Source: an uncultured virus (IMG/VR IMGVR_UViG_3300028557_000030)
Lineage: Duplodnaviria; Heunggongvirae; Uroviricota; Caudoviricetes
DNA: 64,000 nt
Strand: one strand, 5' to 3'
IMG/VR virus record: IMGVR_UViG_3300028557_000030
This document shows positions 1 to 64,000 of this stretch, one piece after another. Made by a program: the position numbers and the translations under genes. The first letter of the stretch is position 1, and every line of letters starts with the position of its first letter. The notes under the pieces were generated by a model, which did not search any database, was not told where the DNA came from, and was given only the letters and a program-made list of their open reading frames with translations.

Positions 1-1218
1 ATTCTTGTAGCGTTCAGGGTCGTAGGGCTTGATCTCTTTCGGTTTTTTGGGTTCTTTCGGTTTGTTGGATTCTGGGCCTCTCCAGCCGCGCTCCCAAGCC
101 CCTGCACCTTTTCTCCTCGCTAGGTCGACATTTTCACCTCTTTTTCTTGCCTTACTAACAAAGTGATCGATAACCTGCTGCTTGGTAGTGTATGCTTCAT
201 CAAGTTTTGCGTCCTCTATAAAGAATCCGCTCTTGAACCGTTGCCATTCTCTCTTTAATGCGTCGGCCGCTTGCTGCTTCTCATACGCTGCTTTTACCAT
301 CTTCGCTTTAAGCGGATCGACAGGTTCACGATTTGGATAGTTCCTTGTCGAAATCCCCGACGACATTTTTAGTTCTTCCGGTCTGATGTTGTATTGCTTC
401 ATCAACTTTTCAATGATACCATTGATCATCTCAATCTCATTTTCAGTCCTACCGGCTGTGTTCTTAATCTTGTTGATCCTGATGATCGCATCTTCACGAG
501 AGGCTGCTTCGTCAATGCTCAATTCTTCACCGTGCAGAGTGTCACGTAGGTCATAGAGTGCGTCGATGGCTCCCTGACTTCTAACTGCTTTGTACGCTAG
601 ATTTTCAGGGGAGAACTCTCCGCCCTTTGAAAGACCTGCTTTACGATAACGCCTAATCATATCAATCAGTTTTTTAACGCGGTCAAGATCAGCGGTCTTT
701 ATAGCTAGATCAATGAGGTTAGATAGGCTTTCATATTTGGCTTTGGTAGCAGCCTGATCGAAGTTAGCACGTTGTTTTTTAGGAATCCTTATCCATTTAT
801 CATTCACGACACTGTATTCACCCAATGAGTTGACGGGTTCATTAGTGTCTTGTACGTAGACTTCTACAGGAACGCCGCGGATAGAGACATTGTGCTGATC
901 ATTATATAGGGTTTTCTTTGCAGTGAACAATTCACGATACACTTCATTGTTCTGTAGCTTATCCATATCGATTAGGATATGCAAGTCTAAGTCACTGTGC
1001 GGGGTATATGAATATGCTGCATTGGACCCAGAGACTGTAATGTCTTTAACGTGAAGGTCACTGATTCCCAGAGTAGTGATGAAGTCTTCTGCTATCAGCA
1101 TCAACTGCGTTCTAACCTTAGGATCAAGGCGTGTACCGTTCCAAAGGTTAGGATTAAGTTCGTCGTGAAACACAACAGCGTCTGATAGCTTAAAGTCTTT
1201 TAGTTCAGAAATGTCCAT
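1..1218 (-). CDS. Pol-beta-superfamily nucleotidyltransferase with long C-terminal extension (3' end outside window)
   Basis: Not in the ORF track; both ends translated by hand from ATG at 1218: MDISELKDFKLSDAVVFHDELNPNLW...DITVSGSNAAYSYTPHSDLDLHILID, a GS...DxD NTase motif. No stop was seen in the translated parts, and the frame is still open at base 1. ATAAATA late-type promoter at 1223-1229. Confidence 0.8.
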   Translation of the reverse strand, partial: MDISELKDFKLSDAVVFHDELNPNLWNGTRLDPKVRTQLMLIAEDFITTLGISDLHVKDITVSGSNAAYSYTPHSDLDLHILIDMDKLQNNEVYRELFTAKKTLYNDQHNVSIRGVPVEVYVQDTNEPVNSLGEYSVVNDKWIRIPKKQRANFDQAATKAKYESLSNLIDLAIKTADLDRVKKLIDMIRRYRKAGLSKGGEFSPENLAYKAVRSQGAIDALYDLRDTLHGEELSIDEAASREDAIIRINKIKNTAGRTENEIEMINGIIEKLMKQYNIRPEELKMSSGISTRNYPNREPVDPLKAKMVKAAYEKQQAADALKREWQRFKSGFFIEDAKLDEAYTTKQQVIDHFVSKARKRGENVDLARRKGAGAWERGWRGPESNKPKEPKKPKEIKPYDPERYKN

Positions 1219-1288
1219 GTTGTATTTATCGAATTGCTATATGCATTTGATTCTTCAACCGACAGAACCGGAAGTAAACTCCTAGTAG

Positions 1289-1444
1289 TTAGCGAATGAT
1301 AACCCATTTGGTATCAAACGATTTACCTTTTCTCTTGCGTTTCAGAATCTTAGCATATTGTAATTGTTTGAGTTCTATTTCACGCTCTCGGTCATGGTTT
1401 ACACAGGCCCTGTATAACTCGATTATTAATTTTGATTCTTTCAT
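1289..1444 (-). CDS. small basic hypothetical protein (51 aa)
   Basis: Hand translation MKESKLIIELYRACVNHDRERE...KWVIIR*; AGGAG RBS and a TAAATA element lie upstream. Confidence 0.6.
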   Translation of the reverse strand: MKESKLIIELYRACVNHDREREIELKQLQYAKILKRKRKGKSFDTKWVIIR

Positions 1445-1494
1445 GACACTATACTCCTATGACGCACATGTATTTAGTTCACCGAGATGTGCGG

Positions 1495-1899
1495 TTATTT
1501 TCCGTCAAGCACGTATTTTTTCTGGCCGCCGGACTTACCTAAGAACTGCCAGGGTAGGGTGATCACATATGCTTTCACAGTAGGAATATTTTCCTGTTTC
1601 AATCTCATCACTCTATGCTGTCCATCAAGAACTGCATATCCACCTTGCGGGCGAGCCATGACGATGATCGGATTATTCAACTGTTCGTCTGAAACTCGTC
1701 TGCCCCAATCGTGGAAAATATAGCATTTTTCCACAGGGACTTCTGTTAGTTCTGGCTTCTTGAAGTACGGAGTGACATCAAAATGATTTCTGATTTGAAA
1801 CTGGGTGTTTTCCATAGCATTCATCCAGTCATCAAACACCATACGAGCATCCCGCATATCGTCTTGCAAGTTCTCGACAATGTTGATCAAGTCTCGCAT
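1495..1899 (-). CDS. ParB/sulfiredoxin-like domain protein
   Basis: PIIV...GGYAVLDGQHRV...IPTVKAYV matches the ParB/Srx core (DGxHR). Confidence 0.7.
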   Translation of the reverse strand: MRDLINIVENLQDDMRDARMVFDDWMNAMENTQFQIRNHFDVTPYFKKPELTEVPVEKCYIFHDWGRRVSDEQLNNPIIVMARPQGGYAVLDGQHRVMRLKQENIPTVKAYVITLPWQFLGKSGGQKKYVLDGK

Positions 1900-1920
1900 T
1901 CAGTCACTTCAATAATATTG

Positions 1921-2235
1921 TTATTGAAATTTATCATTTGTTTCTGGCTGCAAATCGGCACTTCGCATACCCCAAGTGCCCATTGTGTTACCGTTTACAT
2001 CCTTGATGAAACCACCTCTGTTCTTGTCTAGTGAGTTTCTTTTAAGTCCGGCAACAACAAGCTCTGCGCTTCTAAGAGCAGCCATGATTCCTTCCCTATC
2101 ATCCACTTCAACCTTTATCTCAAAGATTAGTTTGCCGTCAGATTTCGGGGCCCTAACTGCAGGGGCTACTGCTGCTTCAAACAAATTAAGTAATTTTTGC
2201 ATTTCTTCACGATGTGACGACATAGTATACTCCAT
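1921..2235 (-). CDS. hypothetical protein, possible internal head protein
   Basis: ORF track; N-terminal MQKLLNLFEAA; TAAATA at 2253-2258. Confidence 0.55.
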   Translation of the reverse strand: MEYTMSSHREEMQKLLNLFEAAVAPAVRAPKSDGKLIFEIKVEVDDREGIMAALRSAELVVAGLKRNSLDKNRGGFIKDVNGNTMGTWGMRSADLQPETNDKFQ

Positions 2236-2269
2236 AAAAATCGTATTTTAACTATTTAGTCTCGTGAAT

Positions 2270-2640
2270 TAAAAGTGAGCCCGTTCTGTTTCTAGGTGGA
2301 ACTCATACCCAATGAATTATGCCGCTAGGGCTAATTCAAATGCAGTGTTATCGTTCGCTGCGTTTACGTTTTTTGGCACTTTGCCAGTCAATCAGTCTCG
2401 GCTTTCCTATTATACGTCAATCGATACTGGTCGCCCCCATCATAAAGAAACTCTTTTAAACAAGAGCCACAACAATAATCTTCTTCGAGGACCCTTTTGA
2501 CTAGGTCCTCACGATTACTAAAGTGAGACTCTCTTATGTCACGACATATACAAATAATCATGAAATTTCTTTATGGTGGAGGCGGGGAGAATCGCACTCC
2601 CGTCTTGCCCGTTTTTCAGTCTACGTCAACAACTAATTCT
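2270..2640 (-). ncRNA. ssrA: two-piece (circularly permuted) tmRNA
   Basis: On the minus strand, the acceptor piece ends ...GGGAGTGCGATTCTCCCCGCCTCCACCA (CCA end at 2574). It precedes the coding piece, which starts GGGGGCG at 2438. The acceptor stem GGGGGCG/CGCCUCC has the G3-U70 Ala determinant. The tag frame at 2361-2317 reads AANDNTAFELALAA*. Outer ends are approximate. Confidence 0.92.
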
Positions 2641-2685
2641 TTAATTCTTTAATACTGATACCAACAGCGTGGTGGAACCACTTTA

Positions 2686-2958
2686 TCACTCTAATCCTTG
2701 TAAGGCTATGACGAGTTCCGCCTTCTTCTTAACGGCTGCGTCAAATTGTTGTTGAACCGAATACGTCGATTCAAAGGTCTGATAGCAGATGCCACGCGGG
2801 CCGAGCCGCTCAAGACTCGCTGCGGCTCGTTCGATGCATACGTCAAGGCGTGAGATTTCAGATCGGATGTATGAAGCTCCCGGCATTATTTGAATACCAT
2901 CACTAGTACTGATACCAGCAGTTACGACCAGCCACATAAGGATTGCCGTAATAATCAT
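2686..2958 (-). CDS. hypothetical protein with hydrophobic N-terminus
   Basis: ORF track only; it overlaps the upstream gene by 56 nt. Confidence 0.3.
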   Translation of the reverse strand: MIITAILMWLVVTAGISTSDGIQIMPGASYIRSEISRLDVCIERAAASLERLGPRGICYQTFESTYSVQQQFDAAVKKKAELVIALQGLE

Positions 2959-3271
2959 ATTGAACTACGTCCTGGCACACTTGTCGTGGCTGAGGTCGAG
3001 TTACTACTCGGGGAGGATTGTAGTAACGATCTTCGTAAACATACTGTTGTGGAGTTACCACTACCGTCCGAGAAGGATAACGTTCTTCGTTGCTACGACT
3101 GCCGATAATTCCCCCGATCACCATTCCAAGAACACCAATAGCGACCACTTCACTTGTGCTTACGCCGCCACGATCATGTCGTTCATGTTGCCTACGGTCG
3201 CCACGATGGTCTGCAAAAGCAGGGGTAGCAACCAATGACAATGCAGCTACTGCTGCGACAAACTTCTTCAT
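2903..3271 (-). CDS. secreted/periplasmic small protein (signal peptide, glycine-zipper-like segment)
   Basis: Start moved to ATG 3271, which follows an AAGGAG RBS. MKKFVAAVAALSLVATPAFA is a Sec signal with an AxA site; GVLGMVIGGIIG segment; C-terminal Cys pair. Confidence 0.8.
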   Translation of the reverse strand: MKKFVAAVAALSLVATPAFADHRGDRRQHERHDRGGVSTSEVVAIGVLGMVIGGIIGSRSNEERYPSRTVVVTPQQYVYEDRYYNPPRVVTRPQPRQVCQDVVQYDYYGNPYVAGRNCWYQY

Positions 3272-3295
3272 ATATATTCTCCTTAGAGTGTTACT

Positions 3296-3324
3296 AATAT
3301 ACTTATCTTTTTTTACAAAGTCAA
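3296..3324 (-). promoter_or_regulatory. sigma70-type (early) promoter
   Basis: TTGACT-N17-TATATT upstream of the RBS and ATG at 3271. Confidence 0.7.
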
Positions 3325-3369
3325 GTGTTTTATGCACCCAAAACTAACTTTTCTGAACCGCATTTCCAC

Positions 3370-3376
3370 ATAAATA
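3370..3376 (+). promoter_or_regulatory. T4-late-like promoter ATAAATA
   Basis: ATAAATA ends 5 nt before ATG 3382; the same motif precedes many structural genes in the window. Confidence 0.6.
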
Positions 3377-3381
3377 TTGTG

Positions 3382-4011
3382 ATGACTAATATCAAGCTAT
3401 CCAGCGACCATATCATACTATGGTTCAACATGATCAGAGACTTACCCGAGTCTGAACGTTCAAGAGGGCTAGATGCGTTCTGGGATGGCCAAGTGCATAG
3501 TAAGATATGGCTGTCTGAGATACTCAACAAACATTATGATAAAAGGATTCCTAGCAACATCTATATCTTTGGTGGATGGTTAGGTGTGTTGGCTAATATT
3601 CTATTTCAGAATAGCAAGTTCTATGTTGATACGATTTACAACATTGACCTTGATCCGTGGTGCAAGCCAAACAGCGAAAAGCTAAATCAAACTTATGTCA
3701 ACATGCAACGATACTATGCAGACACTGCCGATATGAAAGAATATCAGTACGCGGATACTGCGGACATCGTTATAAACACAAGCACCGAACATGTGACACA
3801 AGAAACATATGATCAATGGTATGATAACATACCTCATGGTTCATTGGTAGTAGTTCAGGGTAATGATTTTTTCTCTTGCGACGAGCATGTAAGATGTAGC
3901 ATCAATCTAGATGACTTCATAAAGATGAATCGGGTTACTGATCCTATCTTTGCAGGTCAACTGGAGACTACTATGTATAATAGATTCATGTGCGTATTCC
4001 GCAAGTCTTAA
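3382..4011 (+). CDS. class I SAM-dependent methyltransferase
   Basis: IYIFGGWLGV (motif I), NIDLD (motif II), DIVINTSTEH. Start moved to 3382 because of the late promoter position. Confidence 0.75.
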   Translation: MTNIKLSSDHIILWFNMIRDLPESERSRGLDAFWDGQVHSKIWLSEILNKHYDKRIPSNIYIFGGWLGVLANILFQNSKFYVDTIYNIDLDPWCKPNSEKLNQTYVNMQRYYADTADMKEYQYADTADIVINTSTEHVTQETYDQWYDNIPHGSLVVVQGNDFFSCDEHVRCSINLDDFIKMNRVTDPIFAGQLETTMYNRFMCVFRKS

Positions 4012-7000
4012 TACTTACTTTCGTATCTAGCTTTTAACCAATCCCAATAATAGCTCTGTCGTAATACAGCTAGTTCACCGCCGGCTTCGTCATAGAATTC
4101 AATTCCGTCTAATGCTCCCTTGATAGACCACTCGCCGTAGTTACCTTTGCCGACACTAGTCCATACGTCAAGCCGTGTGATGGCTGCCGCATCGCCTGTC
4201 TCTGAATAGCATTTTAGTTTCACTGCTTCTCTGAAGGCAGTTCTCCATGTGCTATATTCGTCTGTGTCACCCAACACCGTACCCGAAATAAGGTCAACAG
4301 ACATATGCAGGCTGTCTAGTGTGAAGTCTAAGCCAACTCCCTCGTTTCCAAGGACCAGATTCTTGTTGTAAAGCACCATTGATTGGTGTCCGTAACACAA
4401 GTCATTGACAGGGTTCAATGCATTGAAGATATAGTGTTTGGGCTGCTGCATTCTGTCTGCTTGATAACTCCAATCAAACTTCTTATTGACAAATAACTTT
4501 GCAGGGATGCAAAAGAACCAAGGTGTCTTACTGCTTTCAGCAGCAGCGTGTAGTGCTTCTGTTCTGCCGTTGATACCGTCAACTCGGTGTATCTTATTAC
4601 GCAGTCCGTCAGTAAATTTCAACAAGTGTTCATAGTTTTGCTCAGCTACAGTTTCTCCGTTGCTAACAAACACTATGTCAAGCGGTTCGCTTTTTGTAAG
4701 TTTGGACATTCTCTTGACGTACGGATAATCATATAGTTCTTTCTTAACAATATCTTTGGCTTCTGCTGGCACGATGATTCGTGTTGCACCAGTGCTTGTT
4801 ATGATAATGTTCTTCGTCTCAGGGGACCATAGATTCATAGGTTCGTCAGGCGGAGCGTCCATAAACATATTGTCATCTGCAATGATCGTAGCATACGGGA
4901 ACCCTGTTATTTTATCTAGAGAATTCATATGCATGTCATCACTAGAAAAAATAAGAGGAGCCGGTAAACGAGAGGACCGTGTTGCACCATTGAAGTTGAT
5001 CTTGTGGTATTCTTCCAGCTTCTCTAGTTCATCAATAATTTCTTTCGTCTTGTTCACATCAATGAAGAAAGTATCTCCAAACTTCTGGGTGTCGCTCGGG
5101 AACACATGGAGATTATTCCTAGAGAACGGATCGCAGACATACGTGAAGTCAAACTGCGAGTAGTTACAAATACTTGAGCAAATCCAAAGATAGTGTTCTT
5201 TCTTTGCCGGCAACTGCTTGATAAAGTTCTTGAGTGTGTTCAAGTAGCTTTCATCATATGGTATCGTAGCTAATAACTTTCTTGCAGTTTGCCGTTCCAC
5301 TTGAACACTAACCTGTCGCAGTTCACTGTTTCCGTGATCAACCATAACAACATCATGAACGCAGGCAGTGGCTTTTGCTTTGGTAGTCTTGACAAAGTTC
5401 AGATTAGAAAGATGCTCGATGATGTTGATGTATTTCGTATCTTCTTTGAATGTCTCACAGTTAACCATGAAGGTAGTTCCCCAGTGAGACCACTGAGTCC
5501 CGAACACCTGCACCATTTTCATTTGCCAAGGGTTAGGGTAATATTCGAAGTCAAAGTCATCATAGTCTAGTTCACTGTTGAGAATCCAAATCATTTCAGT
5601 AGTTGCACGATTGGTGCAACGATTGATAGTATCTACCCATGAATTAAGATAGCGAGTCTTTTGAATCCTCATGCCAAACTTCGTTTTCAGTGTTTCAAAT
5701 CTAGTAGCAGATTCAGTATTGCCCCTGTCAACAAAGAAGAGGTCTGGCTTGACAAAGATTTTAGCTAGATACTTGTCATCCAATTCTACCCCGGATTGAA
5801 TGAAGTCTAAGTCAGTGTATCCTTGCAAATAGAACTTAGCATTGACAAAGTAAGTATGTGTACGTTCGCTTTCAGGAGAACCAAATACTGTCACGTTGAA
5901 CAGGCTATCCTTATCGGGTCTCCAACTAAAATCAAAGTCATCGTAGTTGATGTTCTTATTAAGCGCCCAAAACTGTTCGGTAGGATGTTTCTTGACTAAC
6001 TCGTCTAGCGTAGTTTCTATCGTATATCTAGGATATTCAATTTTACCTGTAGATAGAATTGAGTTTTCCATTCTAACTACAAATCCATCGTTGCCCGGCG
6101 TGACGTATTTAGGACCATCATCAACCCAGATGTCATCTAATCGAGTTGCAAACTGATAGATATACGGAGGAGATTTGGGATGCGGTTCCCATGAAAAGTC
6201 GAACCCAGAGGTATCTACGTTTTCAGGAAGATACCAGTTATCCATGCACGGTTTACGGACTGCTCGTTCTTCCATGTATACGTATTCAGTAGCGCCCGGG
6301 ACAACATATTGTATTGAAATCTTATCCTCCGGCTTGTTCCATTGGTTCCCCCACGCATAGATATACGGAGGAGCATCCGGATCAGGTACCCACGAGAGGT
6401 CAGCTAAGTATGAATCTTCTAGGTATTCATAACTGCTAGCATCACTAACTAACTTTGCCTTCTGGAAGTCTACATACTTAATCACCGAGCCTTCCGGCAT
6501 GTTGTACATAACAGTAGGCATCTTGACTGCATCGTACAACTCGTTACCGAATACGTAAGTGAAGGGAGGTTCTTTGGGGTCAGGTCTCCAAGTGAAGTCG
6601 AAGCTTGATTGATCGATTGGCTGGTGAACCTCCCACCTATCCCATTCAGGAAGAACAGGAGCGTCATTGCCCATGTACTTTCTATCTGTCGCGTCATCGC
6701 AATGATATTCCAAAGTAGGGCGGCTCGCCGCATCAACCCATTTGTTCCCCCATGTATATACATATGCTGGTTCTCTTGGGTCAGGACGCCATGACATATC
6801 AAACTTGGTCTTATCAACTTCTTGATGTTCTACCCACCTATCCCATTCAGGAAGAACAGGAACGTCGTCGCTCATATACTTTTTATCAGTGGCCCCGGGA
6901 GTTTGGTATACAAGCGTTGGTTTAAGTCTAGCATCAACCCATTTGTTGCCCCATATATAAATGTAAGCCGGTTCATTTGGAGCAGGTCGCCAAGAGAAAT

Positions 7001-7967
7001 CAAAGTTGTTTTTATCAACTTCTTGATGTTCTACCCACCTATCTTTTTCGGGAAGGACAGGAACATCGTTGCCCATGTACTTTCTGTCCGTTGCGTCATC
7101 GCAATGATATTCTAGGGTAGGGAAAACTGCTGCGTCAACCCATTTGTTGCCCCATGTATAAATGTATGCCGGTTCTCTTGGGTCAGGTCTCCAAGAGAAG
7201 TCAAAATTGTTCTTATCTACGTTTTGTACTTCTACCCACCTATCCCATTCAGGAAGAACAGGAAGTAACTCTGACATGAACTTTTTATCAGTAGCCCCGG
7301 GTGCGTGGTAAGAAAGTGTTGGTTTAACTGTAGCATCAATCCACTTGTTCCCCCAAACATAGATGAAGGGAGGTTCTCTTGGGTCAGGACGCCATGACAT
7401 GTCAAACTTGTTCTTATCAACTTCTTGATGTTCTGTCCAGCCAACAGCAGGCAACAACTCAACTATAGAAGACATGTACTTCTCAGTAGTTGCACCGGGC
7501 ACTCTATACTCTAGTACGTGCTTAAGCTGTGCAGGAAAGTACTTACACCCCCACTTGTATATGTAGGGCGGGTCAGTAGGGTCGGGATGCCATGAGAAAT
7601 CGAACTTGGAGTGATCGATCAGGTCAAGTTCAACCCAGTCATCGTCATTGATATTTCTGCGTATGACAGGATTGACATCACCGCGATAGATGATTATATC
7701 ACTGTGTTCTTTAGGGCACAACCATGTCCCGCTATCTTTCTGATGTTGACTAGGCCAGACGTTGTTGTGTTCTTCTGCCCATACATCTTCGTCGGGTAAG
7801 AATTCGAAATCAAAGTCCCAATCAAACCCTCGATAGTCGCAGAATTCATTGATGATCCAAAAGCTGTCAGTCGTACACTGTTGCCTAGCATCTTCTAATG
7901 ATTCTGCGAATTTTTCGCGAGGGTGTGTATTGGGTTTCTGATTAAAATAAAATACGTCCCTTAACAT
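4008..7967 (-). CDS. 1319-aa tandem-repeat protein with C-terminal glycosyltransferase(GT-A)-like domain
   Basis: About 8 repeats of FDFSWRPDPxEPxYIYxWG. The C-terminus (DIVFVSNGE...RVDGING...AAAESSKTPWFF...TWRTAFREAVKL) is clearly similar to the neighbouring GT-like ORF 15316-16317. Confidence 0.7.
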   Translation of the reverse strand: MLRDVFYFNQKPNTHPREKFAESLEDARQQCTTDSFWIINEFCDYRGFDWDFDFEFLPDEDVWAEEHNNVWPSQHQKDSGTWLCPKEHSDIIIYRGDVNPVIRRNINDDDWVELDLIDHSKFDFSWHPDPTDPPYIYKWGCKYFPAQLKHVLEYRVPGATTEKYMSSIVELLPAVGWTEHQEVDKNKFDMSWRPDPREPPFIYVWGNKWIDATVKPTLSYHAPGATDKKFMSELLPVLPEWDRWVEVQNVDKNNFDFSWRPDPREPAYIYTWGNKWVDAAVFPTLEYHCDDATDRKYMGNDVPVLPEKDRWVEHQEVDKNNFDFSWRPAPNEPAYIYIWGNKWVDARLKPTLVYQTPGATDKKYMSDDVPVLPEWDRWVEHQEVDKTKFDMSWRPDPREPAYVYTWGNKWVDAASRPTLEYHCDDATDRKYMGNDAPVLPEWDRWEVHQPIDQSSFDFTWRPDPKEPPFTYVFGNELYDAVKMPTVMYNMPEGSVIKYVDFQKAKLVSDASSYEYLEDSYLADLSWVPDPDAPPYIYAWGNQWNKPEDKISIQYVVPGATEYVYMEERAVRKPCMDNWYLPENVDTSGFDFSWEPHPKSPPYIYQFATRLDDIWVDDGPKYVTPGNDGFVVRMENSILSTGKIEYPRYTIETTLDELVKKHPTEQFWALNKNINYDDFDFSWRPDKDSLFNVTVFGSPESERTHTYFVNAKFYLQGYTDLDFIQSGVELDDKYLAKIFVKPDLFFVDRGNTESATRFETLKTKFGMRIQKTRYLNSWVDTINRCTNRATTEMIWILNSELDYDDFDFEYYPNPWQMKMVQVFGTQWSHWGTTFMVNCETFKEDTKYINIIEHLSNLNFVKTTKAKATACVHDVVMVDHGNSELRQVSVQVERQTARKLLATIPYDESYLNTLKNFIKQLPAKKEHYLWICSSICNYSQFDFTYVCDPFSRNNLHVFPSDTQKFGDTFFIDVNKTKEIIDELEKLEEYHKINFNGATRSSRLPAPLIFSSDDMHMNSLDKITGFPYATIIADDNMFMDAPPDEPMNLWSPETKNIIITSTGATRIIVPAEAKDIVKKELYDYPYVKRMSKLTKSEPLDIVFVSNGETVAEQNYEHLLKFTDGLRNKIHRVDGINGRTEALHAAAESSKTPWFFCIPAKLFVNKKFDWSYQADRMQQPKHYIFNALNPVNDLCYGHQSMVLYNKNLVLGNEGVGLDFTLDSLHMSVDLISGTVLGDTDEYSTWRTAFREAVKLKCYSETGDAAAITRLDVWTSVGKGNYGEWSIKGALDGIEFYDEAGGELAVLRQSYYWDWLKARYESKY
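6630..7440 (-). repeat. 201-bp (67-codon) intragenic tandem repeat
   Basis: The motif cccacctat recurs at 6632, 6833, 7034 and 7235, an exact 201-bp period. Confidence 0.9.
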
Positions 7968-7980
7968 CTACTACTTAGTT

Positions 7981-8157
7981 CTACGTTTCTGGGTATTCAT
8001 ATGTCTCGTCTGTGGGCTTGTTCTTGAAGATATGCTGTAGGATCATAGCACGGTCAATCAAACGTTGATCACCGCCAGCTTGTTCAGCAGCCTCAACATA
8101 CATGCCCAACGCTAAGGTGATGATACCATTATCTGAATTGAATACTAGATCGTCCAT
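7981..8157 (-). CDS. small hypothetical protein (58 aa)
   Basis: Hand translation MDDLVFNSDNGIITLALGMYVEAAEQ...YEYPET*; the start overlaps the stop of the upstream ORF (TGATG). Confidence 0.6.
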   Translation of the reverse strand: MDDLVFNSDNGIITLALGMYVEAAEQAGGDQRLIDRAMILQHIFKNKPTDETYEYPET

Positions 8158-8417
8158 CAGGCGTCCTTAAAAAGGGTAAGCGATGAACACTTCATGATTC
8201 TATCATTAGAGTCACGAATCATTACTTCGATATCATTGATATCGGTATCAATCGTTACCTGTGCTGCAACGTCCTCACCGAAGGTAGCACGGAGGTCTTC
8301 CATGACCAAATCACATGTTTCTTCAGTTAGTTCAGTACCCACGTACTTTTCCATGATACTCTTGACTCTATTTCCCATATTGTAATCAATATGGCCTTTG
8401 CTTTCAACAACTGACAT
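8157..8417 (-). CDS. hypothetical protein
   Basis: ORF track; GAGGAG RBS upstream. Confidence 0.7.
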   Translation of the reverse strand: MSVVESKGHIDYNMGNRVKSIMEKYVGTELTEETCDLVMEDLRATFGEDVAAQVTIDTDINDIEVMIRDSNDRIMKCSSLTLFKDA

Positions 8418-8491
8418 AAGTTTTCTCCTCTAAGTCTCTAAGTTTATTTAATTCAGGGAAGGTGCCCCGAAAGTTTTCATCGCTGGTTTGG

Positions 8492-8758
8492 TTAATGGAA
8501 CTTCAACGTCATCCAAACTAACAATTCTTCACTCAGTATATAGCACGAGACAGCCACTCCTGCTTCATATGACTTCCAGGCGTCATATGACTTCCAAAGA
8601 TGCGAAGGTTGAGTTTCTATCCATTTTCCAATATCGTATCTTACTGAATATACCTTTTCAGAAGTAGGCATATGTATTCCGACCATTTCCCACCCGAGAT
8701 CACCTATGTAAAGACTAGCTAATGGAATAGTCCAACGTTGACTTACTGTACAGATCAT
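8492..8758 (-). CDS. hypothetical protein
   Basis: ORF track; TAAATA on the minus strand at 8783-8788. Confidence 0.55.
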   Translation of the reverse strand: MICTVSQRWTIPLASLYIGDLGWEMVGIHMPTSEKVYSVRYDIGKWIETQPSHLWKSYDAWKSYEAGVAVSCYILSEELLVWMTLKFH

Positions 8759-8808
8759 TCTTATCTTTCCTTGAGATTTTAGTATTTACTGCTGTATAGT
8801 TAACATTA

Positions 8809-8815
8809 ATAAATA
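8809..8815 (+). promoter_or_regulatory. T4-late-like promoter for the cyclitol operon
   Basis: ATAAATA ends 7 nt before ATG 8823. Confidence 0.6.
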
Positions 8816-8822
8816 CTAGACT

Positions 8823-9548
8823 ATGAGTTTAGTTATATGCATGTCAGGAAATAATACACGATTTCACAACGTGGGGTTTGATGTTCCAAAATATCTGTTA
8901 CCGTGGGCTGATAATACTATAATTTACTCAATTTTAGCTGAACTTAACCCGACCGAAGAAGTTATCCTACTGGCTAATAAGCGCGACCTTTACTTCAAAC
9001 CAAAATTATTATCATCAATCGAGTCTTTGGGTATCACTGAAAATAACGTGCATTACATAAATGATACCTCAGGGCAAGCACATACTGCGGCGATTGCGGC
9101 TGAACTTGTCAAAGATAAATCAGCACCATTTTTGATTCATAATGCGGACACGGTAGTTTATAACCGAAGTTTGTCTAATATCCATGTTGCATTAACACAC
9201 TGTGATGCATACATTGATACCTTTATTGCCAACTCTCCTGCATACTGTTATGTTCATATAAATAACAGAAAAGTGTCTGCTATAGTAGAGAAAAGGGCAA
9301 TATCCCCGTTCGCTAGCTCTGGTCTATACGCATTCAAAAACGCTCATGTTTACCTTGAAAAGTTCAACGAACTCTCAGCGAATTTCATTGGTTCAGAAAT
9401 GTATATATCAAACTTACTCAGTCATATGCTATCCACTGGATCAACTATTACAACAAACGAAATTGATAGCAGTCATTCGACTACCGTGCTTGGAACACCA
9501 CAAGAGTACGGGTTAGAACTAACCCGATTGCAGTTTAGCAAACAATGA
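8823..9548 (+). CDS. sugar-phosphate nucleotidyltransferase (NTP_transferase-like)
   Basis: ICMSGNNTRF..GFDVPKYLL (variant of GxGxR...PK), IHNAD, EKRAIS, GLYAF, LGTPQE. Confidence 0.8.
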   Translation: MSLVICMSGNNTRFHNVGFDVPKYLLPWADNTIIYSILAELNPTEEVILLANKRDLYFKPKLLSSIESLGITENNVHYINDTSGQAHTAAIAAELVKDKSAPFLIHNADTVVYNRSLSNIHVALTHCDAYIDTFIANSPAYCYVHINNRKVSAIVEKRAISPFASSGLYAFKNAHVYLEKFNELSANFIGSEMYISNLLSHMLSTGSTITTNEIDSSHSTTVLGTPQEYGLELTRLQFSKQ

Positions 9549-10516
9549 TCAAAACGAAGTTAAAGGGAGGGTCGTTAAGTGCTACATACTTGTGCGACCG
9601 TGCCGGCAACAAATTTGTACGCAAGGAAGTTAGCACCACTGATAATCGTGAATACGGGTTTGTAAGGTGGTACTCACAGCTAAAAAAATTACAGCGTATG
9701 GGTCAAGAATTTCCGGATCTGTTTCCGCGAGTACTTTCCGTATCAATAGAGCGAAACACCGCGTACTTTGATATTGAATATTTTCATGACTTTGTTGATT
9801 TAAAAACCTTTTTATGTAGTGCTGAGATATCGTCGGACACCTTGGAAAAAATCGTAACTCAAGTGTTTGATAGTCTATCTATCTTACATGCTAAAACTTA
9901 CCGTGCCAGTCCCGATGCGGCAAAACTATACTATTACGAAGAAGTAATACAAAAAATAGCAGACGCTGTTGCATCTAGCACAGACTTTGCTGAATTTTAT
10001 GAGATCGGCAACTACCAATTTCACGGCGAAGAAGTAAACGCAATACAGCAATACTTGCCGGCACTTGAACAATTCTTTGCTACTTTTAATGTGACTACTG
10101 AATGCTATGTTCATGGTAACCCAACACTAGAAAATATAATGTACTCCCCGTCAAACGATATTGTTAAGTTCATTGATCTATACGAAGAGGGAATCATTGA
10201 CTGTCCGGAACTTGACTTCTCACAGATATTACAATGCTCACACAGCTACTACGGTTTCATTAATGATAACTCTGTAGTCGTGAATAACAATATAGTATCT
10301 CATGATTTAAGTGTCCCGCAAGCATTGCAGGACTTTAATAAAGTATTTGAGAGCAAGCTATCAAATTTTGATATGCGTATATTACGAATATTTGAGGCAA
10401 CACAATTTATTAGAATGCTTCCATTTAAATGTGCTGCAGGGGACATCACCAAAGCAAAGTATTTTTATACTCATGCTTGCTACCTACTAGGAAGATGTTT
10501 CAATGAATCAAACTAA
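9545..10516 (+). CDS. aminoglycoside/choline-phosphotransferase-like kinase
   Basis: LKGGSLSATY Gly-rich loop, VRK lysine, HGNPTLENI...KFID Brenner-like motif; ATGA overlap with the upstream gene. Confidence 0.7.
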   Translation: MIKTKLKGGSLSATYLCDRAGNKFVRKEVSTTDNREYGFVRWYSQLKKLQRMGQEFPDLFPRVLSVSIERNTAYFDIEYFHDFVDLKTFLCSAEISSDTLEKIVTQVFDSLSILHAKTYRASPDAAKLYYYEEVIQKIADAVASSTDFAEFYEIGNYQFHGEEVNAIQQYLPALEQFFATFNVTTECYVHGNPTLENIMYSPSNDIVKFIDLYEEGIIDCPELDFSQILQCSHSYYGFINDNSVVVNNNIVSHDLSVPQALQDFNKVFESKLSNFDMRILRIFEATQFIRMLPFKCAAGDITKAKYFYTHACYLLGRCFNESN

Positions 10517-11642
10517 GATGTTGCCAGAGTTTGTAAACTTTAAAAGAAACTGGGAAGTTAACACTGACTTACCCACTTCATTCCGTATTGTTTACTCTAA
10601 CGATGTGTTTAATGTAAGTAATGAAGATTTGTTATCATACTCCACGAGTACTAGGCGATTAGTAATCATTGACCAAACTGTATACGAGTTATACAAAGAT
10701 TCAATGAATGAATACTTCAACCATCATTCTATAGAATTATGTCTACTTGTAATCGATGCAACTGAATCTAATAAAAATTGGAACACCGCTCAGGAAATAC
10801 TGAAGTTTTTTGAAGATAACAAGTTACTTAGACGAGAAACTGTCATTGGTGTCGGCGGCGGCGTACTCTTAGATATCGTTGGGTTCGCTGCTAGTTTATA
10901 TCGGCGCGGCATACAGTATATTAAAGTACCTACTACGTTACTCGCTATCGTTGATGCTTCAGTTGGTGCCAAAGTAGGCATTAACCACTTTGAACGTAGA
11001 AACAGACTTGGATCATATTATCCGCCCATTGCTTCATTGATTGATCGAAAGTTTATTAGTACCCAATCAGAGCGTGAGATTAAAAACGGCATATGCGAAA
11101 TGTTTAAGCTCGCGGTTATTAAAAGCGAGGAGTTATTTGATATTCTTGATCAAAACGCAGACCAGCTATTGACTGAGAAGTTCCAACTCGGTGCTGTTCC
11201 GGTACGTGCAATCAATCTTGCAATTACCGGAATGATTGAAGAACTGGCTCCAAATCTATGGGAAAAAAAATTAGATCGTTGCGTAGATTTTGGTCATTCA
11301 TTTAGTCCAATGATTGAGATGAAGAACTTACCAAACATGAGCCACGGTGAGGCAGTATTATTAGATTGTGTTTTTAGTTCCTGTGTTGCATTTGTGCGAG
11401 AGTTAATTACGATAGATCAACTTAACACCATCGTCGGTGCTGCCCGCAAGTTAAAACTACAAGTATATCACGATGATTTCACCGACACTGCATTATTAGA
11501 AGCCGCATTGAGTGACACTAGGTTACATCGCAATGCAAATCAATACTTACCGATGCCAGCCGGAATTGGTAAATATGTAATACTGAATGATGTTACAACC
11601 GACAACATTAGTAAAGCAATCGAAGTTTATAAGTCATTATGA
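10503..11642 (+). CDS. sedoheptulose-7-phosphate cyclase, 2-epi-5-epi-valiolone synthase (EEVS) type
   Basis: DHQS-fold motifs GGGVLLD, YRRGI, VPTTLLAIVDASVGAKVGIN and HGEAV. EEVS-type MIEELAPNLWE and RCVDFGHSFSP (DHQS has LNxGHT; DDGS has LELExPNLHE and RVIAxGH). Confidence 0.88.
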   Translation: MNQTKMLPEFVNFKRNWEVNTDLPTSFRIVYSNDVFNVSNEDLLSYSTSTRRLVIIDQTVYELYKDSMNEYFNHHSIELCLLVIDATESNKNWNTAQEILKFFEDNKLLRRETVIGVGGGVLLDIVGFAASLYRRGIQYIKVPTTLLAIVDASVGAKVGINHFERRNRLGSYYPPIASLIDRKFISTQSEREIKNGICEMFKLAVIKSEELFDILDQNADQLLTEKFQLGAVPVRAINLAITGMIEELAPNLWEKKLDRCVDFGHSFSPMIEMKNLPNMSHGEAVLLDCVFSSCVAFVRELITIDQLNTIVGAARKLKLQVYHDDFTDTALLEAALSDTRLHRNANQYLPMPAGIGKYVILNDVTTDNISKAIEVYKSL

Positions 11643-12301
11643 AAACTGCTGTAGTAACTGGTACTAGTCGCGGATTAGGAAAAGACATTGCATTAACTCT
11701 ACTAGAAAGAGGCTGGCAAGTATATGGGCTAGCACGTGGTAATTCAAATATCGTACATGTTAACTACCAACACTTTCGCGGTGACATAACTGACCATGAA
11801 GCTGTTGCTAGTATGATATCGCAAGTCAGTCAAATTGATTTACTAGTAAACAATGCTGCTGTATTTGAAATGTGTTCGTTTGGTGATTCTCAAATGGAGT
11901 CTATAAGCAAAATCATTGACACCAATGTTAAAGGCACTATGTATGTTACAAAGATATGCTTACCGGTAATGAATGCTGATAGTAAGATAATCTTCATTAA
12001 CTCAGTTGCTGGGTTAGGAGAATTAGAGAATCAATCTGTCTATTGTGCGTCAAAATATGCGTTAACTGCATTTGCCGGCGTACTTGGCAAAGAGTTGCGT
12101 AGTCGTAAAATTAAAGTAGTAAGCATACACCCCGGCGGAATTAACACTTCATTGTGGAATGAATCAAACCCTTACCCGATCGGAGACGTTGGAGATGCTA
12201 TTGATCCAAACCAGATTTCAGAGTTGATTCTTTTTATACTAAGCAATAGCAATGTTGAATTCAAAACGGTGAAACTGTTCCCAGAAGCTGAGTGGCATTA
12301 G
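11639..12301 (+). CDS. classical short-chain dehydrogenase/reductase
   Basis: TGTSRGLG, NNAA, catalytic S...YCASK, HPGG; ATGA overlap with EEVS. Confidence 0.9.
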   Translation: MKTAVVTGTSRGLGKDIALTLLERGWQVYGLARGNSNIVHVNYQHFRGDITDHEAVASMISQVSQIDLLVNNAAVFEMCSFGDSQMESISKIIDTNVKGTMYVTKICLPVMNADSKIIFINSVAGLGELENQSVYCASKYALTAFAGVLGKELRSRKIKVVSIHPGGINTSLWNESNPYPIGDVGDAIDPNQISELILFILSNSNVEFKTVKLFPEAEWH

Positions 12302-12935
12302 GTAAACTGTGGTATTTAAGCAACAGGCGCCGGCGTCTATCGTAAAGATGATCATAGTACATCAAAGTTTGAATGTTAATCTCAACGTTATCCGGAATGT
12401 TGGGCCTATAAAGTCTTCCATGATAAGGAGCTAAAACGGCATCAAATTTCTTTGCAATATAATACAGGTATTCATGTGATTTAAACGCCGAAGTGAAGTC
12501 CGAAAATTCGCTGTATTCATTTACAATTCGTTTAAAAATACCAAACGGTACAACAAACATGATGTCATTGGCACTTTGTACTTGATCATCATAGTTAATC
12601 ATTACTTTATCATCACTAAGCTGTATTTGCTGAATAAGCGGACTGATGTCGGTAATATATAAATCAGGTCGAGATACTAACACTAGTTGATCGTCTGAAA
12701 ATCTCATCGTTGCAGCATAATACTGCCAACGATAATATATTTTGTTTGTATTATTATTAGTAGGGTAAAACTTCCAATCCAACCCTACTACATTGGCATT
12801 TGGGTACGCTGACCTTGCCATGTCAACGCTCGCTGAATCAACACAGAGTGTTATATTTGCGTTTGGTATTTTTTTCCAATTTTCTGCACATTTGGTTCCG
12901 GTTCTGAACTCTCCGGATAAAAAAATTTCAATCAT
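12261..12935 (-). CDS. putative glycosyltransferase-like protein (SGxxRT/RxD type)
   Basis: Likely start MIEIFLSGEFRT at 12935; SRPDLY and ANDIMF; similar to ORF 12963-13820. Confidence 0.5.
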   Translation of the reverse strand: MIEIFLSGEFRTGTKCAENWKKIPNANITLCVDSASVDMARSAYPNANVVGLDWKFYPTNNNTNKIYYRWQYYAATMRFSDDQLVLVSRPDLYITDISPLIQQIQLSDDKVMINYDDQVQSANDIMFVVPFGIFKRIVNEYSEFSDFTSAFKSHEYLYYIAKKFDAVLAPYHGRLYRPNIPDNVEINIQTLMYYDHLYDRRRRLLLKYHSLPNATQLLGTVSPF

Positions 12936-12962
12936 ACTAGTCTCTCTTCCTAATCTTCTCAA

Positions 12963-13820
12963 TTACCGTCGACTTAGCAGGCTCCGAAGTCTAAGCTGAC
13001 AGTGAGGCTTGCCCTGTGATATCCAAAACTCTTCCATCTCAATAAGTATACGGTCATGCCAAAGTTCTTTTACTCGCTTAATACCATATTCTATTATCTG
13101 TTGTTCAATCAAGGCATATCGCCAAGTATTACTTTTAACGTGAATCTTTTCAAATGTATCATCTTCAATAGTAGCATTGGGTCGGCAAAAACAATAACGC
13201 ACCGTAGGGACAATCTGCGCTAACATAATATTTCTATCTGTCAGATCCTGCCAAAACCAGGTATGCCAATCACCTTGGTCGGCGTTCCCCCACTTATCAA
13301 TGTCAAGCCCGCCAATTGCTGAATGCATGATTGCCGGAGACCCAAGTAATACTATATCGTCTTGAGAGTTATTACCCATTGGCCAGCCAGAATATAACAC
13401 ATTGCTTTCAATATTTTTAACTCTCTCAATGATCAATTCTATTTTCATTGAAGGTTCTTGGAAATAAATATCAGGACGAATAATCATGATTGCATCATAT
13501 TCGAAACCACTGTATTTTATTAAATCTAGCCCGCGCCGCCAGCGATGAATCATCTTACTGTTATATCTTGCTAGAGATTTGTTAAACATAGTGCTACTTT
13601 CATAGCAATACCCAGTAAGTTGTTTATCATCCAATGAGTTTTTTACTCTGTCTAACGTAACTTCTTCATCATGTATTATCTTTAACCGATGGCTTTGATG
13701 ATAAGTTCGATCCCAGGTGCTAAAGTAAACATCAATGCAGTCATCATATAAAAAACCCATAGACTTTTTTGCCAAGTCAAAAGTCCGATATTCCCCGCTG
13801 ATTAATACTGCAATTTTCAT
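12963..13820 (-). CDS. putative glycosyltransferase-like protein (SGxxRT/RxD type)
   Basis: MKIAVLISGEYRTF, DVYFSTW, YDAIMIIRPD, QDDIV; ATAAATA at 13826-13832. Confidence 0.55.
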   Translation of the reverse strand: MKIAVLISGEYRTFDLAKKSMGFLYDDCIDVYFSTWDRTYHQSHRLKIIHDEEVTLDRVKNSLDDKQLTGYCYESSTMFNKSLARYNSKMIHRWRRGLDLIKYSGFEYDAIMIIRPDIYFQEPSMKIELIIERVKNIESNVLYSGWPMGNNSQDDIVLLGSPAIMHSAIGGLDIDKWGNADQGDWHTWFWQDLTDRNIMLAQIVPTVRYCFCRPNATIEDDTFEKIHVKSNTWRYALIEQQIIEYGIKRVKELWHDRILIEMEEFWISQGKPHCQLRLRSLLSRR

Positions 13821-13871
13821 ATCACTATTTATTTACTGTCAAGCGTTGATACATAATGCTACCCGCATATT

Positions 13872-15311
13872 TTATAATCTCTTCCATCTATTATACATAT
13901 CTTCAAGTTCAGGGAATGTTTCTAGGAAATTGGTTCCGCGCCTACGATCATGCTCATCAACAAAAGCAACAAAGTTCTTTCTGTTTACATTAGTGAATTC
14001 ATTGTGTTGATTATTTTTCATGATGTTATATATACGCTTTAACTTATCGGCTTCATGCTCATAGAAGCCTCTATTAGCAGTGCCATACCATCCTTTGTAC
14101 TCTAAGTTACGATACATGTGAGTTACTTGATCGTATATCAGGTGTAACATTTCCGGTTCAAGCATGAACACTGCTTGATGATCTGGATAACGTAAATAAG
14201 GAATGTCTAACAACATAGGGTTTCTTTCGCTGTCATGTCTTCCAAATTCTCGTTTGATTTCAAGAACGTCATCCAAAAATTTATTATACGTAGTAAGGCT
14301 AAGAATGTTATATGTACTCATGACAGTGAAATCTATTTCTGGAATTTCTTTGTACATGCGACGAATGTTTGTCAACCACATGTCGTAGTTCATGCCGAAT
14401 CTTATGTAGTCACACTGTTTACCGTGCGCCTCTGCACTAGTAAACATTTTGAATTTCTTAACCTTTTTTTCATCAATGATAATCTTTACTTTTTCTAAAA
14501 ATTTATTGAAAATTGCAGCGGGTGGATTCATATTACTATTGATACTAACTTCAAGATTGGGATTAGGATTATCGATGATGTAATCCAATACCTTAAAGGT
14601 ATCTTTACTAAGTAACGGTTCGCCACCTGTAATACGGAAATGCTGTAAACTGCCATACATCCTTGGCCACCATTCCCAAAACGCATCAACGTATGGGTTT
14701 TCTTCTCGGTTCGGAATAGGCATCATGCCTTCTTGTTTAAGCCATCCTAAATTATTAAATTGAGTGCTTGTGGGATACGGTCCGAATTTTTCAATCTCTT
14801 CCATCCACTTGCTACTGATGTGCGGAGCACAATAGCTACACTTAAAGTTACATACGTTACTAAAACTTACTTCTACATAGCTAGGATCAACGTTATCATC
14901 CCATGGCTTAGCAGCAATGTCTTGGATGTGTGGAGCTGCCCAGCTATCTGCACTCTTATAAACACGATCACTCAATGCACCATTACCATCGTCTTCTACT
15001 TTCCAACAATAATCACACTCAGCCGGTCGCTCTCCTTCAAGCATCATTTTTCTCTGTTGCTTTTTATATTCACTATTATGAAGTGCTGTAGGATTTCGTT
15101 TGATTTCTTCTACTGGTACTACGTGGGTCTTTGGATGGTGACAGCTATGATTCATGCCATTCTGAAGATGCATGGTAACCTGCTTCCATTTTGCCGCGCA
15201 AAAGCTAGAACTTACCTCATCTAGTTCGGCTTTTGTATTCTGTAAATGTTGTTGGTAGTTGTCAAAAGTTCCCACTTTTGCTTTACGATGGTTTATGTTG
15301 AGCAGGGACAT
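13872..15311 (-). CDS. radical SAM protein with N-terminal auxiliary Cys cluster
   Basis: CNFKCSYC (CxxxCxxC) and TGGEP; extra N-terminal Cys (FCAAKW, SCHH, CDYC). Confidence 0.88.
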   Translation of the reverse strand: MSLLNINHRKAKVGTFDNYQQHLQNTKAELDEVSSSFCAAKWKQVTMHLQNGMNHSCHHPKTHVVPVEEIKRNPTALHNSEYKKQQRKMMLEGERPAECDYCWKVEDDGNGALSDRVYKSADSWAAPHIQDIAAKPWDDNVDPSYVEVSFSNVCNFKCSYCAPHISSKWMEEIEKFGPYPTSTQFNNLGWLKQEGMMPIPNREENPYVDAFWEWWPRMYGSLQHFRITGGEPLLSKDTFKVLDYIIDNPNPNLEVSINSNMNPPAAIFNKFLEKVKIIIDEKKVKKFKMFTSAEAHGKQCDYIRFGMNYDMWLTNIRRMYKEIPEIDFTVMSTYNILSLTTYNKFLDDVLEIKREFGRHDSERNPMLLDIPYLRYPDHQAVFMLEPEMLHLIYDQVTHMYRNLEYKGWYGTANRGFYEHEADKLKRIYNIMKNNQHNEFTNVNRKNFVAFVDEHDRRRGTNFLETFPELEDMYNRWKRL

Positions 15312-15315
15312 TCCG

Positions 15316-16317
15316 TCACCATCCTTCTATTTTGCGTATGACATCCATCTCTTTCACGAGCGGACCTAGATTATATTTATCGGCATTGTAGTGACGCTTA
15401 AAGAACTTGGACTGCGTTGCATCAAGTGTGCAGATAGGTAGACCTAACTTGTCTTGCAATTCTTCACCTATTTCTTCTGCATAATGTATAGGATTCGTTC
15501 TATGCTTCTCCCATAATTCAGGGAAGTTGTCGAACCATGCGACATCTCTGTAGTCCCAATCAGTTAGCATAGTCATATATGTACCTAATCTAGCACCATA
15601 TATAGCCCAAGACCCGTTCTCTACATCCATACCAACATTTTGCCATATCGTGAGATTGTTTAGATTACGATTAGATACTCTTTGCTTAAAGTCATCTATA
15701 CTGGGCTTTGCTCCCCGATCAAGTACCATCTTGACACCTTCTCGGAATCCTGCTCGCCATGCTTGGAAGGGAGTGTAGTTAGGATACGTAGTAGAGTAGC
15801 AGTCATACATCGCCCAATATAGATTGTCTGAGGAATCCATACAGAAGTCAACTGCTGTGGCATCGCCTCCGTCGCTAGTCTCATGCGTCTTCATGTTAGC
15901 AACATATGTCTTTGTCCAAGAAGACATTCCGCCATTACCGTAGCGTAGTCCGTTGATAGCATTGACTGCTCTCCAGCGATACTGTGCTAACTTATAATTA
16001 GGGTCTCTGTCTGTGAAGTCTAGTTGTAGATTAAAGAAGTTCTCATCGGGCATGTTATCGCCGTCAATGAGAATGAAGCGTTCAGTGGTAGACGCTTCAC
16101 CTGCTGCTTTGTGTGCGGCGTCCGAACCTTTGACCCCGTCTACTCTAACAGCCCAGGGACACATGTTCTTAATCTTTAACCAGAATTCTTCTTTCTGGGG
16201 TTCGTCATAACTTAGATATACACAATCTAAGTCAGCTACATCAATTATATCATCAGAGTTCATATACTGCAAGTTTCCAATACTGTTTTTCAATGTCGTC
16301 GTCTTCGCTGACGACAA
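15316..16317 (-). CDS. glycosyltransferase-like protein (GT-A fold)
   Basis: DCVYLSYDEP, RVDGVKGSDAAHKAA, FILIDGDN (DxD), AWRAGFREGVKM. Confidence 0.65.
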   Translation of the reverse strand: MSSAKTTTLKNSIGNLQYMNSDDIIDVADLDCVYLSYDEPQKEEFWLKIKNMCPWAVRVDGVKGSDAAHKAAGEASTTERFILIDGDNMPDENFFNLQLDFTDRDPNYKLAQYRWRAVNAINGLRYGNGGMSSWTKTYVANMKTHETSDGGDATAVDFCMDSSDNLYWAMYDCYSTTYPNYTPFQAWRAGFREGVKMVLDRGAKPSIDDFKQRVSNRNLNNLTIWQNVGMDVENGSWAIYGARLGTYMTMLTDWDYRDVAWFDNFPELWEKHRTNPIHYAEEIGEELQDKLGLPICTLDATQSKFFKRHYNADKYNLGPLVKEMDVIRKIEGW

Positions 16318-16597
16318 CGCTTAAGTCTTCTGCCGCACACAGAGTCCCTTCTGTGCTAGGCACCAATCTAATGATAGTTGCGTTAGGAGCATCTTTGATT
16401 ATCCTTCCGTCAACTACTCTTACGTCATGTCTACCCTCAGCAAATGCCAGAGCATCGATAACGATGTAATTACCTTCTAATAGCTTTTCACCAGTATAGC
16501 ATATAACAGAACCTAAGTCATCATAATAAAGCCTGAATTCGGGCTTTTCGATGATCGGAGCTTCCCAAATGAACATTTCTTCATTGTTATCACTCAT
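16253..16597 (-). CDS. hypothetical protein
   Basis: ORF track; translationally coupled within the operon. Confidence 0.7.
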   Translation of the reverse strand: MSDNNEEMFIWEAPIIEKPEFRLYYDDLGSVICYTGEKLLEGNYIVIDALAFAEGRHDVRVVDGRIIKDAPNATIIRLVPSTEGTLCAAEDLSVVVSEDDDIEKQYWKLAVYEL

Positions 16598-17349
16598 CTT
16601 AGCTTCTCCAAAATAGTGTCAGCGAAATGCTTCATATGATAGTGAAACGGATACAGTTGCGGTATCGTATTGACTCTGATAGTATGAGGTAATATCTCAC
16701 ACGCAAATGTCTTAGTCCAGTCTTCCGAAGGTGTATTGTTGATGTACTGCTTCATGTGCACCATTGCCATTGGCTCAAATTGAGGTAATGTAGTTTTCTC
16801 AACACCTATCACATGAGATGCGATTGCATATACCCAATCGGTGGTAGCAAGTTCATCAACGTTACACTTCATCGTCTTGCGGAAGTCTTCCCAATTCTCC
16901 CAGATAGTTCTAGTGGTCTCAAAGAACTGCTGGGCTGCAGGGGATTTCCTAAAGTAAGTGATTCCGTTGTACGTATCAGGTAGACTGTTCTCAAGAATGA
17001 ATCTACGATAGAAAGTAACAGTAGAATCTTCTTGCATAAAGTTCTTCATTCGTGTACAAATAACAACGTCACGATCAGCGAGAGCGTCAAACCAATAGTC
17101 AATAGAACGTGGAATAAACATATCTGCTTCTAGCTTGATAGTATATTCATATGGACTAGCTTCATAAACTTGCCAATCGTTTTGTAGCTTCCATGCTGTA
17201 TCAGGACACTGATCACCGTGTGGCAGCATGTCAGTTGTGATGATAGTCACATTGGCATCGGGCATCACTCGCTTGATGCTGAGTTCAAGAGCCTGAGCGC
17301 ACTTGACGTATTCGTCACCTTGCGCCATGATGACAAAACCCTTATCCAT
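16594..17349 (-). CDS. GT8-like glycosyltransferase
   Basis: Likely start MDKGFVIMAQ; SPYEYTIKLEAD (DxD-like) and YNGITYF; similar to 17342-18148. Confidence 0.6.
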   Translation of the reverse strand: MDKGFVIMAQGDEYVKCAQALELSIKRVMPDANVTIITTDMLPHGDQCPDTAWKLQNDWQVYEASPYEYTIKLEADMFIPRSIDYWFDALADRDVVICTRMKNFMQEDSTVTFYRRFILENSLPDTYNGITYFRKSPAAQQFFETTRTIWENWEDFRKTMKCNVDELATTDWVYAIASHVIGVEKTTLPQFEPMAMVHMKQYINNTPSEDWTKTFACEILPHTIRVNTIPQLYPFHYHMKHFADTILEKLR

Positions 17350-18148
17350 TGATGATGCCCACAAATAGTTCTTTGTCCATGACATGAAAGTCCATGTCTT
17401 TAACGGTCAGATACTCTTTACGAACTTTCCCGCGCTGCCAATTGTCAAACGTTACTGTAAACTCAGTGTCCAACTCATCATCATTGTTCTTATAAATTTG
17501 AGTGTTGCTTCCGATGTGAATTAGATTCCAAGGAATGAAATCGCTCTTAGTGGTTAGGTGCCCGTTGACGATGTCCATAGCGATAGTCAACGCATAGTCG
17601 TTGCGATAGATGCCGGTATTAAATGAATGCAGGTTCATATAGTATTCGTAATTGTTCTGAACCATCTGCATACATTCAAAGATGCGCTTTGCGTTGTCAG
17701 TCTTCTTGAATGCGATCACTGTTGCCCAAAGAGAGTTGTAGCCGTAGTAGCTGATCTTCTCTTGTTCAGCATTGGGCTGCATGAGAAAGTCAATAGTATC
17801 GTGACAAATAAAGTCATCGTACATGTCGAACAGCGTTGACAGCTTGTTTGAATTTACTACATAGTCTACATCGATCAACAGGGTTTCGTCATACGGGGTG
17901 AGTTCATATGCTTGCCATCTGCCTTTGTTGATCCATGTACCCCAAACACGAGTGTTGTTCTTATCTGGAACAACCTTGATCACGTTGTCCCAAACGTAGT
18001 CTGGCTGTTCTGGGTATGAGTCTTCATCCGTAACAATAGTCACAGGTAAATCGAGAAAATGCGTTATGCGTCTAGCAGTGTATTCTGCCATCTCATAGTA
18101 ATTGAATTTCTCAGTATTAAAGGCAAATAGAATGGCTCCGCGAGTCAT
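17342..18148 (-). CDS. GT8-like glycosyltransferase
   Basis: TPYDETLLIDVDY (DxD), WATVIAF, RNDYAL. Confidence 0.65.
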   Translation of the reverse strand: MTRGAILFAFNTEKFNYYEMAEYTARRITHFLDLPVTIVTDEDSYPEQPDYVWDNVIKVVPDKNNTRVWGTWINKGRWQAYELTPYDETLLIDVDYVVNSNKLSTLFDMYDDFICHDTIDFLMQPNAEQEKISYYGYNSLWATVIAFKKTDNAKRIFECMQMVQNNYEYYMNLHSFNTGIYRNDYALTIAMDIVNGHLTTKSDFIPWNLIHIGSNTQIYKNNDDELDTEFTVTFDNWQRGKVRKEYLTVKDMDFHVMDKELFVGIING

Positions 18149-18459
18149 CTCTTGTTCTCAAGTTCTGTCCACTCATTGTACCATTCAGCCATAACACTGC
18201 GATAGACTTCTTTTAGCGTAGTTAATAGGGCACTGCGCTCAACAAGTATCGGGTTTTGAAAAGTGTCGATCATAACTACCCTATCGTCGTAGTCATTGGA
18301 CATGTTAGATAAGAACGAAATAGTTGATTGGTCAGCCTTCCAGAGACCGCCCTGCTCTGCAACGATTAGTTTTGCACTATATTTTTCTGCAAGGTACGCC
18401 TTAGCCGAATTATGATTAAATCTGGCTTTCGCCTCTGCAAGTAAGGTTTTGGTATCCAT
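18145..18459 (-). CDS. hypothetical protein (first gene of the GT operon)
   Basis: ORF track; GGAG RBS; TAAATA at 18475-18480. Confidence 0.75.
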   Translation of the reverse strand: MDTKTLLAEAKARFNHNSAKAYLAEKYSAKLIVAEQGGLWKADQSTISFLSNMSNDYDDRVVMIDTFQNPILVERSALLTTLKEVYRSVMAEWYNEWTELENKR

Positions 18460-18508
18460 CGTATCTCCTAGAAGTATTTAGATGGATATGCGAGTTGCGA
18501 TTAAAAAA

Positions 18509-19465
18509 TTAGGAACCTGACACTGAAGCAGCTAGATTTACCGTACCCCAAGTGTTTGCTAGGTTAGTTGTTTCTGGGTACTGTACTGTCAGGATTGAGT
18601 TTGAACCTGCTGATGCGGTCAATCCAGTAGAGTTGAGTTCTGCCCAATTGCAATAGATGTTAATCACGTTACCAACGTCACCGTTAGACCCAACCGTGCC
18701 GTTCGTCTTTACGCTGATACCGATGTTGGTGTTGGTATATCCCACAGGGGCAGAAGCGACTAACTGTTTGAATAATATTACGTTAGAAGTGTTCCAAGCA
18801 TAATATCCGAGGTTCTGTTCGAGCGTGTTTACGGTGCCGGTACCAGCGACCTTAGTTACACCGTTGAATGATTTAGTAGCAACCGTGATAGTTCCGCTTG
18901 TAGGGGCCGAAAGCACAATCGTGCCGCAAGCAGTTGCTAGGGCATTGAGTGAGTTATCAATCGTAGTACCGGTTGGGTGACTGAAAGTGAGTTTGAATTG
19001 TCCACCCGCATTAAAGAAGTAGCGAGCAGCGTCACCGTTAGCAAAAGTAGCAGTAAGGTTAGCAGTGATGCTGGAATTCCAAGTTGATGCGCGGTTAGCG
19101 GAAGTAACAGCAGTTGACCCCTGAGTCGCAGCGTTCAATCTATTAGAGTAGATTGTTGTTAAGTTGGTCGGGATTGCCGACAAGAAAGTGATTGTACCAC
19201 CTGAGACCGGAGCAGTTACCGAAGTGATAGATGATCCTTGGTGAGAAGCTGCACTTGCGGTAGTGGTTACTAGCGAAGCCCACTGCCCGGTCGCTGCAAC
19301 AGTTTGTCCAACCGTAACGTTTGCTAGTGCAGTTTGCCCGTACCCAGTAGCACTACCTCCAGTAGCCCAGACTGCATTGAGTGTGTTCACACTAGTTGTA
19401 GGATTCCCTCCAACTAGTGTGTTGAAATCAGAAGCCTGAATTGTACCAAATTGTGCGTAACTCAT
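18509..19465 (-). CDS. virion structural protein (tail fibre-associated)
   Basis: T/S/G/A-rich; ARYFFNAGG motif; lies within the structural module. Confidence 0.6.
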   Translation of the reverse strand: MSYAQFGTIQASDFNTLVGGNPTTSVNTLNAVWATGGSATGYGQTALANVTVGQTVAATGQWASLVTTTASAASHQGSSITSVTAPVSGGTITFLSAIPTNLTTIYSNRLNAATQGSTAVTSANRASTWNSSITANLTATFANGDAARYFFNAGGQFKLTFSHPTGTTIDNSLNALATACGTIVLSAPTSGTITVATKSFNGVTKVAGTGTVNTLEQNLGYYAWNTSNVILFKQLVASAPVGYTNTNIGISVKTNGTVGSNGDVGNVINIYCNWAELNSTGLTASAGSNSILTVQYPETTNLANTWGTVNLAASVSGS

Positions 19466-19477
19466 TATTCGTTCCTA

Positions 19478-20710
19478 TTAATTAATTGACACGAAGGCTT
19501 CGACAAATCCGATGCCCTCATCATTTTTGTCTTCTAATGCTCTTCCGATCACGTTGAACGGCGATGCTTCACCTGCCTTAGCGGCACGAGCAACCCCGAT
19601 GCCTGCGCTAACAAGACGATCACCTTTCTTAATAGAACCCTGCACTTTAACTGGTACGCGACCTGAAACAGCAACCGCAGGGTGCGTGTCATCATCGCCT
19701 GCAGCAGAGTTCATCAAGTAAGCAGCAGTTTCAGAGATAACACCGAATACATCTTCTGACAGTTCAAATTGAACAGCAGTGATCTCGTTAGTGCCACCGA
19801 GTTGAACGACCGTGCCTGCATCATATGTGTCATCAGCAGCGAAGCGTTCGGCCAAATCAGCATAAGTAGCGTTGAGGCGTGAGCCAGTCGTTAGTGACCA
19901 ATTACCAGTGATGGAACCGGTAGTAGTGTTTGCCCCAGCAGATAATGTTCTACCATTAAATACTGTTGCGCCGCCAGATGAGCCTACATTTCCTACATAA
20001 GTAGGGAGGAATGCTTCAACGTTTGCGTTACTGTACGTTCCTGAGAACGAGATCGCGACTCCGTTTGCCCACATGTATCTGTCAGTCTTGATACCGTAAA
20101 GATTGGCGCCGGCCGAATTACTGATCGCTAAGTTACCATTAATGACTACAAGAGAGTTACCAGTGACAGAACCATTAACAGTCCATCCACCTGTCAAATT
20201 TCCAGCAGTAGTCTGGCTACCGGAAGTAATATTTGCAACGGTTAGAAGTGTAGTTACGTTTGCGTTAGCGATTGAAGCATTTGCGATGTTAGCATTGGCA
20301 CTGACTGTAAGAAAATTTGTTGTGACGAGGTTCGCACTTACATTGCTTGATGCTGACACATTGTTAGCCGATAAGTTTCCTGTTACTGTAACAGCCCCGA
20401 ACGTTGTCGTGCCACCTGATGAGGTTGAAGTGAGTGATAACCAGTTTGATGCAGAAGTAGTGCCGTCTGCTGGGCAGACATACAATGTGCTATTGTTCGT
20501 ATTGAACCAAAGCTGACCTCTCAATGGATTAGAAGGAGGGGTACTTGCTGCGAAATTTTCTAAGGTATGGACAAAGTTAGTGTCAAGCGTTTCGCCGTAA
20601 CCTGCGTAATTTCTACCAGGTAAACCAATAGAGGTACTAGTAGTGTTTATTGTACCATCAGGAATGGTTGTTAATACTGTACCATCTGTTTTTACAATTG
20701 TATATGCCAT
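19478..20710 (-). CDS. tail fibre protein with C-terminal intramolecular chaperone-like domain
   Basis: C-terminal YADLAERF...GVIS...VAVSGRVPVKV.G.IKKGDRLVS...VIGRALE; the N-terminus is shared with 21697-24249. Confidence 0.7.
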   Translation of the reverse strand: MAYTIVKTDGTVLTTIPDGTINTTSTSIGLPGRNYAGYGETLDTNFVHTLENFAASTPPSNPLRGQLWFNTNNSTLYVCPADGTTSASNWLSLTSTSSGGTTTFGAVTVTGNLSANNVSASSNVSANLVTTNFLTVSANANIANASIANANVTTLLTVANITSGSQTTAGNLTGGWTVNGSVTGNSLVVINGNLAISNSAGANLYGIKTDRYMWANGVAISFSGTYSNANVEAFLPTYVGNVGSSGGATVFNGRTLSAGANTTTGSITGNWSLTTGSRLNATYADLAERFAADDTYDAGTVVQLGGTNEITAVQFELSEDVFGVISETAAYLMNSAAGDDDTHPAVAVSGRVPVKVQGSIKKGDRLVSAGIGVARAAKAGEASPFNVIGRALEDKNDEGIGFVEAFVSIN

Positions 20711-20744
20711 TATTAAATCGCTCCGTTATTCTTATTTATCATTG

Positions 20745-21689
20745 CTAGCATATATAAGCAGGGAAAGCTGAAAGACCCAGTCCTACTATATAAAAACAGG
20801 TTACATAGACAGTTTGTCCCGGAGAAACCGTCCCTAAATTCCAAGCATTATATGCAGAAAAGTCGCCGAAGCCGTAGTTCACCCCTGTCAAGACAGTAGT
20901 AGGATTATATAAAGGCCAAGCGGCGATGATCGCAGTGTTGCAGGTGAACCCGTTGCCAGGGGTATATACACACACTGACTTGCCAGACGAGTATCCTCCT
21001 GCGGAAAACGCAACATTGTTAGGTGCTACCGGGGAAATTCCCCTACCGTTGGTGGTAGGAAACCCATCAAAGTCGCAATCGCCTCCGCGCTGTGCTAATA
21101 AAGTATGACTAGTTACAGTCGTGTTAGTATAAGACATTTGCATACGAACCATAGACTCACCTGGATAAGAGAAGTATTGGAAGACCGCATGTCCGTAAGT
21201 TGTTCCGCCCATCAGTACTATGATTCTACCGTCTGATGCTTGCCAAGAACGCACCGTGTTATTAGCAAGCGTTCCTCCTGCTTGCTCGTTACCGCCCCCT
21301 AAAAGCACCGAGTTATCTACTTCAAATATCCCCATTTCGTGAGGGGTTCCGGTCTGAAAACAATCATCAAAATCACTGTACGTATAGCTACTTGTACCGG
21401 TAGGATCGTAAAGTAGCATGTAGCGTGAAGGTGAGGTATCTCCGATTTCTCCGGTTCCGAATACCCCTCTTCCTTGGCCGTTGATGAGATACTTTATAAA
21501 TCCAGTGTCAATGTCCCAAGCATAAGCGTTCAATTGCGGTGTTCCCAGTTGTGACAGCGTATAACCATCAGAGGCTTCAGGTATTAATAAAGGGAAGGTG
21601 TAGCCGCTATTAGCGCAGCTGGTGTCCGACGCTGATGGGTCTAGCCATGCTCTGTAACTGCCTGCACTGAATGTTCCGACTCTGCTCAT
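20745..21689 (-). CDS. hypothetical protein, possible fibre tip/receptor-binding accessory
   Basis: Likely start MSRVGTF at 21689; G/Y/T-rich beta-type sequence lying between two fibre genes. Confidence 0.5.
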   Translation of the reverse strand: MSRVGTFSAGSYRAWLDPSASDTSCANSGYTFPLLIPEASDGYTLSQLGTPQLNAYAWDIDTGFIKYLINGQGRGVFGTGEIGDTSPSRYMLLYDPTGTSSYTYSDFDDCFQTGTPHEMGIFEVDNSVLLGGGNEQAGGTLANNTVRSWQASDGRIIVLMGGTTYGHAVFQYFSYPGESMVRMQMSYTNTTVTSHTLLAQRGGDCDFDGFPTTNGRGISPVAPNNVAFSAGGYSSGKSVCVYTPGNGFTCNTAIIAAWPLYNPTTVLTGVNYGFGDFSAYNAWNLGTVSPGQTVYVTCFYIVGLGLSAFPAYIC

Positions 21690-21696
21690 TGCTAGC

Positions 21697-24249
21697 TTAT
21701 CCGTAGTTTGACGTTGACGCAAACACTGTATATGCTGCTGACCCGGTCTTCACGATAGTAAAAGTATATGCAGTTACTTTATTAGGAGTTCCCGCAACAG
21801 GTGCACTATTTAACCATTTCGGGGTTACCGAGACACTATCAATCGTAAATGCAGTAGGGTAATATGGTGTTGCGCCGACTGTAGCTAGCAGCGTAGTAGT
21901 AGACATTTGACCTGTTGCTAGATAAGAATTTGCTGTGACGGAGCTATTCCCTCTGAAGTTGATTACCCAATTTCCGGTAGCGTCGACCGTGTAATAGTTA
22001 GTTGAGGGGCCAATCAAGTTTACGTTAATCGCGCCAGTCAATGCTGAACCCACAAGGTTAACTTGTTCAATGATGTCTCTGACTTGCTGTGTGCCGGAAG
22101 AAAACGAAGTGTTTCCAGTAGCAGAGATAGCACCTGTTACATTCACTGTTCCTGCAACATTTAAACCTGATAGAATACCAAGACTAGTGATGTTTGGCTG
22201 TGCGTTAGTTGTTACCGTATCGGCAGTGGTAGCAGAGGTTGCAGTAGTTGCAGCCGTAGCCAGCGACACCGTGCCGCTGACATTCGAACCATTGATGTTG
22301 GAGATAGCAAATCCATTACCAGACAAGTTGCCGCTAACATTGGCTGCTGTGATATTACCGCTAGAGGTCAACGAGACAAGAGTACCGACAGATGTGATAT
22401 TCGGCTGTGCATTATTGGTAACTGTGTTAGCTGTATCAGAAGGTCCCGAAGCTCCGGCAATGTCTGCATATACCGCATTTGCTACTTTGCCAGTGACGTT
22501 AGCAGCCGGTAGATTCGTAAGGGCCGCGCCGTTCCCGAAATGATTACCTGTTAGATTAGCACCGCTTATGTTACCTGTTACTGCGAGACTAGTTAGTGTG
22601 CCAACACTAGTGATGTTTGGTTGTGCCGCGGTTGTTACCGCACCGGCAGTGGTAGCAGAGGTTGCGCTACTCACGGTCCCCACTACATTTCCTGCCGGAA
22701 TGTTGGTTAGTCCTGCACCGCTACCGAAGAATGAACTGATCACATTGCCCGAATTGATGTTTCCAGTTACTGCCAACGAAGTCAACGTGCCAACAGATGT
22801 GATGTTAGGCTGTGAGGAATTAACGATAGCACCGGCATATGCAGCGTAGTTTGCATTTGCAATAGTACCGGAAATATTGCCTACTGTTAGGTTAGTTAGT
22901 CCGGATCCATCACCGACAAAAGCAGTAGCATTTAGTGTTCCCGAAACAATCACGCTACTAGATGCAATAATAAGAACGTTGTTGACACCGTTTACAGATG
23001 CAACGATACTACCATTAGGGGAAGCGATGTTGATGTTTGATGTACCATTTATGATATTAGATACCGACGTATTAATGCCGCTAAGTAGACTACCGTTACC
23101 AACAAAATAGTTAGCCAAGATGTTGCCGTTAGCGTCTCTTACCGCAACTGTATCTGGGGTAGCAGTTACAGCACTATTATAGTTATCAAGAAGGTCGGCA
23201 TTTAGATTTGCAACTTTAGTAGTTGACAATACTGTTAGCGGAGCGGTTCCGTTAGAAACAGTAGAAATGACTTGTCCAGTAGTCAATGTTCCGCTTACTA
23301 CTAGTGAGGTCAACGTACCAACAGATGTGATGTTTGGTTGACCCGTGCCCAGTACATTGACAGCATAGATAGCAGTGTTGGCACTATCAACTATACTGCT
23401 GATGCTAGTTCCCGGAATGTTTGTTAACCCGTTGATGAGAGAACCAGCTTGAACGGTCCAATTACCGATGATTATTCCCGGATTAGAAGCAGAACCTGTG
23501 TTTAAGGTGTCGCCGTTTAAGTTTGCGCCACCCCCGATAAGACCGATTTCTCCGGTATAGACAGGTAGAAAGGCTGCAACATTTGCGTTAGTGTATGTTC
23601 CGTCAAAACTGACTGCAACACCATTCGCATACATGTATGAGTCAGTCTTGATACCGTAGCCGCCGTTAGCTATGTATAGATTACCGTCGCTTATACGCAG
23701 TGAATTACCGTCTAGTCCACCGGAGACTGTCCAAGTTCCAATCATGTTACCGACAAGCAGTTGAGATCCAGTGCTGACTAGATTCGTCAGTACGTTGCTT
23801 GCTACTAGATTTCCAGTAACATTTGCATTAGTAATGTTTGCATTCACGTTTACAGTAGCATAATTAACTGTGATTGCATTTGCCGTTGCTGAATTACTTA
23901 TTGTCGCGGTGTTTGCAGTAATGTTGTCGGTAACAGTAAGATTGCCAAAAGAAGCATTACTGCCGACAGTAGAGATTACTACCCAACTGCTAGCAGAAGG
24001 CGAATCACTCGGAGCTACGCACAGTGTACTGTTAGCGGTATTATACCAGAGTTGCCCCTTCAACGCTGCATTGGGCGGAGTGCTATCTGCAAAGTTCTCA
24101 ATAACGTGGACAAAATTAGTGTCTACGACCTGTCCGTAACCGGGGTAAAGTCTTCCAGGCAATCCTACCGAGGTGCTGTTGGTGTTGATGGTGCCATCGG
24201 GGATAGTCGTTAAGACCGTACCGTCACTTTTTAGAATTACGTATGACAC
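21697..24249 (-). CDS. tail fibre protein with QPNITSVGTL repeats
   Basis: Five copies of QPNITS(V/L)G(T/I)L; VANLNADLLD motif; N-terminus paralogous to 19478-20710. Confidence 0.75.
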   Translation of the reverse strand: MSYVILKSDGTVLTTIPDGTINTNSTSVGLPGRLYPGYGQVVDTNFVHVIENFADSTPPNAALKGQLWYNTANSTLCVAPSDSPSASSWVVISTVGSNASFGNLTVTDNITANTATISNSATANAITVNYATVNVNANITNANVTGNLVASNVLTNLVSTGSQLLVGNMIGTWTVSGGLDGNSLRISDGNLYIANGGYGIKTDSYMYANGVAVSFDGTYTNANVAAFLPVYTGEIGLIGGGANLNGDTLNTGSASNPGIIIGNWTVQAGSLINGLTNIPGTSISSIVDSANTAIYAVNVLGTGQPNITSVGTLTSLVVSGTLTTGQVISTVSNGTAPLTVLSTTKVANLNADLLDNYNSAVTATPDTVAVRDANGNILANYFVGNGSLLSGINTSVSNIINGTSNINIASPNGSIVASVNGVNNVLIIASSSVIVSGTLNATAFVGDGSGLTNLTVGNISGTIANANYAAYAGAIVNSSQPNITSVGTLTSLAVTGNINSGNVISSFFGSGAGLTNIPAGNVVGTVSSATSATTAGAVTTAAQPNITSVGTLTSLAVTGNISGANLTGNHFGNGAALTNLPAANVTGKVANAVYADIAGASGPSDTANTVTNNAQPNITSVGTLVSLTSSGNITAANVSGNLSGNGFAISNINGSNVSGTVSLATAATTATSATTADTVTTNAQPNITSLGILSGLNVAGTVNVTGAISATGNTSFSSGTQQVRDIIEQVNLVGSALTGAINVNLIGPSTNYYTVDATGNWVINFRGNSSVTANSYLATGQMSTTTLLATVGATPYYPTAFTIDSVSVTPKWLNSAPVAGTPNKVTAYTFTIVKTGSAAYTVFASTSNYG

Positions 24250-24267
24250 TTCACCTACACTCCGTTA

Positions 24268-24888
24268 TTAAATTGTTATTAGATTAGTCAAACTCTGAAT
24301 ACGCACCGTATAATCAATTTGAATCTGTCTGTTTAGAGACTTTTGCACAGGGTGAAATACTACGTGCGTCAGTAATCTAGTGATAGTATCACCATTAGCA
24401 TCTGTGCCGTAGTTGGCCAATAATCCTAGTTCGTCGAAGATGTAATCAGAGTTTATTGATGTACTGTTGTCGAATGCTGCTTGACCTGCGGGTTGTCCGT
24501 AGTCTAGTAAACACTGGACAAGGATATCACTATAAAGAAGGCCTGCGCTGTGCAGAACAGTCATCTTATTTCTAGTTGGATCTAGGTTGAATACGCTAGT
24601 ATCGTCTACGATTTTTTCATAAGTTTGATTATAAAGTGCAGCATTTTGACCAGTCGTATTTGGGGGAAGATAGGTAATAACACCGGTCTCGTCGATTGAT
24701 GCTGCACCGTTGCCGAACGCCATCTCATAGATTTGTCCATAACCGCGACTGCTCAACGAGTCTGCAATAGCCTCTGACATATTTTCATAGTTGATGGCAT
24801 TCTTCTTTTCTACGAAGATTTCCCCATTGTTAGGGTCGTAGATTTTGAGAAATCCCTCAACCTTGTATGACAACGTAATCACAGACAT
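24268..24888 (-). CDS. virion structural protein (baseplate/fibre attachment-like)
   Basis: MAFGNG...FDELGL...LLTHVVFHPVQKSLNR; structural gene context. Confidence 0.55.
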   Translation of the reverse strand: MSVITLSYKVEGFLKIYDPNNGEIFVEKKNAINYENMSEAIADSLSSRGYGQIYEMAFGNGAASIDETGVITYLPPNTTGQNAALYNQTYEKIVDDTSVFNLDPTRNKMTVLHSAGLLYSDILVQCLLDYGQPAGQAAFDNSTSINSDYIFDELGLLANYGTDANGDTITRLLTHVVFHPVQKSLNRQIQIDYTVRIQSLTNLITI

Positions 24889-25040
24889 TAATCGTCCCCT
24901 CTTTTGTGCAGAATTACTTCACCTGAATTAGGATCAAAAATCTTTATACCAGAAGAAAAGTAAATTCCACTGTGTTCGTCGGGCTTTCTAGTAGGAAGCT
25001 GATCCTGCTTACCATCATTGTTTGGTTTATAATCTTTCAT
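24888..25040 (-). CDS. small protein (50 aa)
   Basis: Hand translation MKDYKPNNDGKQDQLPTRKPDEHSGIYFSSGIKIFDPNSGEVILHKRGD*; ATAAATA at 25046-25052; the stop overlaps the next ATG. Confidence 0.7.
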   Translation of the reverse strand: MKDYKPNNDGKQDQLPTRKPDEHSGIYFSSGIKIFDPNSGEVILHKRGDD

Positions 25041-25064
25041 TTCTTTATTTATCATTCAGGGAAC

Positions 25065-28000
25065 TCACGTATTTAAGAATTCAGCCGGAACCGTTTGGCT
25101 GATTTGCAAAGGATCACCGTCTATTGGGTTATAAACATACGAGTTCCAGACTAAATTATAGTCAATATCACTCATTCTATTGATGCCCAAAAGTCCTATT
25201 ACATCGGTATATTCAGGAATTATTAATTGTGCTCCGGTGCCGTCTGCCCCTCGCTCTAGGCCACTCAACGTATTAGCCGAGAAGTCTACGTTACTGAATC
25301 GGATTAGCTCTCCGTTGACATAAACGGTGTTACCTTCAAGTGAAGTTATTGTCAGAGAATTACCTGCAGCGATCCAAGAACCTGAAGCAATTTTTAAAAT
25401 CGGCGCAGCGTCAACTAAGATGATGCTTATATAATCGTTACTGATATTTTGACCAGTAGTATTATTATAAACCGTTACTCCGGTTAATGTTCTCTTATCC
25501 GAGTCTAAACCAATGTTGTAGTAACCGGCAACTGCTATAGGTGCAGTAACGTTTTGAACAACTTGTTGGGTCAATGATGTAACATCCCCTACATACATTA
25601 CAGTATCTAGAATACCTAACGTACGGGTCAACCAAGTTCTAGTCTCGTCATTTGCAGAATACACTGCTGGATTACCTGCATAATCTACTAAATTCAAGTA
25701 AACTTGTTGATCTGGAGTAGCAGAAGGCATCATGCTAGTGATGATGACAATATCCCCTGGATTGATTGAAGACAGGATGCTAACCTCATTTACGTCATTC
25801 AGCTTGAGCTTAGATGACGGAACTCTATAGCCGTTTATAGTTACCCATAGACGGTCTACGTTAGTCTGTTGCCACTGAGTGACGTTGATGTAGCCAGTGT
25901 CATTTGTCAGGGCGGTTGCCGGACCCCCTCTAGTTGATGAAACCGTGATCGCTCCACCGACAATGAAGTCACGAACATAATACTCAGTGCCCTGAATGAG
26001 GCCGCCCATCAAGTTGTCGCCGTTCTGGTTTCCAGACTGTGTGAAGTAGACAGGTGTCCCGTAGACTAGTCCTGCAGTTGAGTTTACCGTGATCTGACCA
26101 GTAACCGATGTTGCAGTAGCATACGTGTTAACAAGATAGAATGAACCCTGTCTCCAGATGAAGCCACCGGATACATAATTGGATACCGTAGTTACCGGAT
26201 AGTTAACTCCGTTTAGATCAGCCGTGTAAGGCTGATTATATAGGTCGAATGTGTAATTATTGATCACTCGCACATAGTAGGTATTGTTATTCAATTGAGT
26301 TGAACCCTCAACACCATCGATTCTTACAAGTGTATTAGTAGTGAATCCTGTTTGAATTGCAGTGGTTACACGTACCGCAGATTGCCCACCGACGGTCACT
26401 TCTATGGTTCCGGTAGCCGTAGATAGCGGAACTATGTCTCCGTCAGCATCCTCAATCGTAAAGTGAGTACCGTCAACAACAGAGTTTACAAAATAAACAG
26501 TTCCATCAGTTGCAACCCCTCCGAAAGCAGTACCCCTAAATTCTACAGTTGCCCCTGCAATAAATCCAGCTGTGCTTGTAACTGTAATTTCATCGGTGCC
26601 GCCATCTGTAGCAGTAGCAAGCGTAGTCGCTAAAGGAGGAGTGATATTGTTGTTGACATTGGTAATTTCTGCTACAATCAATGCGTTAGCGTTAGCAGTC
26701 ATTGCACCGCTATCGTTGGTCAACTGGAACGCAGTTCCTCCTGGTGTAGTTGAGATTACGAAATCAGTACTATCGAGGATTTCAATCACATAGTAAGTTT
26801 GTCCTGCAACTATTCCGCCGATAGTAGGAGCATCAAAGATGATAGGATCGTTGACCGTAAGCACCCCGGTTGAGCCCGAAGACAGGCTCAACCAGCTCTC
26901 TTGTTCATCCCACGACACTACCGAAGGAGAGTCTTGGTCCCAAGACTGAACATCAGGATCATCTTGGTCCCATGTCCCGCTTGTATTAGTCGTTGTGCCC
27001 ACTGTGAATGTAGCAAACGCACTACCGATGTTACCCGAAATACCATACTGAGTATTCAAATACTGCCGTCCCGTTTTGTTATAGCTAGTGACAGAAACGA
27101 TTGAGTTTGCTGCCGGGACCGCAAAGAACGTTACGCTGTTTGTTACAAAGCTAATATTGTATGCAGACGAGTTCTGTCTTACTCCATCAATTTCTACAAC
27201 CGCGTTGATTGGATTGTCTTCTCCTACAAAGTTAGACAACACAAACGAAACTTCTGTTCCGTTGGCTACAAACTCTTGTCTTTGCGGGATAGTGTATCCG
27301 TATGTGATAGGTGAGCCTTCACCAAACACAGAATAGCAGAGATAGTCATTATCATTAGTGTAGCTGTCTGTTGCAAAAATCAACGTTGCTTGAATATTGT
27401 TCGGCTGTAGTCCGAAAGCAAAGTCGTTGGTGATGTAATATGCACCTCCGGTCGCATCAGTCAATGTCAAGTTAGGTCCGCTAGGTGAAGTAGAGATAGT
27501 GAAGTTCGTGCTGTCAATGATTGATGTTACATAATATCTTGTCATCGGTTCAACTACATTACCAAACATCGTGTCACTAAATGTTACCGGCATCCCTACA
27601 GTCATACCAGCAGTTGAGTTGGTAATGATTGCGTTTGTTGATGCCGAAGTACCGGTGACTTGACTTGACCGCCCCTCTACTAGTAGAGTACCGTTATGCA
27701 TCACGTAAGGTGCAGTCCAAGGAACATCAGAACCATATGTTAGGTTGATGTACATTGTTCCGGTATCAGTTGTCAGTAGTGCAGTTGGTCCTGCAATGCC
27801 AGTGATAGGATCATATGATAGTGAAACAGTAATTGATTCAGTAATATTACTCACTGACTTAATGTAGTATGTAGTATTAGGCTGAATGTTTCCAAACAAG
27901 GTACCGGTAAATGTTATGGCTTCACCAATCGAAAACTTTGATGCGTCGTCGCACGTAATCTCATTTGTTACGCTGCTAGTGGCTACCGCAGTCACCACGA

Positions 28001-31000
28001 CATCAAATGAGCCCGGTTGAATCACGCCGCCGCCGTTGAATATGCTATCGCTGTAGTTGCAGTTCAAGTAAATTTCATTGAATCCGGTATTGGAGTTGGT
28101 TCTGATCGGATCATTATGAGTGCTTGACTTAACTAGCTGGTCACCGTTACCTACTTCATACACATCGATTCTTAATGTTTCTAGAGAAGGAGTGAATGAA
28201 ATTGGGTTGTCGAGAGTAATAGTCTTGTTTACCCAGTCAACCGTATATTCAGTAGGTGACAGGGTAGTTCCTAACCCAGTAGTCGCACTCAGAACCTGAA
28301 CTGCAACTTGTGCGGGAACCTGAACAACACGATCAAAGCTGTAAGCAGTTTGTGTCTGTGACTCTGGAACAATTTCAAGTGAAACTACGCTATAGCCCAC
28401 GTTAGCATATTCTGCTGCATCCCAGTTTGTACCGGGGCGTGTAGTAACAGTGATAGCTATACTATCACGCACATTGCCGGCAACTAGTTCTTCGGGTGCG
28501 TACCCGTATGGGAAATCTGCGCCCTGGACGGTGTACGTCGAAGGAAGAACCTCATCGAACGGTTGATCTTGCAAATTCGTGTCTACTTCAAATTGCTTTG
28601 AAGGCTCGAACGCATTACCATAATAGATTGGGTTCGGATAAGAAACACCTTCAAACAACTGTGTCAGATCAACGCCCGGCATGTTTGCAGTTGGTTGATA
28701 GTAACCGATGACTCTATCCATAGCGTTTATATTACGAGAACCAGGGTCGACCAACTGCCACTTACCAAAGATGAACTCTGGATCATTGTTTGATACCAAG
28801 CATTCATATAGTCTGTTGTTGTATCTGATGATAGATGGTTGGAAGAAGAACGGTTGAGGCAGATAAGCAAAGCTACCTGGCTTAGCCATCGTCATTGAAC
28901 CAGATGTGTCAGTTGATATGTTGAGTGTTGTGCCAGCAGGAACAGCCGACAATGTTACTGTAGTCGAAGTAGGCAAAGACTTGATGTAGTATGTTTGACC
29001 TAATACAATTTCTGATGCAAAAATATCACCACTAAAGACTACTGCATCATTTAAATCGAAGACAGATGAATCACCAACAGTAATTCTATCGTTGGAAGCA
29101 GCCGTAGCAGTAGTCGATGTTAACCCCTCATAAGGGAAAGTATTTCCACTTACTGGAATTGTCATTAACGAATTTTCGTAAACTTCAAATTGAGTAGCAG
29201 AAATAACCTTTAGGTAGTAAGATAGCTCAAGGTTAGGCGGTTGCCCTGCAGGAGAAACTCTAGTTATCACACCGTTGGCATCAATCTCACTGACTGTGAT
29301 GATGATGTCGTTCTTGGGTGACAGACCATCAACTTCTGTTCCGCTGATTGTGATCACGTTGTTAATTGCAAAACCAGACCCGCCGTTATCGATGATAGCT
29401 CTGTAGCCACCTAAGATATATGAGATATCAAACGTTGGGTTTGTGAGATTAACCTGATCTAATGCTGATGCAGTTGTGGATGTTATTAGCGATACAGGTG
29501 AGCTTCCCGGAGATGCCGAGACAGTGATGTAGGGATAACCAGTACCAACCATGAAGCCTGCATCATCTGACAGAGTAGTAGTGGTTCCGCCTGGTAATTC
29601 AGATACAGTGAATGTGGTGCTGTTAACGATGCTCTTTATAAAGTATTGATCACTGATAATTAACCCGCCCAATCCTGTACCAGAGAACGTTATTGGCATG
29701 TTCAAGTATAGATCACTCGTGTCTGTCCCAGTGTAGCAAATTAGTTGGTTTCCAGCGCTTAGTGTTTGCTGTACTTGCACTTCTAGATTTGGTAAAGTAG
29801 AGCCTCCTGCAGACTTGCCAGAATAATCTAACACGTAGTAAGTTGTTCCGGTAGATAGGTTCCCAGTTGCTACTTCAAACTGAACCGGCAAGTTAGTATA
29901 GAAGTTAGTAGTTGATTCAACTGCAACCTTGTTCACTGGCGCTGCAATAGTAGCATAAACAATAGTCTCAATTAGATTGCTAATTGCACCTGACTTATCG
30001 GTGTATTGCCCTGAAGTCTGGTAGAACTTGAATTGTTGACCGTTAACTTGACCCGGACTTACTGGAAGAGCTACGTTCATCGTTAGCTCACCGGTAGCAT
30101 CCGCTAGCGGTATCACGTTGCTTTGGTTAGTTGCAACTGCACTAGTATCAGTGGCTGCTGCTACTGTGCTGAGATCAAAGTTAACGCCGCTTTTAGTTTC
30201 AGAGATTTTAATTTGTGTTGGACTACCGTCAACTACTTCGCTTACATAATATACAGTGCCGGAAACAATGTTACCAAAGGTTGATACTTCGCTACCAGCA
30301 ATTACCATTGTGTTGAAGATTACCGGATCGTTGAAGTTGAAGTTTGCGTTAGAGTCTAGTACAACAATATCACTTGCTCCAATAGTTTCGGTCACTGTAG
30401 CAGTTATTGGCAGTACTAGTGTCGTGTCTGCAATATTCTGCAATACATTAGTGAATGTAGGATTTTTGAACTCGGAAATAGTGAAGGTCTGCTGATCGAT
30501 GATAGTATTGATGTAATACACTTCGTTTGCAATGATCTTGTTCTCGAAAGCAGCGAACTGAGCGTCTGTACCTGTAAAGAATACAGTCAAGCCAGGATAG
30601 AATCCATTGGTACCACCTGTGCCAAGAGCAGTAAGAGGGACAGTGATTGCATTGTTGCTTTCGCTAGTAGCTGTCGCAGTTAGAATTCCAGGATAGTTCA
30701 CGCTTACGATTGCAGTATCGACTACTTGTCCTGTGTAGCAAAGCACAGGAACCTCTATTGTGATACTGTTCAATGCAATAACCGTACCATTTGCATCTTC
30801 GATAGAGAAATCCGTTTCGTTAATTATTTTTGCGACATAATATGTTGTTCCAGACGTAATACCGGTTCCAGCTAAGCCACCTGTAAATTTGATTGGCATT
30901 CCTACATAGAAACCGATCGTTGATCCTGAAGCGTTTGGTTCGGTGCTATCTGATAGCACAAGTCTGATAAGGTATCTGTCCGCATCGGGGAAGCCTGACC

Positions 31001-34000
31001 CTTCATTAATGGTTTCTTCTACGTTTCTAACCAAAGAAGACCAAGTGAGTGTTTCTTGATTTTGTACGTCAGTGATTTCAAACGTTGCGCCATCAGCAGA
31101 TGCAAGCAACGTGTTGATATCTGGGTGTGTGCTTTCTAGCGAGACACCGGAGCTTGAGGCAGTAGTATCAACGCTGTAGTAGCTTCCTGCAAAGTAAGCA
31201 CCGTAGAATGAATCGGCTTGCCAATCCACAATCTTTGAGCCGTAGGTAGTACGGTCGAACTTAAGAGTGATGATATTTTCTCTGATTGGAGCAGAGGAAG
31301 TAATGATAGAAGCCTTTGCCCCCAGATTCAATGACATTCCGGTCGCTGTTCCATTGTCGAACAATGCGATTCTATCTTGGTCGTTGATAGCGTTGCTGTA
31401 AGTAGAATACAACCCGATCACAGAAATAGTTGTGCTTTCTAGAACGTTGATGTAATACCACTGTCCGTCTGCAAGTCTACCTGCTCCTGCACCGATACCT
31501 GCTCTATATCGAACAAGATCACCTGTTCTTAGATCAGGTGCATATATATTGATAGTGTTAAATCTTGAATTGATATCCGTATTACTGAAGTAAACAGTAA
31601 GTGCTGGTTCAATTTCTAGAGTTGGAAGAACAGCATATCCGCTACCCGGATTAACTACATTGATTTGTACTACTGAATCTGTGCCTAACACTGCCTCAAA
31701 CACTGCCAATTCTCTTGGGACAGGGTACTTCGTAGTGTCAATTACTGCGGTTACCTTAGGAGGATTAGTATAGCCTCTACCGCTATCAAGTAGAATGACA
31801 GCAGGGAGATCAATAAAGATTTGCTCGCCCGGAATGTGATCAACTGGTGTAGTTTGATTTATACCTCTAGCTAGTCCACCGACAATATTTAGAGAGCGGT
31901 CAACGTATGAATAGCCGATCTGTTCTGTTCCAATAGTAATCACCCCGTTAGCCGGGAAACCGTGTGCGTTATCTACTAGAATGTATCTAGTCGAGCGAGT
32001 CAAGAATGAGTTTAGCGTCGTGATCGGGAACCCGGGCTGACCGGTTACTGATAGCCCGAAATTCTGGAACCACTGCGAGTAAGCATTTGTTTGCCAGATC
32101 GGATCCTGTGCATTATACTCGTAAATTCCGCTAGTGTCAATCGTGTATACCAACTGAGGTGAGATAAACTGCTGGTCAGTTGAATTGTATGCCGCCGGTA
32201 CGTCAAAGTCTGTAACGTCACCTTCAAAAACATCTGTCTTAGTGTATTTGAATAAGAAGTCTTTAATTACAACATGATATGGCTTTGTTTCATTGACATA
32301 GCCAGATAAGAATGTTTGATCGTCTGTCTTATAGACTTCGTAAGGAAGCAACTCTCGGATAACGTGTGAAACGTCAGCGAGTGAAGTCTTGTTTAACCAA
32401 GGTAAGTAATTCTGAGACTCGATTGTTTCAGCCTGAATGTATTCAAACAGCAGAATCAAACTCTTGTTTCGGTGAATTAACAAGTCGCTGACATAAATCT
32501 GTTCGTTCAATGCACGAATGATGCTACGGGTTTCTTCACTAGGGTACAAGTCAAACGAATTAGTATCAAAGAAGTTGCCATCCCATCCTAACATGCCTGC
32601 TGCATAGTTCCACAGGTCATTCTTGAACTGCAACGTTCCGTTTTGTAGACCGATTCTATTCCAAACCCCAGCAGTAGTTTGAATATAGACTTCCCATCTA
32701 CCTGATATATTTTGCACTACTCTCGCAACAGTGCCAACTGCAACGTTCAGTGTAGACAATTCAGCAAACACTGAAACTTGTACAGAAGGTTTAACACCGC
32801 TGTTATATCCAGGGGCCCACCAATCTACATAACTCCAGTAGTCAGGGGTATTGTAAAATTCACCAGTAGTGAACAAGAACGAAAGTTCTTCTCTCAATTC
32901 AAAGATAGGATAGTTGATTATAATATCATTCGCATAAGTCAAGTAGTTTTTGATTGCTTCAAGTCGTTCGTAGAAGAAACTCTGACTTGGACGTACCAGT
33001 ACACCTGACTGAACTGCTGCTGGTAAGAATGGGTCAGGGACAACAGTTCCTGAAGGAGTGCATCCTGCAAGAGAGTCGAGCAGCTTAGCGTATAGAGAAT
33101 ACGGTGCGCCGTAGATGTATTGCTGTCCAATATCACCGTGTATGCCACCTTCAACATGAGTAGCGTTTATGTTAGGGGAGCCGGGCAAGAAGTCATCTTG
33201 GAAATTTGCTCTAATGAGCGAGTACTCATTATGAATCGTATCTTCAGACTGGCTGTTAGAGAACCCAACATGAAACACGCTGTCGTCAGCGTTGATGTAA
33301 GCACCTGAATTGTAAATACCAAATGTGTTTGGCAACAACGGAGCCATGTAAGAAATACCAGATGCGCGTGGGTTAGCGATATACGATTGCACAACCGAAT
33401 CAGATAATGTCTTGCCGGTCTGGCTGAAAATTACATTAGTGTTTCGTACCCAGAAGTAATATATTGGAACGACAACGTTTGATGAATTAATCACGTTGTT
33501 GACTACATACTGATTGACATCGTACGGTACGCCCGGACCCTGATAGTTCTGTGGAGGAATGAAGCTACTGATCCAGCTGTATACCGCAACATCTGACCCA
33601 GGGAATACTTCACCCCAGTAGCTACTGTTATATACAACGTCATTTTGATGATAGTTTACCCATCTTACGTTTGATGTGTCGAACCACAGTCTACCGACAT
33701 GTGCTCCGCCCCATACAGGACCCGATTCGGTGTTGTAACTTACGTTGTATGTTGCAGGGTCTACACCTGTCACGAAATCAAGATTTTCTCGTGCTGCACC
33801 AAGAATTTTGTTTTGCAGAGGATCGATGTAATCAAGATTTACTAGTGTTTCATTGGTGATTGCACCAAACAACTGCGTGTTCTGAATTCGGTTGATGTCA
33901 ACTACGGCTGAACTCTGTCTGTACACTGCCCAGTCATTTACGCCAGATGCATTAAAGTAGACGATAGCTTCACCGCCGATTGTAGTTGGCTGGAAGTTTG

Positions 34001-37000
34001 GCGAGCCAACAATCACTGCGTTTGAATTAAAGTCTAGTGCTGCACCATATTGAGGGTTAAAGCCGTAATCAGTATTGATGTCGTTGACGCTCTGTGCGTA
34101 TGTCCAAGAACCGGGCGATGACACGCTTTCGTTGTTATTTGAGAGGTACTCAAACATATAGACTGCACCGGCGTTTGGATACGAGTCAACAAATCTTGTT
34201 GCATTATTGTCAAACACGGTGTCATTGTTTAGATTTTCATCATCGGTGAAGTCAAAGAAAGTACCTGTATAACGAGTACCGACCGGAGCAGAGACCACGA
34301 TGCTGTTAGTATGATTAGCTTTTACATTGTAGCCAAACTCAGTTGGTCCAAACCCATACGGACACTTGATAGTTTGAGTGTTAGTGTAAAGCTGGATACC
34401 CAATTCGTTCAAGACACTGTTATTAAACACAGACAATACTAGCTTGTCATCGACCCCTGCTAGATTATTGTCGACCAGCTGGATAATGATCTTGTTGTCT
34501 GCTGTTGCAATTGCTCTTACGTTCGTGATTCTAGAATTGTTAATTGCATTCGCTACGGTAGTTGCATTACCTGCAGGCAAGAATGCTGCATATCCGTTGA
34601 TCAAGAGAGTTCGTGTACCAAGAAGATTGCAAGGTGAAGTACCAATTACTACACCATACTTAGCGCCGCCGTTGATATAACTGTAAACCGCGCCTTCTCT
34701 ACCTTCAGTGTCAATCTCGTACGGAGAACCAACAAGAACGTCGGAACCGTATCTAGTAGTTTCCACAGATGTGCCATAATAGATATCGCTTCTTTCAGTG
34801 TAGTCAGAGTTCACTTCTTGTACCATGAAGAATTCATTGCCGCTCACATTTACTATATCACCTACTCGCAGAGCACCGGTATAATAGAACGTGTTCTCAC
34901 CTACTGCATAGTTGTCGTCTTGAACAACAGTGCCGTTGACTGAAACATATAGCTGACTGTCCTGCGGATACATTGTGCAGGATACTGTACTGTTGGTTAG
35001 GGTAATCGGAGTATTAGTAGAACGTGAATTCTTCAATGCGATAGTGCTTCCGACAATATCTTGAATGTAGTAAGTAATGTAAGGACTAATGCCGCTAGTA
35101 CTGAAGCCGGTGCCAGTAAACATGACTGGCATGCCTTCATATAACCCAGAAGCACTGTTGACTGTCAAATAGTTACTAGTTACAGAAACTGAAGAAAGAA
35201 CCTGTTTAGTATCTGTAGGAGTCCACGCTAGCTGGAATGTTTGTGGCTGATAAAGGATGCTAGTAGATTGTGTTTCAAAATTCTGTTCTGCTCTTTGGTA
35301 AATATAAGCTGCTCCCCAATTGTCAATTGATGAGTTTAAGATAACCTTAGGTGCACCGACAGTAAGCACACTACCGTCATAGTTTGTTGCAACTGATTGA
35401 CCAAATGCACTAGCTGAAGTAAGTCCCAGAGCAGTGCAGTCGATAGTAGTAGCGAGCTTGTATGTTGTCTGAGTAGCTGTCCCGAATACGACTCCGCCGG
35501 AAAGTAATGCACTTCCGCTGTTCGATGCGATAAATGAAATTCCTACTTTGTTGTCGATTGCTCCGGCAGCTACCCAATCCGTATCGCCTAATGTAGTGAT
35601 AGTATAAGTTTCACCTACTGTGAGGTAGCCGGCGTTGATTAGGATGTTATCTCTGCGATAAACTGAGACGACCCCTGAATCAGGAATACCGAGATACATC
35701 CAGTTGGCGTCATCAGACATTGCGATGTCATTTACTGAGCCAGAAATGGGCGGCTGATATTCCAACATGTATTTTGAAACAATGCTATCATTGATCACAT
35801 AGACATAAGTTTTGTTTGTACCTGATGTAGGATCATTTGCAGCGATAGCGTAAACGTTCTGTGCATATGCGATAGATGACCCAAACCCTGAACTTACAGC
35901 AGGACTGTATGGAGTTACAGTCTGATATAGTTGTGAGGTATTGCTCATCGGATCATACGAATATCTATAGACTACGTTACTTCCAGCATCTCCAATCAAG
36001 TACCCTGCTTGATCAGTGTATGCAACAGCAGAACCGTAGGTAGACGATTGCGGAATCTGGAATTGTGCTTCGTATTGATAATTGATGCTCTTGCGATAAA
36101 CTGCCCAACCACCGTCGTTATTCTCATCAACCCAAACCGTATTTTTAATGAATTCGTTTTCAGTTAGGTCTAGTGCTTCGATTTCACTAGGGGTTGCTAC
36201 ACGCTGAGATTCAAACGCAAATCCTAATCCTCTACCTTGTACAGAAGATTGATTTGCCCCAACAACAGAAAGATTGATGATGACTTCATTCATATTAACA
36301 ATATCTGTTACGATGTAGTACCCGTCGATGTTTGCGGCAAAATTGATGATTGCCATAGGATCTAGTCTTTGTAGTTCGTGCGGTGCACTGAACGTAACGG
36401 TAGCAGTTTGATTTTGATTATTTCTAACTTGAGTTACTTGTCCGATGGTTTTCCATCTAAAGACGCCCCACTTCTCTTTGAAGTTTGCCATCCAAAGATA
36501 CTCACCTACATAGAAATTCTGAATAGGAATGATCGTGCCGTTGATGTTAGTTGCTGTCGGCAACCCTGCATAGAAATATGTTGACATCTTAACGTCATTG
36601 AAGTTGACGTAACCTGCGCTTGGGTATAGACCTTGAGTCGCATATGGCGTAGTCGTGCTAAGAATATTAGGTGAGCTAATTGCAGTACCGTAGTTGAACA
36701 GGTTAGAAAGAGGAATTTCTTGCATTGCCCCTTCGGTGCTTTCACCGTTAGTCAAACTGACGATAGCAGGATCGCCGGTCATGCTCGTTTGGTTGATTCT
36801 GAATTCTACGAAGTTTTCATTTAGTACTCCGCCGTACTCACCGGACTTGATCGCCCAATTTTCATAGATGTCGTATTGAATTCCACCTTGAGGAAGATTA
36901 GCACCTTTAAATGCACTTAGTGCGTTAAGAGTACCTTTGTTCTTGATTAGATTCTTGTATACTTGAACCTGAGCAGTACTAGTCAAGTCAATGAGTGCGA

Positions 37001-40000
37001 GATAATCTCTTGGTCTATACCCAATCAAAGAGAATGCAAGTAAGTCTGCATCCTTTTCTAGATTAGCCTTTTCTGCGTTGTAATAAAGAGTGCTTTCATA
37101 TGCTCGGGTGCTTGGGTTAGCAAACATTCCCTGCTGAATATCACTATAATTTATGCGCTTCCATTTAGTCTCGTCAAACACGTTAGATGGTTCAATGATC
37201 GTCAATGAAGTCCAATACTTATTCTTGTATCTTACGATTTCATTCTTGGTATACTTTATAAAGGAATTGAATTCTTGGATGTCTGATTGATTAACGATGA
37301 ATCCCCAAGCATTGACCGTGCCGTTCCATTCAGCAGTCTTTTGACCGCGAACGTAGATTCTATTTTGGCGCAACCCAGTGGTCAAGTTGTAGATGATATC
37401 GTTAAACAGTGTCGTGTTATCGAACACGATGCCGTGTTCAAAGTTACTAAAGTTGAACTGAGCATATGCCATTGTATCGCCGCTGTTAAGCGTATGCATG
37501 TGGAACAGTGTATCGTCGCGGTTAACACAAAGATCATTCAGTCTGATCGGATACAAGTTCTGATTTAGAACAAAGTTCTGCTGCTGGATCGTTAATGGTT
37601 GAACGAGCGCACTAGGCTGATTCACATCTAATGTTGTTGCCGCAGGATTTAGCGTGATGACACTGCCATTTGACCATCCTGTTTGTATCCAGTACAGGAA
37701 TTCATAGACCATTTGTGTCCAAGTAATAGGAATGCCATTCTGAACATCATTAAACATCATGCCTTTTGATTCTAGGTATTTACCATACGATAGCAAGAAT
37801 TGAGCAACGTCCTGCGGTGTATAAAACTTAGTGCCATACGGAACGAAAGATATATCAGTAGTATAATTTACAGCAACCTGCACTGTTTGTTTTTCAAGAG
37901 AAAGGGTAGTAAAATTGCCATTAAAAGCCGGATCTAATATTTCAAAGTAAGCTATGTTCTGTGAGTTACCGTATACTGTCCAATAATCTTGGTTCTGTTG
38001 AATGATAACACCGCTGAACAACAGCCGATCAAACGGTTGATTGTCATACAGCAATATTGAGTAGCTTTCGTCTGGAATTAGTAACGAAGCATTAGTGCTA
38101 GACGGTGTTGGCTTTTCCACATAAAATTGCAGCATAGACTTGTCGCTGTAGCCGGCGAGACGATATACCAGTCTAACGTCTAGGTTATCTAGTGTTGTGG
38201 TAATCTCAGTAGTCGCATCAATGCCTTGTTGCTTCTCATAGTCAACAATCCAGTTGATGTAACTAGTCTTTGGAGTGCCATTGCCGTAAACTTCTATATT
38301 GCTAGGTACAAGATGGCTTCTGTCATTGAACAGGTACTGATTAAATTCTGCATTGTACTTGTAGTTGTCTAGGTCTACGCAAAGATTGTAGAACTCGGCT
38401 GGACGAGTTAACGCAAAAATTCTCGCTAAGTCAAACGGGAAAGTCGAGCTACGGCGATAGCTTAACTCAGCAGGACCGTCATCTCCTACAACCCAATCTT
38501 TATTAAAAGTGCTTGGGTTGTAGTTACTGACTATTACTTTGAATGGTGACAGCAAGTCACCGTTCGAATTTACAGGAATGATTGTAGTTAGGCCCGGGCG
38601 AGCTACTAGAGGATTGATGTAGGGGGCGCCATTGTTCCAGATCAAGCCTTGCTCTAGATCATCCCAAAGAATGCCGTTGTCACTAGTGTAGGGTGCAGGA
38701 CCGTAACGAGCAGTCCACCAAGTCGGCATGATAGTGAAGCCAAGCATTTCCCAGGGAGTAGTGTCTGGAGTAGTAGTGTCGTAGTAATACTCATACACCC
38801 CTCTCCAATAACCCTGAAGGATAGGACTGTTGTCTAGTTTACTTGTAGAATTTGTATAGTTGTAAGTAAATTCATTTACTCTTGAGAAGTACTGAGTCTT
38901 ATAGTCAATACGATTTTGCCCAATCCAGTTTAAGAACTGTGTTGAGTAAATTCTTAAGAATTCATCCCATGAATAAGTAGGGTCTCTAAAGAAGCCCGGT
39001 ACAACTTCATATCGTGTGATAGGTGTTTCAGTACTTAATTTGAGATTGTTATAAACTCTCTTTTCGAATTCTAGCAATGCTTGGTCTCTGAAGTCAACAA
39101 GGATGTCAGCTTGAGGAATATAATCACCGTACAACTTAGTATACGACCCATCATGCCCAAGAATGAAATACGTTGGAATCAAATAGTTAGAGTCGAGGAT
39201 TACTTGAGGAATATACTTAGGATAGATTCCTAACTTAGTTGGGGTGTTAGGAACATATGACCCGTAAGTCTGATTATATTCTCTGATAGTTACTATATCT
39301 CCATCTTGCATTGGGATAGTGATAGTAAGTGTAGGTGAATCCGTGCTAACCACATACTCTGTACCAATAAGCAGTTGCTTTTCAACAATGATATTGTCAA
39401 CCGCACGACTTATGTATACGAGAACACCATTATAGTTTGCAGTCTCAAAGTTGTACACATGACTTAGTGGATATTGTGATCTATCTAAATCGTTGTTGAA
39501 TATGTAGGAGTTGCTAATGTACGAAGACTTGTTTGGCAACATGTCTGACCAGAAGAACGCATTGATTTCACTCTTCGCCGCAGTGATTTGATCTAATGCT
39601 TCATCTAGAATTTCTGCTGGAGTATAACGCTGCTCGTAAGGGGTCTTCTGAACTGTATCTACCAACAGTTGCTTGTACTTGACATATTCACGAGAGTTGA
39701 ATTGCAACGCATTAAACAGATTGTACTGCGGATTACGTAGGAATGTTCCTGGTAGCACGAGTGATGCACTATTTTGAATGATCTTGGTGCCGTATGGATT
39801 TAGGTTACCGCAGTCTCTAAAGTTATTTGAACCAAAGATTGTTCCTGTTGTATTAGGCGCATTGATGAAAATATCTTGATACTGTGTTCTAATGTCACCG
39901 GTATTTACAGTAGTTATGTCTGTATTGAGTGGGTTGTTGCTCAAGTTGAGAGGAACTTGATAGTATCCAACCTTGCTGACTTGATCACTTAGCAATAGTA

Positions 40001-43000
40001 CCTGCACTAGTGTGTTTTCATCGATTTGGGTGAACAATTGTATTGTTGTCGTGTTGGTTCCGATCTCTACCGAGTAATCAGAAGGTTCTTGATATACGTT
40101 ATTGATGTATACCTTAACTCTTGGCCAACCCGTCTCATCTGGTTGAAGTGCCGGCAGTGCTGCGATGTCGCATTTAAAGATATATGCTGGTGCAGTCAGT
40201 GAGAAATCAAAATTGAAGATTTGATATTGCTGGCTAGGTGCAATCGCGGTTTCCCAACCTAACAATCTAGTGTATGAAACATCAGACGTTATATTGTAAA
40301 CATACCCAGTGTTAACTTTTTGATTGAATGGGTTACCGCCATAGACGTACGAGAATGTGTCAGAGTTCAGAGAGACATCAAAACTAACGTCACCTAGGTT
40401 AGATACGGAACTGTAACGAATTGGGAAGCCCAACACCGGATCTTTTGCGCCTGACCCTAATGTGTAGTTGAATAATTTACAACCTGTAAAGGTCGTACTT
40501 GGGTATACAACAGGATCACTGAAGCTGATACCGTTTCCATCTAAAATGTCGAATTCAGGAGCTTGGTTTAATTGTGTCTTCTGCTGTGACTGCATCCAGT
40601 CGATGCCGTCGAACCAATAACTCAGCCCTGCGTTTGCGAAGCCGCGTGTCACTACAGTTTGTGTATCGGGAGCTACTATCCCGTCTTCAGCCACGATAAG
40701 AGTTATTACCGGCTGCGTTGACGGTGCGACAACCGAAAAGTTAGAAACATAAATCTTGTTTCTTACATTCACATCATTGTCAGCAGCAAAGATTACACGA
40801 GCGCCAGGGAATAAACTATAGTTATTAACAGTAGTATCGCTAGCAACAAGCGTAGTGGTACCGCCCGTAACCGCAATAGCAACTGGCCAAGTTACCACTA
40901 ATGTGTAGTTTGTTCCATCAGAGGATAAACTATTGATTTGGCTGTTTGTTGGTAGATAATTCTTTTGATCTCCGACAAACATATATTGCGCCAGTGTTCC
41001 GGTAATACTACTGACTGGAACAGTAACAGTAGTTGAAACTTGATATGCAGTGCCGGTGCCTGTTCCGGGACTTACACAGAGAACAACATTACCTACTGCA
41101 TAAGTAACACCGGTAGTTCCGGCAACAGTATTCCAATTGGTAGTACCTAATACTGCAATTTCGTAATATCTTCCGGCTACAAAACTCTCATCGTTGATTG
41201 GAGACCCAGATACACTGGTTACTGTTGCAGCGTTTGTAGTTGAGTAAACTTCAATGTCTGGGTAATATGCTAGTGACCCAGGAACAGTTGACAATGCGTC
41301 GGTGTTAGTGGTATCAATGAAGTCTACTGGATCTTTACCTACTGCACCAGAATTGAATAGCTTTAAGTTTGGGTAGAACTCAATGATAGGTCTTGCAGCT
41401 TTGTGAGAAATATTTGCATATGTTGTCACAATAGTAGGATCATCGTTGTATGTTGCAGTCGCAGTAATTACATCGATGTGGAACCAGCGGTTACTTCTTG
41501 CCCATGCATTCTTGTTAATTGAGTTACGTGCAATGGTAATATAGTCAGCTTGAACAGGAATATCAAGGCTAATATCCCAATTACCGATATCCCAGTCTAA
41601 GATATCCCATGCGTTATATTCACCTTCACTGAAATCTTCCGGTACTACGAGTGTTTCGACAGGTACTAGATCAATTGAGGTTCCTACGCCCTGGACGTAG
41701 TATTCTCCGGTAAGATAGCTTGTGGGGATAACGTCACCGTTAAAACTTACTTTCAACCCATTAGTAAACACAACCCCGTTAGGAGATGTATAGTTTGTGC
41801 GACCTAGAATTTGTGTATCGACATTGATAGTATTATTCAAGTTATCTTCGATGAGACGAATAATACCTACTTTATTTGGATTGGTTCCGTCTTGATAGTA
41901 GAGAACGTCGAGCGGTGCGCTGATATACGGAATCAGTTCTAGGTTGTTCGAATCGTTAAGATAGAAAGGTCTATTATTCCATTCCGTGCCGTAAACGGGC
42001 AAGATGCGAGTGTCTGACGGAATTGCTCCGTCTGGAATCAATCTTATGATTGGGTCGTTTGGGTCTCCGATATATGTAACTACAAAGAAGGTGTTTCCTA
42101 CATTTACATTAAACCCATCTTCATACAGACCCTGATTGACGTTGACTGTCATTGTACCCGAAGCCGCAGTCAACGTGATTGGGTCCCCGTTCAATGCAGT
42201 TGAAATAGTGAATGACGTTGAGTTCGGAATACTTTGAATGAAGTAAACTTGTCCTATGTTAATACCACCAAAGCTGGCTCCAGTGAATGTTAATGTGCCG
42301 CCCACAATCAATCCGCTTGTGCTACCTGAAGCTAAAGTAAATGCGCTAGGGTCGCAACTATCAACAGTGAGTGTGATAGGTGCAACTAAATCAGGAGCAT
42401 TGGTATCGTATTCGACTTCATCAAAGTAAGAAGAAATATATGCAATTGGTTGCGGGGTGTTATAGAAAGCAACACGCAATCCTAACAAAGATGTGATTCC
42501 GTCGATTCCCTCGAAAGAGTTTACGAATTGACCGTTGATGTCATCAAAGGAGCTAGTGCTAATCACATCAGTGTTAACTGTAGTGGGGAAGATATATTCG
42601 TCTTGTGCGTTACGTTGCGGAACTTCAAAAGTAACAAGACCCGAAGTGGCGCCGTTATTGGTTACACCGTATACGTCGCGCACTGATTGATTTGGCTGGG
42701 TTGGGCTATTTCCAGAAACGCCCGGAGCACCCTGAATCCAAAACGGGGAGGTCTGGTCTACTTCAAAAGTATACGTGCCGCCTCTCAATAATGTGATTGC
42801 AGGATTAGTATTTGATCTGGTAGAACCTTCTCTAACGATACTATACGTGTTAGTGTTGTCCGTAACAACAAATGCTTCTCTTGAGAATACAGTCGATGCT
42901 GCAACCTGAACAGAAGGAGGCCCTTCCGGTAACCAATAATACTGATTGAAGTTGATTAGGGCGTCTAGATTAGTGAACGAATCCCAGGAATAGAATTGAC

Positions 43001-43337
43001 TTGTAAACAATCTGTCATTGTTTTCAGTTATTCCACCTTCCATCTTGAGAGCATCGATGATTCCAGGATAAGTGATGAAATCTGTAGCAGCAGATTCGTT
43101 TGGTTTAGTAAAGACAACACTAGGATCTAGCTGATAGTCTGCGCGAGTTTTAGTAGGTTCAGTGACGTATGCATCTGTTGCATTGACACCGGTTCCAAAT
43201 GTACTACCAACATAGCCCTGGATGTTTGCTACACTCGGTGGATTTACGAGTTGATCCAGGGTTGCTGCCAAAAACTGTGCGTTGGGAGGGGTTTGAAAAA
43301 CCTCTGGAAGAAAATTAAGTGTTCTTACTCTAGCCAT
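25065..43337 (-). CDS. giant (6090 aa) virion structural protein, baseplate-associated
   Basis: Single 18.3-kb ORF directly after the gp6-like gene. About 15 copies of a GxPxxFxG...GxxYY(V/I)...FT(I/V)S module; FG-GAP/propeller-like GAP...GAVY repeats; YVNETKPYHVVIK motif; ATAAATA at 43343-43349. Confidence 0.75.
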   Translation of the reverse strand: MARVRTLNFLPEVFQTPPNAQFLAATLDQLVNPPSVANIQGYVGSTFGTGVNATDAYVTEPTKTRADYQLDPSVVFTKPNESAATDFITYPGIIDALKMEGGITENNDRLFTSQFYSWDSFTNLDALINFNQYYWLPEGPPSVQVAASTVFSREAFVVTDNTNTYSIVREGSTRSNTNPAITLLRGGTYTFEVDQTSPFWIQGAPGVSGNSPTQPNQSVRDVYGVTNNGATSGLVTFEVPQRNAQDEYIFPTTVNTDVISTSSFDDINGQFVNSFEGIDGITSLLGLRVAFYNTPQPIAYISSYFDEVEYDTNAPDLVAPITLTVDSCDPSAFTLASGSTSGLIVGGTLTFTGASFGGINIGQVYFIQSIPNSTSFTISTALNGDPITLTAASGTMTVNVNQGLYEDGFNVNVGNTFFVVTYIGDPNDPIIRLIPDGAIPSDTRILPVYGTEWNNRPFYLNDSNNLELIPYISAPLDVLYYQDGTNPNKVGIIRLIEDNLNNTINVDTQILGRTNYTSPNGVVFTNGLKVSFNGDVIPTSYLTGEYYVQGVGTSIDLVPVETLVVPEDFSEGEYNAWDILDWDIGNWDISLDIPVQADYITIARNSINKNAWARSNRWFHIDVITATATYNDDPTIVTTYANISHKAARPIIEFYPNLKLFNSGAVGKDPVDFIDTTNTDALSTVPGSLAYYPDIEVYSTTNAATVTSVSGSPINDESFVAGRYYEIAVLGTTNWNTVAGTTGVTYAVGNVVLCVSPGTGTGTAYQVSTTVTVPVSSITGTLAQYMFVGDQKNYLPTNSQINSLSSDGTNYTLVVTWPVAIAVTGGTTTLVASDTTVNNYSLFPGARVIFAADNDVNVRNKIYVSNFSVVAPSTQPVITLIVAEDGIVAPDTQTVVTRGFANAGLSYWFDGIDWMQSQQKTQLNQAPEFDILDGNGISFSDPVVYPSTTFTGCKLFNYTLGSGAKDPVLGFPIRYSSVSNLGDVSFDVSLNSDTFSYVYGGNPFNQKVNTGYVYNITSDVSYTRLLGWETAIAPSQQYQIFNFDFSLTAPAYIFKCDIAALPALQPDETGWPRVKVYINNVYQEPSDYSVEIGTNTTTIQLFTQIDENTLVQVLLLSDQVSKVGYYQVPLNLSNNPLNTDITTVNTGDIRTQYQDIFINAPNTTGTIFGSNNFRDCGNLNPYGTKIIQNSASLVLPGTFLRNPQYNLFNALQFNSREYVKYKQLLVDTVQKTPYEQRYTPAEILDEALDQITAAKSEINAFFWSDMLPNKSSYISNSYIFNNDLDRSQYPLSHVYNFETANYNGVLVYISRAVDNIIVEKQLLIGTEYVVSTDSPTLTITIPMQDGDIVTIREYNQTYGSYVPNTPTKLGIYPKYIPQVILDSNYLIPTYFILGHDGSYTKLYGDYIPQADILVDFRDQALLEFEKRVYNNLKLSTETPITRYEVVPGFFRDPTYSWDEFLRIYSTQFLNWIGQNRIDYKTQYFSRVNEFTYNYTNSTSKLDNSPILQGYWRGVYEYYYDTTTPDTTPWEMLGFTIMPTWWTARYGPAPYTSDNGILWDDLEQGLIWNNGAPYINPLVARPGLTTIIPVNSNGDLLSPFKVIVSNYNPSTFNKDWVVGDDGPAELSYRRSSTFPFDLARIFALTRPAEFYNLCVDLDNYKYNAEFNQYLFNDRSHLVPSNIEVYGNGTPKTSYINWIVDYEKQQGIDATTEITTTLDNLDVRLVYRLAGYSDKSMLQFYVEKPTPSSTNASLLIPDESYSILLYDNQPFDRLLFSGVIIQQNQDYWTVYGNSQNIAYFEILDPAFNGNFTTLSLEKQTVQVAVNYTTDISFVPYGTKFYTPQDVAQFLLSYGKYLESKGMMFNDVQNGIPITWTQMVYEFLYWIQTGWSNGSVITLNPAATTLDVNQPSALVQPLTIQQQNFVLNQNLYPIRLNDLCVNRDDTLFHMHTLNSGDTMAYAQFNFSNFEHGIVFDNTTLFNDIIYNLTTGLRQNRIYVRGQKTAEWNGTVNAWGFIVNQSDIQEFNSFIKYTKNEIVRYKNKYWTSLTIIEPSNVFDETKWKRINYSDIQQGMFANPSTRAYESTLYYNAEKANLEKDADLLAFSLIGYRPRDYLALIDLTSTAQVQVYKNLIKNKGTLNALSAFKGANLPQGGIQYDIYENWAIKSGEYGGVLNENFVEFRINQTSMTGDPAIVSLTNGESTEGAMQEIPLSNLFNYGTAISSPNILSTTTPYATQGLYPSAGYVNFNDVKMSTYFYAGLPTATNINGTIIPIQNFYVGEYLWMANFKEKWGVFRWKTIGQVTQVRNNQNQTATVTFSAPHELQRLDPMAIINFAANIDGYYIVTDIVNMNEVIINLSVVGANQSSVQGRGLGFAFESQRVATPSEIEALDLTENEFIKNTVWVDENNDGGWAVYRKSINYQYEAQFQIPQSSTYGSAVAYTDQAGYLIGDAGSNVVYRYSYDPMSNTSQLYQTVTPYSPAVSSGFGSSIAYAQNVYAIAANDPTSGTNKTYVYVINDSIVSKYMLEYQPPISGSVNDIAMSDDANWMYLGIPDSGVVSVYRRDNILINAGYLTVGETYTITTLGDTDWVAAGAIDNKVGISFIASNSGSALLSGGVVFGTATQTTYKLATTIDCTALGLTSASAFGQSVATNYDGSVLTVGAPKVILNSSIDNWGAAYIYQRAEQNFETQSTSILYQPQTFQLAWTPTDTKQVLSSVSVTSNYLTVNSASGLYEGMPVMFTGTGFSTSGISPYITYYIQDIVGSTIALKNSRSTNTPITLTNSTVSCTMYPQDSQLYVSVNGTVVQDDNYAVGENTFYYTGALRVGDIVNVSGNEFFMVQEVNSDYTERSDIYYGTSVETTRYGSDVLVGSPYEIDTEGREGAVYSYINGGAKYGVVIGTSPCNLLGTRTLLINGYAAFLPAGNATTVANAINNSRITNVRAIATADNKIIIQLVDNNLAGVDDKLVLSVFNNSVLNELGIQLYTNTQTIKCPYGFGPTEFGYNVKANHTNSIVVSAPVGTRYTGTFFDFTDDENLNNDTVFDNNATRFVDSYPNAGAVYMFEYLSNNNESVSSPGSWTYAQSVNDINTDYGFNPQYGAALDFNSNAVIVGSPNFQPTTIGGEAIVYFNASGVNDWAVYRQSSAVVDINRIQNTQLFGAITNETLVNLDYIDPLQNKILGAARENLDFVTGVDPATYNVSYNTESGPVWGGAHVGRLWFDTSNVRWVNYHQNDVVYNSSYWGEVFPGSDVAVYSWISSFIPPQNYQGPGVPYDVNQYVVNNVINSSNVVVPIYYFWVRNTNVIFSQTGKTLSDSVVQSYIANPRASGISYMAPLLPNTFGIYNSGAYINADDSVFHVGFSNSQSEDTIHNEYSLIRANFQDDFLPGSPNINATHVEGGIHGDIGQQYIYGAPYSLYAKLLDSLAGCTPSGTVVPDPFLPAAVQSGVLVRPSQSFFYERLEAIKNYLTYANDIIINYPIFELREELSFLFTTGEFYNTPDYWSYVDWWAPGYNSGVKPSVQVSVFAELSTLNVAVGTVARVVQNISGRWEVYIQTTAGVWNRIGLQNGTLQFKNDLWNYAAGMLGWDGNFFDTNSFDLYPSEETRSIIRALNEQIYVSDLLIHRNKSLILLFEYIQAETIESQNYLPWLNKTSLADVSHVIRELLPYEVYKTDDQTFLSGYVNETKPYHVVIKDFLFKYTKTDVFEGDVTDFDVPAAYNSTDQQFISPQLVYTIDTSGIYEYNAQDPIWQTNAYSQWFQNFGLSVTGQPGFPITTLNSFLTRSTRYILVDNAHGFPANGVITIGTEQIGYSYVDRSLNIVGGLARGINQTTPVDHIPGEQIFIDLPAVILLDSGRGYTNPPKVTAVIDTTKYPVPRELAVFEAVLGTDSVVQINVVNPGSGYAVLPTLEIEPALTVYFSNTDINSRFNTINIYAPDLRTGDLVRYRAGIGAGAGRLADGQWYYINVLESTTISVIGLYSTYSNAINDQDRIALFDNGTATGMSLNLGAKASIITSSAPIRENIITLKFDRTTYGSKIVDWQADSFYGAYFAGSYYSVDTTASSSGVSLESTHPDINTLLASADGATFEITDVQNQETLTWSSLVRNVEETINEGSGFPDADRYLIRLVLSDSTEPNASGSTIGFYVGMPIKFTGGLAGTGITSGTTYYVAKIINETDFSIEDANGTVIALNSITIEVPVLCYTGQVVDTAIVSVNYPGILTATATSESNNAITVPLTALGTGGTNGFYPGLTVFFTGTDAQFAAFENKIIANEVYYINTIIDQQTFTISEFKNPTFTNVLQNIADTTLVLPITATVTETIGASDIVVLDSNANFNFNDPVIFNTMVIAGSEVSTFGNIVSGTVYYVSEVVDGSPTQIKISETKSGVNFDLSTVAAATDTSAVATNQSNVIPLADATGELTMNVALPVSPGQVNGQQFKFYQTSGQYTDKSGAISNLIETIVYATIAAPVNKVAVESTTNFYTNLPVQFEVATGNLSTGTTYYVLDYSGKSAGGSTLPNLEVQVQQTLSAGNQLICYTGTDTSDLYLNMPITFSGTGLGGLIISDQYFIKSIVNSTTFTVSELPGGTTTTLSDDAGFMVGTGYPYITVSASPGSSPVSLITSTTASALDQVNLTNPTFDISYILGGYRAIIDNGGSGFAINNVITISGTEVDGLSPKNDIIITVSEIDANGVITRVSPAGQPPNLELSYYLKVISATQFEVYENSLMTIPVSGNTFPYEGLTSTTATAASNDRITVGDSSVFDLNDAVVFSGDIFASEIVLGQTYYIKSLPTSTTVTLSAVPAGTTLNISTDTSGSMTMAKPGSFAYLPQPFFFQPSIIRYNNRLYECLVSNNDPEFIFGKWQLVDPGSRNINAMDRVIGYYQPTANMPGVDLTQLFEGVSYPNPIYYGNAFEPSKQFEVDTNLQDQPFDEVLPSTYTVQGADFPYGYAPEELVAGNVRDSIAITVTTRPGTNWDAAEYANVGYSVVSLEIVPESQTQTAYSFDRVVQVPAQVAVQVLSATTGLGTTLSPTEYTVDWVNKTITLDNPISFTPSLETLRIDVYEVGNGDQLVKSSTHNDPIRTNSNTGFNEIYLNCNYSDSIFNGGGVIQPGSFDVVVTAVATSSVTNEITCDDASKFSIGEAITFTGTLFGNIQPNTTYYIKSVSNITESITVSLSYDPITGIAGPTALLTTDTGTMYINLTYGSDVPWTAPYVMHNGTLLVEGRSSQVTGTSASTNAIITNSTAGMTVGMPVTFSDTMFGNVVEPMTRYYVTSIIDSTNFTISTSPSGPNLTLTDATGGAYYITNDFAFGLQPNNIQATLIFATDSYTNDNDYLCYSVFGEGSPITYGYTIPQRQEFVANGTEVSFVLSNFVGEDNPINAVVEIDGVRQNSSAYNISFVTNSVTFFAVPAANSIVSVTSYNKTGRQYLNTQYGISGNIGSAFATFTVGTTTNTSGTWDQDDPDVQSWDQDSPSVVSWDEQESWLSLSSGSTGVLTVNDPIIFDAPTIGGIVAGQTYYVIEILDSTDFVISTTPGGTAFQLTNDSGAMTANANALIVAEITNVNNNITPPLATTLATATDGGTDEITVTSTAGFIAGATVEFRGTAFGGVATDGTVYFVNSVVDGTHFTIEDADGDIVPLSTATGTIEVTVGGQSAVRVTTAIQTGFTTNTLVRIDGVEGSTQLNNNTYYVRVINNYTFDLYNQPYTADLNGVNYPVTTVSNYVSGGFIWRQGSFYLVNTYATATSVTGQITVNSTAGLVYGTPVYFTQSGNQNGDNLMGGLIQGTEYYVRDFIVGGAITVSSTRGGPATALTNDTGYINVTQWQQTNVDRLWVTINGYRVPSSKLKLNDVNEVSILSSINPGDIVIITSMMPSATPDQQVYLNLVDYAGNPAVYSANDETRTWLTRTLGILDTVMYVGDVTSLTQQVVQNVTAPIAVAGYYNIGLDSDKRTLTGVTVYNNTTGQNISNDYISIILVDAAPILKIASGSWIAAGNSLTITSLEGNTVYVNGELIRFSNVDFSANTLSGLERGADGTGAQLIIPEYTDVIGLLGINRMSDIDYNLVWNSYVYNPIDGDPLQISQTVPAEFLNT

Positions 43338-43351
43338 CTATATATTTATCT

Positions 43352-46300
43352 TTATGCAACTTGGAGTTCTGCGGGTGTCAACGCCGCCACAACTACGATA
43401 TCATTTGGTGTAGCTGCGTTTGCGAAAATTTCGTACGGTAAACATTTGATTTCATACAAGTCCCCGAATGGTTTTTGCGGGTCATTGGGAACAAGAACAG
43501 CCGAGCTAATTAAATCGCCGCACTCTGCGTGAAGATACGCACTTAGTTCTGAGAAGTAGAATGTGTCCCCAAAGTCCCAGTTATTGACATTGAAATATTC
43601 GTTCATCGCGGTTAATACAGCACTTCTGATCTCACTGTTGCTTGCATTTGTGCTGCTTGCCTTGATGACCTTAATAGTACCCTGTAATGCAGACGCAGCT
43701 TTAGGACCAAAGAGAGGCTTGAACACGACACTATTTAGAATCACCGAATCTGACAACATTTTATAATCTTGAAGCTGACCGTAGTTTTGACCAAGTTCAG
43801 TCATCGTTGGGCTTTCCGGAAGAGGAATAGTTCCGGTGGTGTCTTGAATATAATTTTGATAGGCAGTATAATACGATTGAGTCACTACATACATATCAAT
43901 GATGTTTGTAGTTGCAGGATCAATTCTGTTCGTATTATTGGAATTGTGTCTATATTGGAAGGACATTCCTTGACGACCTGGCATCATAGAATACTGTGGT
44001 TGCAACGTCATGATATAAAAAGGAGTAAGAACAGTAAGGTCTTGCACCGATGCATAGAATCTATCTTCACCGAATGCATAAAAAACTTGTCCCAAAGGAT
44101 AGTCATACTTCACTACTTCAATTTGATTGAGTGTTGAATATGCATACACGATGTCAGATGACGGAATAACATACTGCCTCGACAAATTGAATGGATCTAT
44201 CACTGTTTCGAAGAACGTATAGATTCCTACATTAGTTCCTAGAGTGACATATCCAGTGATCTCATTAAAGAAGTCTGGGTTTGCGATCAATTGACGATTG
44301 TTAACGTCGGTGGCTGCAACTTCTACTTCAAAGTCGTTGATGTACCCGTCACTCTGTGTAGTCTGACCGACAACATTTATTTTGTAGTCTCTACCTAATG
44401 CTTGCGTTGAGTTGGGATTAGGTTGAGGGTTTACTGAAAGAACGTTAACAAAATCTTGAATGACTTTTCCTGAGAAAGGATCGTAAACGATCTCGTCTCT
44501 GTTAAAAGTGAACCTAGTGTCGGCTACTGATCCAAAGTAGTATGCTAATGAACGGTAAGTGATTGTGTAGGCATTAGTTCCGGTGCACACAAACTTGACA
44601 AAATAATTTTCTCTGTCAGCCCTAGCGACAGACCAGCGTTGTTGATTGATCAACAGTGAATTGTCAAATAGCAGAGTGAAGTCCTGTTGTAGTTCCATTC
44701 TCAACGCACATTCTTGTATAACCTCAGCAGGAATAGAATTATCAAATACAGGAATTACTTGCGCTAGAATCGCATCATTGGGCAAATATCCACTAATCTT
44801 GATAGGCCCTGTTCCGTTGGCGAAGCTACCTTGATTATTGTTACTACCATCACCTGCAACATTCAATATAGTAGTCCAAATGTAGCTAGAGTCACCCGGA
44901 CCCGGAATACCAGATTGCAATCTGTTATTGGCATCAAAATAAAATCCAGATGGTGCAACGAACTTACACAAGGCGCCGGTAGTGACATACTTTAGATTAG
45001 TGGATGCAAAAGTCCCTACAGACTGTGGTGTTTCGAGCGCACCTAGCACGTTATAAAAATAACCTGACTCAGTACTAGTGTCTACTGTACTAGTCTTCCA
45101 ATAGATGACCTGTGATGCAGGTGTAGTCGCTGGATTTGTTACAGTATATCTAGGATAGTTCTGAATGTAATACTGATTAGCCCTGTTCAACGCTAGCACT
45201 GAAGCTAGGGTATTAGTAAAGAACGAAATGATTTCGCTGCTATTATTGATTGTTAGAGTTAAGAACCCCTCTGCATCACTTTGGAACAATGCCCCATCGC
45301 TTCCAAAAGAATTGGTGCTTGAGTACTTGCCGGTAGGGTCAAGTAAATCTAAGTTCTTTGATACACCGATAGAAGAACGGTTAATTGCCTTAGACTTAAT
45401 GATCGAGCTATACAGCGTATATGGGAAATTGTTATAGTCTTCACCGTTAACCATTCTGTTTTGGGTGTAGTAACGTGTTGGTGCTCGTTGCTTAATGTCT
45501 TGTAAAGACTCACGTGCCTGTGCATTGGAAACTGTTAATGTGAGGGTCAGGCCAGCAGTGAGAGTTTGCGGTCTGCCTGTTCTATCAAGATAGGTGAACG
45601 ATATAGTAACACCGTTCATCTCGTTTGGGTCGATGGTGTATGTTAGCGCGTTTCCTGCGCGAACATATGCTCTGAAATTTCCTAGAGGAATTTCAGAGAA
45701 GACGCCATCGCCGAAAATATAAGACACCGTATCATTGAAGCCTGAGTTTACTGAGAAGATTTTTCTTCCTGAAGTTTCAGTTTGCAGATACGCATTAGCA
45801 TAGATGTTGGCAACCTGAGTCCAAAGGGTTCTTGTGTTGTTGCTATTGATCTGATACAACCAAGTGTCTGTGTTGTTGACACCTTCGATATTGCCGATAC
45901 CGATATTTTGATTTGAAATTTGTTGTTGAAGTGAGAAATCGTAATTCTGCAACTGACCTTGCTTGAAGTAGAAGAAGAATCCAGTTTCAGGGGATCCAAA
46001 TCCTAACTTGTCATTACGATACAACATGTTGAATCTGCCAGACGGAGCCGGGGGAATTTCATACACATAGTCTTCACCAATAGTAGATGTACTTACTAGT
46101 TCAAAGTTCATGTTCATGCCGTTAATGACAGATGTGAAGGGGATGATTGGCAAAGATGTAGTAGGAATCTGTAATGCGTATTCGCTAGTCGTGACTCCTA
46201 GAACATCAGTCGTGTTGCCCGGTCTGCCGATTCTCTGTGTGTTGATCAGAGCAGCATTCCAAATGGTATTCATCTGTTCTAGCCAATTAGGGTTAGCAGG

Positions 46301-46738
46301 ATCGTTCCAAAGAACGGTCTGATTACCTAAATTCATACCGTTAATATCAGTGATGTTCTGAGTAGTCTGAAGACTAGTAACCTTTAGGTAGCCTTGACCA
46401 GCTAGGTTGCGCTTTGGAGTGTAAGAGACAAGATTAGCTAGCTTGATAACAGAGTCACGGCGTTCAGCAGTATCAATAAAATTTTCACGGGCATTTAGAT
46501 CATCACGGAACGCAAGACCCTGTCCCATGAACGCAATAACGTCCAACAATGCGATAAATTCTGAGGATTCAGTGTAGTCGTTGAAAGTTTCTGGATAGTA
46601 TAGGCGTAGGTAATCAATGAAAGACTTACGTAAGGTTTCATAATCATAGCTCTGAAAGTCAGCTTGATTGTATGTTTGATATAGGGTCTTCCAGTCATTA
46701 AGACCGAAGAGTGCTGATTGCCTGGAACTTGATGCCAT
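43352..46738 (-). CDS. baseplate wedge protein (T4 gp6-like)
   Basis: DYETLRKSF...FNDYTESS...ENFIDTAERRDSV..LA.LVSYTPKR; FGDGVF; ESLQDIKQRAP...TQNRMVNGEDY. Confidence 0.85.
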   Translation of the reverse strand: MASSSRQSALFGLNDWKTLYQTYNQADFQSYDYETLRKSFIDYLRLYYPETFNDYTESSEFIALLDVIAFMGQGLAFRDDLNARENFIDTAERRDSVIKLANLVSYTPKRNLAGQGYLKVTSLQTTQNITDINGMNLGNQTVLWNDPANPNWLEQMNTIWNAALINTQRIGRPGNTTDVLGVTTSEYALQIPTTSLPIIPFTSVINGMNMNFELVSTSTIGEDYVYEIPPAPSGRFNMLYRNDKLGFGSPETGFFFYFKQGQLQNYDFSLQQQISNQNIGIGNIEGVNNTDTWLYQINSNNTRTLWTQVANIYANAYLQTETSGRKIFSVNSGFNDTVSYIFGDGVFSEIPLGNFRAYVRAGNALTYTIDPNEMNGVTISFTYLDRTGRPQTLTAGLTLTLTVSNAQARESLQDIKQRAPTRYYTQNRMVNGEDYNNFPYTLYSSIIKSKAINRSSIGVSKNLDLLDPTGKYSSTNSFGSDGALFQSDAEGFLTLTINNSSEIISFFTNTLASVLALNRANQYYIQNYPRYTVTNPATTPASQVIYWKTSTVDTSTESGYFYNVLGALETPQSVGTFASTNLKYVTTGALCKFVAPSGFYFDANNRLQSGIPGPGDSSYIWTTILNVAGDGSNNNQGSFANGTGPIKISGYLPNDAILAQVIPVFDNSIPAEVIQECALRMELQQDFTLLFDNSLLINQQRWSVARADRENYFVKFVCTGTNAYTITYRSLAYYFGSVADTRFTFNRDEIVYDPFSGKVIQDFVNVLSVNPQPNPNSTQALGRDYKINVVGQTTQSDGYINDFEVEVAATDVNNRQLIANPDFFNEITGYVTLGTNVGIYTFFETVIDPFNLSRQYVIPSSDIVYAYSTLNQIEVVKYDYPLGQVFYAFGEDRFYASVQDLTVLTPFYIMTLQPQYSMMPGRQGMSFQYRHNSNNTNRIDPATTNIIDMYVVTQSYYTAYQNYIQDTTGTIPLPESPTMTELGQNYGQLQDYKMLSDSVILNSVVFKPLFGPKAASALQGTIKVIKASSTNASNSEIRSAVLTAMNEYFNVNNWDFGDTFYFSELSAYLHAECGDLISSAVLVPNDPQKPFGDLYEIKCLPYEIFANAATPNDIVVVAALTPAELQVA

Positions 46739-46793
46739 AGTTATACTCTCTTGATATGAATATATTTATCATTATCAAAAAAGTGTATTTTGA

Positions 46794-47297
46794 TTATACC
46801 GGAGAAGCAACCGTAGTTTCTTGGTTAAAGAAAATGTTCAACACCGCTGGGTTGTTAAAAGGAACGATAGAACATTGGATTTCTATCAGCATACCATGCT
46901 CTTGTGGGAAGGCTTTAACAAAGTTGAGAGCAAGTCTAGGATCCTGTGATGCGACCCGACGAAGTTCATTTTCTAGCTGAAATTGTACATCTGCTGTATT
47001 TGGTTCAAACAAGAAAGACCAAAGCGATGTTCCTAATTGCGGTTGACCAACTTTGCTTCCAAGCGGGATGTTTAGCGCATTCAAGAAATCTCTGATCACA
47101 AGTTGTTCGTCAGTTAAAGTGAATTTTTTACCAGGAATTAATGAGCTACCAATTCTTCCGTATCCTGTGGGGATACCGTAGCCATTAATGTTGAGACCGT
47201 TAATGCTAACAGACTGGTTCATTGAACTATTAAGTTGCATGTTTGTGCTTCTCGGTAAGCAAGCGTTTTGTGTACTGAATCCGATGTATTGTGGCAT
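46794..47297 (-). CDS. baseplate wedge subunit (gp25-like)
   Basis: LNIPLGSKVGQPQLGTSLWSFLFEP...DPR, the gp25/GPW signature. Confidence 0.8.
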   Translation of the reverse strand: MPQYIGFSTQNACLPRSTNMQLNSSMNQSVSINGLNINGYGIPTGYGRIGSSLIPGKKFTLTDEQLVIRDFLNALNIPLGSKVGQPQLGTSLWSFLFEPNTADVQFQLENELRRVASQDPRLALNFVKAFPQEHGMLIEIQCSIVPFNNPAVLNIFFNQETTVASPV

Positions 47298-47300
47298 AGG

Positions 47301-50300
47301 TTATCCTCCTCTATTTAAACGCGCCCTGGCTCGTTCCAGTGCGACTTCTGTTTCCTCGCGCCGGCGATCAAGGAGAGCGAATTCGGCGTCTCTATTTGCT
47401 CCTCGTGCTGCCCATGCCCTATCAGATGCAGCCCTATATTCTGCGCTGTATATAAAGTCACGATATTTCTGATACGATTCAGCGATCTTGGGGTCTCCCG
47501 GTGGCAATGTTCTATCAAGTCTCTTGTATTCGTCAAGCAAAACTTTGGCTTCCTGCTCTAAGCTGACAAAGGCTGCACGGGCTGCACGGGCTTCTGCTCG
47601 TGTTGTTTGAATACGGTCCTCAAGCGTGGCTATAGTAGTATCTGGAATTGAGCCAACTAAGTTAGGAGTTGGAATACCCGGATCACCCAACGTAGCATTA
47701 ATCTGACTAGTAATAGCTGTTCTGTCCGTTGTATTAAATCCTACAGAAGGAAGTGCGATTGCCCCTGGTGTTCCGCCCGCTAATGCAGCAATAGACGACT
47801 GCAAATGCGCGACTGCACCTACCGGAAGTCCAACAGAAGCCAATGCTGTTAGACCGCCCAATCTGCTTGCAGCGTCCCCTGATGTACCCGACAAACTACC
47901 CAAATTGTCGGCTAGTGAAGATAGTGCTCCTGTTGCCGCAGTTACTGCAGGCAGTCCGTTCATTGCAGCACTTGACGCTGCCCGAATTGCGTCCGATAGC
48001 GGGCCGAGTCCTGGAATGGTATTGATTGCACCTGCTGCTTGATTCATTACATTACTGACAGTGTTTATACCGCCCGGAAGATTACTCAGCCCGCTTGCGA
48101 GGGCAGACGACGTTGCAGCAGAGGCACCGCGTTGAACAGAAACGGCTGCATTAGTTAGAGCAACCGTTCCGCCCGCGGCAGTAGTTGTTCCGGCCCCTGC
48201 TAGTGCGCTGACTGTGTTCACTGCATTTTGCACGCCGCCGGTCGTAGTGTTCAACGCAGAACCGGTGACCGCCCTAGAGACACTGCTTGCAACAGCAGTA
48301 ACGTTGTTGATAGTCGTTGAAACTGCGGTTCCGACCGCTACGGCAGAAGTTATAGCATTGGTGGCAGCGGTGAGACCGCCTGTAATGCTAGTCACGCTAT
48401 TGTTTATTGAGGTAGTAGCATTAGTGGCGCCGCCCACCGAACCTGCAATAGAACTCAATGCGCCGGTCGTGCGAGTGATTGCACCTCCAACTGAATTTAT
48501 TGCAACTGCGGTATTCGTCAACACTCCGGCAGTTCTCGATAATGCACCTGAAACTCTTGTTAATGCACCGCCCGGTGTTCCGGAAGCTCTTCCTGCGATT
48601 GAGCCGGCATCATTTAATAGGTTGCTACCGGCTTGCGTAGTCTGATTGGCGACTTCGGCGGCCGCTGCTGCATTTTCTTTTGCAATCTGTGTTAGATTTT
48701 GTGGCACACCAGCCTTAAACGGTTTGAAAGAATTCTTGATAGCATTAAACGCTGATGCTGCTACACCTTTTGCTTGATCCATTAGTCCAGCCAAGCTAGG
48801 AACATTACCCATCGCAGTTAGTGCGCTTTGAATACCGCCCAGTCCACCGATAGATTCTGCTAATCCTGCTGCTGCTGCGCCTGAACCAATCGCCTCTAGT
48901 GCAGTTCTAATAGAACTCAATGTGTTGTTAGCAGCACCAGACAAGGATCCGGTAAGTGAGTTTGCTGTACCGGCCGAAGAGCCAGACGCACTAACACCAT
49001 CTGATGTTGCACTTGCTTCTCTTCTGGCTTCACCGTTTGCGGTGGCAGCCGGCGGTGCCGAATTAGTCGCACTGATAGCTGTGGACCCCGCGCTGCTTGC
49101 TGTCCTACTTGTTTGCTGTATTGCTGCTACAGTTGGACCCAAACCAACTGTCGCTGCGGCAGTTACCATACCTGTAACTTGCGTTACTGCCTCTGAACCA
49201 GTAATTGCACCGACTTTTCCTAATGCAGTTTGCGCTTGTTGCATTGTGTGTACAACTGACTTAGCTTGTGCAGTTGTGTTCTGTACTAGACTTGTTAGGT
49301 TAGAAGCTCCCGCTGCACCAGTAAACAACGACGCAGGCATCGCTTGAACTATATTTGCTCCTGCTTGCACTAACCCAGTAACAAGTGTGGCTGCTCCCGG
49401 CTTTAGTATGCCGCCGGCTGCTAACTGGGAAGCAGTTTGTGCAAATGCACCCACTGCTGCAACTAGCCCTGTTCCAGTTGATACTACTGCTGCGCCCTGA
49501 TTTACCGCGGATGCTAGCGGGCCTCCGGCTGCGGAAGTTGCAACTGCACCCAACGCTGCTGATGTGGTGTTGTGGTCAACGGTCGCAGAGATTGCCGGTA
49601 CCCCCGCCGGAGCAGAAGCAACTGTAGCTACTGCCGGAGGCGTTGCTCCCGTGTTTGCGGCCGCTGCTGTGGTTGCAGCTACTGCTGGACTAGGTGCGGC
49701 TGGAAGCTGACTTGCAGCGTCTAGATTTGTTTTTGCATCAACACCCTGACCTGCATTAGCCCAAGGGGCGTGTGCCGGAGCACGAGAAACAATAGTGAGC
49801 AGTTTGCCGGGAGCTGCCATAAATCCTCTTCCTTCATCGTACAAGGTGTCAGTCTGTGCAATTAAAGGAATAGGGCTGACTGCATCAGGGGATGTTCCCG
49901 GCGCGCCGCTGTTTAGATTTACTTTGCTTCCATTAACAAATGCTTGTCCTCCTCCGACCAAAGAAGCATCTCCGCCTGCTGCCCATGCAACAGGCCCGCC
50001 TGCTAATCCAGTGAGTTTACCAGTAGCGGCAATATTGAAGTCGCTACCAGCCCTCATCATAGTTTTTTCTTCAGAATTAGTTTGAATATTCTTTGCTTGG
50101 ATGTTAAGATTTTCCATAGCATGAATATTGACGTTTCTGTCGGCATGCAAGTTTAGATCACCCTGTGTTCTAATGTTTACTGAGTTAGTAGAGTACATAT
50201 CAATTGTACCTTCTTTACCTAACTCAATATATGATTGTCCATTAGAGTGGAGTATCATTAAAGTCTGACCATTGTCCGACATTAGGATTTGATGTCCCAA

Positions 50301-51152
50301 TGCTGTTCTGATTCTGACTAACTGATCACGACCAATGATGTCACCGTCGTCCATAACGATTGAGTGCCCGCCCCTACGAGCCACAACTTTTAATTGTTGA
50401 TTTCTACTTTCATCTAAATTTTCTGTTACAGTTGAATCATTGAAGCCGCCTTCATAGATAGGACGACCCGGTGTAGAGACGCCCCAACCGACCCGAGATG
50501 CCGGTTCACGAGACGCGGATGACGAGATAGGTCCGCGAATAGGATCACGAATGATTCCTTGCTGGTTCATGATCGTAGCAGAGTAGCTGTGTACAGGACG
50601 AGGACTGTCATTAAAGGTAGTGCTATTATTACTAGTTGCATTATTAGTATTAAAGTTTGTTACCGGTAACCTGGTTGCACCGCCATAGCTAGTTGATTCA
50701 CCTTCGTTAGTAATAACGTTGTCCGATGAGCCGATAGCGGGAACCATGTGTAGTGTTTCTGCTTCAGGAACGCAGCCTATGTAGAAACCGTAGTTAGGGT
50801 CACCGTTGATAAAGATACAAATTACCTTTGTACCAATATCCGGCGGAGCATGCCATTGTCCATACGAAGTTGGATTTGATTTATACGTACCGTTATCGTC
50901 TGGTCCAGTAGCAGCAGTACCCCCGATTGTACCAAAGAAGTTGGACAAGAAGCTAACTGTTACCCAGTTTGCTGCATTGTCAGAATCATTTGGTGGTTTG
51001 TCAGCTAATAGTACCTTGATACGACCGGCACGGGTAGGGTCAATGTTGTCCTTTACGATACCAAAAACCGGAAAGTTGTTTGTATTGGCGCCGCCTGCAT
51101 CTGGTTTAGCAGATTTGGGTACACCTCTTGTTTTAATGATATCTTGTGCCAT
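47301..51152 (-). CDS. baseplate central spike (gp5/VgrG-like) with long Ala/Gly-rich extension
   Basis: GIVKDNIDPTRAGRIKV...PDIGTKV (OB fold) and GHSIVMDD...GHQILM beta-helix repeats, followed by roughly 700 aa of Ala/Gly/Thr-rich sequence. Confidence 0.75.
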   Translation of the reverse strand: MAQDIIKTRGVPKSAKPDAGGANTNNFPVFGIVKDNIDPTRAGRIKVLLADKPPNDSDNAANWVTVSFLSNFFGTIGGTAATGPDDNGTYKSNPTSYGQWHAPPDIGTKVICIFINGDPNYGFYIGCVPEAETLHMVPAIGSSDNVITNEGESTSYGGATRLPVTNFNTNNATSNNSTTFNDSPRPVHSYSATIMNQQGIIRDPIRGPISSSASREPASRVGWGVSTPGRPIYEGGFNDSTVTENLDESRNQQLKVVARRGGHSIVMDDGDIIGRDQLVRIRTALGHQILMSDNGQTLMILHSNGQSYIELGKEGTIDMYSTNSVNIRTQGDLNLHADRNVNIHAMENLNIQAKNIQTNSEEKTMMRAGSDFNIAATGKLTGLAGGPVAWAAGGDASLVGGGQAFVNGSKVNLNSGAPGTSPDAVSPIPLIAQTDTLYDEGRGFMAAPGKLLTIVSRAPAHAPWANAGQGVDAKTNLDAASQLPAAPSPAVAATTAAAANTGATPPAVATVASAPAGVPAISATVDHNTTSAALGAVATSAAGGPLASAVNQGAAVVSTGTGLVAAVGAFAQTASQLAAGGILKPGAATLVTGLVQAGANIVQAMPASLFTGAAGASNLTSLVQNTTAQAKSVVHTMQQAQTALGKVGAITGSEAVTQVTGMVTAAATVGLGPTVAAIQQTSRTASSAGSTAISATNSAPPAATANGEARREASATSDGVSASGSSAGTANSLTGSLSGAANNTLSSIRTALEAIGSGAAAAGLAESIGGLGGIQSALTAMGNVPSLAGLMDQAKGVAASAFNAIKNSFKPFKAGVPQNLTQIAKENAAAAAEVANQTTQAGSNLLNDAGSIAGRASGTPGGALTRVSGALSRTAGVLTNTAVAINSVGGAITRTTGALSSIAGSVGGATNATTSINNSVTSITGGLTAATNAITSAVAVGTAVSTTINNVTAVASSVSRAVTGSALNTTTGGVQNAVNTVSALAGAGTTTAAGGTVALTNAAVSVQRGASAATSSALASGLSNLPGGINTVSNVMNQAAGAINTIPGLGPLSDAIRAASSAAMNGLPAVTAATGALSSLADNLGSLSGTSGDAASRLGGLTALASVGLPVGAVAHLQSSIAALAGGTPGAIALPSVGFNTTDRTAITSQINATLGDPGIPTPNLVGSIPDTTIATLEDRIQTTRAEARAARAAFVSLEQEAKVLLDEYKRLDRTLPPGDPKIAESYQKYRDFIYSAEYRAASDRAWAARGANRDAEFALLDRRREETEVALERARARLNRGG

Positions 51153-51164
51153 ATTTACTTTCTA

Positions 51165-53651
51165 TTATCCGCGCCGTGATCCATCGCTACTTGCAACTGG
51201 TTGTCCTCCGGGACCGGTCATAGTCACGGGTGTTGCCGGAGTCTGATTATTAGTATTAGTGGCCTGGTTAGTTGGGTTACTTGAATTATAAGGACGATCA
51301 CCTAGTGTGCCTTGGGCGCCTTGTGCGCCCCGTCTTTCTTGAGCCCCTGCAGTTCCAGTGGCTCCTTGGGAGCCGACCGGGCCAGCGGGTCTGCCGCTGT
51401 CTGCTGCTGCCGGGTTTCCGATGCCAGGGTCCTCAAAATCGTTAATAGTTGCTGTTAGGTCTTGCCTGAAAATCCCGTTTCTAAATTTACTAGAACATTC
51501 AGTGAGCATGTAACTCACGCCTTTAATCTTTCTATCTTTAGTAAGATTTTCAGGGTATTTCCAAAATTGAATAGAGTCATTGATACTAAGAGTTCCGGTT
51601 TGACTAGTGTAGTCTACTGCTTCTTTAAAATCAATTTCAATAAACACTTGGCCGCCGCCTGGATTAAGTGAATACCCATTCGAACCATAAACGGGGTCGT
51701 ATATCACGCTTTCACTGAAGGTGGGTTCAGCCATCAAATAATCAGGGTCACCTAAAATGCTGATGCTTGCTTGAGCAAACGAGCCAGGATCATATAGAGA
51801 CGTTATGTAATTATTTTGAGCTTCCATACCGTTAGCTGTTTTACCTATACGAGGTTGAGCAGTAAACTTTCCCGGAACTATTGCGGTATTGGTGGGATTG
51901 CTGGCATTATTATCACTGGAATTAGCCGCTGGACTGGATCCTCCGGTTCCAGCAGCGGCACCCTCACCGGGATCCAATGCCACATTAAAGAATAGATTAT
52001 CAAATGTTTGCTCGTAGCTGATAATCTCGGAATTTTTTCCAGTATACCAATAGTCATACCGCTTGTGTGGGCCCGGATAGTACCTTCCTGATTTTACAAG
52101 CGAACTATCTACAACCGGAGTTTCGTATTTTTGTATGATGTAAGCGATATCATAGGCCCAGTCGTTCACGATGTTATCCCACGCTATTTTCTTTATCTGC
52201 GCTGTACAACTATACCAACTTACCTTTTTTTGCTGAGTGTTATCAATTACAGAAGGAGGCCCGGTTGTCGTCGGAGCTTCTAATGCAGTAGTGTATACTA
52301 CTTTTAATGCGTCTTCTAGATAAGAACTCTGTGCAATTACTTGATTGATTGCAGCTAAAATACTAGTGTCGTGTAAAAACGTTATCGACTGTGCAACGCC
52401 GTTTAAAGCCGTTTGATTTTGCGTTTCTGTAGCAACAGTAACTCCTTGGGTAGAAGTTGCGCCACTGCCCGGAGATTTAGCTTTAGCCAAATCCGCAGGA
52501 GATATTACAGTCGCATCGATGATCTGTTGAGTACCAGGCATCCATACAATCTCATAATGGTTGGGGGTGTTGATTTTGCGTTCGTCAGATAATGTAACTT
52601 GTTCAGTATTCAGTTCAACCATTAATTTATCTAACATCTCACCTACATGAGTTCCTGTGATAGGTCTAGTATAATTGATCATGCCTCGCTTTATAGAGAA
52701 CCCTGCTTGTTGCCCAGAGTTGATAGCTTCAATATTATAAACAGTCATCTTTCCGTCAACTTTAAACTTGATACCTGTCATAGTTAAATCATAGAAATGT
52801 TCAAATATTGCTCCGCTTTGTGACAGGGGGTCAATTGTTTGATTCTCGTTTGGTTGTCCTACATTGTCTCCGTTATACGACATCGTGTCTGTGGGCTTAG
52901 CCGGGACGCCTGCGACGTTATAACCAAAAAATCTAATTCCTAATATGAAAAATTGCTTTACCCCGTTTTCAGGAGCATTAGTTGTCCCGCCCATGTATTC
53001 AGTAATTATTCTATTTGCATCTCTAATTTTAGTTATAAACGAGAACCCATACGGCTCAATTACTTGAAATGTGAAGGCGAACTTTGATAAATCAGAGTCT
53101 TGAGTAGATTTAGTGTTGATTACTTGCGAAATCTCTAAGTTATCGATACCAAAATCGAAGTCGAATCCCGGCATTCTCTTGCTAGTAGTGTTGTTGATTC
53201 CACCGCTCTGTGCAATAAGAAAAGCACCACCCGCGTCGGTTCCGGCAGTCATCGTATTAAATATATCAATCTTTGTCCTACCGCTAGCGACAAATGCTTC
53301 ATACGCATCTGGTGTGATCATGTACAGACTAAGCTGATAGGTATAAGTGGGAAACTCTCCTAGAGGATTTTTTAACCGTCTACCTGGCATTGAAAACGAA
53401 GCTACTTGCTGAGTACTAGCACTGCTTGCTTGGTATTGGTATCCGGTTGGACTAGGTGGAAGGGTAGAGCTTTCATTGCTTTCCGGTACACTAGGAGGAG
53501 GAGTAGACGAATTATTTGTGGCAGTAGACGAAGTGGTTCCACCTGCACCCAGCGGTCCTGCCGGAGAGTTGGGAGTAGTTCCAGGCGCTGATGCTTGTGG
53601 TGCCCCGCTATCACCGTCTGCTGTTCCTACGAGTGGGTTCGTGAATGCCAT
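51165..53651 (-). CDS. baseplate hub-like structural protein (gp27-like, tentative)
   Basis: Lies between the gp53-like and gp5-like genes; ISILGDPDYL...YMLTECSSKFRNGIFRQDL C-terminal hub-like motif. Confidence 0.5.
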   Translation of the reverse strand: MAFTNPLVGTADGDSGAPQASAPGTTPNSPAGPLGAGGTTSSTATNNSSTPPPSVPESNESSTLPPSPTGYQYQASSASTQQVASFSMPGRRLKNPLGEFPTYTYQLSLYMITPDAYEAFVASGRTKIDIFNTMTAGTDAGGAFLIAQSGGINNTTSKRMPGFDFDFGIDNLEISQVINTKSTQDSDLSKFAFTFQVIEPYGFSFITKIRDANRIITEYMGGTTNAPENGVKQFFILGIRFFGYNVAGVPAKPTDTMSYNGDNVGQPNENQTIDPLSQSGAIFEHFYDLTMTGIKFKVDGKMTVYNIEAINSGQQAGFSIKRGMINYTRPITGTHVGEMLDKLMVELNTEQVTLSDERKINTPNHYEIVWMPGTQQIIDATVISPADLAKAKSPGSGATSTQGVTVATETQNQTALNGVAQSITFLHDTSILAAINQVIAQSSYLEDALKVVYTTALEAPTTTGPPSVIDNTQQKKVSWYSCTAQIKKIAWDNIVNDWAYDIAYIIQKYETPVVDSSLVKSGRYYPGPHKRYDYWYTGKNSEIISYEQTFDNLFFNVALDPGEGAAAGTGGSSPAANSSDNNASNPTNTAIVPGKFTAQPRIGKTANGMEAQNNYITSLYDPGSFAQASISILGDPDYLMAEPTFSESVIYDPVYGSNGYSLNPGGGQVFIEIDFKEAVDYTSQTGTLSINDSIQFWKYPENLTKDRKIKGVSYMLTECSSKFRNGIFRQDLTATINDFEDPGIGNPAAADSGRPAGPVGSQGATGTAGAQERRGAQGAQGTLGDRPYNSSNPTNQATNTNNQTPATPVTMTGPGGQPVASSDGSRRG

Positions 53652-53652
53652 C

Positions 53653-53970
53653 TTAAGTTCCTAATACCGTTCTTAACGTATCTATATTAGGTATGTATAT
53701 GCCTGAGCCAGCCGTGAAATTAAAGTACGGATCAGGACCCAACTTGTTTGGATTACGCGCGGCAAACACCCACCATAACTTAGGGTCACCGTACAAGTCA
53801 TATGCTAGTAGGTCAGGTCTGTATTCATATGCTGATGTCAGCATCATATACACATCGCTAGGTAGCATTGGAATATTGCGAGAAACCATAACGTCTAAGA
53901 ATTTGTTACTTACCACGTTAGTTTCGTTGTAAGGACTCGTTTTTGGATATAAATTCTGATTACCTGACAT
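53653..53970 (-). CDS. baseplate wedge protein (gp53/LysM-like)
   Basis: YEYRPDLLAYDLYGDPKLWWVFAARN. Confidence 0.8.
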   Translation of the reverse strand: MSGNQNLYPKTSPYNETNVVSNKFLDVMVSRNIPMLPSDVYMMLTSAYEYRPDLLAYDLYGDPKLWWVFAARNPNKLGPDPYFNFTAGSGIYIPNIDTLRTVLGT

Positions 53971-54938
53971 TACCACATACCTCCGCCTGGGTTTTGAGAG
54001 CCACGAAGAAGTTTCCCGGTACCGTAGTCTCTCAAACTGAATTTGTTCGATACCATATTTCTGCTCAGTACCGGAGCACAGGTGATCGAAAGTTCAATCT
54101 TAGTGGGAACCCAAGTTGTCTCTTGATTTATAGAAGCCGGGGTCGACGGATATGAAGGTGGACGAGGAGTACCTCCTGGCCCGACGTTTATTCCCAGCAA
54201 TCTTGAGGATCCTGACAAAAAGTTAGCTGACTTATTAGTATTGTGGTTTGACACTGAAGGTTGAGGTGACCCTGCAGGAGAAGCACCTGTAGTAGGAATA
54301 TAGTCAACATCGTTTGGTAAATTATATGTAAACCCCGTAATGGCTAAAGGCAATGCGTCAAACTGGTATCCACCTAGCCCGTAAATATAGCACAGCGGCG
54401 GCGGAGTTCCGTTCTTTGGATTGCTGTCTTGACCATAGAACATCTTAGTCATTGATCTGAAGAAATGAATCACAGCTAAAAGATAGTTTGCCTCAAACAC
54501 ATCCTGACAAGTAAAAACACCTGCAATAGTTACTGAATCGACGCTACTGTTTTGATATTGATAAACTCTGTAGTTGCTATGAGTTACCGATTGTGCGTCG
54601 TAGGATGCAGCATATGTCACTTGGATATTGGGTGTATACGGAAATATAACACCATCAGTAGATACGAGTGGCTGCAAGATTCCGGGAGGATCTCCTTTAT
54701 ACAGGTAGGTCGCCCCCGGAGCAAGGGCGAGACGAACTCTCCAATCCTTAGCTGCTGCGAAATTAGCTTGATCTTGTTTAGTTGCCTGTGCTGTCGCGCT
54801 CTGTTTTGCCCCTGTTATACCCGTGTTCGGTGGCTGAGACGAAGGTGCATTAGCACCTGTTTGCGGCCTCACATTTTTCGGGACAGCAGACCTAGATGGG
54901 TCAGTCGTGGACTCGGGTGCTTTCTGTGGTGTAGCCAT
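53970..54938 (-). CDS. baseplate tail-tube initiator-like protein (gp48/gp54-like, tentative)
   Basis: IFPYTPNI..Y.ASY...GTPPPLC...; contractile-tail gene context. Confidence 0.5.
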   Translation of the reverse strand: MATPQKAPESTTDPSRSAVPKNVRPQTGANAPSSQPPNTGITGAKQSATAQATKQDQANFAAAKDWRVRLALAPGATYLYKGDPPGILQPLVSTDGVIFPYTPNIQVTYAASYDAQSVTHSNYRVYQYQNSSVDSVTIAGVFTCQDVFEANYLLAVIHFFRSMTKMFYGQDSNPKNGTPPPLCYIYGLGGYQFDALPLAITGFTYNLPNDVDYIPTTGASPAGSPQPSVSNHNTNKSANFLSGSSRLLGINVGPGGTPRPPSYPSTPASINQETTWVPTKIELSITCAPVLSRNMVSNKFSLRDYGTGKLLRGSQNPGGGMW

Positions 54939-54949
54939 CCTTTACCTCT

Positions 54950-54973
54950 GATAAATACTTAATAGTATTTATC
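54950..54973. promoter_or_regulatory. palindromic pair of late-type promoters
   Basis: GATAAATACT-TAAT-AGTATTTATC is a perfect 10-bp inverted repeat carrying ATAAATA on each strand. Confidence 0.65.
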
Positions 54974-55006
54974 GTTTCAAAAAACCGCTAAATTTACCCA
55001 ATGCTG

Positions 55007-55035
55007 TTGCATTTATGCAACAGTATTAGTACAAT
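55007..55035 (+). promoter_or_regulatory. sigma70-type promoter of the late sigma gene
   Basis: TTGCAT-N17-TACAAT, overlapped by the inverted repeat CTGTTGCAT-TT-ATGCAACAG. Confidence 0.55.
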
Positions 55036-55059
55036 ACGTATTGCTGTAAAGGATACAAT

Positions 55060-55959
55060 GTGATAACAAAACCAAAGAGACCTGTTAATTATCTAAATAA
55101 CAAAGACATTCTTAAAGAAATCCACGCGAGCAAGAACTCGTACTGTTACTTCACTGAACCGGAATACAATCGATATGATCTTATCATCGACATGCCCGAT
55201 TCTCCCATAGAAACTAGTCTAGATTTTGCAATAAAGCCAGAACAAATCCAAGCAGCTAAACAAACTAGAGCAGTCTGGCTTTCACTACAGGCAGAAGAAA
55301 AGATTCTTCCAGAATCAGTAAAAACTGAAGATTTAATCTTCAGAGTCATGACTTGGGACCATATCCCAGTTGCTCAAAAGCAGCCTCGTAAGACTACGAA
55401 GAAGAAAACAGCCAAAGACATCATCGTTTTTGAAGATGACGAGTTGGAAGATTTTTCTGATTTAGAAGACAAGACCACGAAGGCCGAAGTTGACGATATG
55501 GTTCACGTTAGAGTCAACTTCCCTCCCTTCCAGCACTTTAAGTTAGACGAAACCAACACATTTAGGTGTGTGGGTAAGTCGCATTGGGTTGATGGAATTG
55601 AGAATGGTCATTTCTCTAAGGATCACGGCAACATCACTAATAAACTAGCTCGTATGTACATGATGCTTTGTGAGAAGTATGCCATGAGATTCAACTGGCG
55701 CGGCTACACATATAATGACGAGATGCGTAACTCTGCTATTCTACAGTTGACCTATGTTGGCCTTCGATTCAATGAGGCAAAGTCTTCTAATCCGTTTGCA
55801 TACTACACAGCAGCTATCACCAATAGCTTCTGCCGAGTGCTAAATTCAGAAAAGCGAACACAAAACATCCGCGATGACATTCTTGAGATGAATGGTCTTA
55901 ACCCATCGTTCACGAGGCAAATGCGTGAGGTAAAACCTAAACAAGTTAAGGTTACCTAA
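55060..55959 (+). CDS. late-transcription sigma factor (T4 gp55-like)
   Basis: NYLNNKDIL...NWRGYTYNDEM...FNEAKSSNPFAYYT; lies upstream of gp47/gp46 as in T4-like phages. Confidence 0.85.
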   Translation: MITKPKRPVNYLNNKDILKEIHASKNSYCYFTEPEYNRYDLIIDMPDSPIETSLDFAIKPEQIQAAKQTRAVWLSLQAEEKILPESVKTEDLIFRVMTWDHIPVAQKQPRKTTKKKTAKDIIVFEDDELEDFSDLEDKTTKAEVDDMVHVRVNFPPFQHFKLDETNTFRCVGKSHWVDGIENGHFSKDHGNITNKLARMYMMLCEKYAMRFNWRGYTYNDEMRNSAILQLTYVGLRFNEAKSSNPFAYYTAAITNSFCRVLNSEKRTQNIRDDILEMNGLNPSFTRQMREVKPKQVKVT

Positions 55960-55963
55960 CTGA

Positions 55964-55992
55964 TTGCTATTTGCAACTAAGGACATTATAGT
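55964..55992 (+). promoter_or_regulatory. sigma70-type promoter, likely leaderless transcript
   Basis: TTGCTA-N17-TATAGT, ending 6 nt before ATG 55999. Confidence 0.5.
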
Positions 55993-55998
55993 AAGATT

Positions 55999-57015
55999 AT
56001 GGCAGAACTATTCAAGAAGGCAGCAGTCTTTACGGACATTCATTTTGGGTTAAAGAGTAACAGCATACAGCACAATACCGATTGTATTGAGTTTGTAGAT
56101 TGGTTCATCACTAAAGCTAAGGCTGAGGGATGCGAGACATGTTTGTTCTTAGGTGACTACAATCACCATAGATCAAGCATCAACATGCACACCCTTCAGT
56201 TTGGCCTTCGTGCATTAGAAAAACTGAACGATGCATTTGACCGAGTATATTTTATCCCTGGCAACCACGATCTCTATTATCGTGATCGTCGGGACATTCA
56301 CTCAGTCGAATGGGCAAATCATCTTCCCAACGTTACCATCGTCAATGATTGGTTTCAGCAAGGTGATGTAGTAATTGCTCCTTGGTTGGTAGGTGATGAC
56401 TATAAGAAGTTGCTCAAAATGAAGGGCAAGTACCTATTTGCTCATCTGGAATTGCCGCATTTTTATATGAATGCAATGATAGAGATGCCCGACCACGGGG
56501 AGATCAACTCAGAATACGTTTCAGGATTCGAGTGGGTCTTCTCTGGTCACTTTCATAAGCGCCAGTGCCGAAAGAACATCTGGTATATCGGTAACGCTTT
56601 CCCCCATAACTACGCAGATGCGGGAGACGACGCAAGAGGCATGATGATTCTAGACTGGGGCGGTGAACCCGAGTTTCATTCATGGCCAGGTCAACCTATC
56701 TTTCGTGTATACAAGCTAAGTGATATCTTAGATAACCCAGAGGGTCTTCTTCTTCCTAAGTCTAGTGTCAGAGTACATCTTGACATTGACATTTCGTATG
56801 AAGAAGCCAGCTTTATTCGTGAAACGCTCATTCCAAAACATGGACTAAGAGAAATGTCTTTGATTCCTATCAAGAATACAGAGTTTGCGCAGGATCTTGC
56901 TCCCGGCGAGGTGAACTTTGAGAGCGTAGACCAAATCGTTATTGATCAGATCACGAAGATCGAGAGTGATTTCTATGATCCAAAACTACTGTTAGAGATT
57001 TACCGTAACCTATGA
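55999..57015 (+). CDS. recombination nuclease, Mre11/SbcD-like (T4 gp47)
   Basis: DIHFG, LGD, GNHD and SGHFH metallophosphoesterase motifs. Confidence 0.92.
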   Translation: MAELFKKAAVFTDIHFGLKSNSIQHNTDCIEFVDWFITKAKAEGCETCLFLGDYNHHRSSINMHTLQFGLRALEKLNDAFDRVYFIPGNHDLYYRDRRDIHSVEWANHLPNVTIVNDWFQQGDVVIAPWLVGDDYKKLLKMKGKYLFAHLELPHFYMNAMIEMPDHGEINSEYVSGFEWVFSGHFHKRQCRKNIWYIGNAFPHNYADAGDDARGMMILDWGGEPEFHSWPGQPIFRVYKLSDILDNPEGLLLPKSSVRVHLDIDISYEEASFIRETLIPKHGLREMSLIPIKNTEFAQDLAPGEVNFESVDQIVIDQITKIESDFYDPKLLLEIYRNL

Positions 57016-59087
57016 TCATACTTAAGAACATCACCCTTCGTAACTTTTTATCAATTGGTGCAGTAACACAAGCTGTCAACTTCGACAGCAAAGAACTCAC
57101 GCTTATCCTAGGTGAAAATCTAGATTTAGGTGGAGATGGTTCTCGCAATGGTACCGGTAAGACTTCGCTTATGCAAGCTCTTTCCTATGCTGCGTTTGAT
57201 GCCCCCATCAACAAGATTCGTAAGGATAATCTAATCAATCGTACCAACGGTAAGGGTATGATGGTTACACTAGAGTATTCTTCTAGGGGCGTTGATTACA
57301 AGATTGAACGCGGGCGCCGACCAAACACTCTTAGGTTCTACGTCAACGGGGTTGAACAGTCTGAGGACAAGGATACTGCACAGGGCGAGAACAAGGACAC
57401 ACAGAAAGAGATCGAACGTACATTAGGTATGTCACATGATATGTTTAAGCATATCGTAGCGTTGAATACCTATACTGAACCGTTTCTTTCCTTAGGGGCA
57501 GGTGAGCAGCGTAAGATCATCGAGCAATTGCTCGGTATTACTTTGCTTTCGGAGAAAGCAGAAGCAATCAAAACAAAAATCAAGTCTACCAAAGAAACGA
57601 TTGAGCAAGAGCAATTCAAAGTTAAGACTATCCAAGAAGCCAACAAGCGAGTTGAAGAACAGATTGAGAATCTTCGCCGCCGTCAGCGTCTTTGGAATGC
57701 AAAGCACAATGAAGACCTCGACAAGCTCGTCAGTGATTACGATGAACTAAGCAAGATTGATATCGTTGCCGAACTTCAAGCTCATAAAGACTTAACAATC
57801 TACAACGAAAAGAAGAAAAAGCAAGAGCGTTACGAAGCTATCCTAGCTCGTCAAACTGCTTGGTTACAGAAGCGTGATGCTGATGTTAAGGTTCTGCAAA
57901 CTAGCTACGATACAAAGAGCAATATTGACATCACGGCCGAACTACAGTCTCACTATGACCTTAAGGTATATGAAGCTAGCAAGATCGAACTTGCTGCCCT
58001 CAACAAGACTATCGCTGGACTAGAGGCAACTCTAAAAAAGGATGAGAGTCTTGTAACTAAACTAGAGGGCGAGATCAGGACACTTGAAGAAAACAAGTGT
58101 TATACTTGTGGTCAGGATCTTCACGATGAAAATCATACCAGTGTCATACACAGTAAGCGTGACCTTTTGGCCGCAGCAAGATCAGAACTTGCCCAAACCC
58201 AAAACGAGCTAGAAAAAAATAAAAATTCATTGTTCGTTTTGGGACTTTCTCCTGTTACTCACTACAAGACTGAAGCAGAAGCAATCAAACATAGCTCTGA
58301 ACTTGAAAACATTCAGAACCAAATCCACGCTAAGATGACCGAGACTGATCCGTATGTAGAACAATTGATTGAGAATTCTTGCATGATCGTTGGCACTATG
58401 CCTGTAACTCACTATGATACAGAAGCAGAAGCAATCGAACATCGTAGTGTTGTATCAAGCTTGTTAAAGCAGATCGAGAAGAAGGCAGAAGACATTGACC
58501 CATACGTTGACCAAATCAAAGAGATGGAAGCTAATGCTCTACTGACTATTGACTTTGAAATCATCAACGAACTGTCAAAGTTAGGAGATCACTTGAAGTT
58601 CTTGCTTGACTTGCTGACTAGCAAGGATAGCTTCGTTCGCAAGAAGATCATTGATCAGAACTTGTCGTATCTTAACGCAAGACTGACTCACTATCTTGAC
58701 AAGATCGGTCTTCCACATACAGTCGTGTTTATGAATGACCTTTCAGTTGAGATCACTGAGTTAGGTCGTGAGTTGGATTTCGACAATTTGTCCCGGGGTG
58801 AGCGCAATCGTCTCATCCTTGGTCTGTCGTTTGCATTCCGTGATGTGTGGGAAAATCTATACTTCCCGATCAACACGCTATTCATAGATGAACTCATCGA
58901 CAGCGGACTTGATAGCATAGGTGTCGAGAATGCAATGGCAATCCTAAAAGAAATGTCACGTAGACGCAGTAAATCTATATGGCTCGTCAGTCACCGAGAA
59001 GAACTTGCAGGACGCGTTCCTAGCGTTCTCAAGGTGATTAAAGAAAACGGGTTTACTAGTTACAATACCACGACAGATATCACATAA
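57012..59087 (+). CDS. recombination ATPase, Rad50/SbcC-like (T4 gp46)
   Basis: NFLS, Walker A NGTGKT, zinc hook CYTC, signature LSRGE, Walker B LFIDE, VSH. Confidence 0.92.
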   Translation: MIILKNITLRNFLSIGAVTQAVNFDSKELTLILGENLDLGGDGSRNGTGKTSLMQALSYAAFDAPINKIRKDNLINRTNGKGMMVTLEYSSRGVDYKIERGRRPNTLRFYVNGVEQSEDKDTAQGENKDTQKEIERTLGMSHDMFKHIVALNTYTEPFLSLGAGEQRKIIEQLLGITLLSEKAEAIKTKIKSTKETIEQEQFKVKTIQEANKRVEEQIENLRRRQRLWNAKHNEDLDKLVSDYDELSKIDIVAELQAHKDLTIYNEKKKKQERYEAILARQTAWLQKRDADVKVLQTSYDTKSNIDITAELQSHYDLKVYEASKIELAALNKTIAGLEATLKKDESLVTKLEGEIRTLEENKCYTCGQDLHDENHTSVIHSKRDLLAAARSELAQTQNELEKNKNSLFVLGLSPVTHYKTEAEAIKHSSELENIQNQIHAKMTETDPYVEQLIENSCMIVGTMPVTHYDTEAEAIEHRSVVSSLLKQIEKKAEDIDPYVDQIKEMEANALLTIDFEIINELSKLGDHLKFLLDLLTSKDSFVRKKIIDQNLSYLNARLTHYLDKIGLPHTVVFMNDLSVEITELGRELDFDNLSRGERNRLILGLSFAFRDVWENLYFPINTLFIDELIDSGLDSIGVENAMAILKEMSRRRSKSIWLVSHREELAGRVPSVLKVIKENGFTSYNTTTDIT

Positions 59088-59126
59088 GAAATATTACCGG
59101 CACTATGAGAAAGCATAAGTTATTAT

Positions 59127-59690
59127 ATGACATCACCTAGCAAAGCCAAAGGCTCATCGTTCGAACGAGAAGTTGCAACCTTCTTGTCAAAGACATATGA
59201 CGAAAGTTTTATCAGGGCTCCCGGCTCAGGTGCATACATTGGCGGTAAGAATCAATCCCGCAAACAGTATTTGGATGAGGGTCAGATTCGTAGCTTCAAG
59301 GGCGACATCGTTCCGGGCGTGACTTTCACTAAATTCAACGCAGAATGTAAGTCATATGCAGACTTCCCTTTTCATCTTCTTTTATCCGGGGACTGCAAAC
59401 AAATCGACAGTTGGCTAGACCAACTGATGGCTGTAGCAGAAACTGATGATTGCAACGTGCTATTCATGAAGTTTAATCGTAAAGGCAAGTATGTTGCTGT
59501 ACAAGCAAAGTGTACTTGGGTCACAGACAACTTCATTTACTACAGTTCCGCTAAGTTCGGGGACTGGATCATCATCGAATTTCAACACTTCTTCAAGCTC
59601 AACAAAGACCTTCTTAAAGTTTACTCAGGCTCACCTAATACAAACCTTGACACCGCGTCTACAGCTAACGTACTAACGCTCAAAACCTAA
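59127..59690 (+). CDS. Holliday junction resolvase (Hjc-like PD-(D/E)xK nuclease)
   Basis: KGSSFEREVA...SGA...GDI...AECK. Confidence 0.8.
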   Translation: MTSPSKAKGSSFEREVATFLSKTYDESFIRAPGSGAYIGGKNQSRKQYLDEGQIRSFKGDIVPGVTFTKFNAECKSYADFPFHLLLSGDCKQIDSWLDQLMAVAETDDCNVLFMKFNRKGKYVAVQAKCTWVTDNFIYYSSAKFGDWIIIEFQHFFKLNKDLLKVYSGSPNTNLDTASTANVLTLKT

Positions 59691-59699
59691 ACAAAACCA

Positions 59700-60200
59700 C
59701 AGAATCCTACATAGCTGTTTGGTCGGGGTTGCTCGACTCTCCTTGAGGACGCATGGAATACTGCGAACGGAATCTGGAGCCGAAGGTGCATTCCTTCAAA
59801 AATGCATAGGTGTTTACATCTATGGAATACCGATAGGGCCCTCGTTAGGTTAAGCGAACCCTAAATGAGTCTGTGTCGTACTCTGTCTTGAGAACACAGA
59901 ACATGCGTTGCCGAGGAATCGAAAGATAGCCTCACTACAGTCCCAGTAAACTTTACAGGGCAACCGGTAGCGTCAATCAGCATCAAAAGCTAGGTTGACG
60001 GGGAATAGACAGCAAGGGTGACGGGCCATGGCAATGTCCTAGACCATTGGTAGTGCTACATAGCACTACCATGGATTCTGAACCGGCAAGTATCTTCAAC
60101 AAGTTATCTTAGACATTACCATTAAAGAGAATGAAAAAGGATATACCGAAACGAACGAAGTGAGTAAGGTATAAGTTGTCCGAAGGACAACTCTGAATGA
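59700..60200 (+). ncRNA. unassigned large structured non-coding RNA (candidate)
   Basis: About 500 nt without an ORF, tiled with stems, a GAAA tetraloop, G-U pairs favouring the plus strand and a closing helix (59700-59707 with 60073-60080). Confidence 0.6.
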
Positions 60201-60252
60201 GAGCTATGATAGAAGCCAAAAAAAGAGAGAACTAAATGAATAGTTCCCTCTA

Positions 60253-60483
60253 TTAGAAATACGGAAGTTGTGACTTCTTTGTTATCTCAAGATGTTCTTC
60301 GATAATCTTGTTTATGTCTGCTCTTTCTTGAAAAGACATATTCAGAATATCTTCGTACGTCGCTCCCCCTCGCATGTGCCATGCCATTTCTAGGGCTGAC
60401 TTTTTGATTCCTGAGACATCGTTTTCGTAGTTATCAAACAGCTTCTTAATGTCTTCAGGGGGTGATCTGAGGAGCGTTAGTCG
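60253..60483 (-). CDS. gp51-like/tail assembly chaperone extension, probably reached by -1 frameshift
   Basis: 76-codon frame RLTLLRSPPEDIKKLFDNYE...MAWHMRGGATYEDILNMSFQER...LPYF*; the first ATG is at codon 33 (60387). Confidence 0.7.
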   Translation of the reverse strand, partial: RLTLLRSPPEDIKKLFDNYENDVSGIKKSALEMAWHMRGGATYEDILNMSFQERADINKIIEEHLEITKKSQLPYF

Positions 60484-61304
60484 AAAAAATCCGTTGGGTT
60501 CAGTGTGATTGTCTGATCGTATTCATGCTCGCAACTTCCGCAAGTGATCTTCATTGGTTTAATCTCACTAGCTTGACGTAGTTCCGAACTACGATCTCGG
60601 ATAGTAACATAAACATTGCGGTCACAGTGTCTTAGGAAATCAAGAATAAAATCCTTCTGATCTACTTTGATTGTAGGAGTCTGAATATATTCAATTGCTT
60701 GGCACAGCAAATCCATAGTAAGATCGGTGATTTTCTGTAATGACTCCTTCATCAGTTTGCTGCGATCATCTTCGTTTTCGATAGAATCAATCTGAGAAGC
60801 TGCTCTTTGGAATTCAAATTGTTTCATTGATGCTGCGTTGATTTCTTTAAAATTAACGGACTTTAATTTTATTTTAAGATCACCTGCGCTGAGTTCTTCT
60901 GAGAAATCAGGACTGCTGATTGACGAAAGAATGCCTACTAGGTTTATTTTATAAGTAGATGTTTCCTCACAGTTTGGGCAGCTTGACGTAAGATCCATCT
61001 CACCTGAAGAAGATGAGGCTGCTTTTATAGCAATAAGAATAGCGTCAAGGTCAATATTAGGCACTGCCCATGGGTCCTTGATATTGGGGACACAACTTGT
61101 GATCAAGTCTGCAATTGCAGTTCCGTTAAACAACGCATCCGGTGTACGAGCAGTGATTTCATCAATAGCAGTCATCGGATATACTGGAATCTCGCCGATT
61201 TCGGGCATGTCCAGTGCTCCATCCGGATAGCCCTGACCATTTGATGGTAGCTTCATATATACAGATGGTCTTCTGAAATACTGTTTTAGTGGGTTGTTGT
61301 CCAT
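60477..61304 (-). CDS. baseplate hub assembly/tail chaperone protein (T4 gp26-like)
   Basis: LPSNG...VYPMTAIDE, two CxxC motifs (CPNC, CGSC), C-terminal DFF; adjacent to the tape measure gene. Confidence 0.75.
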   Translation of the reverse strand: MDNNPLKQYFRRPSVYMKLPSNGQGYPDGALDMPEIGEIPVYPMTAIDEITARTPDALFNGTAIADLITSCVPNIKDPWAVPNIDLDAILIAIKAASSSSGEMDLTSSCPNCEETSTYKINLVGILSSISSPDFSEELSAGDLKIKLKSVNFKEINAASMKQFEFQRAASQIDSIENEDDRSKLMKESLQKITDLTMDLLCQAIEYIQTPTIKVDQKDFILDFLRHCDRNVYVTIRDRSSELRQASEIKPMKITCGSCEHEYDQTITLNPTDFFD

Positions 61305-61337
61305 GTAGTTCCTCTTAAAATTTCGGTTTTAGATTTA

Positions 61338-61362
61338 TACTAAATACATATGCTATTTAGTA
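61338..61362. promoter_or_regulatory. palindromic pair of late-type promoters
   Basis: TACTAAATA-N7-TATTTAGTA between the divergent gp26-like and tape measure genes. Confidence 0.65.
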
Positions 61363-61402
61363 GGTAAAAAAAACCTAGCTATTTATTTTATCGGAACTGA
61401 GC

Positions 61403-64000
61403 ATGGACCCAGAAGTATTTAGAGAGCTACAAGATTCGATTAAATCATTTAATGATCAACTGTCGAGCCTTAGCTCAACCATGGCAGGAATGGTAAATGC
61501 TGTAAACCAGCAAGTCGGTTCAATCCGAGACAACACGGTTGAAGAAAAGAAAAAGTCTGAATCTATCAAAAGAGGTACAAGCAGCGTTGATCCGCTAGCC
61601 AAAGCTCATACCCAAGCCGCACAGACCGTACAAGAATCTAATGCTAACTTTTCAAAAGCATCTGCCACAAGCGTACAATCACTAAAAAGTTTTAAAGATG
61701 CGTTACTAAGTGCTGAAAAAGGGTTATCCAAATATGGTAACGCCGCCGAAGGTTTAGGAACTGCTGCATATGAAGCTGGTAAGAACTTTGGACCTTTGGG
61801 GCAAGTTTTAGGCTTTGCCCTTGGTGCATTTGGTGCATTAACTAAAGAAATATTTGGCCTTAATGATAACATTATAGACTTCAGAGATAGTTTTACGGAG
61901 ACTGCAGGAATTCTTCCTGTGTCTACGACCGAGATAGGAAATCTAGCAAAGCAAGCAAGATTCTCACTTGATGACATGAAGAAGTTGTCTAAGACAACTA
62001 ATGGTTTAGGTCAAAGTCTTCTCGGTATGGGCGGTTATGCCGGCGAAGGGGCAGTCAAGTTCATGAAGCTGGCTGATGTTTCCGACGAAACAAGAAGACG
62101 TTTTGGTAGAATGGGTATCTCTCAAGAACAACTACTTGATTCTCAAGCCAAATATGTCGAGTTACAAAGTGTCTCTGGTCAAGCTCTACACAATCAACGT
62201 AAGTCTGTTAATACGATGCAGCAAGAGTCGTTAGCTTATGCTGAAAATCTTATTAGAGTGTCCGCCTTGACAGGTAAAAAAGCTGATCAGTTACAAGCTG
62301 GACGCGTCGGAGCACTATCTGAATATGAGGAACAAGTTAAAACTCTTGCTGAAAATAAACGAATAGCAGAACTTAGGGCTAAGACAAATGACCCTGCGGC
62401 GCAAGAAGAAGCGCAAAGAATAGAAGACGAACAGAAAAAACGTCAAGCTTTCATTCAGGCAATATATGATACAGGAGACAAAGAGCAGGCAAGCACTGCT
62501 GGTAAAGTATATCGTTTGGGCGGTTATAGTGGAGCTACAGCAGGGTCGTCTGTCATAGGCATGTCGGACATTGTCAAGGATTTCAAAAAGAGTGATGGTG
62601 GTGAAGAAAGTTTAGCGAGAGCATCTCAAATGCTTGAGGATCGGATTGTAGGAGTTGTTACAAACCCGGCATATCAGGTCACAATCCAGGCACGTGGCGA
62701 GGAGTTTACGCGAGGCTTCGGTGGCTTCGGCAATGAGTATATTACTGGACTAACGCTACGCGGCGGCCCCGGAGCTATGGCTGCGAATCGGGCAAAAATT
62801 ACAGCAGACATGGTGAAGAAGGGTGAGGCAGGGACAGACCGTACTGCTGATGCTATCGAAGGTGTCAAATCATTGGAACGTGAGGCTAAATCTGTGTATC
62901 AAACATTCTTAGAATCAATTGATCCTTTGCGTGGTTCAATGGAGGCACTCAAGTTCGCAGCTATTGGAGCAGCCGCAGTAGTAGGTTCAATAGCTGTGGG
63001 TAGTCTAGCGTCTAAGATTCCCGGTATAGGCGGAATGTTTAATCGCGGCGCAGGTGCGGCAGGTGGTGCGGCAGGTGCCGCAAAGGCAGCAGGTGGTGCC
63101 GCAAAGGCAGCAGGTGGTGCCGCAAAGGCAGCAGGTGGTGCCGCAAAGGCAGCAGGTGGTGCGGCAGGTGCTGCAAAGGCAGCAGGTGCAATCAGTGGCG
63201 CAGATGCAGGAATTCAAAATCTCAGTAAAGCCGCTTCCGGTGGAGGCGGCATGGTGGGAGGATTCTTACAGGGAATCGTCAATGGTCTAGCAGCAGCAGG
63301 TAGACCCCCTGTTCCCTTTTATATTATAGCGGGTTCCGCTGCAATTGGTGCAGCTATCACTGCGATTGGTGCTGGCCTTGCGGGTGCAACTTGGATTTTA
63401 GGGAAGTCAATGCCTTCTCTTGCAAACGGGTTGAAAGCATTTGACAAATTAAACGGACCTAATCTCCTGCAAGTAGGTTTCGGAATGGCCGGGCTTGGCG
63501 CTGGAATTCTAGCAATGGGTGCCGGAAACGTAGCTGGCGCTATCGGCAATGTAATAAATTTCTTAGTTGACGGTGAAGACCCGATCAAAAAAGTATCTTC
63601 ACAGGTAATCGAGCTTCAAGGTTATGATTTTGATAAAGAAAAGGTTAAAAACAATTCAGAAGCAATGGTATCATTCGCTAGAGCAATGGCCGCTGCTTCA
63701 TCAATTAGTGCAATTGGTTCAGTTGCACAAGCCAGCGGTGCTATTGCGGGCGGCGTTGCGAGCTTCTTTGATAAAACACCACCTCTAAAAAAATTCGTAG
63801 AATTTTCAGAACTTAAGATTGATGACAAACAGACCAAAATAAATGCACAAGCTTTTGTCGAATTTAGTACTGCTATGTCTTCTTATGAAGGATACGGTGA
63901 CGGCATCGGGGCACTTACTGCAACATTGGGTGACGCTGCTGCAAAATTCTTTGGTGTGAGACCACCGGTTGATCAGTTTGCGTATTTTTCTAGACTTCCG
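61403..64000 (+). CDS. tape measure protein (5' part, runs off window)
   Basis: Not in the ORF track. Frame from ATG 61403 (MDPEVFRELQDSIKSFNDQL...) was open wherever spot-checked; helical, Ala/Gly-rich with hydrophobic stretches. Confidence 0.7.
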   Translation, partial: MDPEVFRELQDSIKSFNDQLSSLSSTMAGMVNAVNQQVGSIRDNTVEEKKKSESIKRGTSSVDPLAKAHTQAAQTVQESNANFSKASATSVQSLKSFKDALLSAEKGLSKYGNAAEGLGTAAYEAGKNFGPLGQVLGFALGAFGALTKEIFGLNDNIIDFRDSFTETAGILPVSTTEIGNLAKQARFSLDDMKKLSKTTNGLGQSLLGMGGYAGEGAVKFMKLADVSDETRRRFGRMGISQEQLLDSQAKYVELQSVSGQALHNQRKSVNTMQQESLAYAENLIRVSALTGKKADQLQAGRVGALSEYEEQVKTLAENKRIAELRAKTNDPAAQEEAQRIEDEQKKRQAFIQAIYDTGDKEQASTAGKVYRLGGYSGATAGSSVIGMSDIVKDFKKSDGGEESLARASQMLEDRIVGVVTNPAYQVTIQARGEEFTRGFGGFGNEYITGLTLRGGPGAMAANRAKITADMVKKGEAGTDRTADAIEGVKSLEREAKSVYQTFLESIDPLRGSMEALKFAAIGAAAVVGSIAVGSLASKIPGIGGMFNRGAGAAGGAAGAAKAAGGAAKAAGGAAKAAGGAAKAAGGAAGAAKAAGAISGADAGIQNLSKAASGGGGMVGGFLQGIVNGLAAAGRPPVPFYIIAGSAAIGAAITAIGAGLAGATWILGKSMPSLANGLKAFDKLNGPNLLQVGFGMAGLGAGILAMGAGNVAGAIGNVINFLVDGEDPIKKVSSQVIELQGYDFDKEKVKNNSEAMVSFARAMAAASSISAIGSVAQASGAIAGGVASFFDKTPPLKKFVEFSELKIDDKQTKINAQAFVEFSTAMSSYEGYGDGIGALTATLGDAAAKFFGVRPPVDQFAYFSRLP
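63059..63190 (+). repeat. 21-bp in-frame tandem repeat (AGGAAKA)
   Basis: GCAGGTGGTGCCGCAAAGGCA in three perfect copies at 63089-63151, with degenerate flanking copies. Confidence 0.9.

Follow-up and report, generated by a model that had tools for sequence, protein, structure and literature searches.

What does the compact group of four genes between positions 8823 and 12301 of this phage DNA make? The window, i.e. the whole stretch of 64,000 nucleotides analysed here, is from a freshwater T4-like phage of sunlit lake water and encodes a gp55-like late sigma factor (55060-55959), gp46/47-like nuclease subunits and baseplate proteins. Its ORF list revealed four overlapping genes on the plus strand, coding for a nucleotidyltransferase (NT), a kinase-like protein, a cyclase and an SDR in this order, with overlaps of 4, 14 and 4 nt. 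They are set among neighbours of opposite strand, as the original prediction had it, since the minus strand holds every long ORF at 4008-8758 and 12261-24888. The GC content is 0.375-0.392 across 8-14 kb compared with about 0.42-0.46 for most of the window. A radical-SAM gene lies close to the cassette in the window and in three related loci (L079-L081). The four-gene set probably leads to a nucleotide-activated carbon-ring "pseudo-sugar", in the phage of the window as in many related uncultured phages; if this is true, a compact viral set converts a common sugar phosphate into such a compound.

The third gene (10503..11642, plus strand) encodes a 379-aa protein with both domains of the DHQS superfamily (PF01761, E 6.7e-37; PF24621, E 2.1e-16), which we assign to the sedoheptulose-7-phosphate (S7P) cyclases of EEVS type. 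Comparison with PDB sequences showed 291 bits for 4p53, 221 for 5tpr, which we take to be a DDGS, 139 for the best DHQS and 89 for DOIS. 4p53 is given as the ValA structure in the available part of PMC4426668. The translation contains both of the EEVS-type motifs that had been quoted for the protein, MIEELAPNLWE and the RxxDFGHSFSP pattern (as DRCVDFGHSFSP). All 21 aligned homologues and all 22 viral rows share D262 and H342; at these sites the cyclase of a Nostoc mys cluster, which adjoins an O-methyltransferase and a D-Ala-D-Ala-ligase-domain gene, has A and T. The fingerprint sites separating EEVS from DDGS are presumably D281 and H360 of ValA, a numbering that agrees with the printed alignment once shifted by 6. 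E199, H265 and H281, which we take to be the Glu/His/His metal-ligand positions, are conserved across all 54 alignment rows. In a quick tree the phage cyclases formed a clade (SH-aLRT 99) within the SH7P-cyclase group. Bit scores, D262/H342 and the tree thus agree with the predicted EEVS type as opposed to DHQS or DDGS, an assignment by sequence that does not separate EEVS from EVS. Homologues of the cyclase are often auto-named '3-dehydroquinate synthase' in public data and TIGR01357 matches it with 212 bits, but an ordinary 3-dehydroquinate synthase (aroB) of shikimate metabolism is hardly credible: the score stays below the 305-bit cut-off, the protein is far nearer to ValA than to any DHQS, it has EEVS-type residues at the D262/H342 sites where aroB has N/A or N/V, its clade is separate from aroB, and no further shikimate genes lie nearby.

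The first gene (8823..9548, plus strand) codes for a 241-aa nucleotidyltransferase of the sugar-1-phosphate type, which matched PF00483 with 37.6 bits (cut-off 21.2) and phrog_3980 with E 2e-35. Its family profile detected 4evw, annotated 'NDP-sugar pyrophosphorylase' (E 2.7e-32), and RmlA (E 5e-8) in the PDB, and the protein is nearest to these enzymes and not to IspD or LicC. G9, R13 and K23 are invariant, and in the N-terminal G..(T/S)R loop the protein has the variant SGNNTRF, compared with AGLNTRF as family consensus. The last gene (11639..12301, plus strand) encodes a classical SDR of 220 aa (PF00106, E 9e-40) and probable ketoreductase, with profile matches to ketoreductases as good as E 6e-41. 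The TGxxxGxG motif and the full N-S-Y-K tetrad are represented by invariant residues (T7, G8, G12, G14, N96, S122, Y135 and K139), and R33 is nearly invariant.

A Pfam scan of the second gene product (9545..10516, plus strand; 323 aa) gave no match. Its AF2 model (pLDDT 93.8) revealed the bilobal fold of APH/choline-kinase-type small-molecule kinases (Foldseek probability 1.00, E 1e-7 to 1e-5, TM 0.45-0.6), with matches to MTR kinase (MtnK), N-acetylhexosamine 1-kinase (NahK), LicA, FN3K, APHs and maltokinase. Pfam, Foldseek and profile matches together bear out the gene classes predicted for these three proteins. All 24 kinase-like sequences retain K27, E36, N197 and D211, which by analogy would bind ATP/Mg. 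The catalytic loop is the non-canonical HGNPTLEN, whereas kinases have HGD. Asparagine replaces the catalytic aspartate in 23 of the 24 aligned sequences (21 HGN, plus LGN and FGN), HGD being retained by an archaeal homologue (L085) alone. The only sequence-level PDB matches were to the JAK2 pseudokinase domain, which also has HGN (E 0.01). The protein may be a weak kinase, or no kinase at all.

In our main reading, to which we give a probability of about one in two, an NDP-cyclitol would be formed from S7P by cyclisation, reduction of the ketone, phosphorylation and addition of a nucleotide, and the adjacent DUF7796-family transferases would use it late in infection. The four genes would form a self-contained pathway and a mobile cassette of T4-like phages of aquatic bacteria. 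The EEVS-type cyclase would convert S7P to a C7 cyclitol ketone (2-epi-5-epi-valiolone or a close epimer) with loss of the phosphate, a step that is well supported by the sequence. The SDR, probably NADPH-dependent, would then turn the C1 ketone into a pseudo-anomeric hydroxyl, on which the APH-fold kinase-like protein would place a phosphate; among the enzymes nearest in fold to this protein are MTR kinase, NahK and maltokinase, all of them anomeric-OH kinases. The RmlA-like NT would yield the NDP-cyclitol, and the products of two flanking genes, o285 and o233, would transfer either cyclitol or cyclitol-phosphate to an acceptor, be it glycan or protein, of the virion or the host envelope. In this scheme the choice of nucleotide, the site of phosphorylation, the acceptor and the timing are all inferred.

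If true, the pathway parallels in carbocyclic form the NDP-heptose route (GmhA, HddA/HldE, GmhB, HddC), which is likewise fed by S7P, and it is a shortened GDP-valienol route. As in the heptose route, an anomeric phosphorylation would be followed by a small NTP_transferase-family enzyme and give an activated C7 unit for envelope glycans. The cyclase would replace the isomerase of that route, so that the ring becomes carbocyclic, and remove the phosphate, so that no phosphatase is needed; the cassette differs by an added reductase and by a kinase of a different fold family. Anomeric kinase and nucleotidyltransferase are also paired in salvage (NahK/GlmU, AmgK/MurU, LicA/LicC), where an APH/choline-kinase-fold kinase likewise accompanies a nucleotidyltransferase of about 230-250 aa, and the phage protein has NahK and LicA among its top matches by fold. 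The salvage kinases, however, keep the catalytic Asp, and their substrates are true sugars or choline.

For the GDP-valienol branch (AcbC/ValA, AcbU, AcbR/ValB, AcbN), the accessible sections of PMC9200736 describe a comparable course: an EEVS acts first on S7P, and SDR-type reduction, a 1-OH kinase and a cyclitol-1-phosphate nucleotidyltransferase lead to an NDP-cyclitol donor, with AcbU as cyclitol 1-kinase and AcbR/VldB as cyclitol-1-phosphate nucleotidyltransferase of the acarbose and validamycin pathways. That branch needs seven or more enzymes compared with four in the phage, where C7 kinase, epimerase, dehydratase and phosphatase are absent from the cassette and no ROK kinase, cupin or epimerase adjoins it in the window. 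Further differences are the APH-like fold with HGN of the phage kinase-like protein, the NT, which is nearest to RmlA/4evw whereas AcbR/ValB resemble glucose-1-P adenylyltransferases in the same sections (PMC9200736), and the setting, actinomycete secondary metabolism in contrast to a virus. The characterised pseudoglycosyltransferases, e.g. VldE and AcbS, appear there (PMC9200736) as GT-B enzymes (GT20, GT5) that form C-N bonds and need an amine nucleophile, whereas the conserved phage neighbours are DUF7796-family/GT-A-like. The NDP-carbasugar pathway of the original prediction is supported in part, by the gene classes, the EEVS-type cyclase, the co-occurrence of the genes and the GT-like flanks; the missing catalytic Asp, the lack of an epimerase or dehydratase and the GT-A-like instead of GT-B neighbours weaken it.

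The flanking proteins are GT-like, as had been predicted. The o285 gene (12963..13820, minus strand) encodes a DUF7796-related protein (93.9% with our f4/DUF7796 family by hhalign) whose AF2 model (pLDDT 92.3) has a predicted GT-A-like nucleotide-diphospho-sugar-transferase fold. VIA-align gave Z 12.4 for GnT-I (rmsd 3.3, 182 residues aligned), 12.1 for Mnn9 and 10-12 for many GT-A enzymes, with the nucleotidyltransferase IspD similar at 11.6; Foldseek TM-scores were only 0.32-0.45. S8, G9, R12, R115 and D117 are invariant in the family, and the invariant R115-P-D117 is not a canonical DxD. The o233 gene (12261..12962, minus strand; true start likely the ATG at 12935) converges on the 3' end of the SDR gene with an overlap of 41 nt, and its GT-A-like product is a paralogue of o285 (hhalign with the o285 family profile: 95% probability, E 3.9e-8, 181 columns, from residue 11). 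The o285 protein is a candidate transferase for the cassette product.

The same route to the NDP-cyclitol might also end in another kind of transfer: the neighbouring enzymes would hand on cyclitol-1-phosphate and create a phosphodiester, like LicD, fukutin, TagF or Stealth enzymes with their donors CDP-choline, CDP-ribitol, CDP-glycerol or UDP-HexNAc. No bond to the carbocycle need then break. The cassette has no dehydratase, and the donor would therefore be a saturated carbasugar with neither ring oxygen nor allylic activation, which this chemistry would accommodate; kinase and small nucleotidyltransferase form a pair similar to LicA/LicC, with LicA among the top fold matches, and the o285 fold fits nucleotidyltransferase-type and GT-A enzymes about equally. 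We consider it unlikely, as the NT is closer to RmlA-type sugar-1-P enzymes than to LicC, IspD or TarI, no LicD, Stealth or TagF family match was found among the neighbours, and the GT2 and GT1 enzymes near cellular copies of the cassette belong to ordinary glycosyl-transfer families.

Comparison with other genomes revealed that the four genes indeed co-occur as predicted, contiguous and in the same order, in 64 of the 67 viral loci with room for all four. The other three keep kinase-like, cyclase and SDR genes and have an NT-family gene about 3 kb upstream, 23% identical to the NT of the window. A DUF7796-family gene accompanies the cassette in 70 of the 73 viral loci that extend far enough upstream, and the window has two divergent copies. 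Among large viral records with the cassette, the T4-type capsid protein Gp23 was found in 5/5 and psbA in none of the five. Cellular copies sit in polysaccharide gene clusters, close to GT2 (L082, L083), GT1 (L083), GT61 (L084) or a Wzx-like flippase and an epimerase (L085). Phage and giant-virus glycan islands (GtrABC seroconversion, virion glycosylation, nucleotide-sugar pathways) likewise combine nucleotide-sugar synthesis with virus-encoded transferases in a low-GC variable region. Use of a sugar-phosphate cyclase or a carbasugar is not known to us from any such island; literature searches found no viral glycan system with either and no paper describing such a cassette in a virus.

These contexts bear on whether the product is transferred at all. 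Lacking a dehydratase or epimerase step, the cassette would give a saturated NDP-cyclitol, and carbasugar nucleotides of this saturated type are known to inhibit glycosyltransferases and not to serve them as donors. The end product could be cyclitol, cyclitol phosphate or NDP-cyclitol itself, a non-transferable donor mimic or glycosidase inhibitor without acceptor, directed at host envelope-glycan synthesis, competing phages or the enzymes of grazers. EEVS-derived C7 cyclitols typically inhibit enzymes, as reported for acarbose, validamycin and kirkamide in the portions available of PMC9200736, PMC12904256 and bioRxiv 10.1101/2022.09.27.509721, and the cassette travels as a four-gene unit between differing flanks. 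Still, GT-A-like genes adjoin the viral cassette almost always, glycosyltransferases and a flippase adjoin the cellular one, and nucleotide activation is costly for a free inhibitor, which makes this quite unlikely. Hypermodification of phage DNA by the NDP-cyclitol, like the glucosylation of hydroxymethylcytosine in T-even phages, would suit the T4-like carriers with their Gp23, the DnaB-like helicase gene close to the cassette in many relatives and the radical-SAM gene mentioned above. It is very unlikely given that no T4-type DNA glucosyltransferase family occurs among the neighbours scanned and that, in cells, the cassette belongs to polysaccharide clusters that include a flippase.

A gadusol-like UV screen, to which a nearby methyltransferase would convert the EEVS product, had also been suggested; such a compound might also serve as an antioxidant. 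EEVS and a methyltransferase-oxidoreductase make gadusol in vertebrates (PMC4426668, in its available part), a methyltransferase family is found in 50 of 80 viral loci, and the lake water is sunlit. Gadusol synthesis, however, needs no kinase or nucleotidyltransferase; because both are conserved with the cyclase, and as the ORFs scanned (4008-17385) gave no methyltransferase match, this origin is highly improbable.

Late expression, the last element of our main reading, was approached through the ATAAATA motif, a candidate -10 element of T4-type late promoters, at 8809..8815 (plus strand; context AATAAATA), separated by 7 nt from the ATG at 8823. The exact T4 octamer TATAAATA was not found upstream of the cassette in a search of the window, where AATAAATA stands instead; its single copy in the window is at 9257, within the first cassette gene. 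The 7-mer occurs 14 times in the window compared with 14.65 expected, a count no higher than chance. Its placement is different: for 7 of the 14 copies a start on the same strand follows within 30 nt, which is the case for 61 of 1608 other A/T-only 7-mers (Fisher p 4.5e-7). Same-strand copies stand 4-27 nt ahead of seven operon-leading gene starts, some of them structural; among the starts are those of a 6090-aa ORF, a baseplate-wedge gene, two genes with virion-structural-protein PHROG matches and o285. The cassette thus has the motif in common with virion genes, as first proposed. With four start codons only 4-7 nt away, ATAAATA could be a feature of translation initiation rather than the promoter that we infer. 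The NATAAATA motif that they have in common suggests late transcription of both the cassette and the o285 operon, alongside the virion genes; the copy preceding the GT-A-like o285 gene (13826..13832, minus strand) lies 5 nt before its start.

The four cassette genes lie on the plus strand between long minus-strand ORFs and encode a nucleotidyltransferase of 241 aa (8823-9548), a kinase-like protein of 323 aa (9545-10516), a cyclase of 379 aa (10503-11642) and an SDR of 220 aa (11639-12301). Successive ORFs share 4, 14 and 4 nt, which confirmed the original observation of four overlapping plus-strand ORFs amid minus-strand genes. The region at 8-14 kb is the GC minimum of the window (0.375-0.392).

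The cyclase contains both domains of the DHQS superfamily and reached 212 bits with the NCBIfam aroB model, under the cut-off of 305 bits. Comparison with known structures gave 291 bits for 4p53, 221 bits for 5tpr, which we take to be a DDGS, 139 bits for the best DHQS structure and 89 bits for a DOIS structure. 4p53 is ValA, the reference EEVS, and the portion of the source consulted tells EEVS and DDGS apart by two active-site positions (PMC4426668). The phage cyclase has Asp262 and His342 at these sites, and both residues are invariant in 21/21 close homologues and 22/22 viral alignment rows. We take the discriminating positions to be ValA D281 and H360, a numbering that fits the chain alignment with an offset of 6. 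At the same two sites a Nostoc cyclase has Ala and Thr, and its gene adjoins an O-methyltransferase gene and a D-Ala-D-Ala-ligase-domain gene, presumably the layout of a mycosporine cluster; annotated aroB proteins show Asn, followed by Ala or Val.

A quick maximum-likelihood tree (IQ-TREE) was calculated from 54 rows of 103, with sequences below 300 aa dropped and near-duplicates removed at 88% identity. The viral cyclases form one clade (SH-aLRT 99), in which two cellular sequences are nested. Its sister consists of one archaeal and one Fibrobacteria cyclase, both with partner genes (support 96), the next branch out is a Chloroflexota clade (support 94), and the viral and allied group is well separated from aroB (support 99). 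The best score with ValA, the Asp/His pair and the distance from aroB in the tree all agree with the predicted EEVS type, not DHQS or DDGS, a class that here covers EEVS or EVS. At the level of sequence the cyclase step, with S7P as substrate, is well supported, and a plain DHQS is barely credible beside these scores and residues.

The gene classes named for the other three proteins (nucleotidyltransferase, kinase fold and reductase SDR) likewise hold. The nucleotidyltransferase passes PF00483, and its family profile matches 4evw ('NDP-sugar pyrophosphorylase') at E 2.7e-32 and RmlA enzymes at E 5e-8. The SDR is classical, with a complete catalytic tetrad and a conserved Arg33 that suggests use of NADPH. 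The kinase-like protein has no Pfam match. Its model (pLDDT 93.8) shows an APH/choline-kinase fold with 5-methylthioribose kinase, N-acetylhexosamine 1-kinase, LicA, PsiK, fructosamine-3-kinase, aminoglycoside kinases and maltokinase as top Foldseek matches, several of which phosphorylate an anomeric hydroxyl. All aligned members of the family share Lys27, Glu36, Asn197 and Asp211. The catalytic loop (residues 190-197) reads HGNPTLEN, and Asn replaces the usual catalytic Asp in 23/24 aligned members (21 HGN, one LGN and one FGN), HGD being found only in the archaeal locus L085. The sole sequence-level PDB match is the JAK2 pseudokinase domain, which likewise has HGN (E 0.01). This loop is the main internal weakness of the kinase assignment, and kinase activity is what we infer from the predicted fold. 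Glu196, directly before the Mg-binding Asn, is also invariant in the family.

Searches of cultured-phage records revealed no match for the cassette by blastn and no close relative of the cyclase by tblastn; identities there reached at most 33%, with the annotation aroB wherever one was present. In one viral-contig collection the cyclase gave 111 tblastn-confirmed matches and 80 loci were kept, with cyclase identities of 52-66% apart from the window's own record; the kinase-like family comprised 857 protein clusters at E <= 1e-5. Synteny was counted in 79 viral loci besides that record, 67 of them with room for four genes. The order nucleotidyltransferase-kinase-cyclase-SDR is contiguous in 64 of these 67 testable loci, so that the co-occurrence in other genomes on which the original prediction had been staked is present. 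The remaining three (L079-L081) retain kinase-cyclase-SDR. A RuBisCO-large-chain-like gene (L079:5937-7055; PF00016, E 1.8e-32) immediately precedes the kinase-like gene, where the other loci have the nucleotidyltransferase, and a nucleotidyltransferase-family gene 23% identical to that of the window lies about 3 kb away. A carbamoyltransferase is found downstream of the SDR in the same three loci.

As judged from its sequence, the window derives from a T4-like phage: it has genes for a late sigma factor resembling gp55, for nuclease subunits resembling gp46/47 and for wedge and hub proteins of the baseplate, as well as an ORF of 6090 aa. All five large cassette-bearing records (133-172 kb, of which one is complete and has terminal repeats) encode Gp23 (about E 1e-143) and none carries psbA (0/5), which marks the carriers as T4-like phages, probably other than cyanophages. 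A 48-kb uncultured viral record (G001) is 100% identical to the window over the 5-kb stretch tested and represents the same sequence as a fragment; the stretch occurs in lake and freshwater metagenome runs (22 runs listed, none RNA). The cassette flanks in the window differ from those of most relatives, so that the cassette behaves as a mobile module. Many cassette phages encode a DUF6267 protein a few genes upstream (L011:2923-4149) and, a few genes downstream, an 844-aa protein whose N-terminus is cytidyltransferase-like and whose middle part resembles Zeta-toxin/AAA kinases (L011:11245-13779), for which a NadR-like role in nucleotide salvage is possible.

Two protein families accompany the cassette in its viral relatives. 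The first, f4 (237 aa), occurs in 70 of the 73 loci that leave room on the upstream side, in most cases as the immediate upstream neighbour of the cassette, and the second, f5 (236 aa), in 62 of the 70 that leave room on the downstream side, where it mostly follows the cassette at once. In some relatives there are also nucleotide-sugar dehydratases or epimerases, a DegT aminotransferase, a 2OG oxygenase and a methyltransferase. Nine of 12 f4 members match Pfam DUF7796 (best E 3.5e-9). Profile comparison related the window ORF o285 (12963-13820, minus strand) to f4 (93.9%), and the adjacent o233 (12261-12962, minus strand) is in turn related to the o285 family (95%). The o285 model (pLDDT 92.3) has a GT-A-type fold, with VIA-align Z-scores of 12.4 to GnT-I and 12.1 to Mnn9 and matches to many further GT-A enzymes; it is near nucleotidyltransferases too (IspD, Z 11.6 by VIA-align), and its Foldseek TM-scores are only 0.32-0.45. 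With the predicted fold of o285 and the family match of o233, the proposed GT-like flanking proteins stand. Profiles of the DUF7796-like and f5 families found nothing significant in the PDB. The f5 family has no Pfam match and a weak language-model lead to WavE, and hhalign found it unrelated to f4 and to o233; no match to the o285 family was obtained with the window ORFs o333 and o263.

A twitch-domain radical SAM protein (13872-15311, minus strand; NF033640, 345 bits, cut-off 170) adjoins the GT-A-like genes, and homologues with 63-72% identity lie at the edge of L079-L081. An 842-aa ORF adjoining the cassette in the same three loci matches both o333 (15316-16317, minus strand; 30%) and a 1319-aa protein of the window (4008-7967, minus strand; 29%), so that the three look related. 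The 1319-aa protein consists of about eight tandem FDFSWRPDP...YIYxWGNKW modules and has no Pfam or PHROG match.

The copies in cells are few and have envelope-glycan genes as neighbours. The cyclase locus of a gammaproteobacterial MAG (L082) has a GT2 and a citrate synthase nearby, that of an Actinomarina single-cell genome (L083) four GT2, one GT1 and a methyltransferase, that of L084 a GT61, and that of the archaeon an epimerase, two nucleotidyltransferases and a Wzx-like flippase. The L082 and L083 cyclases nest in the viral clade despite their cellular-looking flanks, which suggests transfer between phage and host in either direction. Chloroflexota and actinomycete cyclases with 37-41% identity lack partner genes, and plasmid-borne clusters annotated 'sedoheptulose 7-phosphate cyclase' contain ROK kinases instead of the APH-fold type.

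The most economical reading of the four genes is a four-step route, in which the SDR, kinase and nucleotidyltransferase steps are assigned from family and context. The cyclase would convert S7P to a C7 ketocyclitol with release of phosphate, the SDR would reduce the C1 ketone, the kinase-like protein would add a phosphate to the new pseudo-anomeric hydroxyl and the nucleotidyltransferase would form an NDP-cyclitol. The available text on the acarbose pathway provides precedents in the reductase AcbN, the 1-kinase AcbU and the valienol-1-phosphate nucleotidyltransferase AcbR (PMC9200736). GT-A-like genes accompany the cassette constantly in viruses, and glycan genes do so in cells, which suggests a role of the activated cyclitol as building block, not as end product. 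EEVS cyclitol pathways are described, in the parts of the sources consulted, from bacterial secondary metabolism (acarbose, validamycin, kirkamide; PMC9200736, PMC12904256) and vertebrate gadusol synthesis (PMC4426668). Among the rival readings of the cassette, an inhibitory end product is unlikely with these neighbours, and a gadusol-like sunscreen is most improbable. Judged by context, use of the NDP-cyclitol for DNA hypermodification is also quite improbable.

We give a probability of about 0.3 to the reading that T4-like aquatic phages and a few bacteria and archaea build C7-carbasugar glycoconjugates, in which the mostly viral GT-A-like DUF7796 family would attach the NDP-cyclitol to acceptors of the virion or the host envelope by an O-ether or a phosphodiester bond. 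The parts of the original prediction concerning cyclase type, gene classes, co-occurrence, GT-like neighbours and the late motif stood; product, transfer chemistry and target are the parts that we infer. As the cassette contains no dehydratase, the donor would be saturated. According to a 2022 paper, known pseudoglycosyltransferases belong to the GT-B type and depend on an amine nucleophile, and every natural pseudo-oligosaccharide then known was C-N linked and GT-B-made (PMC9200736); a 2025 paper reportedly describes C-O formation by ValL. Movement of cyclitol-phosphate as a phosphodiester would be chemically easier given a saturated donor, and we regard it as doubtful. If the glycoconjugate reading is true, the product would be a 'pseudo-glycan' resistant to removal by glycosidases and a new class of natural glycoconjugate, and in view of the C-N, GT-B precedents its transferase chemistry would be new as well.

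The cassette lacks the C7 kinase, epimerase, dehydratase and GT-B transferase of the valienol-type pathway and is for this reason not a member of it; its nucleotidyltransferase is also of a different type, and its kinase-like protein differs in fold from the ROK cyclitol kinases of the plasmid clusters. In the way it works it would come closest to an NDP-heptose route made carbocyclic, or to a salvage pair of anomeric kinase and nucleotidyltransferase set after an EEVS. A literature search by title, with most subscription journals and supplementary AMG tables outside its scope, revealed no phage cyclitol or valiolone pathway. A viral version would be a new auxiliary metabolic function drawing on the host pentose-phosphate pool, compact and widely distributed as judged by the cyclase matches, the kinase-like clusters and the capsid gene in all large records. 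A minimal four-enzyme route to a nucleotide-activated carbasugar would be of interest for glycosidase-resistant glycomimetics, and the DUF7796 family would be a new candidate for the transfer of a carbasugar or of cyclitol-phosphate.

The motif ATAAATA is located at 8809-8815, with 7 nt separating it from the first ATG of the cassette. Its abundance in the window is at chance level (14 copies found, 14.65 expected); 7 of the 14 copies are followed within 30 nt by a start codon on their own strand, versus 61 of 1608 other A/T-only 7-mers (Fisher p 4.5e-7). The seven genes led by the motif are the 6090-aa ORF, one baseplate-wedge gene, two genes with virion-structural-protein PHROG matches, the first cassette gene, o285 and an ORF at 1-1218. 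The motif copies have the context NATAAATA in common, which we take to be the late-promoter consensus of T4-like cyanophages, and the exact T4 octamer TATAAATA occurs as a single copy in the window, within the first cassette gene. The late-type motif originally noticed before both cassette and virion genes is borne out by these start-proximal copies, and late expression of the cassette would be consistent with it. In 4 of the 7 the motif is only 4-7 nt from the ATG, so that transcripts would be leaderless; the motif may at this distance be a translation-initiation feature. For the 6090-aa ORF (25065-43337, minus strand), which is situated just ahead of the baseplate genes, the motif and the ATG are 5 nt apart; its product is presumably a giant virion or fibre protein. 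The GC content, usually 0.42-0.46 in the window, rises to 0.529 at 48001-50000, inside a 1283-aa baseplate-hub/lysozyme-like ORF (47301-51152).

What the first reader, a model, noticed from the sequence alone, without database searches (positions are those of the whole stretch)
59700..60200. Unassigned ~400-500 nt highly structured RNA downstream of the Holliday junction resolvase
Seen: a non-coding gap in an otherwise densely coding genome, tiled with helices. These include GTCGGG/CTCGAC (59722-37), GAAGG/CCTTC (59782-97), TAGGTG/CATCTA (59807-22), TAGGG/CCCTA (59834-63) and TCTGTGT/ACACAGA (59870-900). GTTGCC/GGCAAC (59907-64) encloses GAGG/CCTC and an ATC-GAAA-GAT tetraloop. Also present are CGTCAATC/GGTTGACG (59971-60000), TGGTAGTGCT/AGCACTACCA (60048-71) and AGTTGTCC/GGACAACT near 60174-92. 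CAGAATCC (59700-07) pairs with GGATTCTG (60073-80) to close the domain. G-U pairs indicate the plus strand. I cannot match it to RNase P, tRNA, SRP, 6S or intron cores. Inference: a large phage ncRNA or ribozyme, perhaps linked to the gp47-gp46-resolvase transcript or to replication priming.
Basis: partly seen in the sequence, partly recalled or inferred. Interest (0 to 1): 0.78.

Follow-up and report, generated by a model that had tools for sequence, protein, structure and literature searches.

The report
New large pseudoknotted jumbo-phage RNA
The gene-free gap holds a real gene for an intricately folded non-coding RNA of roughly 480 bases that a whole lineage of uncultured lake jumbo phages keeps at one fixed spot behind their DNA-recombination genes; it matches no catalogued RNA family and its job is still unknown.

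Summary
Window 59715-60192 (+ strand) encodes a conserved structured RNA. It has a ~380-nt core, a variable A/U-rich linker and a 3' module of two hairpins. It lies directly after the stop codon of a PDDEXK_15 resolvase-like gene, in the order gp47, gp46, resolvase, RNA, then convergent baseplate genes.

Relatives occur in at least 120 IMG/VR contigs, always in this synteny. None was found in one genome each of 185,579 prokaryote species, and none in 50,697 cultured-phage records.

Covariation is strong. In the central domain 95% of cells pair, against 33-40% in slid controls, and 35 of 54 pairs show compensatory changes.

No Rfam 15 family matches, and I found no paper describing it.

Two single-stranded 8-10-nt motifs (60026-35 and 60082-90) change in concert so as to stay identical, which suggests two sites for one lineage-specific partner. 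Function is unknown. My best guess is a trans-acting scaffold or decoy RNA.

A complete 360-kb relative also carries GOLLD, a permuted tmRNA and 43 tRNAs. Rak2-like jumbo phages hold a large RNA at the same synteny, but I could not detect homology to it.

The parts
59127..59690 (+). Upstream gene: PDDEXK_15 nuclease. It is a homologue of the PA5oct and Phosso proteins annotated as Holliday-junction resolvase. It is the last ORF of the + strand block gp55-like(?), gp47, gp46, resolvase.
   Evidence: Pfam PF24608, E 3.2e-24. tblastn gives 46.9% identity to PA5oct gp342 and 38.8% to the Phosso 'Holliday junction resolvase'.
59715..60092 (+). Conserved RNA core, about 380 nt. A 5' domain is followed by a four-way junction, two pseudoknots and a 3' domain.
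   Evidence: blastn conservation in 39 of 40 protein-retrieved loci. Alignments A1, A2 and A3. Covariation.
59722..59737 (+). Hairpin H2 (GTCGGG/CTCGAC).
   Evidence: 6 of 6 pairs have changes on both sides (helix 2).
59739..59779 (+). H3 (CUCC 59739-42 with GGAG 59776-79). It encloses the near-invariant UUGAG and hairpin 59750-53/59762-65.
   Evidence: 97% paired (helices 3 and 4). CTCCTTGAG is nearly invariant.
59782..59824 (+). Variable peripheral hairpins: the GAAGG/CCTTC insertion (subclade only) and hairpin 59804-11/59817-24.
   Evidence: Alignment A2. MI pairs 59808-23, 59810-21 and 59812-19.
59828..59969 (+). Four-way junction closed by H6 (UACCG 59828-32 with CGGUA 59965-69). It holds H7 59834-38/59859-63 (plus 59842-45/59854-57), H8 59865-67/59902-04 with H9 59870-76/59894-900, and H10 59907-12/59959-64 with the variable H11 59913-16/59930-33.
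   Evidence: helices 1-4, 6 and 7 are 71-100% paired, with many compensatory changes.
59883..59888 (+). Pseudoknot 1, 5' strand (CUGUCU in the H9 loop). It pairs with AGACAG 60007-12.
   Evidence: 6 pairs, all 100% paired in 54 of 54 sequences; 5 pairs change on both sides (helix 5). Top MI pairs.
59941..59944 (+). Pseudoknot 2, 5' strand (UCCC inside H10). It pairs with GGGA 60001-04.
   Evidence: 98.5% paired; 3 of 4 pairs change on both sides (helix 8).
59971..60000 (+). Hairpin H12 (CGUCAAUC/GGUUGACG, plus 59980-81/59989-90).
   Evidence: 92.5% paired; 8 of 10 pairs compensatory (helix 9).
60001..60012 (+). Hub strand GGGAAUAGACAG. It supplies the 3' strands of both pseudoknots.
60023..60039 (+). 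Hairpin Hx. Its loop carries motif copy 1 (60026-35, CCAUGGCAAU).
   Evidence: The stem is only weakly supported (helices 17-18).
60049..60070 (+). Hairpin H13 (GGUAGUGCU/AGCACUACC), followed by the invariant AUGG.
   Evidence: 100% paired (helix 19).
60082..60090 (+). Motif copy 2 in the single-stranded 3' tail of the core (ACCGGCAAG). It changes in concert with copy 1.
   Evidence: Among 19 distinct motif combinations, the variable base N is the same in 16, the 5-nt core in 12 and both in 10. Shuffled means are 5.1, 3.8 and 0.9, and 0 of 2000 shuffles reach the observed values.
60093..60141 (+). A/U-rich linker, variable in sequence and length.
60142..60173 (+). GA-rich hairpin. Outer stem UAUACC/GGUAUA; inner part AC-GA-AC-GAA-GU-GA-GU, i.e. 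tandem G-A flanking two covarying pairs and a GAA loop.
   Evidence: Inner pairs AU:29/GC:14 and CG:39/UA:5 (helix 23). Family listing. The motif GARCGWAGYGA occurs once in the 64-kb window and once in the 360-kb relative.
60174..60192 (+). Terminal 8-bp hairpin (AGUUGUCC-GAA-GGACAACU), followed by CUCUGAA/CUCUUAA. It is the likely 3' end or a weak terminator.
   Evidence: 95.3% paired; 8 of 8 pairs compensatory (helix 24).
60214..60251 (-). Intrinsic terminator of the convergent minus-strand genes (44-aa ORF 60253-60387; T4_baseplate gene 60477-61304). It is not part of the RNA.
   Evidence: Terminator scan. It also explains the spurious sub-threshold CsrB hit. Pfam PF12322.

Best explanation
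Shown: window ~59715-60192 (+) is a gene for a conserved, single-copy, highly structured non-coding RNA. It is specific to one lineage of uncultured freshwater jumbo phages that are distant relatives of the PA5oct and Rak2-like phages. Its core is a compact fold. A four-way junction is locked by two pseudoknots that share one hub strand (60001-12), and the junction strands contain long invariant runs. A variable linker and a 3' module of a GA-rich hairpin plus a terminal hairpin follow.

Inferred: the RNA is made as the 3' extension of the gp47-gp46-resolvase transcript, since there is no room for a promoter of its own and no sign of one. It ends at the terminal hairpin and may be released by processing in the A/U-rich flanks.

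Inferred, and my committed guess at mechanism: it acts in trans as a folded scaffold or decoy. It presents two copies of one single-stranded motif (N-C-(AU)-GGCAA in a hairpin loop, N-C-GGCAA in the 3' tail) to two units of a lineage-specific partner. That partner could be a dimeric phage or host protein, or two copies of an RNA such as a tRNA anticodon loop. The partner's specificity would drift, and both sites would follow it.
For: Reality and strand:
- Fold z = -5.17 on +, against -3.48 on -.
- 44 of 86 RNAalifold pairs are compensatory.
- Whole RNA: 83.3% of cells paired, against 32-41% when slid; 78 of 115 pairs change on both sides; 0 of 500 shuffles reach this.
- Central domain: 95.1% against 33-40%; 35 of 54 pairs.
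- Many G-U pairs occur on the + strand.

Distribution:
- 39 of 40 loci fetched through the neighbouring protein hold the RNA. The one miss (L029) has only 29 bases beyond the gene.
- All 80 loci fetched with flanks show the same gene order wherever flank DNA exists.
- The RNA is single-copy in a complete 360,683-bp relative and in a 92%-complete one.
- There were 0 hits in genome contigs.

Co-transcription:
- The stop-to-RNA distance has a median of 40 nt.
- 0 of 60 upstream regions hold TATAAATA.
- No sigma-70-like site was found.

Two-site idea:
- The two motifs stay identical through C/C, G/G, U/U and A/A at N.
- They also stay identical through GGCAA, GGCAU, GGCAG, AGCAG, GUAAU and AUAAU cores.
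- No complementary partner exists within the RNA or within 2.5 kb.
Against: There is no direct evidence of a discrete transcript. Contigs from RNA-type libraries touch the core and also the upstream gene, and they cannot show ends or levels.

No partner has been identified. Concerted identity could instead reflect alternative pairings with a strand I failed to recognise, since wobble or short pairings would escape.

The motif parsing used regular expressions. At least two rows (L061, L098) were mis-parsed, and the shuffles do not control for relatedness.

The extreme conservation of junction strands fits a ribozyme or a ligand-binding RNA equally well.
Confidence: 0.45

Rival explanations
1. 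It is a ribozyme, either self-processing or trans-acting on phage RNAs. The junction and pseudoknot core would form an active site.
For: The size, the double-pseudoknot compaction and the invariant unpaired junction runs (AACAUGCGUUG, CAACCGGURGCG, AAUGAGU, GGAAYACCGA) resemble those of large ribozymes. The RNA would have to be released from a longer transcript. Relatives carry 43 tRNAs and a two-piece tmRNA, all of which need processing.
Against: No Rfam ribozyme family scores even at E <= 10, in the window or in 20 divergent homologues. No conserved cleavage-site signature was recognised. The host already supplies RNase P.
Confidence: 0.15
2. It is an RNA-only homo-oligomeric assembly of the GOLLD/ROOL/OLE type: an 'ornate' RNA that forms cages or dimers.
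For: The same phage lineage can carry GOLLD. RF02032 scores 205 bits in the complete relative G002. Cryo-EM shows that such RNAs form homo-oligomers (PMC12286853; I saw only the abstract in a search listing). Palindromic CCAUGG/GCCAUGGC occurs in the Hx loop, and CCAUGG follows H13. Repeated identical motifs would suit symmetric contacts.
Against: The palindrome is not kept in all members. L034/35 and the L048 group lack it in the loop. There is no sequence or CM similarity to GOLLD or ROOL. GOLLD is present in only 1 of 6 relatives' records, whereas this RNA is universal.
Confidence: 0.12
3. It is a cis-acting 3' UTR element of the recombination operon. It would act as an mRNA stabiliser, processing signal or terminator, or as a barrier between convergent transcription units.
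For: It lies directly after the last ORF, at a convergent junction, and ends in hairpins.
Against: A 380-nt double-pseudoknot core with invariant junction strands, better conserved than the flanking proteins, is far more than such roles need. For comparison, the baseplate protein is 43-65% identical and the tape-measure-like protein ~25% across most of these loci. The terminator of the opposing genes is a separate hairpin.
Confidence: 0.12
4. It is a replication-origin or primer RNA. A folded transcript would form a persistent hybrid, as ColE1 RNA II does (that comparison is recalled, not checked).
For: It is adjacent to recombination and replication genes. It is a long folded transcript.
Against: The gene orientation is convergent, not divergent. 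Covariation preserves RNA pairing, G-U pairs included, rather than a DNA motif. No iterons or A/T-rich unwinding repeats were seen in the alignment. I ran no skew analysis.
Confidence: 0.04
5. It is a distant member of the multi-copy large pseudoknotted RNA of Rak2-like jumbo phages. That would make it one resolvase-adjacent superfamily, with function unknown in either case.
For: The synteny is the same. In phage ph0011, CBB and SE_PL one copy lies between the endonuclease VII (resolvase) gene and the baseplate genes. By eye, both share GUUGC ... [pseudoknot strand] ... AAAC..AGRGCAACC, followed by the pseudoknot partner 3' of the helix.
Against: No detectable homology was found. My CM R1 finds nothing in the ph0011 genome or locus, even with filters off. 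nhmmer finds nothing. A CM of the Rak2-type 3' subdomain (R2) finds nothing in the window. The order of the shared short motifs differs. This RNA is single-copy, against 4-5 copies.
Confidence: 0.12

Closest known systems
GOLLD (RF02032) and ROOL: large 'ornate' RNAs of phages and prophages
   Same: It is a large (>350 nt), multi-helix, pseudoknotted orphan RNA carried by phages. It also comes from lakes. A complete relative of this phage carries a bona fide GOLLD inside its tRNA cluster.
   Different: No CM match was found. It lies at a different locus: not among tRNAs, but after the resolvase gene. It is about half the size of GOLLD. It is universal in its lineage, whereas GOLLD is in only 1 of 6 relatives' records. 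Its oligomeric state is unknown.
Multi-copy ~450-600-nt pseudoknotted RNA of Rak2-like/Asteriusvirus jumbo phages
   Same: It is found in jumbo phages of the same broad group (gp46 37-44% identical). One copy sits at the syntenic spot between the resolvase and baseplate genes. It is a large pseudoknotted RNA. By eye there is a similar GUUGC/GCAAC helix with an internal strand pseudoknotted to the strand 3' of it.
   Different: Homology is not detectable by CM in either direction or by nhmmer. There are 4-5 copies per genome with their own promoter and terminator, against one copy here with no promoter of its own.
Protein- or RNA-sequestering decoy RNAs (CsrB/RsmZ, 6S) and T-box-type tRNA-reading leaders: what it may work like, from my own knowledge
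   Same: Repeated single-stranded recognition motifs are displayed on a folded scaffold. In every variant a changeable triplet is followed by an invariant A (GGC-A, AGC-A, GUA-A, AUA-A, GCA-A). This recalls a T-box specifier codon plus purine.
   Different: No CM match to CsrB (15.8 bits against a gathering score of 71, and on the other strand), 6S or T-box. There are only two motif copies. No downstream gene is available to regulate. Binding was not tested.

Membership tests
Any Rfam 15 family (4227 covariance models) | Score at or above the family's gathering threshold | tested here: not met
   In the window only the tmRNA at 2274-2681 passes. In 59500-60500 at E <= 10 there are only three unrelated sub-threshold hits. 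In 20 divergent homologues, 3 unrelated hits appear and no family recurs.
GOLLD (RF02032) | Match to the GOLLD covariance model | tested here: not met
   No hit in the window. As a positive control, the same model scores 205.4 bits in relative G002.
Bacterial RNase P RNA (I also considered a permuted form) | Match to the RNase P covariance models; P4 and the CR-I/CR-V motifs | tested here: not met
   No RNase P model appears even at E <= 10. The ACAGAAC at the 5' end that prompted the idea is absent from many family members. The CR motifs were recalled from memory and were not formally scanned.
Group I / group II introns | Intron covariance model match and interruption of a host gene | tested here: not met
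   No model hit. No + strand ORF resumes downstream; the next genes are on the - strand.
Riboswitch / cis-regulatory leader | A downstream gene on the same strand under its control | tested here: not met
   The RNA follows the last + strand ORF and faces a convergent operon.
omega-RNA / guide RNAs of TnpB-IscB-type nucleases | Adjacent RuvC/HNH-type RNA-guided nuclease; HEARO-type model match | tested here: not met
   The neighbour is a 187-aa PDDEXK_15 protein, homologous to phage resolvases. There is no HEARO or omega-RNA hit.
Rak2-like jumbo-phage multi-copy RNA (earlier scan notes) | Sequence or covariance-model similarity | tested here: not met
   R1 against the ph0011 genome and locus gives none in the RNA. 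nhmmer gives none. R2, built from 22 Rak2-type copies, gives none in the window's RNA.
Rak2-like jumbo-phage multi-copy RNA (earlier scan notes) | Location between the resolvase and baseplate genes | tested here: met
   ph0011, CBB and SE_PL each have a copy beside the endonuclease VII gene. The window has the same order.
Rak2-like jumbo-phage multi-copy RNA (earlier scan notes) | Four to five copies per genome | tested here: not met
   There is one R1 match in the complete 360-kb relative and one in the 333-kb relative, against 283 places in 70 records for the Rak2 type.

The most novel reading that the evidence does not exclude
This RNA and the multi-copy RNAs of Rak2-like phages are divergent members of one ancient jumbo-phage superfamily of resolvase-adjacent 'ornate' RNAs, built on a shared pseudoknot core. 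The member studied here works as a machine that reads two copies of a specific partner, possibly the anticodon loops of a particular tRNA. In most lineages that would be tRNA-Gly(GCC), re-targeted in lineages where the triplet has become AGC, GUA or AUA. It would do this through two co-evolving codon-like triplets, each followed by an invariant A. That would make it a new kind of tRNA-sensing or tRNA-sequestering RNA used during phage takeover.
Probability: 0.1. Interest if true: 0.9.

Novelty: new variant of a known kind. Interest (0 to 1): 0.7.

Why it matters
Large RNAs with complex tertiary folds are rare. Each new class found so far (RNase P, group I/II introns, GOLLD, ROOL, OLE, raiA) has proved to be a ribozyme, an RNP core or an unexpected RNA-only assembly. 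This candidate has several things in its favour:
- at least 120 natural sequence variants;
- clean covariation;
- two proven pseudoknots;
- a size (~380-nt core) well suited to cryo-EM;
- an unusual evolutionary signature, two distant motifs that change together so as to stay identical, which gives a concrete handle for finding its partner.

The RNA also shows that GOLLD-bearing lake jumbo phages carry further large RNAs. Together with the syntenic RNA of Rak2-like phages, it suggests that a big structured RNA beside the resolvase gene may be a general feature of this group of jumbo phages.

Tried and rejected
1. Permuted RNase P idea, prompted by ACAGAACCC at the 5' end and a permuted tmRNA in the window. 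Rejected: no model hit, and the motif is absent from many members.

2. Rejected (helix 1: 58.8% paired).

3. Expression from public runs. 17 DNA runs (lake, freshwater, groundwater) hold half or more of the sampled words. Three RNA-type libraries hold 6-22% of the words. Their contigs, some from relatives, lie on 59822-60083 and also on the gp46 gene. One of the three is probably DNA. Contigs cannot show ends, strand or level, so this gives no verdict on expression.

4. A cis partner for the twin motifs. There is no consistent 7-8-mer complement within the loci. No alignment column is complementary to the variable base N; the best is 0.65.

5. A 14-nt exact repeat of the tail (60078-91) at 29880-93, inside the giant minus-strand ORF. 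It looked like an antisense target. However, a 500-nt query against this window is expected to give 0.24 such matches. The observed 14-, 13- and 12-mers fit chance, and the complete relative has no equivalent. Rejected as chance.

6. Cultured relatives:
- blastn of the RNA against 50,697 phage records: no match.
- R1 against the whole PA5oct, Phosso, Vibrio 2.275.O and ph0011 records: none.
- Filters off on their loci: only junk.
- nhmmer: none.
- The PA5oct ncRNA001-004 reported in PMC7318152 (passages read, Table 1) lie elsewhere in that genome. R1's scan of the whole record gave no hit.

7. GA-hairpin as a general phage signal. Rejected: it is unique in the window and in the 360-kb relative.

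8. GOLLD co-occurrence as a rule. It is present in only 1 of 6 relatives' records; 4 of those are 36-76% complete.

9. Coding potential. The longest ORF is 44 aa. Insertions and deletions in the family are not multiples of three.

10. Literature. Four searches found no description of this RNA: jumbo phage / noncoding RNA / covariation / structured RNA; PA5oct / non-coding RNA; GOLLD / ROOL / bacteriophage / new class; GOLLD / tmRNA / phage / freshwater. One 2026 preprint on noncoding clusters (10.64898/2026.10.21.760802, term search only) does not mention phage, GOLLD or jumbo. Its supplements could not be seen.
Full report
**What is there**

Between the stop codon of a + strand gene at 59690 and the first minus-strand ORF at 60253 there is no ORF longer than 44 aa.

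- The upstream gene (59127-59690) is a PDDEXK_15 nuclease (Pfam E 3.2e-24).
- Its cultured-phage homologues are annotated as Holliday-junction resolvases: PA5oct gp342 at 46.9% identity and Phosso at 38.8%.
- It follows a Metallophos (gp47/SbcD-like) gene and an SMC_N/AAA_23 (gp46/SbcC-like) gene.
- Downstream, on the other strand, lie a conserved 44-aa ORF, a T4_baseplate gene and their own intrinsic terminator at 60251-60214.
- The + strand of the gap folds far better than shuffles: -175.5 kcal/mol, z -5.17, 0 of 100 shuffles as good. The - strand gives z -3.48.

**Is it conserved?**

Using the resolvase-like protein as bait, I fetched 40 IMG/VR loci at 62-100% protein identity.

- blastn with the gap found it directly downstream in 39 of them. 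The one miss (L029) has only 29 bases of DNA beyond the gene. Two others are cut by contig ends.
- At 62% protein identity the RNA core is still about 71% identical in nucleotides.
- In all 80 loci fetched with 2.5-kb flanks, the order gp46, resolvase-like gene, RNA, 44-aa ORF (-), baseplate (-), tape-measure-like (+) is kept wherever flank DNA exists. L077 and L106 carry an extra 0.4-0.7 kb after the RNA.
- In those loci the baseplate protein is mostly 43-65% identical to the window's and the tape-measure-like protein mostly ~25%. The RNA keeps 10-12-base invariant runs.
- The same pattern (without its first A) gave 0 hits in one genome for each of 185,579 prokaryote species.
- blastn of the gap gave no hit in 50,697 cultured-phage records.
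- Public runs that hold the sequence are lake, freshwater and groundwater metagenomes.

**Structure**

RNAalifold on 22 sequences predicted 86 pairs, 44 of them with compensatory changes. I then wrote a helix map from the window sequence plus mutual information. I counted it on 54 sequences that are <88% identical (A2).

| Measure | Whole RNA | Central domain 59825-60015, realigned as A3 |
|---|---|---|
| Cells paired | 83.3% | 95.1% |
| Cells paired when the 3' partners are slid 1-3 columns | 32-41% | 33-40% |
| Pairs changed on both sides | 78 of 115 | 35 of 54 |
| Same count in slid controls | 31-48 | 8-16 |
| Shuffles reaching the observed values (paired cells, both-side changes, covariation score) | 0 of 500 | 0 of 500 |

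The numbers for the variable hairpins (59804-24 and the outer 3' stem) are depressed by MAFFT misalignment.

The architecture, from 5' to 3':
- A 5' domain: hairpin 59722-37, then CUCC/GGAG 59739-79 with the near-invariant UUGAG.
- A variable hairpin.
- A four-way junction closed by UACCG/CGGUA (59828-32 with 59965-69). It holds H7, H8/H9 and H10/H11.
- Hairpin H12.
- A hub strand, 60001-12.
- A loosely supported hairpin Hx (60023-39).
- The invariant hairpin H13 (60049-70).
- A single-stranded tail.

Two pseudoknots tie the hub strand back into the junction:
- CUGUCU (the H9 loop, 59883-88) pairs with AGACAG (60007-12). It is paired in all 54 sequences at all six positions, and five positions change on both sides.
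- UCCC (inside H10, 59941-44) pairs with GGGA (60001-04). It is 98.5% paired, and 3 of 4 positions are compensatory.

Frequent G-U pairs fix the + strand.

**The 3' module**

After a linker that varies in sequence and length (60093-60141), every member has two elements:
- A hairpin whose inner part reads GA-NC-GAA-GN-GA. Tandem G-A flanks two pairs that covary: AC/GU, GC/GC, GU/AC.
- An 8-bp hairpin with a GAAG/GUAG-type loop, in which 8 of 8 pairs are compensatory. It is followed by CUCUUAA-like sequence.

The GA motif occurs once in the 64-kb window and once in a 360-kb relative. It therefore belongs to this RNA and is not a general phage signal.

**Expression context**

- The conserved RNA begins a median of 40 nt (range 10-141) after the stop codon.
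- None of 60 distinct upstream regions holds a T4-type late promoter box within 250 nt.
- No sigma-70-like site was found.

I therefore infer co-transcription with the recombination genes, ending at the terminal hairpin. This is not shown. Contigs of RNA-type libraries give no verdict.

**An unexplained signature**

The loop of Hx (60026-35, CCAUGGCAAU) and the tail (60082-90, ACCGGCAAG) carry the same word, N-C-(AU)-GGCAA.

- Across 78 unique sequences the two copies change together so as to remain identical. N is C/C, G/G, U/U or A/A. Cores are GGCAA, GGCAU, GGCAG, AGCAG (L146, one step from GGCAG relatives), GUAAU and AUAAU.
- Among 19 distinct combinations, N agrees in 16, the core in 12 and both in 10. 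Shuffled means are 5.1, 3.8 and 0.9, and 0 of 2000 shuffles reach the observed values. The regular expressions mis-parse at least two rows, and the shuffles ignore relatedness.
- The two N positions are the second-strongest mutual-information pair of the 3' domain.
- No strand within the RNA, or within 2.5 kb, is complementary to them in a consistent way.
- In all variants a changeable triplet is followed by an invariant A.

Two identical sites that drift in concert point to a common partner acting in trans. The partner could be a dimeric protein or two copies of an RNA. This is the basis of my preferred, still weak, mechanism.

**What it is not**

- No Rfam 15 family reaches threshold in the window, apart from a permuted tmRNA at 2274-2681.
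- At E <= 10 the region gives only three unrelated hits. The best, CsrB, is caused by the opposing terminator.
- 20 divergent homologues give no recurring family.
- A covariance model of the central domain (R1, 192 positions) scores 204.5 bits on the window and finds no second copy there.
- R1 finds one copy each in a complete 360,683-bp relative (G002, terminal repeats) and in a 333-kb relative. It finds none in PA5oct, Phosso or Vibrio phage 2.275.O.

**Context in a complete relative**

G002 encodes the following:
- 43 tRNAs, including one with a CUA anticodon;
- a permuted tmRNA;
- a freshwater-2 motif;
- a GOLLD RNA (205 bits) inside the tRNA cluster.

GOLLD was not found in five other relatives' records, one of them 92% complete. 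The positive control is. GOLLD is therefore optional in this lineage, while the new RNA is universal.

**Relation to earlier notes of this scan**

Earlier notes describe an undescribed multi-copy 450-600-nt pseudoknotted RNA in Rak2-like jumbo phages. I checked part of this.

- In E. coli phage ph0011, an unannotated stretch lies between the endonuclease VII (resolvase) gene and the baseplate genes. This is the same synteny as here. It holds a ~460-nt element with a promoter-like and a terminator-like site.
- blastn finds the element at 283 places in 70 records, four to five per genome.
- In phages CBB and SE_PL the best copy also abuts the endonuclease VII gene.
- Homology to the present RNA is not detectable. 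R1 against the ph0011 genome and locus, nhmmer, and a model of the Rak2-type 3' subdomain (R2, from 22 copies) against the window all gave nothing in the RNAs.
- By eye, both share a GUUGC/GCAAC helix whose interior strand is pseudoknotted to the strand just 3' of it, and the run AAAC..AGRGCAACC. I treat this as a lead only.

**Verdict**

This is a real, new family of large pseudoknotted phage RNA. It is confined, as far as these collections show, to one uncultured lake jumbo-phage lineage. Its function is unknown. My ranking of the explanations:
- trans-acting scaffold or decoy with two partner sites: 0.45;
- ribozyme: 0.15;
- RNA-only assembly: 0.12;
- cis 3' UTR element: 0.12;
- replication primer: 0.04.

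Whether it is a distant Rak2-type homologue (0.12) is a separate question about membership.

Noticed in passing
window 2274-2681 (-): A permuted (two-piece) tmRNA gene. RF04321 scores 85.5 bits and alpha_tmRNA 58.3 bits. ARAGORN missed it in the window but called the orthologue in relative G002, with tag peptide ANDNSTMDIALAA. An alpha-type tmRNA may hint at the host group.
   Followed up: partly
window 25065-43337 (-): A single giant ORF of about 6090 codons, within the structural gene block. I did not analyse it.
   Followed up: no
L179 13168-13631 (= G002 253168-253631): The complete 360-kb relative carries a GOLLD RNA (205.4 bits) inside a cluster of 43 tRNA genes. ARAGORN calls a tRNA-Lys at L179 13232-13303, inside the GOLLD match.
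   Followed up: partly
L177 16380-16454 and L168 2250-2325 (relative G002): A tRNA with anticodon CUA (an amber-suppressor type, which ARAGORN labels Pyl) and a freshwater-2 RNA motif (RF02980, 61 bits).
   Followed up: no
L162 8411-9424 (Sinorhizobium phage Phosso 229759-230772): An unannotated ~1-kb gap beside the homologous resolvase gene. It folds strongly (-318 kcal/mol on one strand). On the resolvase strand it contains GAGCGAAUAGCGAAGUGAACG followed by a hairpin with a GAAG loop, which resembles the 3' module described here. R1 and nhmmer find no core homology.
   Followed up: partly
L187 11880-12350 and 12440-12510 (E. coli phage ph0011): The Rak2-type RNA copy beside the endonuclease VII gene is partly annotated as a 'hypothetical protein' (12128-12418). 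About 100 nt after its terminator lies ACGAAUGAAAUGAGUUA, a GA-rich run like the one in this family's 3' hairpin.
   Followed up: partly
window 8823-15311: A block of sugar- or cofactor-type enzymes in a phage: NTP_transferase, a 3-dehydroquinate-synthase-like protein, a short-chain dehydrogenase and a radical SAM protein.
   Followed up: no
window 29880-29893 and 60078-60091: A 14-nt exact direct repeat of the RNA's tail lies inside the giant minus-strand ORF, whose mRNA would be complementary to the tail. It is within chance for a 500-nt query and is absent from the complete relative.
   Followed up: yes
NC_071039.1 75169-75666 (PA5oct gp342): This protein is annotated 'RusA-like Holliday junction resolvase', but its homologue here matches Pfam PDDEXK_15. 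I did not check the RusA label itself.
   Followed up: no
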